Part shown: positions 1-40,000 of the stretch, in pieces
How the letters are laid out: every line of letters begins with the position of its first letter
How positions within the stretch are numbered: the first letter of the stretch is position 1
NCBI GenBank assembly: GCA_041228285.1
Contig: CP166133.1
Location: 1,853,380 to 1,893,379, forward strand
From: Neisseriaceae bacterium CLB_ANTARCTIC_008
Lineage (GTDB): Bacteria; Pseudomonadota; Gammaproteobacteria; Burkholderiales; Neisseriaceae
Direction of reading: 5' to 3'
DNA length: 40,000 nucleotides
Notes under the pieces: generated by a model
What the model was told of the DNA's origin: nothing
The model's database searches: none
The model's input: only the letters and a program-made list of their open reading frames with translations
Program-made: the position numbers and the translations under genes

Positions 1-80
1 TCAAGAAACAGCGCAGTATTGATTCAGCCATGGGCATGGCTGAGTCGTTTATGGGGTTCTTTAAGACCATTTGAATAGGT

Positions 81-113
81 ATGATATTTTGATATCATAT
101 CAGACATTATAAT
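81..113 (+). promoter_or_regulatory. candidate operator/promoter upstream of 134..886
   Basis: Perfect 7-bp inverted repeat ATGATAT-tttg-ATATCAT (81-98) followed by TATAAT (108-113), about 20 nt before the ATG at 134. Confidence 0.3.
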
Positions 114-133
114 CAACCAGGCTGCTATCAAAA

Positions 134-886
134 ATGAGCGAGTTCAGCGCAGAAGAGCAAGGCATCATTGATTTTTTTTTGGACCAATATCAAGAAAACA
201 GAGAATCAAACGAAACAACACAATGGCTCAGTAAAGATCTCAGTAAAATATGTGCCATCATTGTTGCTCCATCAGTTATTAATAAAGACACTTATGACCT
301 TACATTCATCGATCCAGAAAACAAATTTAAACAAAAAATTATTCATCAAATCAAAATTCGTATTGTCACTATTTACTCCACGTTAAAACGATTAGAGCAA
401 AAAGGATTAATTTTTACCAAACCAAGCATCACCTTTACTCGACTACAGAAAGAAAAGAAACAAGACCAAATAATTGACGGCATGTTTGATGAGATGTTTG
501 GGGTTTTTACAGAAATGAATCATGAGTTAGATTATATTTGCTCTATAATTATCCCCTCTGGCGCGCTTTTAGAACTAAAAAGAAATAAATATGTTTCCGC
601 AGATAAAATCGCGCATGAGAAACAAATTAAATATTTAAGACTTCAAGCAATTTTTGCATATTTCGCTTTAGGAATATCAATTATAGGACCAGCTTTCTAT
701 TCATTAAAGCCAACTGCCATCACAATCCATGACAAAACACCACCGTTACCCATGGCCATAAATTCAGAAAAAATTGATGCCTTAAACCAAGAGGTCATCC
801 GTCTTGAAGCTAAGGTCGAATCCCTTAAATCTGAGGCCGTCAAGATTCAGGCCAAGCTTTCCAAACCAGACCCAGAAACGAAATAA
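134..886 (+). CDS. hypothetical protein with hydrophobic segment and coiled-coil-like C-terminus
   Basis: 250-aa ORF in AT-rich DNA; hydrophobic stretch AIFAYFALGISIIGPAFY; heptad-like tail EKIDALNQEVIRLEAKVESLKSEAVKIQAKL; hairpin terminator immediately downstream. Confidence 0.55.
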   Translation: MSEFSAEEQGIIDFFLDQYQENRESNETTQWLSKDLSKICAIIVAPSVINKDTYDLTFIDPENKFKQKIIHQIKIRIVTIYSTLKRLEQKGLIFTKPSITFTRLQKEKKQDQIIDGMFDEMFGVFTEMNHELDYICSIIIPSGALLELKRNKYVSADKIAHEKQIKYLRLQAIFAYFALGISIIGPAFYSLKPTAITIHDKTPPLPMAINSEKIDALNQEVIRLEAKVESLKSEAVKIQAKLSKPDPETK

Positions 887-893
887 CAAAAAA

Positions 894-915
894 CCGCGGA
901 TCAGCGCGGCTTTTT
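894..915. terminator. bidirectional intrinsic terminator
   Basis: CCGCG-gatcag-CGCGG hairpin flanked by an A-run upstream and T5 downstream, between convergent ORFs. Confidence 0.6.
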
Positions 916-958
916 AAACTTTGCAACAAAAGAATAATCCAGATAACTACATTATCAA

Positions 959-2377
959 TCATGTGAACTTTATCAATGATAATGGGTAATGAAGTATTGA
1001 CTTACTATCATGACAATAATATGCCTGGTAAAACTCAAATTCTTTCCTTGAGTGCTCTATACATTTTTTTTCTATACACTTCACAACCTTGATCTTATCT
1101 TCTGTTGAAGTATTAATGCCAAATATTAGCCCATGAAGATCTTGAAACTCATAGGTCAAAGTTCTGTCCTCAGGACTAGATAAGTCACGAAACATGCTTG
1201 TCAGTATTAACCGATGCTCATTCTCATAGGCCCAATCTTTCGTTTTTTTAACTATATCTCTATAAAAGCTAGCCCAATATGTATCGCGCCAAGCATCTTC
1301 ATCATTCAATATTGCATTAGCACATATACTTTCTTCATCATTAGAAAAATACCATGTGGAAAGTAGGCCAGGATATGGCAATCTACCTAATGATCTGAAA
1401 AAATCAATCTCACCTGCACCATCAACATAATCAATAGGTCTAAACTGAAAGCTACTTCTCTCTGCATAGTTTACTCTTTGATCTGGGTTTTCTTTCCATC
1501 TCAGACTTAATAGACTAGAACCATCTTGGCCATCTTGCGCTTCATAAACCAAACAAACACCAGTATGATTTTTAGCATAATGCGCCCAAATCGATGAATT
1601 TGCACACTCTGTCATAAAGCAAGCCGTGTACCAGTCTGGATACATTAATTTTTGAATTTGCTCTACGTATAATTTCGGAAAATCCAAAAGCATATAACTT
1701 CTAATGCTTAAGTTATTCTTTAGCAAATTATATTTATGCATTAAAGCCTGCTGTTCTGACAAAAACATATAACCTTGAAGCATTTTAGGGCTAGATAATT
1801 TAAAGCTTTCCTCCGAATCAATCATTGCTTCGAAATTTTCAAAAAACTTACCATCCAAGATATGTTGAATACCCTTTAAGCTGGCTTCTATCTTACTACT
1901 GTCACCACCATTAAAATGACTCTCTAACACCCCTACAGCATAAGAATTAATTGTATTAATATATAAGAGTAGCTCGGATTTCCGTATCACCGTTGATCTG
2001 CTTGCTATTTTCTGAATCAAGGTATCAATATATTCATTATTTAAGAAAGTTTCCGATATTTTCTTAAAAGATTCAGCATGCTTAGTAGTTTGAAAATCAT
2101 CATCTTGCATTCCTAAAAAAACATTAATATCATTTCCAGTTAAAATAGTCTCGCTATATAAAACAACTTTTATGAAGTAATCCTCTAGACAACGAAAATA
2201 GTGCCGAAATAAATTTCGCCAAATGATATAGTCACCTTTCCAATAGATGTCTCGAAAACCTTCCATTGGATCATTCAAAGAGTCCGGAGCAGCAAAAAAA
2301 ATACTTTGCCTCTCTAATTCTTTATACTCTCCAAATAAATTATCAATACTTCGAAATCGATAGAATTTCTTACTCAT
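959..2377 (-). CDS. DUF2971-family protein (long form)
   Basis: N-terminus KFYRFRSIDNLFGEYKELERQSIFFAAPDSLNDPMEG matches the DUF2971 signature as I remember it (Y-[KR]-[YF]-R..., then F..p..fNDP.E). Visibly AT-rich. First ATG at 2377; the track's TTG start at 2389 is possible. Confidence 0.6.
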   Translation of the reverse strand: MSKKFYRFRSIDNLFGEYKELERQSIFFAAPDSLNDPMEGFRDIYWKGDYIIWRNLFRHYFRCLEDYFIKVVLYSETILTGNDINVFLGMQDDDFQTTKHAESFKKISETFLNNEYIDTLIQKIASRSTVIRKSELLLYINTINSYAVGVLESHFNGGDSSKIEASLKGIQHILDGKFFENFEAMIDSEESFKLSSPKMLQGYMFLSEQQALMHKYNLLKNNLSIRSYMLLDFPKLYVEQIQKLMYPDWYTACFMTECANSSIWAHYAKNHTGVCLVYEAQDGQDGSSLLSLRWKENPDQRVNYAERSSFQFRPIDYVDGAGEIDFFRSLGRLPYPGLLSTWYFSNDEESICANAILNDEDAWRDTYWASFYRDIVKKTKDWAYENEHRLILTSMFRDLSSPEDRTLTYEFQDLHGLIFGINTSTEDKIKVVKCIEKKCIEHSRKEFEFYQAYYCHDSKSILHYPLSLIKFT

Positions 2378-2481
2378 GTTGTGATCCAATAAAACACTTA
2401 TAACTTAATAATAAATTAACACTTTTTAGAATCACACAATATACCCGAATCATCATATAATTAATACAACATATACATAAC

Positions 2482-2504
2482 AAAAAAACCACCCGAAGGT
2501 GGCC
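2482..2504 (-). terminator. intrinsic terminator after antirepressor gene
   Basis: Minus strand reads GGCCACC-TTCG-GGTGG followed by T7. Confidence 0.7.
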
Positions 2505-2510
2505 TTTCAA

Positions 2511-3404
2511 TTAATTAGAAGCTAACTTTGCACTTACCGGCATATATAGAAAATCCTGTACCCTCTCCAGGCGCTGATGCGTACTCCGTAATAAGTGTCT
2601 CAAACCTGAATATTCCATCCAGCAACCGCTAGTATCATAGCCATGGCTTTCCAGCTGGCGCAGTAAGCTAGCTATTGGCACCTGCCCTCTATAACGCTCA
2701 CCGTAAAGATCAACTAAGCCTTTATACGTCAACGCCCTCTCCCCGAAGTCATCCTCTAAGATGCTTGCTGGGAATGGTCTCATATCTAACTCTAAGGGCT
2801 TTGTATTTGGCTCATTAAATAATGGGTGTTGGAAGTCGTCATCCATAACCTCTCCATCCAATGCTAAATCATAGGCATACTTAACAGCACTAGCCAATTG
2901 ATCGATAGTCAGCTCTTTTGATGACTCAACTCCAAAGTGGCTATTAACCATTCCATAAGCTGTTGGGTAGTTTATCTTGCGGCGGGCTACTAAAACATTC
3001 ACAGCGTCTTTTAAAGGTACTCGGTCAGTTGGTGTACTAAGCCGGCTTTCGATATTACTTTGCTCGCCACTCTTCTCAATGATGTCTAATACCCACCGCC
3101 GGAACTCTTTTGCTACTGATGTCTTTGCAAACATGGCCACTAAATGGCACCCTCTCAGTGAGAAAACTTTTGTAGTTTGATGACGTAACCCGTTGATTTC
3201 CCCGCTGAACGTCAATTTGACGTTCTGTGACATCGATCCTATGAACTCATCCTTGTTACGTTCATAAATCTTGTTCACAGAGTCCTGTCGAGCATAACCG
3301 AGTGCCTTGGCCAAGTCAGCAGATGTAATCCAAATTTGAGTTGTATCGCTAGGGTTATTTACAGCATTGAATGACACTTTGTTGAATGTTAATTTTGCGT
3401 TCAT
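2511..3404 (-). CDS. phage antirepressor (BRO-N / KilA-N-like N-terminal domain, Ant-type)
   Basis: N-terminal IWITSADLAKALGYARQDSVNKIYERNKDEF...VFSLRGCHLVAMFAKTSVAKEFRRWVLDIIE is the pattern of BRO-N/P22 Ant-type antirepressors; AAGGAG RBS before the ATG. Confidence 0.7.
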   Translation of the reverse strand: MNAKLTFNKVSFNAVNNPSDTTQIWITSADLAKALGYARQDSVNKIYERNKDEFIGSMSQNVKLTFSGEINGLRHQTTKVFSLRGCHLVAMFAKTSVAKEFRRWVLDIIEKSGEQSNIESRLSTPTDRVPLKDAVNVLVARRKINYPTAYGMVNSHFGVESSKELTIDQLASAVKYAYDLALDGEVMDDDFQHPLFNEPNTKPLELDMRPFPASILEDDFGERALTYKGLVDLYGERYRGQVPIASLLRQLESHGYDTSGCWMEYSGLRHLLRSTHQRLERVQDFLYMPVSAKLASN

Positions 3405-3445
3405 GATGACTCCTTACTTTATCTACGAGATAAGCCCAAATGGGC

Positions 3446-3544
3446 GGCCAAGAGGTTCGTAGTCCCAGTAAGTAGGATGGGCGTATTCCCTGACAAGTCA
3501 GGTCTTGTATTAGCCACCCTCTCGGCCATAAGAAATCTTTTTTT
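3446..3544. other. structured region upstream of the antirepressor gene (leader or antisense RNA candidate)
   Basis: Long-range pairing GGCC-a-AGAGG (3446-3455) with CCTCT-c-GGCC (3518-3527) encloses CCTGA-caag-TCAGG (3489-3502); T7 run at 3538-3544 on the plus strand. Confidence 0.25.
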
Positions 3545-3673
3545 CAACGAAAGGAATCTATGGACGCAAAAAAATCACACTATCGTGGTGAATAAACGCT
3601 ACTGGAGGCTACGACACCTCGTGCAGCAATAGTACTAATTTAACTGATGATAGTCAAGGGACGAATATCCCAT

Positions 3674-6313
3674 CTATGTACCCAATATAATTTTCTGAAT
3701 AATAGGTGAAAATAAATGTTTCTTTAACTCAAAACACTTCAACGAAAATGGATCTATGTCACACATTTTTCTATATATGGTTGCAATAGATTGTTGATTT
3801 TGAAAACTTTTAGTTTTATCTAGTAATATATTAATCATTACATTATTCAAAATAACTCTATTTTCTTTTTCTAATCTTTTAAATAAATAGAATAAAGATA
3901 CTGCTAAGTTTCTATACTCTTCAACTGTTTCGAGTTGAAACAGTAATTGATAGAGTTCTTCATTATTAATTTTTTTATTATTAACCACAGAGCCAATTAA
4001 TAAGCTATAAAAATAATAAATATTACCTTCCCCATTTTTCCCATTACCCGTGGGGTTTTCATCACAAGCGGATAGTATCTCCTGCACTTTTTCATAAAAA
4101 ATAATGCATAAGTCTACTGGTAACTCCGAGCATAGCAAGCCATATAATGGACCATACAAAACATCAACATCCTTATCTGACTTAATAGGCTGACTTTGAA
4201 ATATTTTATCTAATAAGCTGGACATAATTTGGCCAACCAGTTTAAAGTCATTATAATCTTGTTGAATCAAATGCTTAATGACCCTTGAAAAAACTCTATG
4301 ATATGAATCTATTATCCACTCTCTAGTCTCTTTAGAGGTCCCCATTAAATCAATAGTTTTTTCTAGCTGAGTAACTAACTCAATACTTGTCAGTCCATCA
4401 ACCTTATCTGTAGCTGCATAATATTGATACCATTTTTGCAAAGATAGTGACTCACAAAAAGTCAAATCGTTATATTCGCCTTGTAACCTATAAAAATAGA
4501 ATGCATTAAATAATTTATCCCCGCGCTCTTTCTGAATAAAATCGATTAATAGCTCCCGTAGATTAAAATAAAATTCAATTCTTTTTAAATCAGTTAACGT
4601 TATAACCATTTCCTCAATTATAGAACCAATAATTCTTTGTGATGGTAGTAAATCTAATCTATCAATTTCTATGATAATAAAATCAATATCGTTTTTTAAT
4701 ATAGACTTTTGAGTTAAAGTCAAAACTGTAAATAATTTAAGAAATTGAGGCTCAGAGGACCATCTAGCGTGTCGAAGTGGAAATTTTTTATTTAAATAAA
4801 CTTGTTTAACTTTATCTTTGAGGGTAGATATATGATCAATCTCTAACTTATGGCTATTATCTATTAAAAATTCTATTAACTCGATACTACAACGATCCCC
4901 GACTAGATTAATAAATTTAACAGGAAGTGAGTCATCAATGTTGTAATTGTTATAAATAGAAACTATCATTTTATAAGTTTCTAGTTTCATATAAGGCTGA
5001 AACAAAAAATAAGTATAAAGCATATTTAAAACAAAAGTGTCAAGATCCTTATAATTACTCCACTCTTGTACTTCTAATTCAAGAATAGTACTTTGAATCA
5101 TACTTTCAATATATTTCGGGATATTATCTAGTAAGCCATATGAGCATGTATCTATTATTGACTTACAAAATATTTGAATTGCAGGCCCTAAAATTCTATT
5201 GCCATACCGACCATAAGTTATAATATTATTTTTTTTATGATGTATGTCTTTCCATACTTCATCAAAAATATACTTATAATCAGGTTCAATATCATCTGGT
5301 AGTTGCCAAGGGCCTAAACAAGATTTATATTTTTCGGCCCAATCCTCTACTTGTTTCTCACCCACATTATTATTCACAGAATATAGCCACATTTTATTTG
5401 ATATTAACTTCACATAAGTAGGATACTTATCATAAAATTGACTAAACATCTCTTGAGCAAGCTTATCTGCACTCTTGAACTGTCTTTTAAACAAATAAAC
5501 ATTTAGCAAACACGTTTTTAACTGTACTAATCGATTTAAATCTTTATCTTTTTTATTTTTATTATCCTTTAAATACTGATCTATAGCTTTATTTATATAC
5601 CTTTGGGCTTCATCATAGGCTCCTCTACATATATGTAAGGCAATTGTCACAGATTCTGTTTTTCCTAAAATACCTTTTAATTTGGCTATGGACTTATTCT
5701 CAAAAGCTACATTATAAAAATGAAAATAATAATCAATTTTTTCATCAGTTGTTTTAAACGTTTCGAAGGATAGACCTTTAGTAAACTTCTCGTAATGAAT
5801 ATTTTTGCTCTCTATGCTTTTAGAGCGATGTATCATTGATGTTAAACACACTGAAATTAATAAATGTACCTGTTGTTTAGATGGAAGAGTATTTTCATCT
5901 AAACTAATCTTATGCATACCGGCTAATTTATGTAGATTATTATTAGCAAACACTCGAGTTTGATAAACTTCATTTAAGTCATTAGCAATAAAGTCCTCTT
6001 TACCTTCCCACAAAAAAGAAGTTTTATTTAATTTATTATTTATATTACCTAATATTTCTTGATAGATAGCTAAATCTTTATGCAGTTCACCCTTCCAATA
6101 TTTACTATCTCCAAGCTTATGAAACTTATCAATCCCAAGCCTTTCTAAAGTAAAGTCCACTAGTAGCCTTATAGAACCATGACAAGCCCCAAAATGTTGA
6201 TTTTTATATAAGTCATTTACTTCAATGCAAATCTCAAGCAATCGCTCTGCCCCAAAAAGATTACTTTCTATAGAGCACTTAATTTCATTTATCAACGATG
6301 TAGAAATAAACAC
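3674..6313 (-). CDS. large hypothetical alpha-helical-repeat protein (879 aa)
   Basis: Uninterrupted 879-aa ORF in very AT-rich DNA; GTG start with AAGGGA RBS. No P-loop, nuclease or other catalytic motif recognised by eye. N-terminal ~150 aa faintly DUF4145-like (…VFANNNLHKLAGMH). Only 49 nt and no hairpin separate it from the upstream gene. Confidence 0.6.
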   Translation of the reverse strand: MFISTSLINEIKCSIESNLFGAERLLEICIEVNDLYKNQHFGACHGSIRLLVDFTLERLGIDKFHKLGDSKYWKGELHKDLAIYQEILGNINNKLNKTSFLWEGKEDFIANDLNEVYQTRVFANNNLHKLAGMHKISLDENTLPSKQQVHLLISVCLTSMIHRSKSIESKNIHYEKFTKGLSFETFKTTDEKIDYYFHFYNVAFENKSIAKLKGILGKTESVTIALHICRGAYDEAQRYINKAIDQYLKDNKNKKDKDLNRLVQLKTCLLNVYLFKRQFKSADKLAQEMFSQFYDKYPTYVKLISNKMWLYSVNNNVGEKQVEDWAEKYKSCLGPWQLPDDIEPDYKYIFDEVWKDIHHKKNNIITYGRYGNRILGPAIQIFCKSIIDTCSYGLLDNIPKYIESMIQSTILELEVQEWSNYKDLDTFVLNMLYTYFLFQPYMKLETYKMIVSIYNNYNIDDSLPVKFINLVGDRCSIELIEFLIDNSHKLEIDHISTLKDKVKQVYLNKKFPLRHARWSSEPQFLKLFTVLTLTQKSILKNDIDFIIIEIDRLDLLPSQRIIGSIIEEMVITLTDLKRIEFYFNLRELLIDFIQKERGDKLFNAFYFYRLQGEYNDLTFCESLSLQKWYQYYAATDKVDGLTSIELVTQLEKTIDLMGTSKETREWIIDSYHRVFSRVIKHLIQQDYNDFKLVGQIMSSLLDKIFQSQPIKSDKDVDVLYGPLYGLLCSELPVDLCIIFYEKVQEILSACDENPTGNGKNGEGNIYYFYSLLIGSVVNNKKINNEELYQLLFQLETVEEYRNLAVSLFYLFKRLEKENRVILNNVMINILLDKTKSFQNQQSIATIYRKMCDIDPFSLKCFELKKHLFSPIIQKIILGT

Positions 6314-6362
6314 ATGATCCCTTACTATATAAAAATTAAAAAAAGCTTCACTTAGACACTAC

Positions 6363-7034
6363 TTAAAACAAATTATCAATCTCAGCCCCATCTCTACCGG
6401 GGTCTTTATTCTCATACTTAGGATGTGGTTTTTCATCTAGCACATTAGCCTTATTCTTGCCTGACTCACGACTTTTCACTGCATTTCTATCAACGGTATT
6501 ACTAGCTGAGCCCACATTAGATGAACGAGTACGATTACTTTCAGTCGCTGCCTCAGAAGTACTCTTAGGGCTGCTAGCTGTTGATGCTTCATCCTTATTG
6601 CTCTTCGAGCATTGAGAAATAATAGCGAAAAAGAGGAATACCCAGAAAATAGTTTTAATCAGCTTCCAGAACGTACTTTTCTTTTTAACCGGTTCTTCCT
6701 GGTAATATCCAAGTACCCTGTCTTTTTCCAGTTCAAACTCTGATTCAGACAGAACACCTTTATCATACAACTTAGATAATCGTGTTAACTCATTACTAAC
6801 TGAGGCCCTAGTAGCTCTTGGTCCTGATGGAGTAGCCCTACTTTTATTGCCACTTAACTTGGTTCTATATGATAAGCCTGTGCCAGGTATACCTGCATTA
6901 AGATGAGTCCCTCTCTTCCCAATATTAACGCTAGCGCCTCGCCCACCGATCGTTACACTAGTGAAGCCTTTCTTACCTAGATTCAACTTCAGCCCTTTTC
7001 CTAGCTTAATTGATTTTCTAAACCTGAATCCCAT
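6363..7034 (-). CDS. DUF4236 + SHOCT domain membrane protein
   Basis: MGFRFRKSIKLGKGLKLNLGKKGFTSVTIGGRGASVNIGKRG is the DUF4236 N-terminal signature. LSKLYDKGVLSESEFELEKDRVLG is SHOCT-like. One TM segment (IFWVFLFFAIISQC), then a Ser/Thr-rich tail. Confidence 0.7.
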   Translation of the reverse strand: MGFRFRKSIKLGKGLKLNLGKKGFTSVTIGGRGASVNIGKRGTHLNAGIPGTGLSYRTKLSGNKSRATPSGPRATRASVSNELTRLSKLYDKGVLSESEFELEKDRVLGYYQEEPVKKKSTFWKLIKTIFWVFLFFAIISQCSKSNKDEASTASSPKSTSEAATESNRTRSSNVGSASNTVDRNAVKSRESGKNKANVLDEKPHPKYENKDPGRDGAEIDNLF

Positions 7035-7164
7035 TACCTATCTCCCACGCAATGAATTTTTAATCACAATAATTTTTATTATATGATTATAACGTATTTA
7101 TATTGGGTACAGTGCTAGACACTACATGAAATAGTTAAGTATTCTATGAATAATCAGAGCAAAT

Positions 7165-7187
7165 AAAAAAGCCCAGCAATACTGGGC
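7165..7187 (-). terminator. intrinsic terminator after 7240..7695
   Basis: GCCCAG-caata-CTGGGC hairpin; a T-run follows on the minus strand. Confidence 0.65.
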
Positions 7188-7239
7188 TTTGTTTGAGATA
7201 TTACTCGGTAGCAGACATATTCCCCATACAATTTGGGGA

Positions 7240-7695
7240 TTAAGCATCCATCACGGTAACCTGCCCATCCCAAACCGTTTCCCAACTGTTATCCTCACCT
7301 TTATGGTGCTGCACATATGGAGCTAAATAAATTAAGTCGTGCGCAAAAATCTTTTTCTCTAACTCTAATAATTTAACCAGTGGGCAATATATTAAAATTA
7401 CAACATCCTTATCATGAATTAAATGGCTAGAAAGGTCTTTTGCCACTACGTAAGCAATTTCAACGCCAGCTAAAACATTTGAACCTTTAAGTAGCCTTTT
7501 AAAAAAACCATCATCTAAACCGGCTATACTTTCTGCTTTAAGCAATTCATTATTCGGAAAGTTATCTTTTAAAGTTGTTGAAAAAACAACTCTACCACCA
7601 GCATTTTGAGCTAAAAATAGAGCATGATTGATGATTCCAATCATTTCGTGATCATCAATGCTTTTACAGTAGTCCTTATACAAATATCGGTTCAT
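7240..7695 (-). CDS. hypothetical protein (151 aa)
   Basis: ORF with GGGGA RBS, AT-rich, bracketed by terminators on both sides (single-gene unit). Confidence 0.5.
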   Translation of the reverse strand: MNRYLYKDYCKSIDDHEMIGIINHALFLAQNAGGRVVFSTTLKDNFPNNELLKAESIAGLDDGFFKRLLKGSNVLAGVEIAYVVAKDLSSHLIHDKDVVILIYCPLVKLLELEKKIFAHDLIYLAPYVQHHKGEDNSWETVWDGQVTVMDA

Positions 7696-7794
7696 ATATA
7701 CATCCCCATAGAGCCTTATAGTGCCGCCCGTTGATAGTAATTTATAGCTTATCTTGGCTTATTACGCAAACATAACTATCGCAACAATTAGACG

Positions 7795-7825
7795 TAAAAA
7801 AACCACCTGGGCGGTGGCTTTTTTT
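7795..7825. terminator. bidirectional intrinsic terminator
   Basis: A8-CCACC-tgggc-GGTGG-C-T7. Confidence 0.7.
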
Positions 7826-7834
7826 AGCGCTAGG

Positions 7835-8485
7835 CTAACGTAAATCTTCTTCTTTTAACGGGTTGGCTTCCCATTTGTTCGCCAACATTTCCAAATCCAG
7901 AAATAAGGTTTTCTTTCCGGTTTTTACCCTCAACCGGTCCACAGGACCTGACATGACAGACCACAGCCTAAGAATATTTGAACAATGTACACGCTTATAA
8001 AGCGCCTCATCAATTACTTTGGCGTTTATAGCACTAGCAAAAAACTCACTTCTATTCAGCACTAACATAGAGCTTGTCTTTACTTCTTTCATTAAATCTG
8101 ATTCTAAATCTTCTAAATTCTGCTCAAACAAACTAGTTAATGACTGATGAGTGTTTTTATGTTTCTTATTATAATCATACACCTGCATCTTTGCCTCATA
8201 AAAAACGGTATCTTGATAATCATTCAAAATAGCACTTAATGTCGCAACTTCACAAGATGTACGTCTATTCGACCTCATCGTGATAATAGCTATCACTGCA
8301 GTTATAAAAATAATAACTAGTTGAGCCAGACTAAGCCACTCCCCTCTCTCCCAAGAGGCTAGGTGTAACTTAGCTAAGTAAGACTGAAGAAAAGTTAAAC
8401 TTGATAAAAAGAAGGCGGCTAGTGCCAAAACTGACACCCATCCGCCTACTTTAACCTGTTTAACAAAACTTTTCTTAGTCATCAT
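7835..8485 (-). CDS. two-TM membrane protein, DUF4760-like
   Basis: Two N-terminal hydrophobic helices (WVSVLALAAFFLSSLTF; LAQLVIIFITAVIAIITM), then NRR and a helical domain with LNRSEFFASAINAKVIDEALY. The architecture resembles DUF4760 as I recall it. GAGGGA RBS. Confidence 0.5.
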   Translation of the reverse strand: MMTKKSFVKQVKVGGWVSVLALAAFFLSSLTFLQSYLAKLHLASWERGEWLSLAQLVIIFITAVIAIITMRSNRRTSCEVATLSAILNDYQDTVFYEAKMQVYDYNKKHKNTHQSLTSLFEQNLEDLESDLMKEVKTSSMLVLNRSEFFASAINAKVIDEALYKRVHCSNILRLWSVMSGPVDRLRVKTGKKTLFLDLEMLANKWEANPLKEEDLR

Positions 8486-8591
8486 ATCCCTCAGAAACTA
8501 ATTGAATGTTTAATTTTCTCGTCATGAATTTCATATTAATACTCCCTTACTCTATTATTGCAAAACTACCTTAAGTAGAATGTATAGACAC

Positions 8592-8619
8592 AAAAAAACT
8601 TAACAAGTTGCTTGTTAAG
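8592..8619 (-). terminator. intrinsic terminator in the 8486-9073 gap
   Basis: Minus strand reads CTTAACAAG-caa-CTTGTTAAG followed by T7. Confidence 0.65.
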
Positions 8620-9073
8620 CTGAGTGCATATACATGCTATAAAAAGAACGACGTAAGCTACGACGCTTCGAAATCACTTATGTAATTACCTTTTAGCATT
8701 GCTACTTACTATGCAGTAATAGTAAGACAAATTCGCCAATATTACCAGCCGAAATATACACGAGAACCCAGAGTTTACTGGCTTTTTGCCCTGTTTTATG
8801 AAGAAAGCCAACTGTAAGCATTACGGGGTCTGCCCTGTAGCCAATGGCTAATTTTGACACTTGTCACCAAATTTGTATCAAAAAAACTACTGAACTATGG
8901 TCAGACTACCCATAAACATTGAGTTCTCGCTAAAACTGACCTAGAAATTAGAGCATTTTTAGCCCCGCTGGCCCAATAACACACGATGAACATTTCTCTT
9001 TAAGTCATACTCGACCCAGCAGCTCAAGCCACTGGATCGAGCCAATATCCTCACACAGCAACAAACTACCTAC

Positions 9074-11553
<2,480 letters not shown>

Positions 11554-11554
<1 letters not shown>

Positions 11555-12039
11555 TACGCACCACCTTCTTTTAGGCGGACAATCTCTGTATCAGCTTCGG
11601 CGATCAGCTGATCTAGCTCTTCCAATTCACTGGCAAAAGCTTCTTCTTTGCGTTTGGTTGTTGATTTAAGACCCTTGGGCATCACCACTCTTTTACGAGA
11701 CAAGGCCTTCTGAAAGCGGGTCGAATTGGCTTCGGCCGACTTGATGATTTCTGCGATTGATTTACGGACGTCGTCCTGCTCTTTGATGGGCAGGATTTTA
11801 CCGTTCAGGCGGACTTGATAGATGTCACCGGTGGACTTGACGCGCAACACCAGCTGCTGACTATCGGCCAAGGCAATACAAATTTCACGGTATGAAATAC
11901 TGTTTTCGCGCTTGGTTTTATCGCCCACCCATGATGAGGCGATTTCGGCGCCCGCGCGCTTGAATACAGACACCAGTTTTTTAGGTGCTGTTTTAGGATT
12001 TGGGATCAACTCGTCCCAAGAAAATAGATCGTTCGACAT
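11554..12039 (-). CDS. hypothetical protein (161 aa from second Met)
   Basis: ORF between TerL and the 826-aa gene. The track's first ATG lies inside a hairpin/T-run, so the second Met (12039) is preferred. C-terminal coiled-coil-like tail. Confidence 0.5.
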
Positions 12040-12071
12040 AAAAAAGCCCACTGTGCGTTAACAATGGGCTT
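12040..12071 (-). terminator. hairpin plus T-run between terL and the next gene
   Basis: AAGCCCA (12044-12050) pairs with TGGGCTT (12065-12071); T6 follows on the minus strand. Near-copy of the hairpin at 15481-15510. Confidence 0.45.
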
Positions 12072-12116
12072 ATTATGAGTTTGTTTAAATAGGCTTAATG
12101 GCCCCGTTCCCTTTCT

Positions 12117-13700
12117 CTAGGCCACCTCTCCCATCATTTTCTTTTTAGCAGCCAGCATGCGCTCTTTACGCTTGTCCTTCTTGGTGCCGCCAGCAAAAGC
12201 TGCCTCACTAACGTTGTAATGCACCCCTTCAAGAAAAGCGAAAGCCTTGGTGTCCATAATGTCTGGTGACTTAATGCCCTGCTTACGCATGTCTTCTTTC
12301 TTCATCATCTGGTACTGAACCTTCTCGGTGAAGAAATACGGCAGGTGTGTAGCCTGGTAGATAAAGCTGGCACGTAATGCGGGGCTCATCTCCTTGTAGG
12401 CGAACCGTACATTTTTCTGCCTCATGGCATCACGTAAGTGCACATAGCACTGAGCCCGCAGATTCACGAAGCGCTTTTTGTTCTCCTTCTTAAAGCATGG
12501 ATCACCCCAACGCACGCGGTGCACATCGACGCCCTCATCCTCCAAAGCTTTACACAGTTCAAGGCCATTACCGCCCGAGTCAATCAACATGCGGGCATTC
12601 GACAACTCTCCGTAAATCTCCAGCAGCAGGCCCTTAAACTTGGCCACGGTCGTGGTGTTGATGTGCAAGGGAATACCCACATACTCAACGCGGCGCGGGT
12701 TGGGCCCAGTGATGTCGTCGTCACCGGTCACTCTAGCCAAAGTGCACACCGAATAATCTCGGTACTCGCCGGCGCCAACGTCCACCAGCATAAACCAGCC
12801 CCATGGCTCGCCATCCTCAATCAGCTGGGACTTTTCATTGTAGATGGCGTCGATCATGCGCCGGTGAATCAGGTTGAGCTCTTCATTTTCGGCAAACTTA
12901 CCCAGCACACGAACGCGGTACTCCACTGAGTCTCGGCCACCAGCCTGCAAAGCGATACTGCGCAGATACTCAACCGAAACATGCGGCGCCCGCTCCGAGT
13001 TAAAGCATAGATTCACCCAGTCACCATCGTTGGCCAACGAAAGATTGTGGTGGCTGTCGTAAAAAAAACCCGTGGTCTTGGCGCCCTGAGACAGTAAAAC
13101 TGTTCTGTTACCATCCTGCGTCTGGGTGCCGTTGATCACGTTGAAGTGCTCGTCCTGAACACCAGCGGCCTCATCGACCACGATCAACTGCCAATACCGG
13201 TGCTTACCCGCAATCGAAATAGATTGGCCCTTGGCCATGGCCACCTTGGTGATGAACCACTGATCCTTGTAGCCCTGAATGAATACCCGCTCAGCCTTCA
13301 TTTGGGTGCGTTGGATCAGCCAGTTTAGGTGGCCAGTCATTTTAATGCGCTGGATGGTGTCGTTCATCTCCTTCCAAACACCATCTGTCACCTGCTGTAA
13401 AGACGACGCGCCGATGTACGCGTTGCTGCCAATCTCTAACTTGCCATCATAGTAGGCAACCGGATGGCACCATAAGTGCCAAAGCAGCAGCTGGGCAATC
13501 TCGGTCGTCTTGCCGGTACCGGTACCAGACACCACGCTGACTTTTGCTCGTGGGTCCACAATCACATGGGCAAAGTCCTGCTGATCCTCAGACAAAGCAA
13601 GGCCGGCCACCTCGTAGCAAAACAACTCAAAATTGGTTGCGTATCGCTCAACAAAGGAGTGGTATGCCGGCAGGTCTAAAATGGAACGTCTAGCGGCCAC
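12117..13700 (-). CDS. terL: terminase large subunit
   Basis: Walker A VSGTGTGKTT; Walker B LIVVDEAAG. C-terminal RNaseH-like nuclease signatures MLVDVGAGE, MLIDSGGNGLELCKAL and SPDIMDTKAFAF. Confidence 0.85.
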   Translation of the reverse strand: MAARRSILDLPAYHSFVERYATNFELFCYEVAGLALSEDQQDFAHVIVDPRAKVSVVSGTGTGKTTEIAQLLLWHLWCHPVAYYDGKLEIGSNAYIGASSLQQVTDGVWKEMNDTIQRIKMTGHLNWLIQRTQMKAERVFIQGYKDQWFITKVAMAKGQSISIAGKHRYWQLIVVDEAAGVQDEHFNVINGTQTQDGNRTVLLSQGAKTTGFFYDSHHNLSLANDGDWVNLCFNSERAPHVSVEYLRSIALQAGGRDSVEYRVRVLGKFAENEELNLIHRRMIDAIYNEKSQLIEDGEPWGWFMLVDVGAGEYRDYSVCTLARVTGDDDITGPNPRRVEYVGIPLHINTTTVAKFKGLLLEIYGELSNARMLIDSGGNGLELCKALEDEGVDVHRVRWGDPCFKKENKKRFVNLRAQCYVHLRDAMRQKNVRFAYKEMSPALRASFIYQATHLPYFFTEKVQYQMMKKEDMRKQGIKSPDIMDTKAFAFLEGVHYNVSEAAFAGGTKKDKRKERMLAAKKKMMGEVA

Positions 13701-13703
13701 AGG

Positions 13704-13946
13704 TTATCTCCCAAGGCCTTTAATTAGGTTGGACAGCCCATTGGCTATGGTTTTACAAATCGCCTCTGCTGCGCGCTGAATGCTCTCAACGATGATTTTC
13801 ATTTTCTGGGCCTCATCGTCGTTTTCAATATGATTTTTCCACGCCTTGGTTGCGACCAGGTCATCAATGAACGATACCGGCTGACTAAGAATTTCACTAA
13901 AAGGCTGTCGTGCTTCAAGTGCCAGGCTAGACACCAGCGACATCAT
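13704..13946 (-). CDS. small hypothetical protein (80 aa) upstream of terL
   Basis: Only the C-terminal part of the 154-aa track ORF does not overlap the 273-aa gene. ATG-ATG at 13946/13943; stop 4 nt before the terL start. Confidence 0.4.
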   Translation of the reverse strand: MMSLVSSLALEARQPFSEILSQPVSFIDDLVATKAWKNHIENDDEAQKMKIIVESIQRAAEAICKTIANGLSNLIKGLGR

Positions 13947-14748
13947 ATCCGCCCCATGCTTCAAACGCGTCTTCGCTGATAAGGGAATCAAATTGAAATC
14001 GGTAGGGTGGCAAACCCTCACCCCCTTTCCCTTCATCCCATGGCACCAACACAAATCCATCATCAAAAACACGCAACCGCACGATATGATCCATGATGGC
14101 CGTACCGGTATAAAACTCGCCCAACAGGGTTTTGTATGAGCTGGCGGGCATGGCCAATAGTGTCTCAATGTTGTTCTTGATAAAGCTGTCGATGCTCACC
14201 TCGTCAAACACATTCATGTCGGTACCGGCCGCATGGACTTGTGCCGCGATACAGGCCATCTCCCATGCTGCATCTTTATTTGATACACCCCGCACATCCC
14301 CACGCAACACGGCGCGCTCCACAGCCTCAACCCATGCCGTGGTTAACGGGCGCATTTCCAGCTGGTCTGGATCATCGGACCCTGCATCCAATTCAAAACG
14401 ATACACCAGCTCATCAGGCCCAACGCTGTATTTGTTTTTTGTGATGGGATGGTCGGCGCCGTCACGGCCCAAATAATCAATAATCGTAGCCTCAAGGTCT
14501 GGCCCAATATTGAATGCCTCGCCCTTGTTGTGAAGGTGGACTTGGTAATGGATCACCGCGGCGTACCGCTCTTGGGCCGTCCAATGAGCCAGCGCTAGGT
14601 TGCTGTCCAACAAGAACGCTTCAATGGATTTGGTGATCCCAAGTTCATTGTGCTCAACGGGCATTTTGCACAGCTCAATAATCGAGCCAACACTCAGCTC
14701 TTTAAACGTCGCATTAATGCGTGACGTCACGAATGGCGGTATATGCAT
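13927..14748 (-). CDS. hypothetical protein (273 aa) between terS and terL
   Basis: ORF starts 3 nt after the terS stop; no motif recognised. Confidence 0.6.
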   Translation of the reverse strand: MHIPPFVTSRINATFKELSVGSIIELCKMPVEHNELGITKSIEAFLLDSNLALAHWTAQERYAAVIHYQVHLHNKGEAFNIGPDLEATIIDYLGRDGADHPITKNKYSVGPDELVYRFELDAGSDDPDQLEMRPLTTAWVEAVERAVLRGDVRGVSNKDAAWEMACIAAQVHAAGTDMNVFDEVSIDSFIKNNIETLLAMPASSYKTLLGEFYTGTAIMDHIVRLRVFDDGFVLVPWDEGKGGEGLPPYRFQFDSLISEDAFEAWGGYDVAGV

Positions 14749-14750
14749 GG

Positions 14751-15461
14751 TTATTCCTCATCATCTAAGTTTTGATTGGCCAGTCGGCGTCGAACCTCCT
14801 CGGCCTTAGCCATGGCCAAAGCCATATTCTTCTCACCAATTGCCTGAAGTGCTTGGATGCTCTCTTCGCTAGCGTCAACGTTCAGATCAACAGACACTTG
14901 GTTGCCCCACAGCTTCGGACGCAACTTAGAGGCCGTCCATTTACGGGCCTCAATCATCAGCTTGGAACGCTCCACGCTCTTCTTGCTGTAATCAATATCC
15001 CCATTAGCCTTAAATTCAACGTCCAATGACGAATCATCGGCAATACGCACAATCTCATCAGCCAGGTAATCTGCTCGAATCGCACAGGCATCATCGTACT
15101 GCCCGCGAAGCTCACCTTTCTCATCAGCATGTAGAGCCCGATAAAACCGAATACGTGGCGGCATCCCCTCTTTTCGGCAAACATCAGCAATAGACATACC
15201 GCCCATGATGTACTCCATCATCTGAGCGAATATTTCAGGTGGTATGGTGTGGCCAGGCAATTCAGACTTAGGCTTCGATTTGGGCCCGCTTTTAGCGGCC
15301 ACCTTTGCCTTTGCGGCCGCTTTAGGCTTAACCGGTGCCTTCTGCTTTGAGGCAGGCTCTTTGGCCGGGGCCTTCGCACTTGTAGCACTGGCCTTTGAGG
15401 CCGTTTTTTTAGTTTTTTCGGCCAGGGCAGAATCAGTCTTTTTGCTTTCAGATTTACTCAT
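14751..15461 (-). CDS. terS: terminase small subunit
   Basis: Lys/Ala-rich N-terminus; HTH-like GMSIADVCRKEGMPPRIRFYRAL; C-terminal ERSKLMIEARKWTASKLRPKLWG is typical of phage TerS families; lies upstream of terL. Confidence 0.7.
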   Translation of the reverse strand: MSKSESKKTDSALAEKTKKTASKASATSAKAPAKEPASKQKAPVKPKAAAKAKVAAKSGPKSKPKSELPGHTIPPEIFAQMMEYIMGGMSIADVCRKEGMPPRIRFYRALHADEKGELRGQYDDACAIRADYLADEIVRIADDSSLDVEFKANGDIDYSKKSVERSKLMIEARKWTASKLRPKLWGNQVSVDLNVDASEESIQALQAIGEKNMALAMAKAEEVRRRLANQNLDDEE

Positions 15462-15475
15462 GCAATCCTTCCCAT

Positions 15476-15510
15476 AAAAAATAAGCCCACTATTTTCATA
15501 ATGGGCTTAT
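15476..15510 (-). terminator. intrinsic terminator immediately upstream of terS
   Basis: ATAAGCCCA (15481-15489) pairs with TGGGCTTAT (15502-15510); T-run on the minus strand ends 14 nt before the terS ATG. Confidence 0.6.
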
Positions 15511-15696
15511 TGTTCCTCACTTTTGAGTGCTGGTTTTAACGCGTTCCCTTTAATAGGCCGGTTCTAATTAACTTTAAAAAACTGCTGGCAATATAGAAAA
15601 CCTACTATCTGACATATCAAAAAAACTCATTTCCTAACGTATGCCGAAACCTTTTTATGAACTCGGAAAAACATCTATTCAGAACGTATAGGCGAA

Positions 15697-15723
15697 AAAA
15701 TACCCCATGGTTAAATAGGGTAA
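15697..15723 (+). repeat. short member of the AAAATACCCC...GGGGTAA hairpin family
   Basis: AAAATACCCCA-tggttaaata-GGGTAA; the 5' arm is identical to the copy at 24551. Confidence 0.35.
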
Positions 15724-15747
15724 ATTCTTACAACAACAATCATCTGC

Positions 15748-16044
15748 CTAGACTGGTACAACTCCCACACGCAATCCCATAGCAGCTAATAGTTTGCTTA
15801 CCGTCTCATAACGTGGCTTAGCATCAGGAGCCAGTGTTTTATAAAGACTTTCACGGCCCAACCCTGCATCTTTCGCTACCTGCGTCATACCCCTAGCCTT
15901 AGCCACGTCAGAAATAGCAGCCAACAACACATTAAGATCACCGTCTTGCTCTACACTGGCCAGTGCCTCATTAATGTACTCAGCGATCACCTCTTCATTG
16001 TCTAGGTAGTCGGCAATATCAAAATTTAATAATTTATCGTTCAT
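15748..16044 (-). CDS. addiction-module antidote protein, HigA/XRE family
   Basis: …DVAKARGMTQVAKDAGLGRESLYKTLAPDAKPRYETVSKLLAAMGLRV is the classic pattern of the antidote partnered with killer proteins; starts 3 nt after the toxin stop. Confidence 0.85.
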   Translation of the reverse strand: MNDKLLNFDIADYLDNEEVIAEYINEALASVEQDGDLNVLLAAISDVAKARGMTQVAKDAGLGRESLYKTLAPDAKPRYETVSKLLAAMGLRVGVVPV

Positions 16045-16046
16045 AG

Positions 16047-16337
16047 CTATACCTCCTTGGCCATTTCCTTGGCCTTTACAATATCTGCCTGCTGGCTACT
16101 TTTGTCACCACCAGCCAACATGATAATAAGTACATTTTCCCTCATGGTGTAATAAAGACGATAACCAGCGCCTTCTGTGATACGCATCTCACTGACGCCA
16201 TCACCAAGGCTTTTAATGTCACCCAAATTACCCCCCATCGCCCTACGTAAGCGCACAAGCACTTTTGCTTTGGCTCGGTTGTCCCTCATGCTAGACAGCC
16301 ATTTAGCGAACATCTCGGTTTGTTGAATACTGTACAT
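16047..16337 (-). CDS. type II toxin, RelE/ParE superfamily (addiction-module killer protein)
   Basis: MYSIQQTEMFAKWLSSMRDNRAKAKVLVRLRRAMGGNLGDIKSLGDGVSEMRI…GYRLYY… matches the killer-protein family architecture. Confidence 0.85.
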   Translation of the reverse strand: MYSIQQTEMFAKWLSSMRDNRAKAKVLVRLRRAMGGNLGDIKSLGDGVSEMRITEGAGYRLYYTMRENVLIIMLAGGDKSSQQADIVKAKEMAKEV

Positions 16338-16587
16338 GCCTCATTATGTATCCAAATAGATACAATTGCAAGTAATATCATCCAATGCCATACGCCATAC
16401 AATAAAGAGTTTCCTTTATTACTGGGGCACCTGCCCTAGCCAGAACGAATCACAATGCGTCTCAGGCTCGCGCGTGCGCGCGTATCTGTTTCGTGGCGCC
16501 AGCTTGGCTTCTATGATGTATTGTGCTGGCCCAAAAAAGCCACCCCTTAAGGATGGCTGAAACAATTGAAGCCTTATCATTATTCAT

Positions 16588-17241
16588 TTAGCACCCTTGG
16601 GTCTTACATGCAACTCCCCACATGATAAAAGCAGGAGCAACAAGCATAGGGCCCAAGATTGCCTTACCATTTACACTAACTTCCTTACCATAAGACTCAA
16701 CCGTCACTTCCAATGGTTTTTTTAATAAATATTTTTCTAGTAATTCATCACGATTATCTAGCTTAACCACTCTACCTTCTAAGTAATAATTACCACTTAA
16801 CAAAGGTTTATTTATATTCCGATCAGGTAACAGTTTATTCATTGCTTTTGTACCCTCGGTTCCCAGTACATTCACAATACCAAATTTGTAATTTTTAACT
16901 AAATCATCAACTTCTTCCTTAGTAAAAATTTCTTTATCTAAATAGATACTGTAGTTCCCACGTATTTCATTTGTATTCTTTGTGTAATCCCAAAAATTGG
17001 CAGTAGTAAATAATATTTTATTTTTATATGTAGAATTTAAAAAACTTTGCAGCCTAATTACTGAGTTTCCATTAAATTCATATTCAAACTCCGGCCCTGC
17101 AGCATAGAGCTTATCCCCCTGAATAAAAACCGCCTGGATACTTTCTTCCCTACTATGCTTATAAACAGTAGAAGTAACGCAGCTACTTAAAAACATACTA
17201 GCCGCCAACGAGAATATCAGTTCTTTTACCAAGCCATTCAC
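16588..17241 (-). CDS. putative lipoprotein
   Basis: Signal peptide ending in lipobox LSSC (…AASMFLSSCVTS); AT-rich. Confidence 0.6.
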   Translation of the reverse strand: MNGLVKELIFSLAASMFLSSCVTSTVYKHSREESIQAVFIQGDKLYAAGPEFEYEFNGNSVIRLQSFLNSTYKNKILFTTANFWDYTKNTNEIRGNYSIYLDKEIFTKEEVDDLVKNYKFGIVNVLGTEGTKAMNKLLPDRNINKPLLSGNYYLEGRVVKLDNRDELLEKYLLKKPLEVTVESYGKEVSVNGKAILGPMLVAPAFIMWGVACKTQGC

Positions 17242-17369
17242 CGTAAATTTATTTTTATACTCTATCAGTTTACCACCAGTTTATAACCTAAATTCATAAA
17301 TGTTTTCCTTATAAATAAAGCCCACCCTTTCGAGGTGAGCTGTTTACTTACTTTCCATCATTGGCGTAA

Positions 17370-17933
17370 CTACAACGGCAATTCAACCTTTAGTGTTCGT
17401 ATCTCATTACCATTCTCATCAACCAACTCAATTCCAACCGCATGCAACCTACAGATTGGATCTTTATTATCATCCCAACAACTGGGCATATCTGCTTTCA
17501 AGCCACTAGCTTTATCAAGTAGTTTAGATTCTTCCTTGGTAATGAAAGCAATGCCAAGACATTGGTACATTAATCTAGCTCCATCATCTAATAGCTTATC
17601 AAGCTCATCACCTACCAGCTCTAACTTACCATCAAAGAGCTCACAAACTTTATTACATATAAATGATAATGGAACAATATGTTCTAAATGCCTACTTTCT
17701 TTTGTGGCGTAATATTTTTTAGAAAACCCTCTAAAAATCAAAGCTTTCTCAGGGTGCAGCAATAACGTCAAAGCTCTTGAATGATAACCAAGCAGGCTTC
17801 CATCATTATCATGGATCACTCGATCCTTTTGGAATGTTAAGGTGTTATATAAATGTTGGGTATATAGCCGGCATGTCTTAAGCAAGAAATCATCTAAGCC
17901 AGTCATAATATTACTTTCTTCATAGAAACTCAC
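17370..17933 (-). CDS. hypothetical protein (187 aa)
   Basis: AT-rich ORF with GTG start (alternative ATG at 17906); no confident motif. Confidence 0.45.
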   Translation of the reverse strand: MSFYEESNIMTGLDDFLLKTCRLYTQHLYNTLTFQKDRVIHDNDGSLLGYHSRALTLLLHPEKALIFRGFSKKYYATKESRHLEHIVPLSFICNKVCELFDGKLELVGDELDKLLDDGARLMYQCLGIAFITKEESKLLDKASGLKADMPSCWDDNKDPICRLHAVGIELVDENGNEIRTLKVELPL

Positions 17934-18018
17934 TTATATTATTAATATTTAAATTAAATAAAACAGTATTATATTACTATCTCCCAAACTACTAAAACAT
18001 TAAGCTTGGTCTATAAAT

Positions 18019-18693
18019 TTAGCCATCATCACCAAGGCCTAAATCAAGCATTTGCTGGCAGTTCTGGTTGCCTACGACACTTACGCTTTCAACAATCAGC
18101 TCAGGGCATTGGTGTATCAAACGCTGCTTTTTAATTGCCTCTTTTGTGTCCTGAAGGTTTGCCTTGAAACGCTCTAGCCCAGCCTGAACCTTGGCTCCAT
18201 TACGCACTTCGTTTTCAAAGTATTCGGGGTTCACATCAATCATTCGTTCCATGGCGATTAGCAGCTCTTGGCCAGCATCAACAAGGTTATTGATCTTCTG
18301 ATCCTTGAGCACCCCTTGGCTTGCGATCTGCCCCACCATTTGGCCTATCTGGCCTAAGTACACATTCCCCATTGCATGAAGCATCTCAGTCACCTCTAAG
18401 CTTGTTCTGGTCTCAACAGGCATATTGTTTGAGCCAACCAGGTAATCAATGGACACGCCATAAAATTCAGCCATCTGGACGATCCAACGAATAGGGATCG
18501 ACTTTTTACCGTTCTCCCACTCAGACAAATTGGATTTATGCATCCCCAGTGCCTCTCTTACACGTTGAGGTGACATACCCAGCTGCTGTCGAACAGTTTT
18601 AAGCCGTTCACCGATCAGCCGGTTAATCGTTTGGTTATCCGCAGAGACTTGCTTAGGACTAACCTTAGGTGGTGTTTTAATAGAAATTGGCAT
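18019..18693 (-). CDS. XRE-family HTH regulator (224 aa)
   Basis: LIGERLKTVRQQLGMSPQRVREALGMHKSNLSEWENGKKSIPIRWIVQMAEFYGVSIDYLVG. Confidence 0.75.
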   Translation of the reverse strand: MPISIKTPPKVSPKQVSADNQTINRLIGERLKTVRQQLGMSPQRVREALGMHKSNLSEWENGKKSIPIRWIVQMAEFYGVSIDYLVGSNNMPVETRTSLEVTEMLHAMGNVYLGQIGQMVGQIASQGVLKDQKINNLVDAGQELLIAMERMIDVNPEYFENEVRNGAKVQAGLERFKANLQDTKEAIKKQRLIHQCPELIVESVSVVGNQNCQQMLDLGLGDDG

Positions 18694-18731
18694 GATGCAA
18701 TCCTCCCTACTATTCTGTTTACGGTCCTTGG

Positions 18732-19340
18732 TTAATTACCAAGAGCCATTAAATGATCCACCGCCGCCTGCGCCTCAGCTTCACTACTAAATGTCTTACT
18801 TAAAACCATGCTCCATGCCACGTTAAAAACACGCTTATAGAAATCGTTAAACTCATCCTGGTTCATACGCGCAAAGCTGATCGATTTAACTTTCTTAGTA
18901 AAGCCTGCCGGTGTATCCACCAGATCGTAATGCCCTGCTTCTCTGGCTAACCAGTCACGAAGTCCATTAATGTCTTTGTATGGGACTTGTCCAACCTTTT
19001 CTGCCCTACCCACGGCCAAGGCTTTGAGTGCTTCCTTCCCCATATTGTGAATTTGGCCGCCCATCCCTAATAGCCGATCAATTCGCTTTGTGACCCAATC
19101 CACGACTTCAATCTCATTCTGGGCGATCAGGCCACCCTCTGGCTGCCAATACTCAAACACAGTAGGTAGGAAGCCACCAAAGAACAACCGGTGATGCTGT
19201 AACGACCTGTCAGTCTGTCTGGCCATTTCCATCTTTACAGCCTGACCGATCCTTATCCGTTTTAACTGCTCTGCGTCGTATTCCGTAGCAGGCCGAAGTG
19301 AGCCGTCTTGAGCTTTAACCATCATGATCTTAGTTGCCAC
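18732..19340 (-). CDS. DUF1367-family phage protein
   Basis: N-terminus …DGSLRPATEYDAEQLKRIRIGQAVKMEM…HHRLFFGGFLPTVFEYWQP resembles DUF1367 phage proteins as I recall them; overlaps the ninG stop. Confidence 0.5.
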   Translation of the reverse strand: MATKIMMVKAQDGSLRPATEYDAEQLKRIRIGQAVKMEMARQTDRSLQHHRLFFGGFLPTVFEYWQPEGGLIAQNEIEVVDWVTKRIDRLLGMGGQIHNMGKEALKALAVGRAEKVGQVPYKDINGLRDWLAREAGHYDLVDTPAGFTKKVKSISFARMNQDEFNDFYKRVFNVAWSMVLSKTFSSEAEAQAAVDHLMALGN

Positions 19341-19899
19341 GTTCGATCTCCTTTAATTTCGCTCGGTAGGTGGCCTTAATCGCCCTCAGTTGATCGTGCG
19401 TGTAATTCTTAGGGGGATGTTTACCCTCTAACCGCTCGACTCGTTCTAGACCGATTCTGACGATAAGACCAAGGCGGTAATCAACGGCGTTGCCTGACAG
19501 GTATCGGTTACACGAAATGCATTGTCCAAAAGTATTATCTTCATCAAATCTTAACTCTGGACATGAGCCGACGCTTCTGTAATGCCCTGCGTCTCGTTGG
19601 TTAGCTACGCCTGAATCTGGTTTACCGCAGCTGATACAAGGCTTGCCCTTATCACGCGCCCGAATGAATTTATTAAACTCGGCCTGAGCCTCTCGGATTA
19701 AAACTGGCTTAGTCTTGATTGACTCTTTGCGTAATGCTGTTTCTTTACGTTTTGCAGCTAAAGAGGCCTTAGCCTTTTTGGTATTGTCGGCCTTAACCTT
19801 GGCGATGGCACATGCTGGAGAGCAAACGGCTTGCATCGGTCTAACTGGGGCAAACAGAGCTTTGCACACTCGGCATTTCTTTTGCTTAACCTGACTCAT
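19330..19899 (-). CDS. ninG: NinG/Rap-like recombination endonuclease
   Basis: CRVCKALFAP…CSPACA…, then CISCGK…AGHYRS…RFDEDNTFGQCISCNRYLSGN, as in lambda NinG. Confidence 0.8.
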   Translation of the reverse strand: MSQVKQKKCRVCKALFAPVRPMQAVCSPACAIAKVKADNTKKAKASLAAKRKETALRKESIKTKPVLIREAQAEFNKFIRARDKGKPCISCGKPDSGVANQRDAGHYRSVGSCPELRFDEDNTFGQCISCNRYLSGNAVDYRLGLIVRIGLERVERLEGKHPPKNYTHDQLRAIKATYRAKLKEIERGN

Positions 19900-20807
19900 G
19901 ATCGACCACCAGCTAAGGCGCCTTTGAGCACATCTCCAAGTCTCATCGGTGCTGATCCACCTAATCCCCCTCCACTGCCATCACGGGCAGCAGCCTGTGC
20001 TGCCAGTAGTTGCTTGGCACCCTCGCCCAACTCAGGCCCAGCTGCCTGAGCCTTCGGAGCATCAGGCGGGACAACAGCAGGTCGTTGGTCAGCAACACGG
20101 TAAGTAGGCGCCTGTTTGGCAGCCTGAGCATTCAGCAGCCAGTCATGCTTAAACCCCACCCACCCTCGTTCAACACTGACCGTCACAGCCTGTTCTACAC
20201 TCAGCCCTGCCTTGCTAGCCTCTCGCACAACGCCCTGCATCGCAGTCACGGTCAGAGTCTTGTTGCCACGGACAGTGATGTAATCCTCAGCCAGCTGGTC
20301 AGTCACGCCGTGCTCAGCAAGAATTGCCAAAGCTGCTTCGTGTTTGGTTTGTTTTGCAGATTTCTTTTGTTTATTTTCTATATCTTTTCTAGTGTCAGGG
20401 TTAGTGTTCTTATATGTCGGATTTATTTCCGAGTTTTCTCGGATATTTTTCCGAGTTTCTTCGGATTTATTTCCGTCACTCGGATTTATTTCCGAGTCTC
20501 GGAACGACCACTCTTTCCCTTTTTGAGTGATCGCCACCATGTCTTTTTGGCCTAATTTAATATGGTCAATTAAGCCCAATTTTTTTAGGTCCATCATGTG
20601 ACGATAAACCGTGTCTGGCTTCGAATAAGCAACAGGCAACTCTTTAATAACTTCGTTGCGTGATGCCCAGTAGTAAACCTTGCCATCAATAAAGGATTCC
20701 TCTGCCCAGCCCGGTAGTTGGCTTAGCAAGTCCATCAAAGCGCCCTGAGTAAGGTTTAACCCCCACTCAAGGCACTTTTCATTATTGATGTTTGAGAAGT
20801 ATTTCAT
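19896..20807 (-). CDS. replication initiator (O-like; winged-helix N-terminus, DnaT/DnaD-like C-terminal part)
   Basis: Sits in the O position after cro/cII and contains iterons internally. N-terminal wHTH-like YSKPDTVYRHMMDLKKLGLIDH. The C-terminal module …LTVTAMQGVVREASKAGLSVEQAVTVSVERGWVGFKHDWL is typical of phage initiator/primosome-recruiting domains. Confidence 0.65.
   Translation of the reverse strand: MKYFSNINNEKCLEWGLNLTQGALMDLLSQLPGWAEESFIDGKVYYWASRNEVIKELPVAYSKPDTVYRHMMDLKKLGLIDHIKLGQKDMVAITQKGKEWSFRDSEINPSDGNKSEETRKNIRENSEINPTYKNTNPDTRKDIENKQKKSAKQTKHEAALAILAEHGVTDQLAEDYITVRGNKTLTVTAMQGVVREASKAGLSVEQAVTVSVERGWVGFKHDWLLNAQAAKQAPTYRVADQRPAVVPPDAPKAQAAGPELGEGAKQLLAAQAAARDGSGGGLGGSAPMRLGDVLKGALAGGRS
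20417..20510. repeat. iteron array (candidate ori) inside the O-like gene
   Basis: TCGGATTTATTTCCGAG at 20417 and 20480; TCGGATATTTTTCCGAG at 20439; TCGGATTTATTTCCGTC at 20461; partial TCGGAACGACC at 20499. Spacing 22/22/19/19 bp. Each unit has inverted ends TCGGA…TCCGA. Confidence 0.65.
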
Positions 20808-20918
20808 TTATCAGCCCTGCCGATCTTGATTTTCTATTTTGAATATGTCATTATTCATTTGTGTTTTCCCCTATTTCAAAACACATGATTAGCCACTGTT
20901 CACGCAGTGGCTTTTCTT

Positions 20919-21380
20919 TCATCTGCTATTCAAGTCAATTTTTATCTGTAAAAGCTGCTGTAAAAGCTCATCACAAGCAGCCATCACCAATACACTCTCA
21001 GTGCGCGTCACCGACTCGCCTCCGTTGCCATGCGGGTCTACGGCTTCAATCACTGCTTTTGATACACCACCCATGTAGGCAGATAACCGGTTAGCTGCTG
21101 CCATAAGGTTGTCCGTTGTGATTTCTCCATTAAACTTTGGGATATCAACCAGCATGAGGCCTTGGCGTGCAGCCATCTCGGTTAAAATTAAATGCTTTGA
21201 ATCACGATCCTGCAGGTCTTGGCTGTCTTCAATGTTCAGTTTGTGGCCATTTTGATTTAGCTTATTGTTTACAATCACAGGGCTTTTGCCCGTCATGTGT
21301 GCAAAGCCAGTAATGCCCCCGCGGACATTCAACGCAGCATCCTTATGTGCTCGGTAAAGACTTTCGTAGTCGTCACTCAT
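20919..21380 (-). CDS. CII-like regulatory protein (CP76-type)
   Basis: Sits after cro. …GGITGFAHMTGKSPVIVNNKLNQNGHKLNIEDSQDL…ILTEMAARQG resembles Phage_CP76 regulators as I recall them. Confidence 0.45.
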   Translation of the reverse strand: MSDDYESLYRAHKDAALNVRGGITGFAHMTGKSPVIVNNKLNQNGHKLNIEDSQDLQDRDSKHLILTEMAARQGLMLVDIPKFNGEITTDNLMAAANRLSAYMGGVSKAVIEAVDPHGNGGESVTRTESVLVMAACDELLQQLLQIKIDLNSR

Positions 21381-21437
21381 GACATTTCTCTTTCTTCAAA
21401 CGTGTTATTGCGTGGATGGGTTGTTAAGCTGTCGATG

Positions 21438-21668
21438 TTAGGCAGCAATCAGCTCAGGCCAATTTTCATGCCAATCATGAGGGCGCAACATTTTTCGGTT
21501 AATTAATCCGCTTGTTTCAGCCTCAATTCGTACACAAAGCTTTGTACCAAGTGGCCGCTTAGTTGATGCGGATTTTCGGAGGTAATTAATGCTCGTCTGA
21601 GTATTTCGCTCAAACTCCTCTCTCCCTGCCTGGCTTAAAGAATTCAAAAATTTTATTAACTCTTCCAT
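21438..21668 (-). CDS. Cro/YdaS-like HTH protein
   Basis: Divergent from the repressor; AGGAAA RBS before the ATG at 21668; …SINYLRKSASTKRPLGTKLCVRIEAETSGLINRKMLRP…. Confidence 0.65.
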   Translation of the reverse strand: MEELIKFLNSLSQAGREEFERNTQTSINYLRKSASTKRPLGTKLCVRIEAETSGLINRKMLRPHDWHENWPELIAA

Positions 21669-21794
21669 GGTAATTTTCCTATTACTAATTGGTAATATTA
21701 TTACCCAAAACAAAATCAAGATCAACACCTTTTGGTGTTTTACCTTTTTAGTAATTATTGAGAGAATAACGACTGCATCTTAAGAGGCTACTAA
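21669..21794. promoter_or_regulatory. immunity control region (OR-type operators, divergent promoters)
   Basis: Palindromes ATTACT-aatt-GGTAAT (21681-21696) and AACACC-tttt-GGTGTT (21724-21739); TTTACC-N5-AGTAAT (21739-21755). On the minus strand, TTGATC, ~16-17 nt, then TAATAA/TAATAT reads towards cro. Confidence 0.6.
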
Positions 21795-22490
21795 ATGACA
21801 ACGGCAGATATTCGCAGAGCGAATTTAAAAAAATGGATTGATGAAAAGCACAATGGCACACAGGCCAGCTTTGTTGCGCTAACTGGCATTAACCAGGGCG
21901 AGCTATCAGGGCTTCTAAATAAAAAGTCCTTCGGAGAGAAAAAAGCTAGATCCCTAGAAAAGATTGCGGGCATGCCTGAAATGTGGCTAGACACCCCAGT
22001 GATAACAAAGGAGTCTAACGTCAGCGATATCGGCCGCCCTCACCTATGGAGTAGCAACGACCCATTACCTGAAGAGGATTATGTCTTTTTGCCATTCTAC
22101 AAAGACATTGCCCTTTCTGCCGGCACGGGCTGCTTTTCTACGGATGACCACAACGGCTATAAGCTGCCATTTGCTAAATCAACACTAAGACGCCATAACG
22201 TTCAATACGACCAAGCTGTATGTGTAACCGTGAGCGGCAACTCAATGGAGCCAGTCCTACCAGACGGCACGACCGTTAGCGTGAACATGGCCGACAAACG
22301 CATCGTGGACGGCAAGATTTACGCTATTTGCCAAGGTGACATGCTTCGAGTGAAGCGCCTTTATGCTCTACCTGGTGGGAAAGTCCGCATTAGTAGCTAT
22401 AACGGTGATGAACACCCAGACGAAATCGAGCCTACTGGTGATGTCGAGATCATTGGCCGTGTATTTAATTGGTCAGTCATGGACGTGTAG
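21795..22490 (+). CDS. cI-like repressor (N-terminal HTH, C-terminal S24/LexA-type autopeptidase)
   Basis: AAGAGG RBS; Ala-Gly cleavage-site candidate in ALSAGTG; catalytic Ser in SGNSMEP and Lys in LRVKRL. Confidence 0.9.
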   Translation: MTTADIRRANLKKWIDEKHNGTQASFVALTGINQGELSGLLNKKSFGEKKARSLEKIAGMPEMWLDTPVITKESNVSDIGRPHLWSSNDPLPEEDYVFLPFYKDIALSAGTGCFSTDDHNGYKLPFAKSTLRRHNVQYDQAVCVTVSGNSMEPVLPDGTTVSVNMADKRIVDGKIYAICQGDMLRVKRLYALPGGKVRISSYNGDEHPDEIEPTGDVEIIGRVFNWSVMDV

Positions 22491-22558
22491 AACTCAAACG
22501 ATATGTAGGAGCTATACAGGGCCGACAATCCCAACTGAGCACTTTAAACAACAGAAAA

Positions 22559-22583
22559 CCCCTCTTTTGAGGGGTGTTTTTTT
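22559..22583 (+). terminator. intrinsic terminator after the repressor gene
   Basis: CCCCTC-tttt-GAGGGG followed by TGTTTTTTT. Confidence 0.75.
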
Positions 22584-22786
22584 GCTTTGGCCATTGTCAT
22601 CTATTCATATCACATATTGAATTATTATTATGATAGTATTGTTTCGGATTTTAGGTTACTCGTCACTCTACAAGGCAAAGAATGAATAATAAACTCAGGA
22701 GAGTGATGGTACTGTCTCAGGCTGGAGGTGTGCCTGAGGGTGTTCTTGGAGACTAACTTCTAACTATTTAAAATAGAGGCTGCAAG

Positions 22787-23278
22787 TTGAATATTAAAAC
22801 CATAACCGATCAAGATTTAGACGATCTTATTAAATGCCATAAAAGGGCAACTAAAAATGCCAGGGATATCCCTGATAAGCGGCATATAAAAAAAGACTTT
22901 TCTTTAGTCGCCAGCAAATACCCTGAGTATAAGTTCACTCTCTACATTAGGCATAGCCTTGAGATGGAGGATGATTATACTGTGGGCCTAAGGGTTAGCC
23001 TACCCAAAGAAAAAAATCCCTTAACTCTAGTAAGATTTAATGGTAGTAGCCATGGGCATAAAAATGTACTAGAGGATGAGTCATTTCCTTTTAATGAACA
23101 TATTCACAAAGCAACTGAGCGCTATATCAAAGCGAAGCTAAAAGCTGAGGGATACGCCCTAGTCACAGATCAATACACCACTGTTGAAGGAGCCTTGCTT
23201 CACGCCTGTGAAATATGCAATATTACAGGTATACTTGCTAATACAATATCAGCGGCCAATCAGGACTTGTTTAACTAA
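22787..23278 (+). CDS. hypothetical protein (163 aa), first gene of a two-gene cassette
   Basis: TTG start with AGAGG RBS 7 nt upstream; AT-rich; His-rich centre (RFNGSSHGHKNV…NEHIHKATE); stop 1 nt before the next ATG. Confidence 0.55.
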   Translation: MNIKTITDQDLDDLIKCHKRATKNARDIPDKRHIKKDFSLVASKYPEYKFTLYIRHSLEMEDDYTVGLRVSLPKEKNPLTLVRFNGSSHGHKNVLEDESFPFNEHIHKATERYIKAKLKAEGYALVTDQYTTVEGALLHACEICNITGILANTISAANQDLFN

Positions 23279-23279
23279 A

Positions 23280-24056
23280 ATGATTACAGCAGAACACATC
23301 GAAAGAATATTGTGCACCAGCTTTTGCACAGATATTCAAACCAGAGAACGAAAAGATGGATGGATACAAGTATCCACCCCTTTCGTTGGTCGCGATGGTG
23401 ATATCTACAACATTTTCTTAAAACAAAAAAATGGTATTGTTAGAGTATCTGACCGCGGTTCAACCATTATGCGGCTAAGTTATGAGACAGACTTAAAGAC
23501 TTTAACTGGTGCACGACAAGAAACTTTGATTCAAATTACGGATGAACAAGGTGTCTTATATGATGATGGTGAGATTTACACAGAAACGATTGCGAGCAAT
23601 ATAGGCAGTGCTGTTTTTAAACTTGGACAAGCACTAACAAGAGTGTCAGATATTGGCCTCTGGTCCGCAGGAAGAATTAAGTCAACATTTTACGAAGACT
23701 TAGAATGCACACTTGATGATATTCTAGACAAGCATAATATTCATAAGGATTATTGTATCCCAGACCAGGTTAATTCAAGCAACTATCCTATTGACTATTA
23801 CCTACAAGGGGAAAGTAGCAAACCATTGTATTTATTTGGTGTACCCGACTCATCAAAAGCAAGGCTAACAACAATTGTTTTAAAACAATTAGAAGTATGG
23901 AATCAAAATTTTGATTCTATCGTTGTCTTAAGCAAGATGGATGATATACCAAAATCTGATTTAGCTAGACTTATGGATGCTGCCAATGACATAGTCCCCT
24001 CAATAAGTGACACAGCTTCTATCCACAAGAAAATTAATCACCGACTATCTGCATAA
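23280..24056 (+). CDS. DUF1828/DUF1829-like protein (258 aa)
   Basis: The track ORF is trimmed to the ATG at 23280, which is translationally coupled to the upstream gene. N-terminus …GWIQVSTPFVGRDGDIYNIFLKQKNGIVRVSDRGSTIMRLSY… resembles DUF1828. The C-terminal half is DUF1829-like (from memory, unverified). Confidence 0.55.
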   Translation: MITAEHIERILCTSFCTDIQTRERKDGWIQVSTPFVGRDGDIYNIFLKQKNGIVRVSDRGSTIMRLSYETDLKTLTGARQETLIQITDEQGVLYDDGEIYTETIASNIGSAVFKLGQALTRVSDIGLWSAGRIKSTFYEDLECTLDDILDKHNIHKDYCIPDQVNSSNYPIDYYLQGESSKPLYLFGVPDSSKARLTTIVLKQLEVWNQNFDSIVVLSKMDDIPKSDLARLMDAANDIVPSISDTASIHKKINHRLSA

Positions 24057-24058
24057 AT

Positions 24059-24084
24059 CCCCCTCACTCGAGGGGGATTTTTTT
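24059..24084 (+). terminator. intrinsic terminator after the cassette
   Basis: CCCCCTC-actc-GAGGGGG followed by A-T7. Confidence 0.8.
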
Positions 24085-24252
24085 GCCCACAGAAAAGCCC
24101 CAGGAGTGTGTGAGTCCTGAGGCTGCTGGGTCTCTCTCTAAGCTAGTTGCTAATTGCGGCTTAACCTAGATGTAAAATTATACCTATCAAATATCATATG
24201 TAAATAAGCCATTTATACTAGGGCCATGACACAACGACTCAAAAGCCTACTA

Positions 24253-24302
24253 AATGAAATACCCCAACAACTAAGGTCACAAAGTTATTGGGGTAAGTGG
24301 GC
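24253..24302 (+). repeat. hairpin-family copy 1 (AATGAAATACCCCA…TGGGGTAAGTGGGC)
   Basis: Stem CCCCAACAAC/GTTATTGGGG (one mismatch), 12-nt loop, conserved flanks. Confidence 0.5.
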
Positions 24303-24550
24303 CGCTAGGCATTATGGCAATGAAACAGCCCATAGTTACTATACTCTTTCCCTTGAAATGAATAACTACTCATGAAGTATTAAATCTTTTGTATAACCCA
24401 AAAAAAGACCCAAACACCAATCAGGGTGCCTGGGCATCAAGGAAATATAATGAATAAACATAGGACTGCAAAAACACGGTCAAGTTTCAAGAAGTAATCA
24501 TTTTTTATAAGTCACCTCCCTGCTCAGCCTCTATGTAATTTTCTCAAGTC

Positions 24551-24595
24551 AATAAAATACCCCAGCGTTAGCGAGACACGCTGGGGTAAGTGGGC
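24551..24595 (+). repeat. hairpin-family copy 2 (AATAAAATACCCCA…TGGGGTAAGTGGGC)
   Basis: Stem CCCCAGCG/CGCTGGGG (perfect), 11-nt loop. Flanks match copy 1 at 13/14 (5') and 14/14 (3'). Confidence 0.5.
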
Positions 24596-24797
24596 TCTCT
24601 CTGAGTCATACTTTAAAACTCAACCCAATATTAGCTTATCATTCCAAAAGCATTAAAATCAACAAAATTTAAAATAACCAATTGATATATTTAGATATGT
24701 ATCTTTTATGTCGTAAATATATTTACAACATCTATGCATAAATTCAGTACGGAACCTCTTATAAAGATCGTATGCATGAATTAATTAAATCACTTAA

Positions 24798-24821
24798 GAC
24801 CACTGAGAGGTGGCCTTTTTT
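24798..24821 (+). terminator. intrinsic terminator in a non-coding region
   Basis: GACCAC-tgagag-GTGGCC (one A:C mismatch) followed by T6. Confidence 0.5.
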
Positions 24822-24914
24822 CTATATGTTGTAAAAATATCACCTAAAAATTACCATTTATATATCTTTTTAAATCAAATAATTACCAAATAAATTACTT
24901 TCACCTCCATTTAA

Positions 24915-24957
24915 ATTACCTTTTGGTATTGATAAATCAATTACCGTTTAGTAATAT
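24915..24957 (+). promoter_or_regulatory. pL-type promoter with two repressor operators
   Basis: ATTACC-tttt-GGTATT (24915-24930) and ATTACC-gttt-AGTAAT (24940-24955) share the half-site/N4 architecture of the cI/cro operators. They overlap -35 TTGATA (24929-24934) and -10 TAATAT (24952-24957), which are 17 bp apart. Confidence 0.55.
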
Positions 24958-25284
24958 AACCCCATCGAATCAGCGCAGCACTGGCAGGACAGACTGGTTC
25001 ATCGGTCTTTAACAGTTACATACGCAATAGCCAGCCTTCCACTTGAAAGCATCCAAGTGAGTACATACAAAGGTAATACTTTGGGGTAAGTCGAACAAAT
25101 GGCTATGAACACGTATTCAACGTGGCGACAGTGGACGTACTCAAATACAGGGGACGGAGACACGGCAAAGATGAATAGCAGCCAAGGCGAAACTTGGACG
25201 GTGCCAGTGCCGCGACTGGATCGGCTTATGCGAAAACGAACCTACAAATGGTCGATTTGGCTAGATATAAAAGCAGTAGCATAT

Positions 25285-25382
25285 GGGACTGTAGCTCAGA
25301 TGGTAGAGGGGCTTATGAGGGTTTGCCAGGGGTGGCTTTTCCCTCTCTTGCACGGTCGCAGGTTCGAGTCCTGCCAGTCCCT
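25285..25382 (+). ncRNA. tRNA-like element with a non-canonical central domain (not a callable tRNA)
   Basis: Acceptor GGGACTG (25285-91) pairs with CAGTCCC (25375-81). D-arm GCTC-AGATGGTA-GAG(G). T-arm GCAGG-TTCGAGT-CCTGC (25358-74). The 48 nt between them form GAGGG/CCCTC plus GCCA-GGGG-TGGC instead of an anticodon arm. Confidence 0.5.
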
Positions 25383-25400
25383 ACCAAGACTTTAAATTGA

Positions 25401-25428
25401 AGCACTCAGAACAGAGTGCTTTTGTGTG
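25401..25428 (+). terminator. intrinsic terminator after the tRNA-like element
   Basis: AGCACTC-agaaca-GAGTGCT followed by TTTGTGTG. Confidence 0.7.
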
Positions 25429-25433
25429 AGGTT

Positions 25434-25949
25434 TTATTTATAGGCGCTTCCATGAGCCATATAGTGGTCCTTCACTATTTGGTGAAAGCAATTATGCAAC
25501 TCATAGTAATCGCTTTGTTTAATTTGAAATATAACTTTTCTTTTTGAGAGAGTAAGAGTAACCATATCAGTGTTATCAAATTTTATCGGCTCAAAATTCT
25601 CATACAGATAGAGCATTACTACGTTCACCTCATCCTCAGACAGGTCAAGAAAAACTTTCTTCGCCTGAGCTTCTGCTGACTTGATGCGCTTTTTTTCGAT
25701 GCGGGAAGATAGTGATTTCCCTAACCAACTAAAAGCAAGAACGGTTAAGTCAACCAACGCATAAGATATAGCGAAGGTTAGGGCCAGCGTAGTTAATGAC
25801 CCTGACCCAAACGGAAGGCTTCGTGGCACCAGATCGAGCCATGACTCTGGAGCAAGAAGGTAGAGAACTAGAGTTAATAAAATCGTGTACATCATTTTCC
25901 CCAAGGGGACTTTATTAAAAATAATTTCAATTAGCCTAATAAAATCCAT
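25434..25949 (-). CDS. membrane protein, SieB-like (superinfection exclusion candidate)
   Basis: Two N-terminal TM helices, then a soluble domain; ~170 aa, AT-rich, opposite in orientation to the surrounding operon. Size, topology and location are as for lambdoid SieB. Sequence assignment unverified. Confidence 0.45.
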   Translation of the reverse strand: MDFIRLIEIIFNKVPLGKMMYTILLTLVLYLLAPESWLDLVPRSLPFGSGSLTTLALTFAISYALVDLTVLAFSWLGKSLSSRIEKKRIKSAEAQAKKVFLDLSEDEVNVVMLYLYENFEPIKFDNTDMVTLTLSKRKVIFQIKQSDYYELHNCFHQIVKDHYMAHGSAYK

Positions 25950-26076
25950 AGTTGCAATTTCTCTAGTTGTGTGGGGATGGCTAATTATGCCTTAAATTTC
26001 GTTGTGTGGGGACATGACGAAAAACTATCGGACTCAGAGCCGACAAGTCCAGTAAAAGGCTGGCATCAATGATTAA

Positions 26077-26100
26077 AGCCCATTACGGTGGGCTTTTGTG
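26077..26100 (+). terminator. intrinsic terminator
   Basis: AGCCCA-ttacgg-TGGGCT followed by TTTGTGTGA; the tail is identical to that of the 25401 terminator. Confidence 0.6.
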
Positions 26101-26154
26101 TGAAGTTTTCAACGAAAGTAATCTAAGACAAATCACCCAAAAGGAGCAGCATCC

Positions 26155-26406
26155 ATGAGCACTAAGAAATCACCCCTCACTTTAAAGCTAACCGGCGCCG
26201 AAATTAAAAACCTACGTCGCAGACTTGGCCTTAACCAAGCAGCCTTCTGGTCACCTGTTGGCGTAACCCAGTCAGGTGGCAGCCGCTACGAATCAGGGCG
26301 AAACATCCCTACCCCAACAGCCATGATGATTCATCTTGTTTACTTGGCTAAAACCCCTGCTGACGACCTTCAGTCACACAAGAAGGTCTGGGCATTGGCA
26401 AAGTAG
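26155..26406 (+). CDS. small XRE/YiaG-like HTH protein (83 aa)
   Basis: AAGGAG RBS; IKNLRRRLGLNQAAFWSPVGVTQSGGSRYESGRNIPTPTAMMIHLV. Confidence 0.7.
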   Translation: MSTKKSPLTLKLTGAEIKNLRRRLGLNQAAFWSPVGVTQSGGSRYESGRNIPTPTAMMIHLVYLAKTPADDLQSHKKVWALAK

Positions 26407-26555
26407 TGAAAATTGACTGGCCATCATCTGGTGGCCTCACGCATGGGCATTCAATCTTTTAATGGAATATCTATTAAGTCCGTTGCGTAATCGAATGAGT
26501 GCCCAGCCGTGAGTTTTAGACTTTTTAGAATAAACACCAGTACTCGCAAATTATT

Positions 26556-26804
26556 TTATGGAGTAGATAAGTACTGAATGACGGCATCGGCATCCAAAAA
26601 GGAAACATCGATTATTTGGCAATAGTTTTTAGATTCAATATGAGCGCCGACCAACTCTTTCACAGCGGAAGCTGAATAATTAGTATCTATATGCCATATA
26701 GACCCTTGCACCTTTTGGATGGCACCTAGACCGCCAATGGCCCTCTCTAAGGAGGGCAAGCATTTGATGGCACATGGATAGCACGCTATAACGAAGCTAT
26801 ACAT
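26556..26804 (-). CDS. hypothetical protein (82 aa)
   Basis: ORF only; opposite orientation; AT-rich surroundings. Confidence 0.35.
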   Translation of the reverse strand: MYSFVIACYPCAIKCLPSLERAIGGLGAIQKVQGSIWHIDTNYSASAVKELVGAHIESKNYCQIIDVSFLDADAVIQYLSTP

Positions 26805-27122
26805 CTAGACACCTTCTAGTGGTATGTGGTTTGAAGTTTTTATTGTTCTAAATGATTATATTAAAATCATTAAAACTGAGTACTTCTTTTAGTCATTAAG
26901 TATAATCATATTATATATATCATTTATAAACAAATATATATAACCATTAGATCGATCAAGAAATTAAACCATTCCAAAGTAGTTTTTATACCCAAACCGA
27001 TTTGACATTTGTACAACAAGCTCACAAAAAACTATATTAAATATTTGATTTTTAATGAACTTGTTATAATTTAGAGTAAACTGACTTTGCGCATTACGCA
27101 CTTTATGCGCAGTAGTGCTTCT

Positions 27123-27160
27123 GGCCATCCAAGCTAATCCAACTTGGGTGGCCTTTTTTT
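27123..27160 (+). terminator. strong intrinsic terminator with no upstream plus-strand ORF
   Basis: 11-bp stem GGCCATCCAAG/CTTGGGTGGCC (one G:T pair), 9-nt loop, T7. Confidence 0.75.
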
Positions 27161-27173
27161 ATGGGTGAACGAT

Positions 27174-27419
27174 ATGACTAAACGAATCTTCTACTGGCTC
27201 GGCCCTCTTCTCCTGTTCTTTGTATGGGGCTTCATAGACCACGCAGTGCCAGCCACGCCACCGCCAATACCAACGCAAAGCCCAGTCGGTGAAATCCTCA
27301 CAGCGGTCGATACAGAGCTGAACTATCGAAGCCTGTACCGCAATGTGACTGTCGATCAGCTGATGATGGGAAATATCTGTATTGAAATTAATGATAACGA
27401 ATGCGAGGTGTACCGATGA
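27174..27419 (+). CDS. small membrane/secreted protein (81 aa)
   Basis: ATG at 27174; N-terminal hydrophobic segment IFYWLGPLLLFFVWGFI; stop overlaps the next ATG (ATGA). Confidence 0.5.
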   Translation: MTKRIFYWLGPLLLFFVWGFIDHAVPATPPPIPTQSPVGEILTAVDTELNYRSLYRNVTVDQLMMGNICIEINDNECEVYR

Positions 27420-27679
27420 AACAACCAACAATTGAATTGAGCGTGAATGCTGTGCTGAATATGGTGCCAAAGGATGGCCTGCCGCTCTTACAGGATTATG
27501 CGCGAAAGAAGCGAACACCAGATCAGGTAATGCTTCAGATGGAAGCCAAAAAACATATTGATGAAATACCAATGAGTGTCCGTGAGTTTCTAGCATCAAT
27601 TGATGGTCCCCACTGGTTGCCAAATAACGGGCGAGACTGGGTTCCGACTTTCACGTCAAGAAATGATGGGAGAGAGTGA
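27416..27679 (+). CDS. hypothetical protein (87 aa)
   Basis: Translationally coupled at both ends. Confidence 0.5.
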   Translation: MKQPTIELSVNAVLNMVPKDGLPLLQDYARKKRTPDQVMLQMEAKKHIDEIPMSVREFLASIDGPHWLPNNGRDWVPTFTSRNDGRE

Positions 27680-27906
27680 TGCAATTAGTACAACCGACAT
27701 CAATGGCCAATGATTGGCACAAGAGCCGTTTACATGAAGACTGGGCATCACACCCACTGCAACAGCTAATTGATAATGTTGCCTACTGGGAAAGCCGGCA
27801 GGCAGAGCATGCTGCCGATAAATTTCTTCTTGGTGAGCGCAGTGCAATGTACCAAGTCATTCATCTTAAATGGCGTATTGAAAACAAAAAACACAGACCC
27901 GAATAA
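27676..27906 (+). CDS. hypothetical protein (76 aa)
   Basis: GTGATG overlap with the upstream stop; terminator over its stop codon. Confidence 0.5.
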   Translation: MMQLVQPTSMANDWHKSRLHEDWASHPLQQLIDNVAYWESRQAEHAADKFLLGERSAMYQVIHLKWRIENKKHRPE

Positions 27907-27917
27907 GGGTCTTTTTT
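27895..27917 (+). terminator. intrinsic terminator
   Basis: AGACCC-gaataa-GGGTCT followed by T6. Confidence 0.7.
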
Positions 27918-27995
27918 ATTGGATAACGATTATGGACTGGCAACAATTCTACGAGCAAAACCAGCGCCAACAGGAATATGAAGAAAGGCAAGATA

Positions 27996-28643
27996 ATGGA
28001 AAATAACGTTCAGGCTATCTATAAAGCCATCAGCAATATCTCAAATGACCTACTGACAGGCATATCCAAAGGGCAAAAAAACGTACAGCAGGGCTTTATG
28101 TTTCGGGGAATTGACTCCGTCTATAACGCCCTTGCCCCTGCTTTGGTAACTCATGGGTTACTCATCATCCCTCGCATGACTGAGCGCACAGTAACAGAGA
28201 GGGTTACAAAAAACGGCGGCGTATTATTTTATGTAACAGTGAAAGCCGAGTTCGATTTTATTGCAGTGTCCGATGGCAGCAAACTGACTGTATCAACATA
28301 TGGCGAGGCAATGGATAGCGGTGACAAGGCTACAAACAAAGCCATGTCTATTGCTTATAAGTATGCGGCCTTTCAAACATTCTGCATCCCTACGGAGGAT
28401 AACTCCCTAGACCCTGATGCTACCACCCACAAGGATGTACAGCCTGAGCTACCAAACGATGCAAGACAGTACATTGATAGCGTACACATGCTAGAGACGA
28501 TGGAGAGCATTAAAAGTGCCTGGCTCGTTATGAACGAAAAGTATGCAAAGAATGAATACGTGATGAGCCACATTAATGACGCAACCAACCGCCGTAAGAA
28601 AGAAATTACCCAACCCAGTGAAGTCAAAAAGGATGCCGCATAA
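27996..28643 (+). CDS. erf: ERF-family single-strand annealing protein
   Basis: …[35 protein letters not shown]…[33 protein letters not shown] is the ERF pattern; sits directly upstream of ssb with an ATGA-type overlap. Confidence 0.75.
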
Positions 28644-29083
28644 TGTCAGTAAATAAAGTAATCCTGCTAGGCCACCTTGGCCGTGACCCTGAAATTCGCT
28701 ACATGCCTAATGGTGACCCAGTAGCCAACTTCTCAATTGCCACCAGCGAGCAATGGCGCGATAAGTCTGGTGAGCGCGTGACCCGTACCGAATGGCACAA
28801 CATCACCCTGCATCGCCGCCTGGCTGAAATTGCTGGCCAGTACCTAACCAAAGGGGTCATGGTCTACATTGAAGGCCGAATCCAGTCACGGAAATATACC
28901 GGCAAGGACGGCGTTGAGCGCGTGGCCTACGACATTATTGGCAACGAGATGAAAATGCTCGGGGGTCGCGGCAACGGCCAGCAGCAAGAGTCTGGAACTG
29001 GCCATCAGGCTGAACTGCCAAGACGGCAGCAGACTAAACCTGCCCCAGTCATGGACGACTTGGATGACGACATCCCATTTTAG
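28643..29083 (+). CDS. ssb: single-stranded DNA-binding protein
   Basis: [41 protein letters not shown]…TEWH…; acidic C-terminal tail DDLDDDIPF. Confidence 0.92.
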
Positions 29084-29134
29084 ACTTGAATTTATTACAA
29101 AATCAAAACAGCCCTTATACAGGGTTAGGTACAA

Positions 29135-29743
29135 TTAGCCTCTCTTAAAGTTAGATAGATAATTATTAATTCGCTTGATGTAACCTATCAGTTCAAGATC
29201 CCTATTCATATGAGAGCAGAGAATCTTTTGAAAATCCTTATTCTCATCCTCCCAGTTTCGACCAAACATAGAAACACTAATATTCCTAGCTCTTACGTCA
29301 GATAGTTCGCCTGTTTCTATTCTTTTTATGTTCATTCTAAATACGGAAACCAAGGCTTTTAATTGATAGATTTTGATCATGAGTTCATTTCTTGCATCTT
29401 CACTCAAGAAAGCTGTACTTTTAATATAACCTTCTTCAACAGCAGTTAATTGATAGTGAAATTTAACCCTCATCTTTTCTAGAGTTTCAAAATCTTCAGA
29501 CTGATGGGATGCCATATTAAATTTATAAGCATCAATCAATATCGTAGAATTTAAACTGATAAGATTTGCATAGTTTTCCTCTTTGCGAGACCACCATTTT
29601 TGCCTATAGTAATTTTTCAATGTTACATTAACTGTAAAAAAAACTCCTAATAGAGCGATAGCTGATGGAATTATCAACTTAAGAAGGTCTGCAATAGCCT
29701 GGCTATCCATATTCATCACCTTAAATAAAAATTTACCAATCAT
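29135..29743 (-). CDS. membrane-anchored hypothetical protein (~202 aa)
   Basis: AT-rich, opposite orientation; one N-terminal TM (LIIPSAIALLGVFFTVNV); ATG at 29743 preferred over the track's GTG at 29755. Confidence 0.5.
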   Translation of the reverse strand: MIGKFLFKVMNMDSQAIADLLKLIIPSAIALLGVFFTVNVTLKNYYRQKWWSRKEENYANLISLNSTILIDAYKFNMASHQSEDFETLEKMRVKFHYQLTAVEEGYIKSTAFLSEDARNELMIKIYQLKALVSVFRMNIKRIETGELSDVRARNISVSMFGRNWEDENKDFQKILCSHMNRDLELIGYIKRINNYLSNFKRG

Positions 29744-29878
29744 ATCACCAAGCACCTTAAGGGTGCTTTTTTCGTATGCGAAAGGAAATTTATATGACTA
29801 AAACTCAACACCGCCGTCGTTTATGGAACTGGCAGGCAGTTATCAAGTCTCAACGCAACTTAACCAAGGAAATGAAAC

Positions 29879-30151
29879 ATGAATAAATCAGAACTAATTG
29901 ACGTAGTAGCAGCAAACTCAGGCCTAACTAAAGCTGACGCAGCCAAAGCTGTCGATGGTTTCACCAAGGCTGTAACAGACACCCTAGCAAAGGGTCAGGA
30001 AGTCGCTATCTTAGGCTTTGGAACCTACAAAGTAAGTGAGCGTGCAGAGCGTCAAGGCCGCAACCCAGCCACTGGCGAAGCTCTTACCATTGCTGCTGCA
30101 AAAGTGCCAACTTTCAAGGCTGGCAAGGCTCTGAAAGATGCGCTGAACTAA
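29879..30151 (+). CDS. hup: HU-type DNA-binding protein
   Basis: MNKSELIDVVA…GFGTYKVSERAERQGRNPATGEALTIAAAKVPTFKAGKALKDALN; terminator at 30173-30195. Confidence 0.92.
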   Translation: MNKSELIDVVAANSGLTKADAAKAVDGFTKAVTDTLAKGQEVAILGFGTYKVSERAERQGRNPATGEALTIAAAKVPTFKAGKALKDALN

Positions 30152-30207
30152 GCAGAATTACAGTAACCCACAAGCCCTCATATGAGGGCTTTTTTATTGA
30201 GGTGAGT

Positions 30208-30528
30208 ATGAATGATCGACAGCTTAAGAAAATGTCACGAGCCGCGGCGGACTGGTTTATTGATGAAAAAATTCGCTCACATGGCGAAGTGTTGTTTGAT
30301 GCCGAAATTGGCAGGTGGGTTTGGTTTTCAGATTTAATAGAAGGTGATTACGATGAGATAGATTGCATTGACATGGCCTTTTGTGATTTCGTTGTGGAGC
30401 TAACTAACTGGGACGAATCAAATTGGGAAGAAGTAAAGCCTGCCTACCCAAAAGGCTTCTTCTCATTGTCACAGCACAAGCGCCTGCTCTACGCCATCAA
30501 TTATCTTAAAACACACGCCACCAATTAG
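30208..30528 (+). CDS. hypothetical protein (106 aa)
   Basis: GAGGTG RBS 5 nt before the ATG at 30208; terminator GCCACC-aatta-GGTGGC-T7 overlaps the stop (30517-30540). Confidence 0.5.
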   Translation: MNDRQLKKMSRAAADWFIDEKIRSHGEVLFDAEIGRWVWFSDLIEGDYDEIDCIDMAFCDFVVELTNWDESNWEEVKPAYPKGFFSLSQHKRLLYAINYLKTHATN

Positions 30529-30553
30529 GTGGCTTTTTTTATGGGAGTTTGAA

Positions 30554-30835
30554 ATGCATCCGTTAGATATTTTAGCGTACCAAAAACAATTTAAACCCAA
30601 CTATCACGCAGCAGCCAAAACCTACAACGACCCTCCCCGCCAACCACGCCCAGACAGACCTAAAGACTGGTGCCGTATCGCAAAAGAAGCTCGACAAAAA
30701 GCAATTGAAAATGGTGAAAAAACATACCAGACCAGCTGGGCATGCCGAAACGGGCACCTGGCTCCACAATACACCAGCACGCAAAAGTGCATAGTGTGCA
30801 CAGCTGGGAACTACAAAAAGAAAGGCAAACAATGA
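30554..30835 (+). CDS. hypothetical protein with C-terminal zinc-ribbon-like motif
   Basis: CRNGH…(13 aa)…CIVC; stop overlaps the next ATG. Confidence 0.5.
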   Translation: MHPLDILAYQKQFKPNYHAAAKTYNDPPRQPRPDRPKDWCRIAKEARQKAIENGEKTYQTSWACRNGHLAPQYTSTQKCIVCTAGNYKKKGKQ

Positions 30836-31035
30836 CAAAAATAGGCGTCTTTCATTCACGCAAAACAGCTTTTCAGCGTGGCCTATCAAGCGACAAACAA
30901 ATCCTGATTATCGAAGTCGGCCTATTCTGCAAAAGCAAGAAAGGCTTGGATGTGATCTTTGAAGCACGCGAGTTCACGGATAAAGAACTGGCCCATGCTT
31001 ACTATAAAGAGTTAAGCGAAAGGCACCTGCAATGA
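30832..31035 (+). CDS. hypothetical protein (67 aa)
   Basis: The track ORF is trimmed to the ATG at 30832 (ATGA overlap with the upstream stop). Confidence 0.45.
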   Translation: MTKIGVFHSRKTAFQRGLSSDKQILIIEVGLFCKSKKGLDVIFEAREFTDKELAHAYYKELSERHLQ

Positions 31036-31205
31036 GGCACAACAAGCCGGCCGTGACACTGGGCCGCCAGTTCAACGCAAAGTCGATCATCGAAGGCTTA
31101 CCCTACTCTAATGCACGCAATGCTGATAAGCGGCTTGCACGGCTTAGAAAGCGGCATGATTTAGATCGCAAGTTCAAAGAAGCAATCACAGATATTTTGG
31201 GGTGA
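31032..31205 (+). CDS. small basic hypothetical protein (57 aa, below the track cutoff)
   Basis: ATGA overlap with the upstream stop; its own stop is 1 nt before the next ATG at 31207; fills an otherwise empty gap in a tightly coupled gene string. Confidence 0.4.
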   Translation: MRHNKPAVTLGRQFNAKSIIEGLPYSNARNADKRLARLRKRHDLDRKFKEAITDILG

Positions 31206-31206
31206 T

Positions 31207-31413
31207 ATGAAAACTTACACGCATGAAGAGTTAAACCATATGGCAAATAATAATTATGCCTTTATTACGCCAGACCAGACAAATGCTGTATATGTTGGCC
31301 TGACATCTGGCGGTGCTTTTAAGTTTATAGATGGATTTCGCAGCTACTATGCTAGCAAATCCCTTTCCGTTTTCGGCGGCCACATCACACCGGAGCCACC
31401 AGAAAATGGCTAG
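31207..31413 (+). CDS. hypothetical protein (68 aa)
   Basis: ORF in a coupled string. Confidence 0.45.
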   Translation: MKTYTHEELNHMANNNYAFITPDQTNAVYVGLTSGGAFKFIDGFRSYYASKSLSVFGGHITPEPPENG

Positions 31414-31588
31414 ATGGCGCTCAATCAAACGGCCACCAAAACACAGCCGCAACATTTGGATCAACACCGAAAGCGGTAAGTATCTAGGCATGTATGGCTT
31501 AGCAAGCGGCACTTTCTATATTTTAACCAGCAACACGTCAGAGACGGCCAAGATGGCCAAAGGCGTGCTGGGGTGGCGGGAGGTTTAA
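31406..31588 (+). CDS. hypothetical basic protein (60 aa)
   Basis: ATG at 31406 overlaps the upstream stop; the track's longer start would overlap the previous gene. Confidence 0.4.
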   Translation: MARWRSIKRPPKHSRNIWINTESGKYLGMYGLASGTFYILTSNTSETAKMAKGVLGWREV

Positions 31589-31590
31589 GC

Positions 31591-31788
31591 ATGTGTGAGT
31601 ATTGTGATGGCGTTAAAAAATTAATTTCAGTCGCTACTGGTTTTTACTTTAGTGAAGTTGAGATTTTTAATTCACACCTATGCATAGATCAGGGCCAGTA
31701 TTACAACGGGCATACTGAATCAATTAAAATCAACTACTGCCCCATGTGCGGCGATAAATTAGGGGCCAATGATGACTGTAAAGATTAG
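31591..31788 (+). CDS. small zinc-ribbon protein (65 aa)
   Basis: CEYC…(44 aa)…CPMC. Confidence 0.5.
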   Translation: MCEYCDGVKKLISVATGFYFSEVEIFNSHLCIDQGQYYNGHTESIKINYCPMCGDKLGANDDCKD

Positions 31789-32191
31789 ACCAAAAAGCCA
31801 TACCGCATTTATGTGGTTTATCAATAATAAGCATGAGCTAGTTGTTGATGACTCTCCATCCAAGGTCGTCTCAAATCAAAAAGGAGTTGTTGAGTTTGAA
31901 AATGGCATGGAGTGCACAAGTGACAATTTTGATGACTCATGGGTTCCAGTGAATGATTGGCACCTGAGAAAGATTAAAACACTTTTACAAATTCTGGTGG
32001 ATCAGCTGCCGGCACTGGGCGGCTGGCCCGAAGGGGTTGAATGGTATTCCCAGCTTGACGATGGGTGCGCTTATCTTAAGTTTAATGGAGCCATTCCGCA
32101 CCACCTTATTGGAGGGCGCCTTCAGTTGGCATCCGATCAGGCAAGCGCCATCGTCACTAAAGAGCAATACGAAGCCGCGCTAAATAGATAA
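31769..32191 (+). CDS. hypothetical protein (140 aa)
   Basis: ORF; terminator CCGCC-acta-GGCGG-TA-T7 downstream (32216-32239). Confidence 0.5.
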   Translation: MMTVKIRPKSHTAFMWFINNKHELVVDDSPSKVVSNQKGVVEFENGMECTSDNFDDSWVPVNDWHLRKIKTLLQILVDQLPALGGWPEGVEWYSQLDDGCAYLKFNGAIPHHLIGGRLQLASDQASAIVTKEQYEAALNR

Positions 32192-32244
32192 CGACACGAA
32201 TGTAATGAACAACCACCCGCCACTAGGCGGTATTTTTTTGGACA

Positions 32245-33975
32245 ATGAAAATGAAAAACCTAACCCTTGGCCAACAGATGCGCCAACAAGATTTTGGCTT
32301 TAGAGATGAAGTGATCATTGACCTATTCGCTGGCGGCGGTGGCGCCAGTGTCGCCATTGAGCAGGCGACTGGTCTATTCGTTGATGCTGCCTGCAATCAT
32401 GATGAAGAAGCCATTGCAATGCACACAGTAAACCATCCTCAAACAAAACATTATCAAGCGGATGTGTTTGAAGTAGACCCGAGAGAGGCGTGTGCCGGCT
32501 ACCCTGTCGGCCTCTTACATCTAAGCCCTGACTGCACTCATCACAGCCAAGCAGCTGGTGGTCAGCCCCGTGACAAAGTGATTCGATCATTGGCTTGGGT
32601 CGGCAAGCGTTGGGCGGGCCAAGTAAAGCCGCGCGTCATCACTCTAGAAAACGTCGAGCAAATTCTTAAATGGGGCCCACTTGTGGCGAAGCGAGACAAG
32701 GTGACAGGCCGCGTTATCAAGCTAGACCGATCAGTAGCCAAGCCTGGTGAGTATGTACCGCTTAGCGAACAATTCTTGGTGCCTAACAAGAAGGCCCAAG
32801 GTAAAGCGTGGAAAGAGTTTGTGAACTCATTAAGAAGAATGGGCTATGCCGTTGAATGGAGAGTTGTGGTTGCTGCCGACTATGGCGCCCCAACCACCCG
32901 TAAGCGGTTATTTATGGTCGCCCGATGCGACGGCCAGCCCATCGTGTGGCCGGTCCCCACTCATTTTGAAAAGCCACAAAAAGGACAATTACCCTGGCGC
33001 ACTGCGGCCGAGTGCATAGATTTCAGCAACACTGGTACATCTATCTTTGAGCGTAAACGAGAGCTAGCCGAAGCAACAAAACGACGTATCGCCAAAGGCA
33101 TTCAAAAGTTTGTCTTAGATAACCCACAACCATTCATCGTGCCAATTGCCCACTTTAATGGTAGCGAACCAGTGCACTCAGGCCTAGAGCCACTACGCAC
33201 CATTACTGCCACCCCTAAAGGCGGATCATTCGCGGTAGCCATGCCGGTGTACGCACCTGTGACCATACAAATGGCTCATGGTGAAGGTAAGGGAGCAACT
33301 AAACGTCGTGGTATTGGAAGCAGAGCAATTGATCAACCATTGAACACTGTAACTGCTTCTGGCGGTACCGGAGTGGCCACTGCCTACTTGATGCAAGCCA
33401 ACGGTGGGTTTAACACAACAGTCGGCCGAGCAGCTGACGCACCAATGACAACAATCACCAACACTGGATCACAACAGCAGCTTGTCTCCGCATTTATTGA
33501 GCGACAGTTTCGCACTGGCGCCGGTGCAGACATCAGCAAGCCACTGCAAACGATCATGACCAAGGGTGCTGGGAAGTGCGGCCTAGTTGAATGTGAACTA
33601 AGCGGATCAGAAGACAAGGCACTGCGCGTAGCATCATTCATGATCAATTATTACGGCAATGGCGACGCTCGTGATTTGGCGCGGCCACTAGACACAATCA
33701 CCACAAAAGACCGATTAGCTCTAGTCACTGTGCACATCAGCGGCGAGCCTTATTTGATCACTGATATTAGATTGAGAATGCTTGAGCCAAAAGAGCTGTA
33801 CAAGGCTCAAGGTTTCCCAGACACGTATATTTTTGACCGAGACAGCCAAGGAAGGCCATTTACAAAAACCGCTCAGGTTCGAATGTGCGGCAATAGCGTA
33901 TCACGGCCGCCGTATGAGGCGCTTGTCAGAGCCAACTATCAACCATTAACGATTGCCGCTTTGGCAGTAGCCTAA
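32245..33975 (+). CDS. DNA (cytosine-5)-methyltransferase with very long target-recognition region
   Basis: Motif I DLFAGGGG; catalytic SPDCTHHSQAAG; ENV (TLENVEQI); motif VIII APTTRKRLFMVA; motif X MCGNSVS close to the C-terminus. Confidence 0.85.
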   Translation: MKMKNLTLGQQMRQQDFGFRDEVIIDLFAGGGGASVAIEQATGLFVDAACNHDEEAIAMHTVNHPQTKHYQADVFEVDPREACAGYPVGLLHLSPDCTHHSQAAGGQPRDKVIRSLAWVGKRWAGQVKPRVITLENVEQILKWGPLVAKRDKVTGRVIKLDRSVAKPGEYVPLSEQFLVPNKKAQGKAWKEFVNSLRRMGYAVEWRVVVAADYGAPTTRKRLFMVARCDGQPIVWPVPTHFEKPQKGQLPWRTAAECIDFSNTGTSIFERKRELAEATKRRIAKGIQKFVLDNPQPFIVPIAHFNGSEPVHSGLEPLRTITATPKGGSFAVAMPVYAPVTIQMAHGEGKGATKRRGIGSRAIDQPLNTVTASGGTGVATAYLMQANGGFNTTVGRAADAPMTTITNTGSQQQLVSAFIERQFRTGAGADISKPLQTIMTKGAGKCGLVECELSGSEDKALRVASFMINYYGNGDARDLARPLDTITTKDRLALVTVHISGEPYLITDIRLRMLEPKELYKAQGFPDTYIFDRDSQGRPFTKTAQVRMCGNSVSRPPYEALVRANYQPLTIAALAVA

Positions 33976-33995
33976 CAAATCATTGAATCAACACG

Positions 33996-34019
33996 CCCCG
34001 CCCTGCGGGGTATTTTTTT
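33996..34019 (+). terminator. intrinsic terminator after the methyltransferase gene
   Basis: CCCCGC-cct-GCGGGG followed by TA-T7. Confidence 0.7.
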
Positions 34020-34031
34020 GGAGCATCCAAC

Positions 34032-34355
34032 ATGATTACTTTTTCACTAGAAGAGGCATCCCCCATTCTTGGTGCGCATCCTGAGACATTACGCAGAAAG
34101 TGTAAATCAGGTGAGATTAGAGCATTTAAATCTGGTCGCGCCTGGCGAATTGCCAAAGAAGCTCTTGCAGATTACATCAAAGACAAAGAAAATGAACGCT
34201 TGCAGGAAGTGCGGGCGGAAGGGAGTAAGAAATGCCAATCCGATTACGTAACGGAATTTACTATATCGACATTGTTACCTCGTCAGGGAACCGTATTAGA
34301 CGATCTTCTGGCACCAGCGACAAGAAAAAGGCCCAAGAGCTGCACGATAAACTAA
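34032..34355 (+). CDS. xis: excisionase-family HTH protein
   Basis: LEEASPILGAHPETLRRKCKSGEIRAFKSGRAWRIAKEALADYI (MerR/excisionase-type HTH); GGAG RBS; its 3' end overlaps int by 124 nt in another frame. Confidence 0.6.
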   Translation: MITFSLEEASPILGAHPETLRRKCKSGEIRAFKSGRAWRIAKEALADYIKDKENERLQEVRAEGSKKCQSDYVTEFTISTLLPRQGTVLDDLLAPATRKRPKSCTIN

Positions 34356-35347
34356 AGCATGAACTATGGGCCGTCGAAAGACTGGGCGAAAAACCTAAAA
34401 GAACATGGGATGAAGCCTGTGTGCGCTTTCTTCAAGAAAAAGCACATAAAAAAAGCCTTGAAGACGATAAGCAAAAAATGCGCTTATTGGTACAGCTTCG
34501 AGGAATGCTTTTAACTGATATTACCCGTGATTTTATTATGGGTACTGTATCGAAACTCAGCTGTGGAAACTCTACCAAAAACCGCTACCTCACGTTGATC
34601 CGTACAGTCTTAAATCTGTGCGCTGGCGAATGGGAATGGATTGATAGAGCGCCCAAGTTGACTTTATACAAAGAGCCTAAAAAGCGGATTCGCTGGATTA
34701 CTCGCGATGAGGCTAACAGGCTTATATCCGTTTTACACCGTGTCTATGCTGATTTAGCCGAGTTTAGCTTTATGACCGGCCTACGCCAGTCTAATGCCCT
34801 TACTTTGGAATGGTCTCAAGTCGATTTAGAAAGACAGGTCGCATGGATCCACCCAGACCAGGCCAAAGCAGGAAAACCGATAGGTGTGCCGCTGAACGAA
34901 AACGCCATGAATGTTCTACGGCGCCGGTTTGCCATTCGAAAAATGCACCAAATATTTGTCTCAAACCTACCTAGAGCTAGCCAGCTCAAAATGGACTTTA
35001 CTAGATATGTCTTTGTAAGCGACATAACTAAACGACCATTGACCAGCATTAGCTCAGAAATCTGGAAGGCGGCACTCGATGAGGCAGGTATTAAAGATTT
35101 TCGTTGGCACGACATTAGGCACACCTGGGCAAGCTGGTTAGTCCAAAGTGGCGTTGGCTTACTTGAGTTAAAAGAAATGGGTGGCTGGGAAAGTGTCGAG
35201 ATGGTCCAGAAGTATGCTCACTTAGCACCACAACATTTACACAAAAACGCTGTTCTATTAGAGACCCCACGAGCCATGGGTTTGGCACAAGATGTCACAA
35301 ATCTGGCACACGTAAAAAATCCCCTGCTACCTTGGACAGTAAACTAG
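34232..35347 (+). CDS. int: tyrosine integrase
   Basis: N-terminal RNGIYYIDI…RRSSGTSDKKKA; catalytic residues in MTGLRQSN, WHDIRHTWASW and VQKYAHL; adjacent to a tRNA 3' end. Confidence 0.92.
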   Translation: MPIRLRNGIYYIDIVTSSGNRIRRSSGTSDKKKAQELHDKLKHELWAVERLGEKPKRTWDEACVRFLQEKAHKKSLEDDKQKMRLLVQLRGMLLTDITRDFIMGTVSKLSCGNSTKNRYLTLIRTVLNLCAGEWEWIDRAPKLTLYKEPKKRIRWITRDEANRLISVLHRVYADLAEFSFMTGLRQSNALTLEWSQVDLERQVAWIHPDQAKAGKPIGVPLNENAMNVLRRRFAIRKMHQIFVSNLPRASQLKMDFTRYVFVSDITKRPLTSISSEIWKAALDEAGIKDFRWHDIRHTWASWLVQSGVGLLELKEMGGWESVEMVQKYAHLAPQHLHKNAVLLETPRAMGLAQDVTNLAHVKNPLLPWTVN

Positions 35348-35385
35348 GGGATTTTTTGGAGATTTACGTATGTAAATCAATGTTC

Positions 35386-35476
35386 TGGCGGAGGCGGTGA
35401 GATTCGAACTCACGGAAGGGTATAAGCCTTCGACGGTTTTCAAGACCGTTGCATTCAACCGCTCTGCCACGCCTCC
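35386..35476 (-). tRNA. tRNA-Ser (anticodon UGA), CCA encoded
   Basis: Reverse complement GGAGGCGTGGCAGAGCGGTTGAATGCAACGGTCTTGAAAACCGTCGAAGGCTTATACCCTTCCGTGAGTTCGAATCTCACCGCCTCCGCCA. Anticodon stem-loop ACGGT-CTTGAAA-ACCGT; long variable arm; 91 nt. Confidence 0.92.
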
Positions 35477-35569
35477 TTAAGAGATGCGTATAGTACCTAA
35501 TAACCACGGGCTTGCCAAGCCTTTTTTTACTTTTTTATTGGTTTATTTTATAACCTATTCTTTATAAAG

Positions 35570-36343
35570 TTATTGTTCTTCTCTCAAGTACACCCACTCA
35601 TGCGCTTTTGAGTGTTCATCGCTATAGCGATAGCCCGCTAGATCGAAGTTCTTCAGGGCTTCTGGCGTGTTTATTTGATTTTCAGCGGCATATTTCACCA
35701 TCAAACCTCGGGCTTTTTTGGCGTAAAAGCTGATGATTTTGTATTCACCGTTCTTTTTGTCCTTAAAAACAGGCGTAATGATGGGATAAGCCAAGGTTTT
35801 TAAGTCTACTGCTTTAAAGTATTCATTAGACGCCAGGTTGATCAGCGTTGTGTGGCCACCTTCGCGCATGTACTGATTGATTTGTTTGGCGATGGTCTGG
35901 CCCCAATAAGCATATAGATTAGCGCCTTTAGCATTCTGTAATTTAGTGCCCATCTCTAAGCGGTAAGGCTGCATTAAATCTAAAGGCTTTAAAATGCCAT
36001 ACAGCCCTGACAAAATGCCTAGATGCTGTTGCAGATAGTCGGTGGCCGCTGGCGTTAAATGGTAGGCGTCTAGGCCATCATAAACATCACCTTTAAAGAG
36101 ATACACTGCCTGTTTTGCATTTTTTAAATCAAATGGCGTCGCCCACTCACCAAATCGCTCGCTATTCAATAAGGCAATCTTATCCGACACCTTCATCAGC
36201 TCGGCAATCGCCTGCGGCGACAGTTTGCGGCAAACCTTAATTAAAGCTTCGCTATGTGCCAACAAAGGGCTTTGGGTATACGTTTGAGTGGGTGCGGGTG
36301 TGGTTTCATCTAGGGTTTTTGCGGGTGATAATACAAAGAACAT
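35570..36343 (-). CDS. yaaA: YaaA-family (UPF0246/DUF328) peroxide-stress protein
   Basis: MFFVLSPAKTLD…; LSGLYGILKPLDLMQPYRLEMG; full-length collinear pattern. Confidence 0.85.
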   Translation of the reverse strand: MFFVLSPAKTLDETTPAPTQTYTQSPLLAHSEALIKVCRKLSPQAIAELMKVSDKIALLNSERFGEWATPFDLKNAKQAVYLFKGDVYDGLDAYHLTPAATDYLQQHLGILSGLYGILKPLDLMQPYRLEMGTKLQNAKGANLYAYWGQTIAKQINQYMREGGHTTLINLASNEYFKAVDLKTLAYPIITPVFKDKKNGEYKIISFYAKKARGLMVKYAAENQINTPEALKNFDLAGYRYSDEHSKAHEWVYLREEQ

Positions 36344-36667
36344 AAGGCCCCCTTATCATTAATTAATCATAAATAGTAAAGCTCATTCTATCAGCCCCTC
36401 AGCCGGCCTCATAGGGTTAAATAATTAAGATTAACTATAGGTCATGATCAAAAATATAGGCCAAAATGAATTTAAATTAGAGTGACTATACAAACCCCTC
36501 AATCCTGCTTTATGATGGCTGTAGGCCTTTATTTTATGTACGCATGGTTTCTGTTTCGACTAGCAGAACAGCCCCTCAGAAGCCATCCCTACCGCTTTAT
36601 TTGGCCTAGTGGCGCAGCCACTAGCGACACCATAAATATAATTCGTTTCGTACAAAGGAGTCTTAAC

Positions 36668-37945
36668 ATGTCTCAGAATCAAGATTTAGAAAAACGTCGC
36701 CAAGCCGCAACGCCTCGTGGCGTTGGCATTATGTGTAGCTTCTATGCAGATAAAGCTAAAAATGCTGAGATTTGGGATACTGACGGCAATCGCTACATTG
36801 ATTTCGCTGGCGGTATCGGGGTATTAAACACGGGTCACCTACACCCTAAAGTAAAAGCCGCTGTCGCTGAACAGCTACACAAGTTCAGCCACACTTGCTA
36901 CCAGGTCGTGCCGTATGAAGCCTATATTGAAGTAGCCGAGTTGATTAATGAGCGTGCGCCCGTCGGTGGCACCGCTAAAACCGTCTTTTTGACCACTGGT
37001 GCCGAAGCGGTCGAAAATGCCGTTAAAATCGCCCGTAGCCATACCGGCCGTCGTGGTGTCATTTCATTCTTTGGTGGCTACCACGGCCGCACCAACTTCA
37101 CTCTAGGCCTCACCGGCAAGGTTGCCCCCTACAAATTAGGCTTTGGCCCCTTCCCAGCCGACATCATTCACGCCCCCTATCCGAATGAGCTGCATGGCGT
37201 AAGCGAAGAAGAAGCGCTGACTGGCTTAAAGAAAATCTTTAAATCAAACATTGACCCTACCGATGTTGCGGCCATCATCATTGAGCCAATTCAAGGTGAA
37301 GGTGGCTTTAACGTGACGCCTTATTCGTTCTTAAAAGCCCTACGCGACATTTGCGATGAACACGGCATTGTGCTGATTTTTGATGAAGTCCAGTCTGGCT
37401 TTGCACGTACAGGTAAGCTGTTTGCCACCGAACACACGGGCGTCACGCCAGACCTGATCACCATTGCCAAGTCCTTGGCCGGTGGTTTCCCGCTATCCGG
37501 CGTGATTGGCAAAGCCAACATTATGGATGCGCCTTTACCCGGCGGCCTAGGCGGCACCTATGCCGGTAGCCCTCTAGCCCTAGCCGCCGCCAAAGCCGTG
37601 ATTCACGCCATTGAAGATGAACAGCTGTGCCAACGCGCCCAAATCCTTGGCGACAAACTCATGGCTAAGCTAGAATCTTTAAAGTCCAGCATTCCCCACA
37701 TTAAAGCCGTACGTGGTTTAGGCGCGATGGTCGCCGTAGAATTCATGCAGCCTGGCACAACTCAGCCTGACCCTGAGTTTGCTAAAAAAGCCCAAACCTA
37801 CGCCCTCGAGCATGGCCTGATTTTATTGACCTGTGGGATGTATTACAACGTGATGCGCTTCTTATTCCCGCTGACCATTGAAGACAGCGTGTTTGATGAA
37901 GCCATGACGACCTTAGAAGCAGCCCTACAGTTCGCCAGCAAATAG
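36668..37945 (+). CDS. gabT: 4-aminobutyrate aminotransferase (class III PLP aminotransferase)
   Basis: AGGAG RBS before the ATG at 36668; …GIGVLNTGHLHPKV…, IFDEVQSGFARTGKLFA, TIAKSLAGGFPLSG (PLP Lys). Confidence 0.85.
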   Translation: MSQNQDLEKRRQAATPRGVGIMCSFYADKAKNAEIWDTDGNRYIDFAGGIGVLNTGHLHPKVKAAVAEQLHKFSHTCYQVVPYEAYIEVAELINERAPVGGTAKTVFLTTGAEAVENAVKIARSHTGRRGVISFFGGYHGRTNFTLGLTGKVAPYKLGFGPFPADIIHAPYPNELHGVSEEEALTGLKKIFKSNIDPTDVAAIIIEPIQGEGGFNVTPYSFLKALRDICDEHGIVLIFDEVQSGFARTGKLFATEHTGVTPDLITIAKSLAGGFPLSGVIGKANIMDAPLPGGLGGTYAGSPLALAAAKAVIHAIEDEQLCQRAQILGDKLMAKLESLKSSIPHIKAVRGLGAMVAVEFMQPGTTQPDPEFAKKAQTYALEHGLILLTCGMYYNVMRFLFPLTIEDSVFDEAMTTLEAALQFASK

Positions 37946-38018
37946 TCCATTAATGCCAGCCTAAGGGCTGGCCTGATATTACAACGTGTAGACCAGATGT
38001 CCACACAGGAGTTGAAAA

Positions 38019-39470
38019 ATGCAATTAAAAGATCAAAGTTTATTTAAACAGCAGTGCTACATTGACGGGCAATGGCTAAACGCCGACAGCGGCCAAACCC
38101 TAACTGTCACTAACCCCGCCACGGGCGAAGTATTGGGCACTGTGCCAAAAATGGGCCAAGCTGAAACCTTAAAGGCCATTGCGGCGGCAGAAGCGGCGAT
38201 GAAAACCTGGAAAAAAACGCCAGCTAAAGCCAGAGCCAATATTTTGCGCAAGTGGTTCGATCTCATGATGGCGAACCAAGACGACTTAGCCGCTATTTTA
38301 ACCGCCGAACAAGGCAAGCCATTGGCTGAAGCCAAAGGTGAAATTGCTTACGGTGCCTCTTACATTGAATGGTTTGCCGAAGAAGGCAAACGCGCCTACG
38401 GTGACATCATTCCCGCCAATGCACCCGACCAACGGGTCTTGGTGACCAAAGAGCCAATTGGCGTGTGCGCCGCTATTACCCCTTGGAACTTCCCCAATGC
38501 AATGATTACCCGCAAAGTAGCGCCTGCGCTAGCAGCAGGCTGTGCCATCGTAGTGCGCCCTGCCACGGCCACGCCCTATTCAGCTTTTGCTATTGCAGAG
38601 CTAGCTGACCGCGCAGGTTTACCCAAAGGCTTATTGAGCATCCTCACCGGCGGCTCAACCGATATTGGTCAGGTATTGACCGAACACCCTGTGGTGAAAA
38701 AATTCAGCTTCACCGGCTCAACCGAAGTCGGTAAAAAACTGATTGCCCAGTGCGCCACCACGGTAAAAAAAGTGTCGATGGAACTCGGCGGCAACGCCCC
38801 CTTCATCGTATTTGACGACGCAGACATTGATGCAGCCGTTGAAGGCGCCTTGATCTCTAAATTCCGCAACGTTGGTCAAACCTGCGTGTGCGCCAATCGT
38901 CTCTACGTACAAGAAGGCGTCTACGATGCGTTTGTAGCCAAGCTCACCACAGCCGTTAGCCAAATGAAGGTTGGCAATGGCTTTGAAGCCGGCGTTCAGC
39001 AAGGCCCCATGATCGACGCAGCGGCGGTTAAAAAAACCCAAGAGCACATTGACGATGCCGTAGCCAAAGGCGCTGAAGTGGTCTTAGGCGGTAAACCCCA
39101 CGCTCTAGGCGGTAACTTCTTTGAGCCAACCATTGTGAAAAATGTGACGCAAAGCATGAAGGTAGCGAAGGAAGAAACCTTTGGCCCCTTAGCACCGGTA
39201 TTTAAGTTCAAAACCGAAGAAGAAGCCATCCAATACGCCAACGACACTGAGTTTGGCCTGGCCAGCTACTTCTATGCTCGTGACGTGGGCCGTATTTTCC
39301 GCGTAGCAGAAGGCTTAGAGTACGGCATGGTGGCCGTGAACTCGGGTATTCTTTCCAATGAAGCCGCCCCTTTCGGTGGCAGCAAAGAATCTGGCCTTGG
39401 TCGTGAAGGCTCTAAGTACGGCATTGAAGATTACCTAGAAATTAAATACACGCTATTGGGCGGCCTCTAG
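38019..39470 (+). CDS. gabD: succinate-semialdehyde dehydrogenase
   Basis: ALDH signatures ITPWNFP, FTGSTEVG, MELGGNAP, GQTCVCANR and EETFGP; adjacent to gabT. Confidence 0.9.
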   Translation: MQLKDQSLFKQQCYIDGQWLNADSGQTLTVTNPATGEVLGTVPKMGQAETLKAIAAAEAAMKTWKKTPAKARANILRKWFDLMMANQDDLAAILTAEQGKPLAEAKGEIAYGASYIEWFAEEGKRAYGDIIPANAPDQRVLVTKEPIGVCAAITPWNFPNAMITRKVAPALAAGCAIVVRPATATPYSAFAIAELADRAGLPKGLLSILTGGSTDIGQVLTEHPVVKKFSFTGSTEVGKKLIAQCATTVKKVSMELGGNAPFIVFDDADIDAAVEGALISKFRNVGQTCVCANRLYVQEGVYDAFVAKLTTAVSQMKVGNGFEAGVQQGPMIDAAAVKKTQEHIDDAVAKGAEVVLGGKPHALGGNFFEPTIVKNVTQSMKVAKEETFGPLAPVFKFKTEEEAIQYANDTEFGLASYFYARDVGRIFRVAEGLEYGMVAVNSGILSNEAAPFGGSKESGLGREGSKYGIEDYLEIKYTLLGGL

Positions 39471-39496
39471 GCTCACCCCTCCAATAACCATGCCAA

Positions 39497-39537
39497 AACT
39501 GCGCCCGATTGATGTCACTGATCGGGTGCAGTTTTTT
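39497..39537 (+). terminator. intrinsic terminator after gabD
   Basis: CTGCGCCCGAT…ATCGGGTGCAG followed by T7. Confidence 0.7.
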
Positions 39538-39584
39538 TACCCTTCTAGGCACTTAACCTGCGTCCACACGCCGATCGATTTACC

Positions 39585-40000
39585 ATGAACGTCATGAAAC
39601 ACATGCAAAAAACCCTATTACTCAGCGGCTGGCTATGGCTTGGCCTCGCCACCAGCCTTCATGCACAGCCCTCAATCATCAACACCAGCGACTACAGCGA
39701 CGAGCAGCTGTCGGACATCCGCGCCAGCGTTCCGACTGATGGCTGGGTTTTGATCCAGCATCAAGAAGAGCGATACCTTCTAAATGTTTCCAATCAAGAA
39801 TACACGCTGTCGCTTGCCTGCCAAGATTCAAAACAGCCTAGCTATCTTATCGAATATGCCCGAGCCTACCGTGATGGCACTTTTGACGGCATTGACTTGG
39901 TTAGCTCAAGCCGGCAGCAGTTCGCCAAAGTGGTATTTGAAGTCGATGGCCATGCTTTTGAAGACCCATTCACGCCTGCAACGGCTAAGGAGGCTCAAAG
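39585..40000 (+). CDS. secreted hypothetical protein (5' partial, runs off the window)
   Basis: ATG at 39585/39594 followed by a signal-peptide-like LLLSGWLWLGLATSLHA-QP; open to the window end. Confidence 0.5.
   Translation, partial: MNVMKHMQKTLLLSGWLWLGLATSLHAQPSIINTSDYSDEQLSDIRASVPTDGWVLIQHQEERYLLNVSNQEYTLSLACQDSKQPSYLIEYARAYRDGTFDGIDLVSSSRQQFAKVVFEVDGHAFEDPFTPATAKEAQ

Follow-up and report, generated by a model that had tools for sequence, protein, structure and literature searches.

The two genes considered here are neighbours on the minus strand and belong to a myovirus prophage that is integrated at a tRNA-Ser and has P1-like modules. Its host is Neisseriaceae bacterium CLB008, of which we analysed a 40,000-nt stretch (hereafter the window). 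ORF calling placed a small gene of 223 aa at 6363-7034 and a large gene of 879 aa with a GTG start at 3674-6313, in the same orientation and separated by 49 nt (6314..6362, minus strand). A terminator scan found no terminator-like site in this gap and no stable hairpin was detected (minimum free energy -8.7 kcal/mol; 180 of 200 shuffled sequences folded more stably), so the layout described in the earlier note, two co-oriented genes with a 49-nt, hairpin-free gap, is borne out by the coordinates, the terminator scan and the shuffled comparison. An AAGGGA ribosome-binding site in the gap lies 4 nt ahead of the GTG start, and a promoter scan of 6313-6500 returned no promoter-like site for the large gene. 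Further upstream, the intrinsic terminator of a 151-aa gene (7168..7190, minus strand) consists of a 10-pair stem followed by a T-run, a strong terminator from which it follows that a new transcription unit begins there. The region between this terminator and the small gene (7035..7111, minus strand) holds a GGGAGA ribosome-binding site, one arm of an inverted repeat and a perfect TATAAT (7091..7086), for which reading of the sequence gave no convincing -35 element. The consensus promoter scan did not call the TATAAT site, and we therefore only infer a promoter for the small gene. The small and large genes are probably co-transcribed in the CLB008 genome, and co-transcription is the sole link between them.

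The two arms of a perfect 14-nt inverted repeat, TGTACCCAATATAA, enclose the inferred promoter region and both genes exactly: the first lies at 7098-7111 in the upstream region of the small gene, the second at 3677..3690 (plus strand), where it overlaps the last codons and the stop of the large gene. Such a repeat at both ends arose in none of 300 simulations. A role of the 14-nt repeat as a repressor operator was rejected, as neither further copies nor an enrichment at 3 mismatches was seen. A 10-nt direct repeat upstream of both genes, GTAGTGTCTA, was likewise discarded, since 9 kb of AT-rich DNA is expected to yield such a repeat by chance.

The AT-rich composition is not confined to the gene pair but extends over a block at about 80-8900 with at least seven genes, among them a 250-aa gene, a DUF2971 gene, the 151-aa gene and a DUF4760 gene. 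This island separates the packaging/DarA module of the prophage from its tail module: TerS, TerL and DarA genes are found to the right of the pair, tail sheath, tail tube and PmgG-like genes immediately to the left of the window, and the integrase and tRNA-Ser at 34.2-35.5 kb. Terminators at 8621..8597, 7815..7802, 7190..7168, 2508..2483 and 916..887 together with GC steps along successive island genes (37.0, 34.6, 40.8, 28.6, 43.5 and 33.5%) divide the island into separate units. Contrary to what had been stated before, the two genes themselves do not share one strikingly AT-rich composition: the large gene has 28.6% GC (GC3 22.8%) and the small gene 40.8% (GC3 33.5%), 12 points apart, the latter close to the antirepressor gene (43.5%), and the phage backbone has 48-53%. 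Placement as horizontally acquired cargo within a prophage, also proposed earlier, agrees with the integrase and tRNA-Ser, the TerS, TerL and DarA genes, the tail genes and the deviating GC. The pair further has the features of prophage morons, namely prophage on both sides, a GC content of 29-41% versus 48-53% in the backbone, an upstream terminator and a slot that varies among relatives. The same prophage encodes SieB (25434-25949) as well as the counter-defence genes DarA_N and polyvalent protein; a search with the polyvalent protein as query found no close relative of this prophage for comparison.

The small DUF4236 protein

The N-terminus of the small protein matches DUF4236 (PF14020) over the full profile (residues 3-57 to profile positions 1-55 of 55; 76.6 bits versus a cut-off of 27, E 2e-21), and 1014 homologues are known from the protein collection; the gene is a member of a phage-borne DUF4236 subfamily. 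The composition given in the earlier note, a DUF4236 domain, a SHOCT motif, one transmembrane helix and a Ser/Thr-rich tail, holds except that SHOCT is borderline: PF09851 aligns over its full length (E 7e-6) with 26.1 bits, just below the Pfam cut-off of 27, and is listed in the precomputed annotation of the protein collection. The SHOCT-like helix pair comprises residues 82-108, and the segment RAS..N.L..L...G.L...E is kept across the alignment of the subfamily. One transmembrane helix is predicted at about residues 125-143, the N-terminal part has a net charge of +13, the low-complexity tail is 23% Ser+Thr, and the C-terminus KP..E.K..D.LF-COOH is conserved in the same alignment. By the positive-inside rule, the protein would present its basic DUF4236 domain and the SHOCT-like pair on the inside, cross the membrane once and direct its tail, ending in D-x-L-F, outwards.

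Relatives of the small gene recur in unrelated phages at differing genome positions, each time bordering low-GC cargo, and a paralogue with 80% identity, P0003, is present in the same genome. The slot after the DUF4236 gene is occupied by unrelated genes in the closest relatives of the small protein, with products of 135/136 aa in L001, L002 and L103, of 326 aa in L005 and LprI in L104 and L105; in L009 no gene follows within about 570 nt. In all three checked phages with downstream cargo (L001, L005, L009) the DUF4236 gene is below backbone GC and the following cargo is equal or lower. The literature searched gives no function for DUF4236. The small protein resembles superinfection-exclusion morons such as SieB in being a single-pass membrane protein encoded by low-GC cargo with its own upstream terminator and a position that varies among phages. 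It is not significantly similar to members of any Sie family, the only matches being compositional PHROG hits (E 0.003-0.05).

The large protein and its N-terminal domain

The large ORF is not a product of chance. In DNA of its composition a stop is expected every 11 codons, which puts the probability of 879 stop-free codons at about 1e-36, and none of the other five frames is open for more than 65 aa. A full HMMER search of 1.84 billion representative proteins recovered one full-length homologue (24% identity, E 9e-41), whose N-terminus backs the GTG start. It derives from a Desulfovibrionaceae MAG and thus from another bacterial phylum, where it is encoded by a single gene of 30-38% GC in a chromosome of 50-58% GC, flanked by genes for a HAD hydrolase and a GNAT protein and surrounded by ordinary metabolic and chemotaxis genes, not by a defence island. 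Word-indexed searches with the single sequence and a profile found only the large protein itself, tblastn against phages and plasmids gave no match, scans of genomes, metagenomes and viral contigs added no relatives beyond the known homologue, and no paralogue of the large gene was found in the same genome. Judged by these sequence searches, the family is extremely rare, with two lineages only among 15 billion proteins.

The large protein belongs to no family in Pfam, NCBIfam, PADLOC or PHROGs, had no match in the PDB in phmmer and profile searches, and, when searched for domains in stretches of about 250 aa, the size proposed in the earlier note, yielded nothing beyond sub-threshold noise and weak TPR matches; homology to a structural or housekeeping family was not found. 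As the earlier note had surmised, neither protein of the pair corresponds to a named defence system: PADLOC-DB 2.0 (version of 2023) returned no family for either at E <= 0.1, and at E <= 10 N-terminal fragments of the large protein matched nothing and the homologue matched only Cas11b (E 2.7), while the DUF2971 gene of the island matches the PADLOC candidate system PDC-S31. No transmembrane helix is predicted. Low-confidence structure models are near all-helical (pLDDT 39 at full length and 48.5 for residues 1-175, the latter by AlphaFold2 with a two-sequence alignment), and Foldseek of the low-confidence N-terminal model against the PDB gave a best E-value of 1.8. The TPR-like stretches reported previously trace back only to sub-threshold matches in the homologue at about residues 232-286 (TPR-S, E 0.007; TPR_8, E 0.02), and neither lineage has a Pfam TPR-family match above the cut-off. 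A helical-repeat region following an N-terminal domain, together with the TPR-S match of the homologue, is reminiscent of the TPR-S (PF20308) and TPR modules that serve as sensors in conflict systems, but the matches are below Pfam cut-offs, none is in the protein of the window, and an NTPase or companion domain is lacking.

The part best conserved between the two lineages is the N-terminal domain (residues about 24-165; 5819..6244, minus strand), a candidate DUF4145/HEPN-like domain. Alignment with the homologue delimits the motif R120-V-F-A-N124-N-N-L-H128 ... H134-K-I-S-L-D139-E-N141 (5891..5956, minus strand), of which R, N, H, I, L, D and N are invariant in the Desulfovibrionaceae protein (RLFGNNILH...HKIILDIN), giving the consensus R-x2-[G/A]-N-x3-H...I-x-L-D-x-N across both lineages. 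This motif aligns to the DUF4145 pattern 'vRv.GN.aVH-pG-idl.Dn', including R146/H154 of RAZR, which are the catalytic residues of that protein with the spacing R-x7-H (PMC13017515). In 11 annotated DUF4145 proteins and in PDB 9y9c, the R and H of the pattern fall opposite R120 and H128; the PDB entry was retrieved with a profile (A4) of six invented bait sequences, which served for retrieval only, and all later DUF4145 tests used real sequences. A synthetic DUF4145 consensus bait gave no match against plasmids or the fetched loci. With the 11 annotated proteins, hhalign gave P values of 5.8e-4 to 1e-3 and probabilities of 21-29% over only 21-35 columns, and all controls stayed below the observed 28.5 (at most 23.2 in 200 column shuffles, 11-16 in seven non-overlapping windows, 14.4 for the reversed sequence). 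The faint DUF4145 likeness noticed in the first reading of the sequence thus receives weak, though specific, support from the motif and from an hhalign signal above all controls; structure prediction gives nothing, and HMMER finds no match to Pfam DUF4145 (PF13643, clan CL0291) at E <= 10 with full proteins or N-terminal fragments of both lineages.

Like RAZR (PD-T7-4) and other DUF4145 RNases, the large protein has R-x2-[G/A]-N-x3-H and I-x-L-D-x-N and a hydrophobic helix in both lineages, and, as in their case, one gene on mobile DNA suffices to encode it. Unlike them, it escapes detection by PF13643 and PADLOC, lacks a zinc finger, carries the domain at its N-terminus, has the first and last motif blocks about 30 residues further apart and 6 extra residues behind the His, and is about 700 residues longer; its HEPN fold and RNase activity are putative. 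DUF4145 has been described in fusion with Sel1 (helical) repeats (PMC3710099).

Two neighbouring morons or one system

Relatives of the large protein were found in none of about 90 loci of small-gene relatives, within 5-8 kb; this count comprises 80 viral DUF4236 loci plus five from metagenomes, searched with hmmsearch, and three more assessed by called genes. Running hmmsearch --max with the large-protein profile on a set of 88 fetched loci recovered only its own homologue (L006 and L007), and neither homologue locus has a DUF4236 gene beside it, although from the side of the large protein co-occurrence is a single comparison, as the family has two lineages only. An 824-aa protein upstream of the DUF4236 gene in L008 was ruled out by comparison as a relative of the large protein; its position and its resemblance to L009 make a tape-measure protein the probable identity.

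As the best explanation, which we hold with about equal confidence for and against, the locus contains two independent prophage morons side by side in an AT-rich cargo island, probably on one transcript. The small protein would act alone at the envelope of the lysogen, in superinfection exclusion or envelope modification. The large gene would be a separate and more recent acquisition, very AT-rich and with a soluble, all-alpha product, which most likely works alone because its only other occurrence is a single-gene islet. It may possibly be a stand-alone HEPN-like abortive-infection protein by analogy with RAZR; that it is a single-protein abortive-infection factor we consider a real, though minority, prospect. 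Its N-terminus would then be a DUF4145-type HEPN RNase domain with the candidate catalytic residues R120/H128, and the about 700 residues of helical repeats would sense, or be gated by, a phage component, as suggested by RAZR and other HEPN Abi proteins. The surroundings are in keeping with such a role, with the DUF2971 gene of the PADLOC candidate system in the island and SieB and DarA genes elsewhere in the prophage.

Among the alternatives, the one that fares best has the large protein as a non-enzymatic helical scaffold or host-interaction factor in lysogenic conversion or anti-defence, its motif structural or coincidental and without a role in defence. No library finds a catalytic domain in the large protein, the HEPN match spans few columns with a low probability, the same prophage has the counter-defence genes DarA_N and polyvalent protein, and the MAG homologue sits amid metabolic and chemotaxis genes. 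We nevertheless regard this as rather unlikely, since the motif residues are invariant at 24% identity and nearer to DUF4145 catalytic residues than any control, and since an AT-rich islet of a single gene is a typical form of defence or toxin cargo.

In a further alternative, the locus is a genuine two-component system of this lineage, in which the DUF4236-SHOCT protein anchors, gates or is the effector for a large sensor or HEPN-like protein within one cassette; the earlier note had favoured a large sensor- or scaffold-like protein with a small membrane partner. Several observations fit such a functional unit and count against independent morons: the tight, hairpin-free spacing, the common terminator directly upstream, the lack of an internal promoter and the bracketing repeat with its zero of 300 simulations. 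Two-gene defence by a small transmembrane protein and a large cytosolic protein has a precedent in the Kiwa KwaA/KwaB-type systems, which the locus superficially resembles in having the gene for a small transmembrane protein directly upstream of that for a large soluble one on mobile DNA; unlike there, neither protein matches a PADLOC model and conserved gene pairing is missing. Membrane-associated DUF4145-HEPN proteins are also known (PMC3710099). Against a two-component system stand the absence of co-occurrence in the about 90 loci, the solitary homologue, the paralogue P0003, which has no second large protein as partner in the same genome, the GC difference of 12 points and the unrelated genes in the slot of close relatives. 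In the loci covered, the pair is not found as neighbours elsewhere, the outcome that the earlier note had named as refuting its idea, and we judge such a system improbable.

More speculative, and quite implausible as things stand, is that the DUF4236-SHOCT-TM protein with its D-x-L-F end serves as a reusable phage membrane adaptor placed before exchangeable cargo (136 aa, 326 aa, LprI or the 879-aa HEPN-like protein), which it would localise or gate, with the 14-nt repeat marking the cassette and the 879-aa protein founding a new and extremely rare family of membrane-tethered DUF4145-type RNase sensors. Least probable of all is that the large ORF is a foreign gene that is decaying or silenced and has no function, leaving only the small gene to matter: a GC content of 28.6%, typical of xenogeneic silencing targets, the GTG start with its short spacing to the ribosome-binding site and the near-orphan status would suit it, but the intact 879-codon frame (P about 1e-36) and full-length conservation, including the N-terminus, with a homologue of another phylum speak against it.

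Implications for prophage cargo

If the HEPN reading is true, the large protein would join a highly diverged DUF4145 RNase to a large helical sensor, an architecture new to the RAZR-type family, and would be the product of a defence gene overlooked by current defence-finders; if it is false, the locus is one among many uncharacterised prophage morons. Adjacency and tight spacing in a prophage cargo island are no evidence of a multi-gene system, and the DUF4236 gene acts as a landmark beside a cargo slot that changes between phages. With both copies being AT-rich single-gene insertions, in two phyla, the family of the large protein cleanly illustrates how far orphan cargo can travel.

Two co-oriented genes in an internal low-GC island

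The pair is a real feature and consists of a small gene (6363–7034, minus strand, ATG start) for a 223-aa protein and a large gene (3674–6313, minus strand, GTG start preceded by AAGGGA) for an 879-aa protein. They are separated by 49 nt, where no terminator-like site was found and where folding is weaker than in most shuffles; coordinates, terminator scan and shuffle folding agree with the earlier note, which had described two co-oriented ORFs without a hairpin between them. The preceding gene ends in a strong terminator (7190..7168) just upstream of the small gene, and this stretch also contains a perfect TATAAT (7091..7086); a new transcription unit therefore plausibly begins there and covers both genes, from which we infer co-transcription. 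The large ORF cannot be a chance open frame (P of no stop ~1e-36, remaining frames ≤65 aa) and its annotated start is supported by a full-length homologue (24% identity, E 9e-41), as both proteins have the same first residues.

The two genes had been thought to share one striking AT-richness, which is wrong, as the large gene has a G+C content of 28.6% versus 40.8% in the small gene (phage backbone, 48–53%). The low-GC island exceeds the pair and extends from about 80 to 8900. It further contains a 250-aa gene, a DUF2971 protein (476 aa, 959–2389, minus strand; PADLOC candidate defence family PDC-S31, E 7e-22; phrog_1762), a Bro-N antirepressor (2511–3404, minus strand, 43.5% G+C), a 151-aa orphan without family match (7240–7695, minus strand) and a DUF4760 membrane protein (216 aa, 7835–8485, minus strand; phrog_2284, E 5e-35). 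Most island genes have their own terminators, including the DUF2971 gene (916..887), the orphan and the DUF4760 gene.

To the right of the island follow a polyvalent InPase-DarA_N-LPD3 protein (826 aa, 9074–11554, minus strand) with a long (Pro-Glu)n run, TerL, TerS, NinB, an O-like protein, CI, the superinfection-exclusion gene sieB in the early region (25434–25949, minus strand), ERF, SSB, a methyltransferase, an integrase (34232–35347, plus strand) and tRNA-Ser(TGA) (35386–35476, minus strand), and then host genes; the integrase next to this tRNA gene forms the prophage's right boundary. On the left side, positions 1–2553 are matched at 100% identity by a Logan contig that extends further into genes of ~50% G+C for the tail sheath, the tail tube and PmgG-like products. 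The island thus lies within a myovirus prophage that has P1-like modules, flanked by the packaging/DarA module on one side and the tail module on the other. A second DarA_N protein (165 aa, 11554–12051, minus strand) precedes the polyvalent protein; both are anti-restriction-type head proteins, and their genes follow that of TerL directly, without an intervening portal gene.

The interval from the large gene to the antirepressor contains a promoter-like site (3657..3629, minus strand), followed by a full-length match to the Rfam family sRNA-Xcc1 (RF02221; 3438–3527, minus strand; 50.3 bits versus a gathering score of 53, E 8e-7) directly upstream of the antirepressor, which is terminated at 2508..2483. 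These elements thus look like a 'small RNA plus ant' unit that is separate from the pair, and which we take to resemble the 'antisense RNA plus ant' unit of the P1 immI type. The sRNA-Xcc1 family likewise occurs upstream of an ORF6N protein in APSE phages. Two independent contigs of Logan sample ERR15976311 (L090, L091), a run of this strain or of one nearly identical to it, end within the antirepressor gene at about 2553 and 2890, which suggests a second antirepressor copy elsewhere in the genome.

Genomic neighbours of the relatives of each gene

The small protein has a DUF4236 match (76.6 bits), a SHOCT match one bit below the Pfam cut-off (26.1 bits) and a single TM helix; the part N-terminal to this helix is strongly basic (net +13), and Ser and Thr make up 23% of the tail after it. 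Its closest relatives (35–46% identity) have the whole architecture in common, including a conserved C-terminal KP..E.K..D.LF. As relatives of the small gene we gathered 80 DUF4236 loci from viruses and eight loci from metagenomes, with 5–8 kb of flanking sequence where the contig allowed. All viral loci and five metagenome loci were searched with a profile of the large protein by hmmsearch at maximum sensitivity, with no match; in the other three metagenome loci, the large protein was absent from the called genes.

The gene immediately downstream (2–11 nt) of the closest small-gene relatives varies among the fetched loci: it encodes a 135/136-aa protein (L001, L002, L103), a 326-aa protein (L005) or an LprI protein of the lysozyme-inhibitor family (L104, 1421–1795; L105, 964–1329), and in L009 no gene follows within about 570 nt. 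The DUF4236 gene follows the Nin region in L001, L005 and L103, the tape measure and DUF4431 genes in L008 and L009, and the terminase/DarA genes in the window. All three phages with downstream cargo that were checked for G+C content have the pattern of the window, with the DUF4236 gene somewhat below the backbone and the following cargo as low or lower. Cargo near the small-gene relative in L001 (6571–8117) includes a HipA_2 and DUF3037 pair that matches the PADLOC candidates PDC-M66A/B. The CLB008 genome encodes a paralogue (XDZ50200.1) that is 80% identical to the small protein, outside the window and ~30 genes to the left of the large gene (XDZ50230.1) by accession numbers; the placement in L008 and L009 suggests by analogy that the paralogue may belong to this prophage's tail module. 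No paralogue of the large protein was found in CLB008.

Relatives of the large protein were restricted to one cluster among 1.84 billion cluster representatives, with members on a Logan contig of 3 kb and in a MAG of the Desulfovibrionaceae; metagenome and viral contig scans yielded no others. The MAG homologue is encoded by a solitary gene of 30–38% G+C between HAD hydrolase and GNAT genes in a chromosome of 50–58% G+C, with no DUF4236 gene nearby. From either side, therefore, the two genes were not found next to each other in any of the other loci covered, which the earlier note had named as a refutation of its proposal; the two-gene system that it proposed is not supported.

The large protein and its DUF4145-like motif

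The large protein had no match in Pfam, NCBIfam, PADLOC, PHROGs, PDB, or phage or plasmid collections, and no TM helix was predicted; models predict it to be almost entirely helical, though with very low confidence (pLDDT 39 and 48.5). A faint resemblance of its N-terminus to DUF4145 had been noted. DUF4145 represents a divergent form of the HEPN RNase domain (PMC3710099), and R146 and H154 of this domain are essential in the defence protein RAZR (PMC13017515). The large protein contains R120-VFA-N124-NNL-H128 followed by HKISLDEN, and the MAG homologue the equivalent RLFGNNILH...HKIILDIN. Invented bait sequences, run against PDB purely as a retrieval device to reach real DUF4145 sequences, retrieved 9y9c ('DUF4145 domain-containing protein', 24 chains), in whose block CRIVGNQAVH the positions of R146/H154 agree with those published for RAZR (PMC13017515). 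A tblastn search with the real 9y9c fragment recovered 24 annotated DUF4145 proteins on plasmids, of which eleven were fetched and aligned. In hhalign, the N-terminal alignment of the large protein matched these eleven over the R..N...H/I.LD.N block (probability 21–29%, P 5.8e-4 to 1e-3) with a score of 28.5, versus ≤23.2 in 200 column-shuffled controls, 11–16 for seven non-overlapping windows of the large protein and 14.4 for the reversed sequence. The match is specific at motif level and falls short of confident homology: the hint gained weak support from hhalign scores above controls, but HMMER did not detect DUF4145 against Pfam even at E ≤ 10.

Two independent morons or one system

The best-supported reading is that the pair comprises two independent morons on a common transcript. 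The small gene would be a recurrent phage membrane protein gene beside a changeable cargo slot, and the large gene would have been acquired separately and encode a near-orphan protein that stands alone. The mechanism that we tentatively consider most likely for this protein is abortive infection through a HEPN-type RNase coupled to a large helical sensor. Less probably, the pair is a lineage-specific two-component system. The only points in favour of this alternative are the tight spacing and a perfect 14-nt inverted repeat, TGTACCCAATATAA (3677–3690, plus strand; 7098–7111, minus strand), whose arms flank precisely the putative promoter region and both genes, whereas relatives of the two proteins did not co-occur at the other loci covered. 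Such placement at both ends of the pair arose in 0 of 300 simulations, the observation being post hoc. One arm overlaps the large-gene stop codon and the other lies 6 nt upstream of the TATAAT; the repeat may mark the limits of a cassette, serve as a pair of operators or have arisen by chance.

Overall, the locus is an uncharacterised piece of prophage cargo that is unusual in one respect: the family of the large protein is represented by two known lineages only.

Follow-up and report, generated by a model that had tools for sequence, protein, structure and literature searches.

A two-gene DUF6978-DUF1828 cassette in the rexAB slot of a Neisseriaceae prophage: a candidate anti-phage defence module

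In phage lambda, the rexA-rexB genes lie directly downstream of cI, co-oriented with it and before OL/pL, and constitute a two-gene lysogen cargo. RexB is a polytopic membrane protein. Other described systems that bear on the present locus are known from bacterial defence loci. PDC-M24 is an unvalidated candidate defence system of PADLOC in which a protein of ~150–165 aa is followed by one of ~255 aa, encoded by adjacent genes on one strand. The PDCs are "guilt-by-embedding" candidates; four of eight tested PDC/HEC candidates protected, PDC-M24 not being among the eight (PMC12881386). HipAD/DS-6 is a validated two-gene defence system composed of a HipA-like kinase and a DUF3037-DUF1829 protein (PMC13092281), and HHpred places DUF1829, a member of the PDDEXK clan, in DS-6B as well as in an E. 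coli DUF1828 protein (PMC13092281). E. coli DUF1828 proteins figure among the novel defence genes predicted by DefensePredictor (log-odds 5.6–6.3). Literature searches with DUF1828, DUF6978, PDC-M24 and the names of carrier phages returned no functional study or phage test, and no description of a cI-slot habit for a PDC-M24-type pair.

The gene pair described here, A and B, was identified in a 40,000-nucleotide stretch of the genome of Neisseriaceae bacterium CLB008 (hereafter the window, i.e., the whole stretch analysed), where the host element is a lambdoid prophage. Like rexA-rexB, the pair is a two-gene cargo located 3' of cI, co-oriented with it and before OL/pL. In sequence it is unrelated to RexA and RexB (no Pfam or PHROGs match), and, unlike RexB, neither A nor B has a membrane segment. 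We read the pair as, most probably, an anti-phage module that is expressed in the lysogen, acts in the cytoplasm and has no biochemical kinship with RexAB; it is a strong candidate for a new anti-phage defence.

Anatomy of the cassette and the immunity region

The cassette and its surroundings comprise the following features (positions in the window):

21438..21728, minus strand: cro-like gene, divergent from cI (phrog_35 transcriptional repressor, E = 2e-5; weak YdaS match; position opposite cI); translation probably begins at the ATG near 21668
21669..21756, no strand: OR-like operator cluster, six WATTACY heptamers in the cro-cI divergent region
21795..22490, plus strand: cI-like repressor, N-terminal DNA-binding part and S24 peptidase domain (Peptidase_S24, E = 6.5e-21; phrog_4, E = 4e-44)
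22558..22585, plus strand (scores on the minus strand too): intrinsic terminator after cI, 7-bp stem with five GC pairs (22558-22575), then a T7 run (to 22585)
22604..22631, plus strand: candidate cassette promoter, TTCATA-16-TATTAT, 9/12 matches, weak and unproven
22716..22738, plus strand: leader hairpin CTCAGGC/GCCTGAG with a 9-nt loop (arms 22716-22722 and 22732-22738), present in the centroid fold
22775-22779, plus strand: ribosome-binding site of gene A, AGAGG, 7 nt upstream of the start
22787-23278, plus strand: gene A, 163 aa, DUF6978
23280-24056, plus strand: gene B, 258 aa, ATG start, DUF1828
24060..24086, plus strand: intrinsic terminator after B, stem 24060-24076, T-run to 24086
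24849..24956, no strand: OL-like operator cluster, six WATTACY sites, overlapping a plus-strand promoter-like site at 24929-24957

A first-pass annotation of the sequence had proposed that A is a 163-aa reading frame with a TTG start and an AGAGG ribosome-binding site, that the two genes are translationally coupled, that both are richer in AT than the repressor gene and that terminators stand on both sides of them, and each of these proposals is borne out. The TTG is the earliest possible start codon of gene A, and in alignments the N-termini of homologues match its product from residue 1; homologues of B align from residue 1–2. The stop codon of A (23276-23278) and the ATG of B (23280) are separated by a single nucleotide. 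The GC fraction of A is 0.384 and that of B 0.369, compared with 0.481 in cI and 0.433 in the whole window. The terminator after B is identical to the one after cI at 22 of 27 positions, and the region as a whole contains 16 terminator-like sites where 4.3 are expected.

The window holds 45 WATTACY sites against an expected 26.7, and these are concentrated in the two operator-like clusters listed above. An initial guess at the operator sequence, ATTACC-N6-GGTAAT, showed no enrichment and was dropped. The pair had been placed exactly between cI and the pL-type operators; it does lie between cI and the OL-like cluster, but the cluster starts ~770 nt past the cassette terminator and is not adjacent to it. 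The hairpin-containing leader noticed at first is likewise present, with its arms slightly shifted, but its fold is nothing special, being no better than that of shuffled sequence (z = -0.41). Together with an Rfam scan of positions 21000-27500, in which the sole match was a tRNA-like element away from the leader, this rules out the leader as a structured regulatory RNA.

Compared with lambda rexA-rexB, the window differs in having a strong terminator between cI and the pair, within a cI-to-A gap of 297 nt. Promoter-like sites occur as often as expected from shuffles, and the search yielded no convincing promoter, the site at 22604-22631 being the best plus-strand candidate. Expression of the pair in the lysogen of this prophage is, accordingly, a prediction. 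The cassette may be described as a putative "moron", i.e., a self-contained AT-rich insert that adds two coupled genes to the lysogeny side of the prophage.

Pairing of A and B and their genomic settings

It had been considered at the outset that the two genes might not co-occur in other genomes, and a gene-neighbourhood survey had been suggested. The survey shows that they co-occur almost obligately and in fixed order: of 75 genome loci, 72 have A ahead of B, and among the 38 viral loci, which were collected with A, 37 have B behind it. The junction is tight in 116 of 123 loci, where the stop and start codons overlap or the genes stand at most 10 nt apart; 57 show an ATGA overlap. The distance matrices of A and B are correlated with a Mantel r of 0.77, a value reached by none of 500 permutations.

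The slot claimed for this one prophage recurs elsewhere. A gene for an S24 repressor is present upstream of the pair, on the same strand and within 1.6 kb, in 42 of 45 IMG/VR viral loci, or in 25 of 27 when loci are counted by B clusters at 90% identity. Grouped at 40% identity, these repressors make up 21 clusters, and all ten that were checked are genuine Peptidase_S24 proteins. Three Pseudomonas phages carry the pair after a cI/S24 repressor gene; the annotation of phage 5371 reads cro / cI, small ORF, A, B. In prophages of Simonsiella muelleri, Cro / cI is followed by A after a gap of 14 nt, then by B and by variable cargo. The gap between cI and the pair is 40 nt or less in nine viral loci, and 7–35 nt in many relatives. 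The latter spacing implies co-transcription with the repressor gene, in the manner of rexA-rexB, and such co-transcription is likely in these relatives. The cargo after B in Simonsiella-type prophages includes, immediately downstream, HipA_2 and DUF3037, which are domains of HipAD/DS-6; the pair itself differs from that system in having no kinase.

A location beside cI would also be accounted for if the pair were an accessory of the lysogeny or induction circuit of the phage, acting for example in DNA processing or repressor modulation, and the viral loci in which the pair comes right after the repressor gene, often by 7–35 nt, are what this explanation predicts. However, the repressors concerned belong to at least 21 unrelated families, near-identical B proteins adjoin different cI alleles, and most lambdoid phages do without the pair, which is matched by only 3–4 of 50,697 phage records. 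In addition, no repressor gene lies upstream at 50 of 58 species-representative genome loci, and many of these 50 adjoin restriction-modification genes, parAB or metabolic genes. A role in the lysogeny circuit is, on these grounds, improbable. A megablast search of the same phage records with the 3-kb region gave no match, and neither did a tblastn search of plasmids with B. The phage PACT201 has a distant match to B, in an annotation too fragmented for use.

Outside phages, the pair adjoins or is embedded in restriction-modification operons or forms an islet of its own. Many genome loci are surrounded by ordinary metabolic genes, which counts against a defence role. The upstream neighbours in 60 genomes include MmeI-type (7), N6_N4 (5) and Eco57I (4) genes and type I methylase/specificity genes, and neighbours of the pair also include ParDE, transposases and the validated system HipAD. 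Embedding in or next to restriction-modification loci is the criterion that defines the PDCs, and is a trait shared with PDC-M24. The Vitellibacter locus reads hsdM, a remnant of A, B, hsdS, hsdR, so that B with a decayed A stands between hsdM and hsdS like the guards of the PrrC/RloC type; at other loci MmeI-type or type I methylase genes precede the pair and share its strand. There is no similarity in sequence or domains to PrrC/RloC-type guards, and most copies of the pair are outside restriction-modification operons; a guard role is suggested by analogy only.

A prophage moron of foreign base composition that is frequently near restriction-modification systems could, alternatively, be counter-defence or host-fitness cargo, that is, an anti-restriction or lysogenic-conversion factor with a function apart from phage exclusion. 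This we regard as very unlikely. The pair is co-oriented with and embedded in bacterial restriction-modification operons, which are a site of guards and defence genes rather than of inhibitors; A and B are both cytoplasmic and lack TM segments and secretion signals; and in PADLOC they match nothing but a candidate defence system.

The two proteins and their relation to PDC-M24

Protein A matches Pfam DUF6978 (PF22398) over residues 6–137 with 35.5 bits, above the gathering cut-off of 29.6 (E = 1.5e-8), and 45 of 60 relatives match this family as well. An exhaustive HMMER search with A gave 619 matches, whereas a word-index protein search recovered only A itself. Invariant residues are K19, R55, R83, N85, G86, H91, N93, H105, H107 and A109-Y113 (ATERY). 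The His-rich core pointed out in the first-pass annotation is upheld by conservation over 60 homologues: H91, N93, H105 and H107 never vary, and conservation of H89 and E96 is 90% or higher. The AlphaFold model of A is of high quality (pLDDT 92.3, pTM 0.87), and Foldseek searches of PDB and BFVD with it returned no neighbour (best E 0.2–0.6). The absence of a structural neighbour in these databases makes any chemistry proposed for A a guess. A His-Me finger/HNH reading found no Pfam or PDB sequence match and no Foldseek match in PDB/BFVD, and the motif spacing HxHxN...HxH is atypical for HNH. A cupin or HIT reading of the HxH motifs was rejected for lack of fold support. Longer homologues of A (199–262 aa) were not accepted as domain fusions, since their extensions are low-complexity and probably reflect mis-called starts.

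Protein B consists of an N-terminal DUF1828 domain (PF08861; 68.1 bits against a cut-off of 22, E = 8e-19, residues 33–122), which is matched by all 52 relatives, and a C-terminal α/β domain. The invariant residues are C12, C16, P34, D39-G40-D41, D58, S67-Y68, G77, R79, F137, D140, D172, G187 and K251. B had initially been labelled DUF1829-like, which our HMMER searches do not support: DUF1829 (PF08862, PDDEXK clan) is not detected at E <= 1 in B or in the 52 relatives. The best Foldseek matches of the AlphaFold model (pLDDT 92.5) are all nucleases of the PD-(D/E)xK fold, i.e., NucS/EndoMS (2vld), Can2 (8bao), VC1899 (1xmx), SfsA (4dav), Card1 (6xl1) and BbvCI, with E >= 1e-3 and TM <= 0.37. 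These weak, mutually consistent fold matches hint at a DUF1829- or nuclease-like C-terminal half. B follows the general layout of the two-domain PD-(D/E)xK nucleases, in which an N-terminal domain for binding or sensing is joined to a C-terminal α/β domain of nuclease type, but has neither a CARF nor a NucS-type N-terminal domain, and no (D/E)xK. In the model, P170-x-D172 opens a β-strand and the conserved E139/D140 are in the preceding helix; the next strand, L183-V188 (consensus L-x-L-F-G-V), has no (D/E)xK in the β3 position, and the nearest conserved lysine, K193, is in the helix after β3. Two proposed relationships were rejected on the basis of hhalign, one between the C-terminal half of B and the DUF3037/DUF1829 protein of L177 (probability 0.3%), and one of A and the N-terminal domain of B as paralogues (2%).

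No TM segment or secretion signal was found in either A or B (maximum KD19 of 1.28 and 0.77, respectively), and both are predicted to be soluble. Profile searches of the two families against PDB sequences gave chance matches alone, and an NCBIfam scan gave nothing useful. PADLOC, which had been suggested as a check, matches A and B solely to the two components of the candidate defence system PDC-M24. The A match is weak (PDC-M24A models, E = 2.5e-3 and 6.8e-3, residues 1–93), although six of 60 relatives match PDC-M24A (PDLC04538), with a best E of 1.2e-12. The PDC-M24B models match B with E = 4.5e-20 and 1e-16 over its N-terminal half only (residues 19–147 and 23–155), which is the DUF1828 half (positions 19–147 of 255). 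Gene sizes, order, strand and adjacency are as in PDC-M24, and the widespread mobile DUF6978-then-DUF1828 module may be a divergent branch of this system.

Small overlapping genes in fixed order that travel together into many unrelated settings, with ParDE and transposases among their neighbours, also call to mind a toxin-antitoxin-like addiction module, which would stabilise its carrier, be it a prophage, a restriction-modification operon or an islet, by post-segregational killing and without acting on phage; the DUF1829-bearing partner in HipAD has been proposed to be antitoxin-like. Yet A and B match no HTH or RHH domain, antitoxin or known toxin in Pfam, NCBIfam or PADLOC, both contain enzyme-like invariant clusters, and the preference for the cI slot and the embedding among restriction-modification genes fit defence at least as well. 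We consider a pure addiction function unlikely. Many toxin-antitoxin modules are defence systems, so that this explanation overlaps with the preferred one.

Predicted function and implications

In the anti-phage reading that we favour, A and B, both soluble and cytoplasmic, would work together as a unit that is expressed in the lysogen and protects it, and hence the prophage, against other phages. B is predicted to bind or cut nucleic acid by means of its putative restriction-endonuclease-like C-terminal domain and the acidic DGD/D/D cluster in DUF1828. A may be a metalloprotein with a histidine cluster (H89, H91, N93, E96, H105 and H107), and could serve either as the catalytic partner or as a sensor or regulator, a division of labour that we propose tentatively. 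No housekeeping or structural function, the outcome that the first-pass annotation had set against a defence role, has emerged for either protein, and its interpretation of the cassette as a defence pair is supported, as a candidate. Taken as a whole, the explanation that the cassette is a terminator-flanked moron in the rexAB slot, a divergent branch of PDC-M24 predicted to protect the lysogen, seems to us to have an even chance of being correct.

A further-reaching proposal is put forward with some doubt: DUF6978-DUF1828 might be a new functional analogue of RexAB and among the commonest repressor-operon cargoes of temperate phages of Proteobacteria, in which a histidine-cluster metalloenzyme of new fold (A) and a non-canonical nuclease-like protein (B) employ a mechanism absent from characterised systems. 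The post-repressor slot holds the pair in the cultured Pseudomonas aeruginosa phages 5371, 5399 and phita81A, which provide a ready experimental handle. If the pair defends lysogens, the catalogue of defence systems would gain a member whose mechanism may be new, with A having no structural relatives by Foldseek. The slot after the repressor gene would then be a general hotspot for defence cargo over many phage lineages, and looking for co-oriented genes in the ~1.6 kb that follow an S24 repressor gene could serve as a rule in the search for new systems.

The cassette and its lambdoid prophage

The window is a segment of the Neisseriaceae bacterium CLB008 chromosome, and the cassette, which encodes protein A (163 aa, DUF6978; locus tag AB8Q18_08570) and protein B (258 aa, DUF1828), sits within a lambdoid prophage. 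The gene layout of this prophage is the mirror image of the lambda map, cro / cI - rexAB - pL ... int - att.

Features of the prophage around the cassette (positions in the window)
Left part, minus strand: NinB, NinG and a replication-region gene
20919-21380, minus strand: cII-like gene
21438-21728, minus strand: cro-like gene
21669-21756: OR-like WATTACY cluster, six heptamers between cro and cI
21795-22490, plus strand: cI-like S24 repressor gene
Right of the cassette, plus strand: Erf, SSB and DNA methyltransferase genes
24226-24375: 49-aa ORF among the hairpin-unit copies
24435-24408, minus strand: terminator among the hairpin-unit copies
24849-24956: OL-like WATTACY cluster, six heptamers mirroring the cro-cI set
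25285-25382, plus strand: tRNA-like element (Rfam tRNA model, 38 bits; gathering score 29)
25434-25949, minus strand: SieB-like superinfection-exclusion gene (PF14163, E = 2e-6; phrog_6399)
26155-26406, plus strand: RsaL-like HTH regulator gene, 83 aa (PF22495, E = 5e-22)
34232-35347, plus strand: integrase gene, abutting tRNA-Ser
35386-35476: tRNA-Ser, next to the integrase gene

Gene A extends from 22787 to 23278 and begins with TTG, the first possible start; homologues align from residue 1, and an AGAGG ribosome-binding site is located at 22775-22779, 7 nt upstream. The ATG of gene B (23280) lies one base past the TAA of gene A, and the gene ends at 24056. All of this agrees with the first-pass annotation, as does the AT-richness of the cassette (GC content: A, 0.384; B, 0.369; cI, 0.481; window as a whole, 0.433). 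The intrinsic terminators said to bracket the cassette are likewise present, at about 22558-22585 and 24060-24086. They share 22 of 27 positions (CCCCTCTTTTGAGGGGTGTTTTTTTGC and CCCCTCACTCGAGGGGGATTTTTTTGC), such that the cassette is a 1.5-kb insert flanked by a near-duplicate terminator, which is classic phage 'moron' anatomy; the duplication may be a relic of the moron's insertion. The arms of a proposed leader hairpin exist (22716-22722 and 22732-22738), however, the leader does not fold better than shuffled sequences (z = -0.41). No convincing promoter was found for the cassette, the best candidate being 22604-22631 (9/12 matches), and counts equal the shuffle expectation.

WATTACY occurs 45 times in the window against 26.7 expected, and its two clusters probably serve the prophage repressor as OR and OL operators. 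The cassette had been placed exactly between cI and the pL-type operators; it does lie between cI and the operator-like cluster, but the latter is found about 770 nt further on and is not adjacent. Within this spacer, a hairpin unit (AATRAAATACCCCA ... TGGGGTAAGTGGGC) occurs twice, at 24253-24302 and 24551-24595, the copies being about 295 nt apart. Of the promoter-like sites in the region, the one at 24204-24177 on the minus strand (TTTACA-16-TATAAT, 11/12) scores best; it is directed into the cassette's 3' end, and an antisense or small RNA started there could terminate at the 24076-24060 hairpin.

Beyond the OL-like cluster, the tRNA-like element retains intact acceptor, D and T arms, while the 17-nt segment of the anticodon arm is replaced by 42 nt; ARAGORN makes no call for it, and it lies inside a 98-aa ORF (25099-25395) directly downstream of the putative pL. 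The SieB-like gene is oriented against the early-left operon and adds a second gene of exclusion type close to the immunity region; the RsaL-like gene is located between it and the early-left genes.

Pairing of A and B and the slot behind the repressor

The first-pass annotation made its proposal of a prophage defence pair depend on the co-occurrence of A and B in other genomes, and this co-occurrence is clear. Among loci gathered via B (80 species-representative genomes and 50 IMG/VR contigs), an A homologue precedes B on the same strand in 72 of the 75 genome loci with sufficient upstream sequence, and one of the remaining three keeps a 20-residue remnant of A. Conversely, in loci gathered independently via A (39 IMG/VR contigs), B follows in 37 of 38 (the remaining locus is truncated by the contig end), and A-family members retrieved by profile search are again followed by a DUF1828 gene. 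The stop of A and the start of B overlap or are at most 10 nt apart in 116/123 loci, with an ATGA overlap in 57, and pairwise distances of A and B are correlated (r = 0.77, a value reached by 0/500 permutations). In a Burkholderiales MAG (locus L028, 3891-6695), A and B are about 1.6 kb apart, probably owing to an insertion into the pair.

The slot after cI generalises beyond the window and is strikingly conserved in phages. Considering IMG/VR loci whose upstream sequence extends for 1.7 kb or more, an S24 repressor gene is present within 1.6 kb upstream of A on the same strand in 42/45 (25/27 after clustering B at 90% identity). The gap between repressor gene and A measures ≤40 nt in 9 of these, 41-400 nt in a further 19 and 401-1600 nt in the other 14. 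All ten repressors checked were verified as Peptidase_S24, most of them with an HTH domain. We found no published report of this near-universal placement in phage contigs. The repressors form 21 clusters at 40% identity, and different repressors are found beside near-identical B proteins, which argues that the cassette moves between immunity regions.

The cultured Pseudomonas aeruginosa phages 5371, 5399 and phita81A carry the annotated order cro / cI, small ORF, A, B. In prophages of Simonsiella muelleri, another member of the Neisseriaceae, whose B protein is 55% identical, the order is Cro / cI, A (after a 14-nt gap), B and variable cargo. One variant (L177, 7827-9355) has HipA_2 and DUF3037 genes immediately downstream of the pair, i.e., the domains of DS-6/HipAD, validated experimentally in the DefensePredictor paper (PMC13092281). 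Its sister prophages L178 and L179 carry other cargo at this point (unknown genes with DUF4325, or an IS605 element), and the position after A-B is thus a variable cargo hotspot.

Predicted structures of A and B

The AlphaFold model of A is confident (pLDDT 92.3, pTM 0.87) and predicts an N-terminal helix and a four-stranded meander, followed by short strands bearing the conserved motif. Across 60 homologues, K19, R55, R83, N85, G86, H91, N93, H105, H107 and A109-T-E-R-Y113 are invariant, with conservation of 90% or more at H89 and E96. Two HxH dyads on neighboring strands, together with an Asn and a Glu, look like a candidate mononuclear metal site. Foldseek returned no neighbor of the model in the PDB or BFVD, and the sequence has no Pfam or PDB relative; A is a protein without detectable structural relatives.

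B (pLDDT 92.5) had been described as DUF1828/DUF1829-like; the DUF1828 match stands, whereas DUF1829 is undetectable by HMMER. The N-terminal DUF1828 domain contains invariant C12 and C16 (CxxxC, helix 1) and an acidic set, D39-G-D41, D58 and D71. Two long helices bearing S135-T-F-Y-E-D-L141 lead to a C-terminal α/β domain with P170-x-D172 at a strand start, L183-x-L-F-G187 in the next strand, and K193, D227, R230 and K251. The best Foldseek matches in the PDB, NucS/EndoMS, Can2, VC1899, SfsA, Card1 and BbvCI, all have restriction-endonuclease-like folds, with E at best 1e-3 and TM ≤0.37. Because the third strand lacks the canonical (D/E)xK, B can at most be counted as a non-canonical representative of this fold class, and it may bind rather than cut nucleic acid. 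Neither protein has a hydrophobic segment of TM level and both are soluble, which excludes a RexB-like membrane mechanism.

Bacterial contexts, related candidates and putative role

Outside phage contigs, a repressor gene lies upstream in only 8 of 58 species-representative genome loci. Action of the pair in the phage's own lysogeny circuit would account for its location next to cI, but is hard to square with its combination with 21 repressor families, its absence from nearly all sequenced phages (3-4 of 50,697 records match) and the frequent lack of a repressor gene upstream.

The commonest families in the two genes upstream of A (60 genomes) are MmeI-type methyltransferase (7), Peptidase_S24 (7) and N6_N4 methylase (5), with HTH_3 (5), Eco57I (4), type I N6_Mtase (3) and Methylase_S (2) also present. 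PADLOC identified type IIG and type III restriction-modification genes, DrmMI-like and mad2-like methylases, ThsB and PDC-S11 among 150 neighbors from 25 loci. A type I restriction-modification operon of Vitellibacter sp. q18 (L184, 4984-14786) encloses B and reads hsdM, A remnant, B, hsdS, an unknown protein of 1079 aa and hsdR; an internal deletion has left the first ~30 and the last few residues of A. Such co-oriented embedding in bacterial restriction-modification operons makes a counter-defence function unlikely. Other copies of the pair adjoin ParDE, a DruA-domain gene and transposases, or lie beside an IS element, after parAB, or alone amid metabolic genes. This distribution is that expected for a small mobile module of defence or toxin-antitoxin type, not for a housekeeping or core phage gene. 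A pure addiction module, an explanation that overlaps conceptually with defence, fits the architecture of a small, overlapping and mobile pair, however, A and B have no known toxin or antitoxin domain.

In a PADLOC check of the window proteins, as proposed in the first-pass annotation, only the two components of the candidate system PDC-M24 were matched, PDC-M24A weakly (E = 2.5e-3) and PDC-M24B at E = 4.5e-20, the latter over the N-terminal half of B only. Since 6/60 relatives of A match PDC-M24A (best E = 1.2e-12), we read the pair as a divergent branch of PDC-M24. The PDC label is given to unvalidated candidates on the grounds of 'guilt by embedding' in known defence loci; four of eight PDC/HEC candidates tested protected E. 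coli, PDC-M24 not being among the eight (PMC12881386). In the DefensePredictor tables, the E. coli DUF1828 proteins WP_000968517.1 and WP_000968518.1 (250 aa) are predicted novel defence genes, and the HHpred table assigns them DUF1828 and DUF1829, the latter in the PDDEXK clan; neither accession appears in the available text of the other supplementary tables, those of validated systems included (PMC13092281). With a related candidate in PADLOC and DUF1828 proteins flagged by a language model, the pair is not categorically new. No functional work on DUF6978, DUF1828 or PDC-M24 came up in the literature searched.

We consider the chances of a defence role to be even, and any specific division of labor between A and B is distinctly more doubtful. 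In such a role, the lysogen would express both proteins, which on infection by another phage would jointly target phage or host nucleic acid in the cytoplasm; B might contribute nucleic-acid recognition or cleavage, and A a metal-dependent activity or trigger. We rate the pair as putative exclusion cargo of the repressor operon that would be expressed in the lysogen.

Follow-up and report, generated by a model that had tools for sequence, protein, structure and literature searches.

The window, by which we mean the whole 40,000-nt stretch of DNA that was analyzed, contains a cro-like gene (21438–21728, minus strand) and a gene for a cI-like S24 repressor (21795–22490, plus strand) with an operator between them. 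Further along the plus strand, a pL-type promoter is followed by a structured RNA of ~460 nt and an early-left operon. The features of this region are as follows.

21681–21696, no strand assigned: OR-type operator ATTACTAATTGGTAAT in the cI/cro intergenic region, an exact match to the operator consensus ATTACYNNNNRGTAAT
24915–24930, no strand assigned: OL2 operator ATTACCTTTTGGTATT, overlapping the –35 hexamer, with one mismatch to the operator consensus
24929–24957, plus strand: pL-type sigma-70 promoter (TTGATA, 17 bp, TAATAT) with 9 of 12 positions matched
24940–24955, no strand assigned: OL1 operator ATTACCGTTTAGTAAT, an exact consensus match that covers the promoter spacer and the –10 hexamer
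24964–25015, plus strand: conserved 52-nt leader, running from the predicted start and ending in the boxA-like element GGTCTTTAACA (25004–25014)
25016–25224, plus strand: type A structured RNA core of ~210 nt, consisting of a three-way junction (25021–25129) and a 3′ half (25130–25224)
25225–25284, plus strand: variable linker joining the core to the tRNA-like element; L005 and L006, two related loci, carry the shorter, different GTAGCTGCCTAGAAATTAAGTA
25285–25382, plus strand: tRNA-like element with a 7-bp acceptor stem, a D arm, a T arm and a 42-nt irregular hairpin for an anticodon arm
25399–25428, plus strand: intrinsic terminator t1, stem GAAGCACTC/GAGTGCTTT followed by TTGTGTG
25434–25949, minus strand: sieB-like superinfection-exclusion gene (Pfam SieB, PHROG 6399) between the two terminator copies
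26075–26103, plus strand: terminator t2, homologous to t1, with the conserved GTTTTCAACGAAAG after it
26155–26406: RsaL-like HTH gene, the first conserved early-left gene, 3′ of t2 and GTTTTCAACGAAAG

The original prediction placed two 16-bp palindromes at 24915–24930 and 24940–24955, overlapping the sigma-70 promoter at 24929–24957, and all three elements were located there. We searched the 40-kb window for the operator consensus and obtained exact matches at 24940 and 21681 only, the latter being the reference site for repressor specificity. When up to two mismatches were allowed, nine matches were found versus 6.9 expected, which is a chance level; the operators are therefore supported by the exact matches and by where these lie. 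Two palindromes between cI and cro had been said to share the operator half-site, which holds for that at 21681–21696, whereas AACACC-tttt-GGTGTT (21724–21739) differs in its half-site and is scored as a terminator-like hairpin as well. The promoter match alone is likewise unremarkable, as 13 sites of 9/12 quality were found in the scanned region versus 12 expected. In L005 and the related locus L010, the promoter is conserved together with the operators: OL2 is identical in both, and OL1 of L005 retains its half-sites around a spacer changed to ATTACTACTTAGTAAT. In the heteroimmune L006, which encodes a different cI, the promoter and operators are replaced by another operator type, TTGGCGNNNCGCTA, which also occurs in the L006 cI/cro region, and from the predicted start (~24964), just 3′ of the promoter, L006 is again homologous to the window. 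An arrangement like that of lambdoid pL/OL, in which promoter-overlapping operators match the ones in the cI/cro region, is thus found in the window and independently in L006. Since the operator type co-varies with cI in these two immunity types, with cI and both operator sets swapped together, the pL-type promoter is predicted to be repressor-gated via OL1 and OL2 of a lambda-like prophage, apparently one of Neisseriaceae, in agreement with the lambda oL/pL-like geometry proposed initially.

The RNA had been viewed as a single design of ~460 nt. A comparison with its relatives does not uphold this view: the RNA (~460 nt here) is a mosaic of a leader, an exchangeable cassette, a variable linker, an optional insert and a terminator. 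Phages nearly identical to one another have, between a common leader and terminator, cassettes of unrelated types (A in the window, B and C elsewhere); the sequence after the boxA-like element is completely different in types B and C, and the alignment of the window with L010 (98% identity) stops at 25014, immediately 3′ of this element. The slot is filled by some structured cassette free of ORFs in every relative and is empty in none, and cassettes are exchanged independently of immunity type and neighboring genes. A structure common to types A, B and C was rejected, as a covariance model built for the three-way junction of type A had no match in types B or C; these two types matched no Rfam family. 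The relatives amount to about six related contigs, a narrow distribution, and were reached only through two neighboring proteins, SieB and the RsaL-like HTH, and by exact-protein look-ups of contigs. Searches for relatives of the RNA itself returned none from phage, plasmid and E. coli genome collections (BLAST), IMG/VR (pattern and protein queries) or GTDB species genomes (cI protein and RNA pattern); in JGI metagenomes, one scan was empty and the other gave a chance match in an unannotated, coding-looking stretch with ORFs on both strands. The more remote HTH homologues lie in high-GC loci that are unrelated.

The 52-nt leader is common to types A and B and, as far as an incomplete contig reaches, to type C. 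Its boxA-like element matches 10 of the 11 positions of the boxA consensus GYTCTTTAANA (PMC5725501), yet a boxA search with two mismatches performed at chance in the window. In the form GRYCTTTAACA the element is kept in all five loci compared (5/5), directly 5′ of the cassette breakpoint, and position 2 (consensus numbering) is always a purine. It lies at +41, lambda boxA being at +34 of the pL transcript; the element was absent from the original prediction, and its position makes the analogy with nutL closer. No hairpin within the 52-nt leader was conserved across the loci. Homology to the lambda pL leader was rejected (P = 0.05–0.86), as was a conserved helix closing the leader onto the cassette, which is strong in the window only (–42 versus –29 kcal/mol) and is lost in L006, L005, type B and type C.

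For the type A core, hairpins had been predicted at 25040–25059, 25182–25197 and 25204–25219, and all three were found, the latter two within the 3′ half. The core is 93% identical to that of L006 and 85% identical to that of L005, with invariant blocks of 17–32 nt; in the L005 comparison, the adjacent SieB protein and HTH protein are only 48% and 69% identical, respectively. Among 50 local pairs, 99.5% of cells were paired and seven pairs had changed on both sides; the observed covariation was reached in 0 of 500 shuffles, and it rests on three to four distinct sequences because only six related contigs, from a few samples, were found. When the 3′ partners were slid by one to three columns, pairing dropped to 27–42%. 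Compensatory pairs were observed in the hairpins at 25040–25059 (n = 2) and 25204–25219 (n = 1), and the hairpin at 25182–25197 exhibited one-sided variation only, with the pair retained as G-U. The folding energy of the whole transcript is unexceptional (z = –1.74), and therefore the evidence for structure is covariation rather than thermodynamics. Accordingly, the structural covariation anticipated for homologues was found in the seven compensatory pairs, and the claim of a structured RNA stands on these changes and on the pairing, not on folding energy. The core, a structured RNA that clearly covaries, matched no Rfam family and is unclassified. No second copy was detected in the window, either with BLAST or with the covariance model of the three-way junction, and no significant complementarity to any window sequence was found. 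The initial statement that no system of this composition had been described is consistent with the lack of Rfam, phage-database and literature matches.

The tRNA-like module predicted at 25285–25382 was recovered there with 38 bits for Rfam RF00005 (gathering score 29), but not as a fixed part of the RNA. It is present in the related loci L004 and L006, with 96 of 98 positions identical between the window and L006, and because it is absent from L005 and L010, both of which keep the leader, cassette and terminator, it is an add-on outside the conserved core. At the same point, L005 has an inserted 55-nt hairpin. U8, A14, G15/C48, G18G19 and the TTCGA T-loop are all present, and the element thus has the acceptor, D and T arms and the tertiary nucleotides of a cloverleaf. 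It has no readable anticodon (5-bp stem and 7-nt loop), as 42 nt stand in place of the 17-nt arm. ARAGORN made no call, and returned a ‘Gly(tcc)’ parse when forced to an 18-nt intron. CCA is not encoded, and T-ACC-A follows the acceptor stem. An assignment to tRNA-Lys was not borne out, as the matches were confined to generic T-arm similarity with Pro, Met, His, Asn and Ile tRNAs, and the element had no E. coli match. A tmRNA or permuted tmRNA identity was rejected using ARAGORN.

Downstream, the intrinsic terminator predicted at 25401–25428 was confirmed as t1, whose stem (25399–25422) has a folding energy of –12.6 kcal/mol (z = –2.8); the L005 homologue has a compensating stem, GCCCA/TGGGC. 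The corresponding values for t2 are –12.2 kcal/mol and z = –3.1. In L006 and L010, from which sieB is absent, a single terminator is followed directly by the GTTTTCAACGAAAG/HTH segment. The product of the sieB-like gene is 100% identical to SieB of Neisseriaceae bacterium CLB008, which probably carries this prophage; the gene is a moron inserted between terminator copies, outside the RNA. A PDC-M24-like pair, also a moron, lies upstream of the RNA locus. The early-left operon comprises the HTH regulator, erf, ssb and hu, continues toward a probable integrase gene and contains at least eight sense-oriented terminators, those in the window being t1, t2, 27895, 29750, 30172, 30517, 32217 and 33995. 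In L010, such terminators were found at 8374, 9424, 10286, 12158, 15033 and 15455. In the early pR stretch (21700 to 17400), strong sense-oriented terminators are absent, and no N- or Q-like protein was found among the neighbors using Pfam and PHROGs.

We considered several explanations of this RNA. Two ORFs in the window, of 98 aa (25099–25395) and 68 aa (25194–25400), could be taken to mean that the region encodes a small protein, a reading that we reject and to which we give almost no credence. A search of 5.8 billion proteins returned no homologue of the 98-aa ORF, neither ORF matches Pfam or PHROG, and the frame of the longer one is broken by a 1-nt deletion in L006 and by a 1-nt deletion and a TGA in L005; this ORF also runs through the tRNA-like element, substitutions in helices are compensatory, and types B and C contain no ORF of ≥25 aa. 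The transcript is thus predicted to be non-coding, and the initial view that no credible gene lies 3′ of the promoter and that a structured non-coding RNA occupies the lambda nutL/N slot is supported, with no N-like gene and no conserved ORF. A self-cleaving HDV-like ribozyme in the core (25090–25178) that processes the transcript was also rejected. HDV-like ribozymes occur next to phage tRNAs, and a weak Rfam alignment to HDV-F-prausnitzii was obtained (14.8 bits, E = 4.8), including CGGCAAAGATG versus CGGCUAAGAUG; however, with a gathering score of 44 for the family, this falls far short of recovering its nested double pseudoknot (P1, P2, P3, P4), P1 has four clean pairs only, and the proposed P2 strand (25100–25106) covaries instead with an upstream partner (25027–25033), which makes the ribozyme extremely improbable. 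A decaying leader or junk with a tRNA pseudogene, having no function of its own, would agree with the narrow distribution and the unremarkable folding energy of the whole transcript. Nevertheless, the RNA is better conserved than the flanking proteins, contains the invariant blocks and compensatory changes, and is retained across heteroimmune phages, and we consider such decay very unlikely. The tRNA-like element itself might be the functional heart, either as a decoy for tRNA-targeting nucleases or tRNA-modifying toxins or as a degenerate phage tRNA, with the upstream RNA as a mere precursor leader. Its score above the Rfam threshold, its intact acceptor, D and T arms and its near-identity between the window and a heteroimmune phage favor this idea, and phage tRNAs can counter tRNA-cleaving defences. 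The idea is nonetheless unlikely, given that the element is missing from two loci that keep everything else, that the upstream core is itself strongly constrained and covarying, and that an anticodon loop, an unforced ARAGORN call and an isoacceptor identity are all lacking.

As the main rival to antitermination in cis, the RNA may be a stand-alone, immediate-early ‘RNA moron’ that acts in trans and ends at t1, with the cassettes and the tRNA-like insert as exchangeable accessories. Its targets would be in the host or in rival phages, on which it might act, for instance, as an anti-defence decoy, a sponge or a protein scaffold, and the boxA-like element would serve only to protect the untranslated RNA from Rho. 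The exchange of cassettes regardless of immunity type and neighboring genes favors such an accessory role, and other points are in line with it: the unit is bounded by a promoter and a terminator of its own, the locus is among morons, the tRNA-like element and the 55-nt hairpin of L005 share an insertion point, and intact tRNA core nucleotides with a replaced anticodon arm suggest a mimic rather than a decoder. However, neither significant complementarity to a window sequence nor a known target supports a trans role, an empty slot is found at no locus, and the expression of a terminator-rich early-left operon with no N-like factor would be left unexplained. We regard a trans role as doubtful. 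Antitermination in cis is favored by the many sense-oriented terminators together with the missing N gene, and is further supported by the boxA-like element kept at a nutL-like position in all five loci and by the structured, ORF-free cassette that fills every slot. Several results argue against it. Three unrelated cassettes in near-identical phages (98% upstream for the window and L010), with a type A junction model that finds nothing in types B and C, would suit an accessory locus better than a device directed at RNA polymerase, a single conserved target. The pR operon lacks a second copy of the kind that nutR and putR represent, and the RNA has no sequence similarity to putL or the lambda leader. 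The purine at position 2 and the chance-level boxA search weaken the case for boxA, and rrn-type boxA complexes mainly counter Rho, not intrinsic terminators. Finally, the early genes could be driven from internal promoters, the terminators simply serving to insulate morons.

Weighing these points, we tentatively propose that the RNA acts as an N-independent, RNA-based antitermination leader, the best reading but a serious possibility rather than a probability. When the cI-type repressor is lifted, RNA polymerase would first make the untranslated leader RNA from pL, and this RNA would be the functional equivalent of lambda nutL and N, built of RNA. The boxA-like element would recruit host NusB/NusE, as the boxA of rrn and nut does, and this recruitment would keep the untranslated transcript safe from Rho. 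The cassette would fold co-transcriptionally and remain with the elongation complex, and the complex bearing it would resist t1 and the later sense-oriented terminators of the early-left operon. The tRNA-like element would be dispensable for antitermination and most likely a substrate of RNase P, whose cut would separate the leader from the downstream message and free a stable tRNA-shaped RNA. Processive antitermination by RNA alone has a known phage example in the HK022 put family. The prophage RNA may be a new RNA-based route for RNA polymerase through terminators; whether it represents a second, structurally unrelated class of RNA-only antiterminators is a more doubtful matter. Such a class would combine a boxA leader with a folded RNA of ~150–210 nt and would replace N/nut; its alleles, at least three in number (A, B and C), would be interchangeable, some with a tRNA-shaped cargo released by tRNA-processing enzymes. 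If the RNA acts in cis, a larger, boxA-linked RNA from a different bacterial class would indicate that quite different RNAs can reprogram RNA polymerase, and three natural variants would be available for comparison. If it instead acts in trans, exchangeable early non-coding RNAs, including a tRNA mimic, would have a hot spot at this locus, with relevance to anti-defence; we know of few such loci described for temperate phages. Either way, the type A core merits a family model.

Compared with nutL and N of lambda and P22, the RNA likewise lies directly 3′ of a repressor-controlled pL, has a boxA-like element at a similar distance, precedes a multi-terminator operon and, like N/nut alleles, is swapped between phages as a unit. 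In lambda, boxA is followed within a few nucleotides by boxB, a short hairpin of 5 bp whose pentaloop is purine-rich. In contrast, no boxB-type short hairpin stands beside the boxA-like element here, the first hairpin starting 25 nt after it with a 6-bp stem and an 8-nt loop (25040–25059). Also unlike lambda, no N-like arginine-rich protein or conserved ORF follows the RNA, a multi-helix RNA of ~210 nt stands where the N gene would be, and no second site was found in the pR operon using BLAST and the boxA pattern on the minus strand. HK022 put binds the zinc-binding domain of the RNA polymerase beta-prime subunit and suppresses termination in cis. As with put, the RNA would be made right after pL with no dedicated phage protein apparent, and would, if the cis role is true, act on many downstream terminators. 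However, put is ~70 nt long, forms two stem-loops from +3, occurs as a similar putL/putR pair and does not need boxA (PMC9378689). The structured part here is approximately three times larger, single-copy and built on a three-way junction, with no conserved hairpin in the first 52 nt, and the best local match to HK022 putL was 8 nt (P of about 0.1 to 0.4, a chance level). Size, copy number and sequence thus rule out membership of the put family.

A boxA-like element ahead of a long, structured, untranslated RNA, with a tRNA-shaped element included in some loci, also resembles rrn leaders and other boxA-protected transcripts (PMC5725501, PMC4807359), and by this analogy Rho protection and assisted folding may plausibly be shared. 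Unlike an rrn leader, the phage element is under repressor control and has a purine at consensus position 2, and no boxB or boxC was identified. We know of no rrn complex that defeats strong intrinsic terminators. The Bacillus EAR element is another RNA-dependent antitermination system. conAn, as far as its description goes, resembles the RNA in being located at the 5′ end of a long, terminator-rich operon of a mobile element, and is described as a bipartite system of Gram-positive conjugative elements, an unrelated host clade, that needs a partner protein (PMC8191782).

For the tRNA-like element, no Rfam match to the C4, tmRNA or Y-RNA-like families was obtained. Known tRNA-like elements that serve as RNase P processing signals or as mimics include P4 CI RNA, P1/P7 C4 RNA, tmRNA and the bacterial Y-RNA-like YrlA, and the element resembles them in its acceptor/T-arm/D-arm core, its canonical elbow nucleotides, the lack of a decoding anticodon loop and its position within a longer phage transcript. 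It differs from YrlA in that its acceptor ends are open, and from all of these elements in having a 42-nt rod for an anticodon arm and in being optional at its locus.

The window is a lambda-like prophage. Its cI gene lies on the plus strand and is opposed by minus-strand cro-like, cII-like, replication and NinG genes, which makes the plus strand downstream of cI the pL side. The features framing the RNA under study (the predicted pL transcript, 24964-25428) are as follows:

21795-22490 (+), cI-type repressor with S24 peptidase domain
22558-75, cI terminator
22787-24056 (+), two-gene insert (DUF6978 and DUF1828) between the cI terminator and pL
25434-25949 (-), sieB-like gene between two homologous terminators, t1 and t2 (25399-26103)
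34232-35347 (+), 371-aa ORF at the end of the early-left operon
35386-35476 (-), tRNA-Ser(TGA) gene adjoining the 371-aa ORF

PADLOC matches the two-gene insert to its candidate defence pair PDC-M24, with 4.5e-20 for the B component and a weak match for the A component. The insert occupies the rexAB position of lambda; it is missing in the related contig L005, and three other genes stand in its place in the heteroimmune relative L006. The RNA is followed, in order, by the sieB-like gene (-), an RsaL-like HTH gene, erf, ssb, hu, the 371-aa ORF and tRNA-Ser. The sieB product is 100% identical to its counterpart in "Neisseriaceae bacterium CLB008". Two similar terminators surround sieB in the window, but L006 and a further relative, L010, have only one and lack the gene, which suggests that sieB entered the terminator region as a moron; in L005, the sieB insert follows its first terminator. 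Read-through from pL would run antisense to the sieB-like gene, and a direct repeat, GTTGTGTGGGGA (25966-25977 and 26001-26012), just upstream of its start may be a regulator binding site. The 371-aa ORF is probably the integrase gene, and its pairing with tRNA-Ser(TGA) probably places the attachment site, and with it the edge of the prophage, here. Gp49-like (HigB-type) and HI1420-type antidote genes (15748-16337, -) inside the prophage form a probable toxin-antitoxin pair.

The two palindromes (24915-30 and 24940-55) and the promoter (24929-57) were located where the original prediction had placed them. The operator consensus ATTACYNNNNRGTAAT has only two exact matches in the 40 kb, at 21681 (cI/cro intergenic) and 24940, and the 24915 site carries one mismatch. 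Since operator counts with two mismatches allowed were at chance, as was the promoter score, the decisive evidence is comparative. Both operators and the promoter are kept in L005 and L010, the downstream operator in L005 having an altered spacer and retained half-sites. L006 encodes another cI (239 aa), and operators of another type, TTGGCGNNNCGCTA, occur both in its cI/cro region and ahead of the RNA. Homology between L006 and the window nevertheless resumes a few bases ahead of the predicted start, CATCGAATCAGCG, as is classic for the edge of lambdoid immunity regions. This boundary shows that the predicted transcript of a repressor-controlled pL begins with the RNA in two or more immunity types.

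The RNA had been proposed as one unit, and here lies the chief correction: among the six related contigs, recovered via neighbouring proteins, the leader and terminator are common to the loci, and the content between them differs and is modular. A 52-nt leader ending in GRYCTTTAACA is present in all contigs reaching the 5' end, and the 3' terminator followed by GTGTGARGTTTTYAACGAAAG in all related loci (without the last G in L005). The cassettes are distributed as follows:

Type A: window, L004, L005 and L006
Type B, unrelated, ~150 nt: L010
Type C, distinct from both: L007

Starting at cro and running through cI, the defence pair, promoter and leader, L010 and the window share 98% identity up to 25014, exactly where a boxA-like element ends. 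The cassette thus changes independently of immunity: the window has its cassette in common with the heteroimmune L006 but not with the homoimmune L010. Searched with a covariance model for the type A junction, types B and C gave no counterpart and the window no second copy; no empty slot was observed among the recovered loci. All broad scans of public collections returned nothing, so that the element's range seems limited to a small clade.

In keeping with a non-coding RNA, a search of 5.8 billion proteins returned no homologue of the 98-aa ORF, which also lacks a family match and is disrupted in L006 and L005 (one-base indels, a stop codon). No ORF of at least 25 aa is shared, and none of that size occurs in cassette types B and C. 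The folding energy of the whole transcript (z = -1.74) is unconvincing alone, and that of the 25021-25129 domain (z = -2.3) is moderate. Judged from the alignment, covariation is clear in the type A RNA, even from four sequences (only three to four type A sequences are distinct; types B and C have one each):

25027-33/25100-06, helix with three compensatory pairs
25040-59, hairpin with two compensatory pairs
25068-83, hairpin with one compensatory pair
25204-19, hairpin with one compensatory pair

Across the 50 local pairs, pairing was 99.5%, with both-side changes in 7; none of 500 shuffles equalled this result, and pairing fell to 27-42% of cells when the 3' partners were slid by 1-3 columns. 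Invariant stretches of 17-32 nt lie between the helices. Between the window and L005, identity is 85% in the RNA core, 48% in the SieB protein and 69% in the HTH protein. In an Rfam scan of the RNA, tRNA was the sole family match; an HDV-like ribozyme gave only a weak match and was rejected. Extended complementarity between the leader (24965-25011) and the 3' end of the core (25156-25224) was also observed (RNAduplex, -42.2 kcal/mol versus -29.2 ± 3.5 for shuffled sequences), in the window and L004 only and not in L006 or L005.

The tRNA-like element (25285-25382) scores 38 bits in Rfam, above the gathering score of 29. Its 7-bp acceptor stem is perfect, its D and T arms have the canonical tertiary nucleotides, and a 42-nt irregular hairpin takes the position of the 17-nt anticodon arm. 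ARAGORN made no call, yielding only a strained "Gly(tcc) + 18-nt intron" parse with introns allowed; CCA is not encoded, and a similarity search found only generic T-arm likeness to many phage tRNAs. The element is best described as a putative tRNA mimic, not a decoder. It is an optional insert, present in the window, L004 and L006 (96/98 positions identical). In L005, the slot (window 25285-25385) is filled by a 55-nt insert (2972-3026, -), possibly a small mobile element, which contains a hairpin, GGTTCCC...GGGAACC, and lies between the near-repeats GCAATAC/GCAAGAC; L010 has nothing between the flanks AAGTAAGC and AAGACTTT.

At +41, the leader carries GGTCTTTAACA, which matches the boxA consensus GYTCTTTAANA at 10 of 11 positions (PMC5725501). 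The match is imperfect, with a purine always at position 2, and alone is not statistically remarkable; the element is retained in all loci, and the cassette breakpoint lies immediately 3' of it. The early-left operon contains unusually many sense-oriented intrinsic terminators (t1, t2, 27895, 29750, 30172, 30517, 32217 and 33995, all +), strong ones following nearly every one to two genes; six were flagged in 27895-34011 (+), and L010 has six comparable sites in 8374-15474 (+). No terminator as strong as these lies in the early pR stretch. Given the boxA-like element, the many terminators, the lack of a recognisable N- or Q-type protein and the lack of an empty slot, the most economical reading of this wholly computational evidence is a cis-acting, N-independent antitermination leader, an interpretation that we hold tentatively and at somewhat below even chances. 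The boxA-like element with Nus factors would guard against Rho, and the folded cassette would counter intrinsic terminators after the manner of put RNA. Position and context resemble nutL and put, but the region is a member of neither: the lambda nut system has boxB, N and nutR, none of which occur here, and its boxA lies at +34 of the pL transcript; HK022 put differs from the region in its size, its fold, its sequence and its occurrence as a pair. The lambda leader showed no significant similarity.

However, a site that holds three unrelated cassettes in near-identical phages resembles an accessory locus, morons abound nearby, and the pR operon has no second copy of the RNA. The rrn-type boxA complexes are not known to defeat intrinsic terminators. 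These counter-arguments lend weight to the main rival, an immediate-early RNA that ends at t1, is exchangeable and acts in trans or against host defence; we consider it less likely than not and somewhat less probable than the cis reading. That the tRNA mimic is the centre of function is improbable, as it is missing from L005 and L010.

Another tRNA-shaped element, on whose L001 copy ARAGORN made no call, was found in contigs of an unrelated IMG/VR phage (L001 669-761, -; L002 1943-2035, -; L003 1205-1297, +); its acceptor, D and T arms are canonical, its "anticodon loop" spans 25 nt and its variable region 20 nt.

Follow-up and report, generated by a model that had tools for sequence, protein, structure and literature searches.

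A tRNA-like element with an extended hairpin in place of the anticodon arm in the early-left leader RNA of a Neisseriaceae lambdoid prophage

We describe a 98-nt tRNA-like element in a Neisseriaceae lambdoid prophage, located in a 40,000-nt stretch of DNA that was analysed as a whole (the window, whose numbering is used throughout). With its intact tRNA body and no anticodon arm, the element is predicted to be non-decoding. It is a swappable module of a structured, boxA-containing early-left leader RNA of Neisseriaceae lambdoid prophages that is previously undescribed. We tentatively favour the reading that the element is a mimic which would be cut from the early leader by RNase P and 3'-processing enzymes, and hold this as a working proposal. 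The features on which the argument is built are listed in Table 1.

Table 1. Features of the early-left leader region and of the tRNA-like element, in window coordinates.
Feature	Position	Strand	Description
OL-like operator cluster and PL-like promoter	24846..24960	+	promoter scan 9/12
Operator ATTACCTTTTGGTATT	24915-24930	+	in OL-like cluster
Promoter -35 TTGATA	24929-24934	+	promoter scan
Operator ATTACCGTTTAGTAAT	24940-24955	+	perfect ATTAC-N6-GTAAT
Promoter -10 TAATAT	24952-24957	+	promoter scan
Early-left leader RNA core, non-coding	24962..25227	+	~265 nt, conserved, structured
boxA-like motif GGTCTTTAACA	25004..25014	+	leader stretch predicted single-stranded
Variable junction, leader core to tRNA-like element	25228..25284	+	replaced by GTAGCTGCCTAGAAATTAAGTA... 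in L067 and L061
tRNA-like element	25285..25382	+	98 nt; Rfam RF00005 match, ARAGORN negative
Acceptor stem	25285-25291 / 25375-25381	+	GGGACTG / CAGTCCC; 7 bp, direct reading
D arm	25294-25309	+	GCTC-AGATGGTA-GAGG; 3 Watson-Crick pairs and G10.G25 mismatch
Extended central arm	25311..25351	+	41-nt irregular hairpin replacing anticodon arm
Variable loop	25353-57	+	part of tRNA-like element
T arm	25358-25374	+	GCAGG-TTCGAGT-CCTGC; CGGTC directly before
Discriminator	T25382	+	part of tRNA-like element
3' trailer	25383..25403	+	ACCA, then conserved CAAGACTTTAAATTGAAGC
Terminator/attenuator-like hairpin	25400..25435	+	AAGCACTC-AGAACA-GAGTGCTT, then TTGTGTGAGGTTTT; direct reading

First, the outer parts of the element are those of a tRNA. 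Direct reading places TA at positions 8-9 and finds every nucleotide of the elbow and core, namely U8, A14, G15:C48, G18, G19, A21 and G46 together with G53:C61, T54-T55-C56 and A58. Fifteen base pairs of the body are intact and damage to it is limited to the G10.G25 mismatch, a detail unmentioned in the first-pass annotation, which had otherwise located the acceptor, D and T arms and the shifted CCA correctly. The Rfam tRNA model RF00005 aligned with the element end to end, with 42 unaligned nt replacing the 17-nt anticodon arm; its score of 38.0 bits against a gathering score of 29 (E = 1.2e-4 over the whole 40-kb window) shows that the match exceeds chance. ARAGORN did not call the element and found a single tRNA in the window, tRNA-Ser(tga) at 35386-35476. 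Together with an RF00005 match that lacks the anticodon arm, this bears out the earlier view that no canonical tRNA lies here. The 3' end reads CAGTCCC-T-ACCA, which puts CCA one base out of register; in the host tRNA-Ser and in the tRNA-Arg of the relative L069, CCA is in register (N73-CCA). The base at position -1 is U both in the window (U25284) and in the relative L067, and an identical copy of the element is present in L015. In folding predictions, the cloverleaf with the extended arm reaches -39.0 kcal/mol, which is 0.4 kcal/mol from the minimum free energy of -39.4.

The central arm is of a different kind. From base to tip, it consists of a GC/GC closure (25311-12 with 25350-51), a 4x4 loop (UUAU/UCUU), the stem GAGGG/CCCUC (25317-21 with CCCTC at 25341-45), a 3x4 U loop and the stem GCCA/UGGC with a GGGG tetraloop (GCCA-GGGG-TGGC at 25325-36, between U tracts). 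The central 44 nt fold with -17.6 kcal/mol, account for 84% of the ensemble and have a z-score of -1.98. Both this hairpin, exactly as it had been drawn before, and the distance of 48 nt from D stem to T stem were reproduced. In an exhaustive scan, no 5-bp stem capped by a 7-nt loop combined five pairs with U33 and a purine 37 in any register, in agreement with the earlier failure to draw such an arm with U33. One apparent hidden anticodon loop, GGUGG-CUUUUCC-CUCUC (U33, UUU), was rejected, as it is out of register, has only two Watson-Crick and two G.U pairs and carries a pyrimidine at position 37. The suggestion that the element is a tRNA carrying a short insertion also fails: removal of GCCAGGGGTGGC gives GAGGG-UUUUUUU-CCCUC, which is still 7 nt from the D stem and the variable loop, and a canonical arm cannot be regained by any simple deletion. 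Both the base and the tip of the arm are lengthened, so that more than one event would be needed to produce it.

Second, the element is embedded in a transcript whose control region can be recognised. Perfect ATTAC-N6-GTAAT operators occur twice in the window, in OR (21681-21696) and inside the early promoter at 24940, and a 36-nt inverted repeat ties the OL-like/PL-like region to the stretch between cI and cro. Where relatives have another cI, their operators differ too, on the same -35/-10 and leader. The operator pattern, the promoter scan and the relatives' operators thus agree with the earlier placement of the element at the 3' end of a repressor-controlled early transcript. The leader core is 83-98% identical in L061, L062, L063, L065 and L067, and RNAalifold, applied to three sequences of it, predicted 65 pairs; seven of these show compensatory double changes, which argues that the leader is a selected RNA. 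None of the Rfam families matches the leader core. A protein-coding leader was considered and rejected, since in L061 a 1-nt indel interrupts the 98-aa ORF at 25099-25395, whose frame is not conserved. The boxA-like motif is the sole match in the window (0.09 expected), agrees at 10 of 11 positions with the published boxA consensus GYTCTTTAANA (PMC5725501) and is kept in L061, L062, L063, L065 and L067, and as GACCTTTAACA in L068. The motif would be a putative binding site for Nus factors.

On its 5' side, the element is joined to the leader core by a junction that holds a weak promoter-like TACAAA-17-TATAAA (25243-25271; 8/12 by eye, below the promoter-scan threshold). Because the junction is replaced in L067 and L061, this internal site is not conserved, and we rejected a promoter of the element's own, the sequence being missing from L067. 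In L067, where the window-specific junction is missing, the leader core runs straight into the element, which supports co-transcription of the two. On the 3' side, L061 and L067 both retain the trailer, with or without the element, and the conserved terminator-like hairpin is followed by a U-rich tract with early genes beyond. L061 and L068 have a hairpin of other sequence at this site, followed by the same GTGTGARGTTTTT; the hairpin of the window has a second copy at 26078-26109, and a simple terminator scan of the window did not list the first. Judged by lambdoid gene order, the tRNA-like element stands where lambda has nutL-N-tL1.

Third, comparison with four related prophage contigs shows that the module is swappable. 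L067 retains the element and departs from it at 2 of 98 bases, each of which lies in the tip of the central hairpin: C25327T keeps its pair as U.G, and G25331A lies in the loop. The same leader is found with an unrelated hairpin in the element's place in L061, with nothing there in L068 and, in L069, with a real tRNA-Arg(UCU) that fills the slot and ends 27 nt short of the homologous HTH gene; from this we take the module to be dispensable and moron-like. More generally, the slot between promoter and HTH gene is a moron hot spot, with sieB, yecR, a lipoprotein and a 99-aa ORF. The previous argument that placement speaks for function is weakened by the dispensability of the module in close relatives. 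Between window and L067, 2 of 98 positions differ in the element and 17 of 261 (6.5%) in the leader (p about 0.08), a comparison that rests on the two distinct element sequences found, with L067 as the sole informative homologue; the neighbouring tail is equally conserved, so that recent recombination could explain the low divergence of the element. BLAST against phages found no related homologue, and neither searches of E. coli genomes and plasmids nor several IMG/VR pattern or protein scans returned anything related. Exact-pattern scans yielded 28 metagenome loci (ordinary tRNAs, tmRNA 3' ends and unrelated tRNA-likes) and 13 genome loci (archaeal tRNAs with introns and unrelated oddities from bacteria), with no homologue among them. 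IMG/VR contigs do hold heterogeneous tRNA bodies with foreign anticodon arms, and full-text literature searches returned no account of a phage early leader that carries a tRNA mimic devoid of an anticodon.

Among the four explanations proposed in the first-pass annotation, the tRNA mimic or RNase P handle is the one we favour, Aaphi23 having a C4 RNA at the equivalent place; its decoy variant we retain only as a rival. We envisage that, once the repressor is lost, the leader would be transcribed and its tRNA-shaped module recognised by the host tRNA-maturation machinery, that RNase P cleavage would fall between U25284 and G25285, and that 3' nucleases would trim toward ACCA. Processing would sever the boxA leader from the downstream RNA and free a compact, nuclease-resistant RNA of ~100 nt, whose long U.U-rich arm may carry its specific activity, either as a binding surface or as an inert plug against decoding. 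Points for such processing are the asymmetric degeneration of the element, in which only the anticodon arm is unrecognisable, the closeness of the cloverleaf to minimum energy, the confinement of both L067 changes to the hairpin tip with one of them pair-preserving, and the presence of C4 in the early-left leader of Aaphi23, the CI of which is related. The tRNA-model match, the U at position -1, the promoter and operator assignment, the lambdoid gene order and the co-transcription with a selected leader RNA speak for it as well. Counting against it are the dispensability of the module (L061, L068), the CCA shift and the G10.G25 mismatch, the small sample of two distinct element sequences whose identity recent recombination could explain, and whole-transcript folds that pair leader loop 24980-24990 with the T/acceptor 3' strand and do not form the cloverleaf. 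Searches for an antisense target of the central arm by exact complement and by duplexfold, the latter uninformative, gave none that was convincing or conserved.

The main rival holds that a phage-borne tRNA gene inserted in the slot was stripped of its anticodon arm by a single rearrangement, and that what remains is a pseudogene without function, still free of further damage. We consider such a decaying moron unlikely. It would account for the genuine tRNA-Arg(UCU) upstream of the homologous HTH gene in L069, for the use of the slot as a moron hot spot and for the absence of the element from L061 and L068, and the displaced CCA and the D-stem mismatch could be read as signs of decay; the high identity of element and tail between window and L067 could likewise reflect recent exchange. 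However, damage is found in one arm alone, all elbow nucleotides and the 15 body pairs having been spared, and what replaced that arm is a well-formed 41-nt hairpin, whose extension at base and tip would need more than one event. Moreover, the body of the element remained unchanged while the adjoining leader diverged by 6.5%.

In a further alternative, which we regard as improbable, the processed tRNA-shaped RNA would titrate a host factor that reads the tRNA body and would thus act as an anti-defence RNA, the first in the early operon. Lambdoid phages put anti-host functions early-left, as with lambda ral/gam and P22 abc, and the element would be the first product of just such a transcript. 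An intact tRNA body devoid of decoding capacity would suit a decoy, as would a presence that varies among close relatives, typical for counter-defence cargo. Its target could be, for example, a defence nuclease directed at tRNAs, a modification enzyme, the CCA-adding enzyme or a tRNA-binding toxin. To our knowledge, the known anticodon nucleases require the anticodon loop, which is the very part missing from the element, and a search of the window for tRNA-targeting defence recognised no such system. Nor is there an isotype signal: BLAST of the two body halves against phage records matched tRNAs for Pro, Phe, Asn, His, Met, Ile and Tyr to a similar degree, so that no identity set can be assigned, and an assignment to tRNA-Lys, suggested by likeness to the E. 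coli sequence, was rejected on this comparison.

A broader conjecture, somewhat more speculative still, is that the element represents an undescribed class of phage early-leader RNA, a natural tRNA scaffold whose U.U-rich rod would bind and neutralise a host factor within the first minutes of induction or infection, and that the foreign-armed tRNA bodies of IMG/VR may be further members with different payloads. In such a scaffold, the tRNA body would serve only processing and stability; candidate host factors are a defence nuclease, a Nus or termination factor and a tRNA-binding enzyme.

We find it quite doubtful that the element acts in cis, as a conformational switch in which leader loop 24980-24990 (ACUGGCAGGAC) would pair over a long distance with 25368-25378, the 3' strand of the T/acceptor region, at the expense of the tRNA fold. 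Such a switch would tune how far boxA-modified polymerase reads through the downstream hairpin, much as the leader-trailer helix does in rrn operons. The two strands show 11-nt perfect complementarity inside one transcript, minimum-energy whole-transcript folds use the loop helix in both window and L067, the loop is missing from L061, which itself has no tRNA-like element, and the boxA-like motif lies 14 nt downstream of the loop. Yet the match was found post hoc, and a 40-kb search is expected to yield about two 11-mers by chance; the loop changes in L067 and L065 (ATTAGCAGGAC and ACTAGCAGGAC) are uncompensated in the unchanged element, one of them giving an A.C mismatch, and minimum-energy folds of long RNAs are unreliable, with whole-transcript z-scores of -1.7 and -0.3. 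To the last suggestion, that the element is a secondary attachment site, and to the related idea that some other integrative element targets it, we give next to no credence: integrases commonly target tRNA-shaped DNA, but here the prophage integrase adjoins its own att site, the tRNA-Ser at 35386-35476, the element is a complete tRNA body where a 3' fragment would be looked for, no integrase or repeat flanks it, and the alternative alleles of the relatives are small RNA modules and not inserted elements.

If processed as predicted, the element would be a bacterial-virus counterpart of mascRNA-type handles, in which the tRNA shape is a mere ticket to host processing and stabilisation and the cargo is a non-tRNA hairpin. 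The leader takes the place of the lambda nutL-N module and accepts 3' modules that range from a tRNA mimic over a plain hairpin and a real tRNA to nothing, which makes it a tractable system for how N-less lambdoid phages pass the first terminator. In addition, the element offers an explanation for those tRNA calls in phage genomes that are labelled 'pseudo' or 'undetermined'.

Finally, the processing logic that we propose resembles, by analogy, that of known RNAs in phage early leaders and that of mascRNA-type handles. Among the nearest known kinds are the C4 antisense RNA of phages P1 and P7 (Rfam RF01695) and its relative, the CI RNA of satellite P4. These, too, are small structured RNAs within the untranslated leaders of early or immunity operons in phages, where gene order and operators also place the tRNA-like element, and the 5' and 3' ends of C4 form an acceptor-like stem followed by ACC(A). 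Aaphi23 has an isrK-like RNA and a C4 antisense RNA (58 bits) at the equivalent position of its early-left leader, and its C4 closing stem is followed by ACCA as in our element. According to PMC5320573, which cites Hartmann 1995, C4 is cut from a longer transcript and matured by host RNase P. In contrast to the cloverleaf with D and T arms described here, C4 consists of a 17-bp closing stem and two hairpins, and its loops a' and b' pair with repeated targets. No convincing target was found for our element; the sole notable complementarity (24980-24990) pairs the T/acceptor strand and not a loop and is not conserved, and duplex searches were uninformative. The element shares no homology with C4 in sequence or structure: the covariance models of C4, isrK and c4-a1b1 gave no match at E <= 10 in 23900-26300, in a search by which the C4 of Aaphi23 is detected.

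tRNA-like units also serve as 3' processing handles in the TMERs of murine gammaherpesvirus 68. The mascRNA of MALAT1/MEN-beta is a tRNA-shaped, non-decoding unit 3' of a long non-coding RNA, with RNase P cleavage setting the end of the RNA that lies upstream, as stated in PMC11693755 and PMC8128908. In both systems, RNase P cleavage frees a small stable RNA, as proposed for our element, and in window and L067 alike a non-decoding tRNA-shaped unit lies at the 3' side of a longer non-coding leader, which fits the handle class, itself defined by function and not by homology. These RNAs are eukaryotic or herpesviral and unrelated in sequence to ours, whereas here an intrinsic-terminator-like hairpin of bacterial type and protein-coding early genes follow downstream; moreover, the anticodon arm is shortened in mascRNA and lengthened in the tRNA-like element. 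Also comparable are the ordinary tRNA morons of phages, such as the tRNA-Arg(UCU) of L069, with the same body in the same slot, from which the element differs in having no anticodon stem-loop, a shifted CCA and no ARAGORN call.

Similar to tmRNA and YrlA, the element keeps the acceptor/T-arm elbow and has a long helix for an anticodon arm. In tmRNA, the D arm is reduced and G3:U70 is accompanied by a tag reading frame and pseudoknots, while position 3:70 of the element is G-C; ARAGORN found no tmRNA in the window, and the 98 nt of the element contain no open frame. The topology of YrlA is the opposite, with 5' and 3' ends leaving via the anticodon-side stem, which binds Ro (PMC4201824), whereas the ends of our element lie in the acceptor stem. 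The element matched neither the tmRNA nor the YrlA models of Rfam. No rsr-like gene is present among the annotated ORFs. Moreover, the arrangement of the element is identical in design to the engineered tRNA scaffold of Ponchon and Dardel, in which a foreign hairpin takes the place of the anticodon arm and the insert is reportedly stable and correctly processed in bacteria; that scaffold is man-made, and the tRNA-like element would be its natural counterpart.

We propose, tentatively, that the tRNA-like element of the early-left region is a non-decoding tRNA mimic that would be cut from the early leader by RNase P and 3' trimming enzymes. The parts listed in the first-pass annotation were all recovered from the sequence, namely the acceptor, D and T arms (see table), a distance of 48 nt between D stem and T stem, and a 3' end reading T-ACCA. 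The element aligns end to end with the Rfam tRNA model, scoring 38.0 bits where the gathering score is 29 (window-wide E = 1.2e-4) and leaving 42 bases unaligned where the 17-nt anticodon arm belongs, and it carries the full set of tRNA elbow and core nucleotides. Two flaws are seen: G10.G25 is mismatched, and CCA lies one base off register, unlike the in-register CCA of the host tRNA-Ser and of the tRNA-Arg of a relative. The claim that no register accommodates a canonical anticodon arm was borne out by a scan of all registers, in which a 5-bp stem closing a 7-nt loop with U33 and a purine in position 37 was nowhere found; ARAGORN called only the genuine tRNA-Ser(tga) in the window and not the element. 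The central hairpin drawn earlier was reproduced by the predicted fold of the central 44 nt (-17.6 kcal/mol, 84% of the ensemble), which runs from GC/GC through a 4x4 loop, GAGGG/CCCUC, a 3x4 U loop and GCCA/UGGC to a GGGG loop, and the cloverleaf bearing this long arm is predicted to lie at most 0.4 kcal/mol above the most stable fold of the 98-mer. A decoding tRNA is ruled out on two counts, anticodon arm and CCA register, and the element does not qualify as tmRNA, C4/isrK or YrlA either. Each half of the central arm also recurs as an identical 13-mer on the minus strand (~0.1 expected by chance); one, TGAGGGTTTGCCA, lies within a tail-region gene and the other, AGGGGTGGCTTTT, forms the 3' half of the terminator belonging to gene 16588-17241.

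Features of the prophage region (numbers in parentheses, gene order from the integrase end)
Feature	Position	Strand	Detail
Integrase; C5-methylase; SSB and ERF (1-3)			integrase adjoins tRNA-Ser
Small HTH protein (4)	26155-26406
sieB (5)	25434-25949	opposite
Non-coding stretch, then operators (6-7)			contains element
DUF6978 and DUF1828 morons (8)	22787-23278; 23280-24056
cI (9)	21795-22490
cro-like; cII-like; O-like; ninG and ninB (10-13)
tRNA-Ser(tga)	35386-35476
Promoter, sigma-70-like	24929-24957		TTGATA-17-TAATAT
Leader	24962-25227
Leader, L067	4762-5022
Leader, L061	3045-3306	-
Leader, L068	1-230		distant form
Element	25285-25382	+
Acceptor stem of element		+	7 bp, GGGACTG/CAGTCCC
Positions 8-9 of element		+	TA
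D arm of element		+	GCTC-AGATGGTA-GAGG
T arm of element		+	GCAGG-TTCGAGT-CCTGC, CGGTC just before
Leader loop; complement in element	24980-24990; 25368-25378
Hairpin-plus-tail copies	25400-25435; 26078-26109		TTTTGTGTGARGTTTT
TGTGTGGGG pair	25968-25976; 26003-26011	+
CCCCA...TGGGG units	24253-24302; 24551-24595; 25082-25095
13-mers matching central arm	14008-14020; 16535-16547	-
Cargo region	1-8500		GC 0.28-0.37
DUF2971 protein	959-2389
Operator-like sites	8685-8720		ATTACCTTTTAGCATT, CTTACTATGCAGTAAT

The window is a lambdoid prophage, probably of Neisseriaceae bacterium CLB008 to judge from its SieB protein cluster, and its gene order places the element at the position of lambda's nutL-N-tL1. 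The assignment of the element to an early, repressor-controlled transcript, already made in the first-pass annotation, is well supported at the sequence level, because operators overlap the promoter and change with cI in relatives. The promoter, found by promoter scan, is overlapped by ATTACCGTTTAGTAAT; a perfect ATTAC-N6-GTAAT occurs, besides the promoter copy, only once more in the 40 kb, between cI and cro; and a 36-nt inverted repeat joins the promoter/operator region to the cI-cro region. In relatives whose cI has a divergent N-terminal part, the same -35/-10 bears another operator type, and identity to the window begins exactly at the -10. Two adjacent operator-like sites near the boundary between low-GC cargo and structural genes may represent a third repressor-controlled site. 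The cargo region encodes, among others, a DUF2971 protein (a match to PADLOC candidate PDC-S31), a Bro-N protein, DUF4236/SHOCT and DUF4760 proteins, and an 879-aa protein for which no family match was found. The DUF6978 protein and the DUF1828 protein, the latter matching PADLOC candidate PDC-M24B, lie where lambda has rexAB, with cI on one side and the operators on the other, and may form a prophage-encoded defence pair.

Promoter and element are joined by a leader of ~265 nt that is 83-98% identical in five related contigs, several Logan contigs ending within it. It is non-coding: the 98-aa ORF that extends across the element has lost its frame in L061. In an RNAalifold analysis of three leader sequences, 65 pairs are predicted, and at 7 of these both sides have changed with pairing kept, as in CACTTG/CAAGTG to CACTCA/TGAGTG, AATAGCCA/TGGCTAT to AGCAACCA/TGGTTGC and CCAGT/ACTGG to CCAAT/ATTGG; the element is co-linear with this selected leader. 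A predicted single-stranded stretch holds the boxA-like GGTCTTTAACA, which has no second occurrence in the window (0.09 expected) and agrees at 10/11 positions with the consensus GYTCTTTAANA (PMC5725501). The leader matched no Rfam family, nor any phage, plasmid or E. coli genome by BLAST, and is probably an undescribed structured RNA that takes the nutL-N position in a group of N-less lambdoid phages. A CCCCA...TGGGG hairpin precedes TGGGGTAAGTGGGC at both of its occurrences and likewise TGGGGTAAGTCGAA in the leader; the first of these units lies within a 49-aa ORF, the second resembles a degenerate copy, and L067 has a similar one.

In relatives, the slot between leader and early genes is filled in different ways. 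L067 (Logan ERR12379735) combines the same leader (17/261 mismatches) with the tRNA-like element and a different junction upstream of it, and L061 has the same leader and trailer around ~50 nt with an unrelated hairpin, GGTTCCC-N11-GGGAACC. The distant leader version of L068 (boxA, a CCAAGG...TTGG hairpin, a terminator) is followed by no module, and L069, from a related RecT/YqaJ-type prophage, carries at 1-58 a genuine tRNA-Arg(UCU) with CCA in register (37.8 bits although truncated by the contig end), 27 nt upstream of the homologous HTH gene with no terminator between. The identical copy in L015 is uninformative, as the block 24980-26150 differs there at 3 positions. Because slot contents differ among L061, L067, L068 and L069, the slot accepts swappable modules, tRNA-shaped or otherwise small and structured, and the leader does not depend on the module. 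The homologue comparison suggested by the first-pass annotation covers two distinct element sequences: the body is unchanged in L067, and both differences (2/98), C25327T (pair kept as U.G) and G25331A (tetraloop), fall in the tip of the central hairpin. That the element diverges less than the leader is suggestive, not significant (p about 0.08); the trailer shows the same degree of conservation, so that an exchange in the recent past could account for it. A tRNA moron in the course of decay is unlikely, if the most serious of the alternatives; it would fit the genuine tRNA in the L069 slot, a module that can be dispensed with and a CCA out of register, but the damage is strictly limited to one arm, the replacement hairpin is well formed, and changes would be required at the base and tip of that arm alike.

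Directly 3' of the element lie the conserved trailer CAAGACTTTAAATTGAAGC, a hairpin and TTTTGTGTGAGGTTTT. In relatives this hairpin has another sequence, with pairing and tail kept; it was not listed by a simple terminator scan of the window. The hairpin-plus-tail module is present in two copies flanking the sieB cassette, and sieB looks like a moron inserted through duplication of this module, because L067 has no sieB and a single copy leading directly into an early ORF. Two copies of TGTGTGGGG, spaced by 35 nt and oriented like the early transcript, lie between sieB and the second module; the window holds no others (0.29 expected), and the sequence is reminiscent of rrn boxC.

If the element is a processed tRNA mimic, derepression would lead to transcription of the leader, and the tRNA-shaped module would fold and be recognised by RNase P and 3' trimming enzymes. 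Cleavage would detach the boxA leader from the RNA that follows and release a compact ~100-nt RNA with a long U.U-rich arm in place of the anticodon arm. The released RNA could be stable and might have a downstream role. That it serves instead as a decoy for a host factor that binds tRNA seems rather improbable: its first place in the operon and patchy distribution would suit a decoy, but its body bears no isotype signal and no tRNA-targeting system was found nearby in the window. We consider a part in a cis switch more doubtful still, for although a leader hairpin loop is perfectly complementary over 11 nt to the 3' strand of the T-stem/acceptor, and minimum-energy folds of the whole transcript use this pairing, the loop is altered in L067 and L065 without compensation; it is also different in L061, which has no element. 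Nothing favours the secondary attachment site once suggested, which is very improbable.

Pattern scans of metagenomes and genomes for the element returned unrelated tRNA-likes. One narrow pattern in IMG/VR recovered 14 viral contigs in which the tRNA body is intact but the anticodon region is foreign or enlarged (13-47 nt), none homologous to the window element; such elements may therefore be common in phages. One has a long perfect hairpin, three resemble Leu(CAG) tRNAs and carry 18 extra nt after position 38, and one lies within the tRNA array of a 160-kb phage. Chromosomal tRNA bodies with ~45-nt anticodon-region inserts, too short for group I introns, were seen in Herpetosiphon spp. (kept across four species) and Chryseobacterium (across two genomes).

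Phage Aaphi23, whose CI is related to that of the window prophage, has isrK-like, AaHKsRNA82 and C4 antisense RNA matches in tandem in its early-left leader (8356-8602), the C4 match (RF01695) scoring 58 bits; none is annotated in the GenBank record. According to PMC5320573 (citing Hartmann et al. 1995), host RNase P cuts the C4 precursor at the base of the acceptor-like stem, and two loops act on targets within the same transcript. The C4 of Aaphi23 and the element occupy the same early-left leader niche, and ACCA follows the acceptor-like stem in both; the base at -1 is U in both element copies (window and L067). The element region gave no match to C4 at E <= 10 and hence is not a C4 homologue, but it resembles an RNase P substrate more closely still than C4 does. 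In its proposed mode of action the element most resembles the RNase P-processed phage leader RNAs C4 and P4 CI on the one hand and mascRNA-type tRNA-like processing handles on the other, and its design equals that of the engineered tRNA scaffold.
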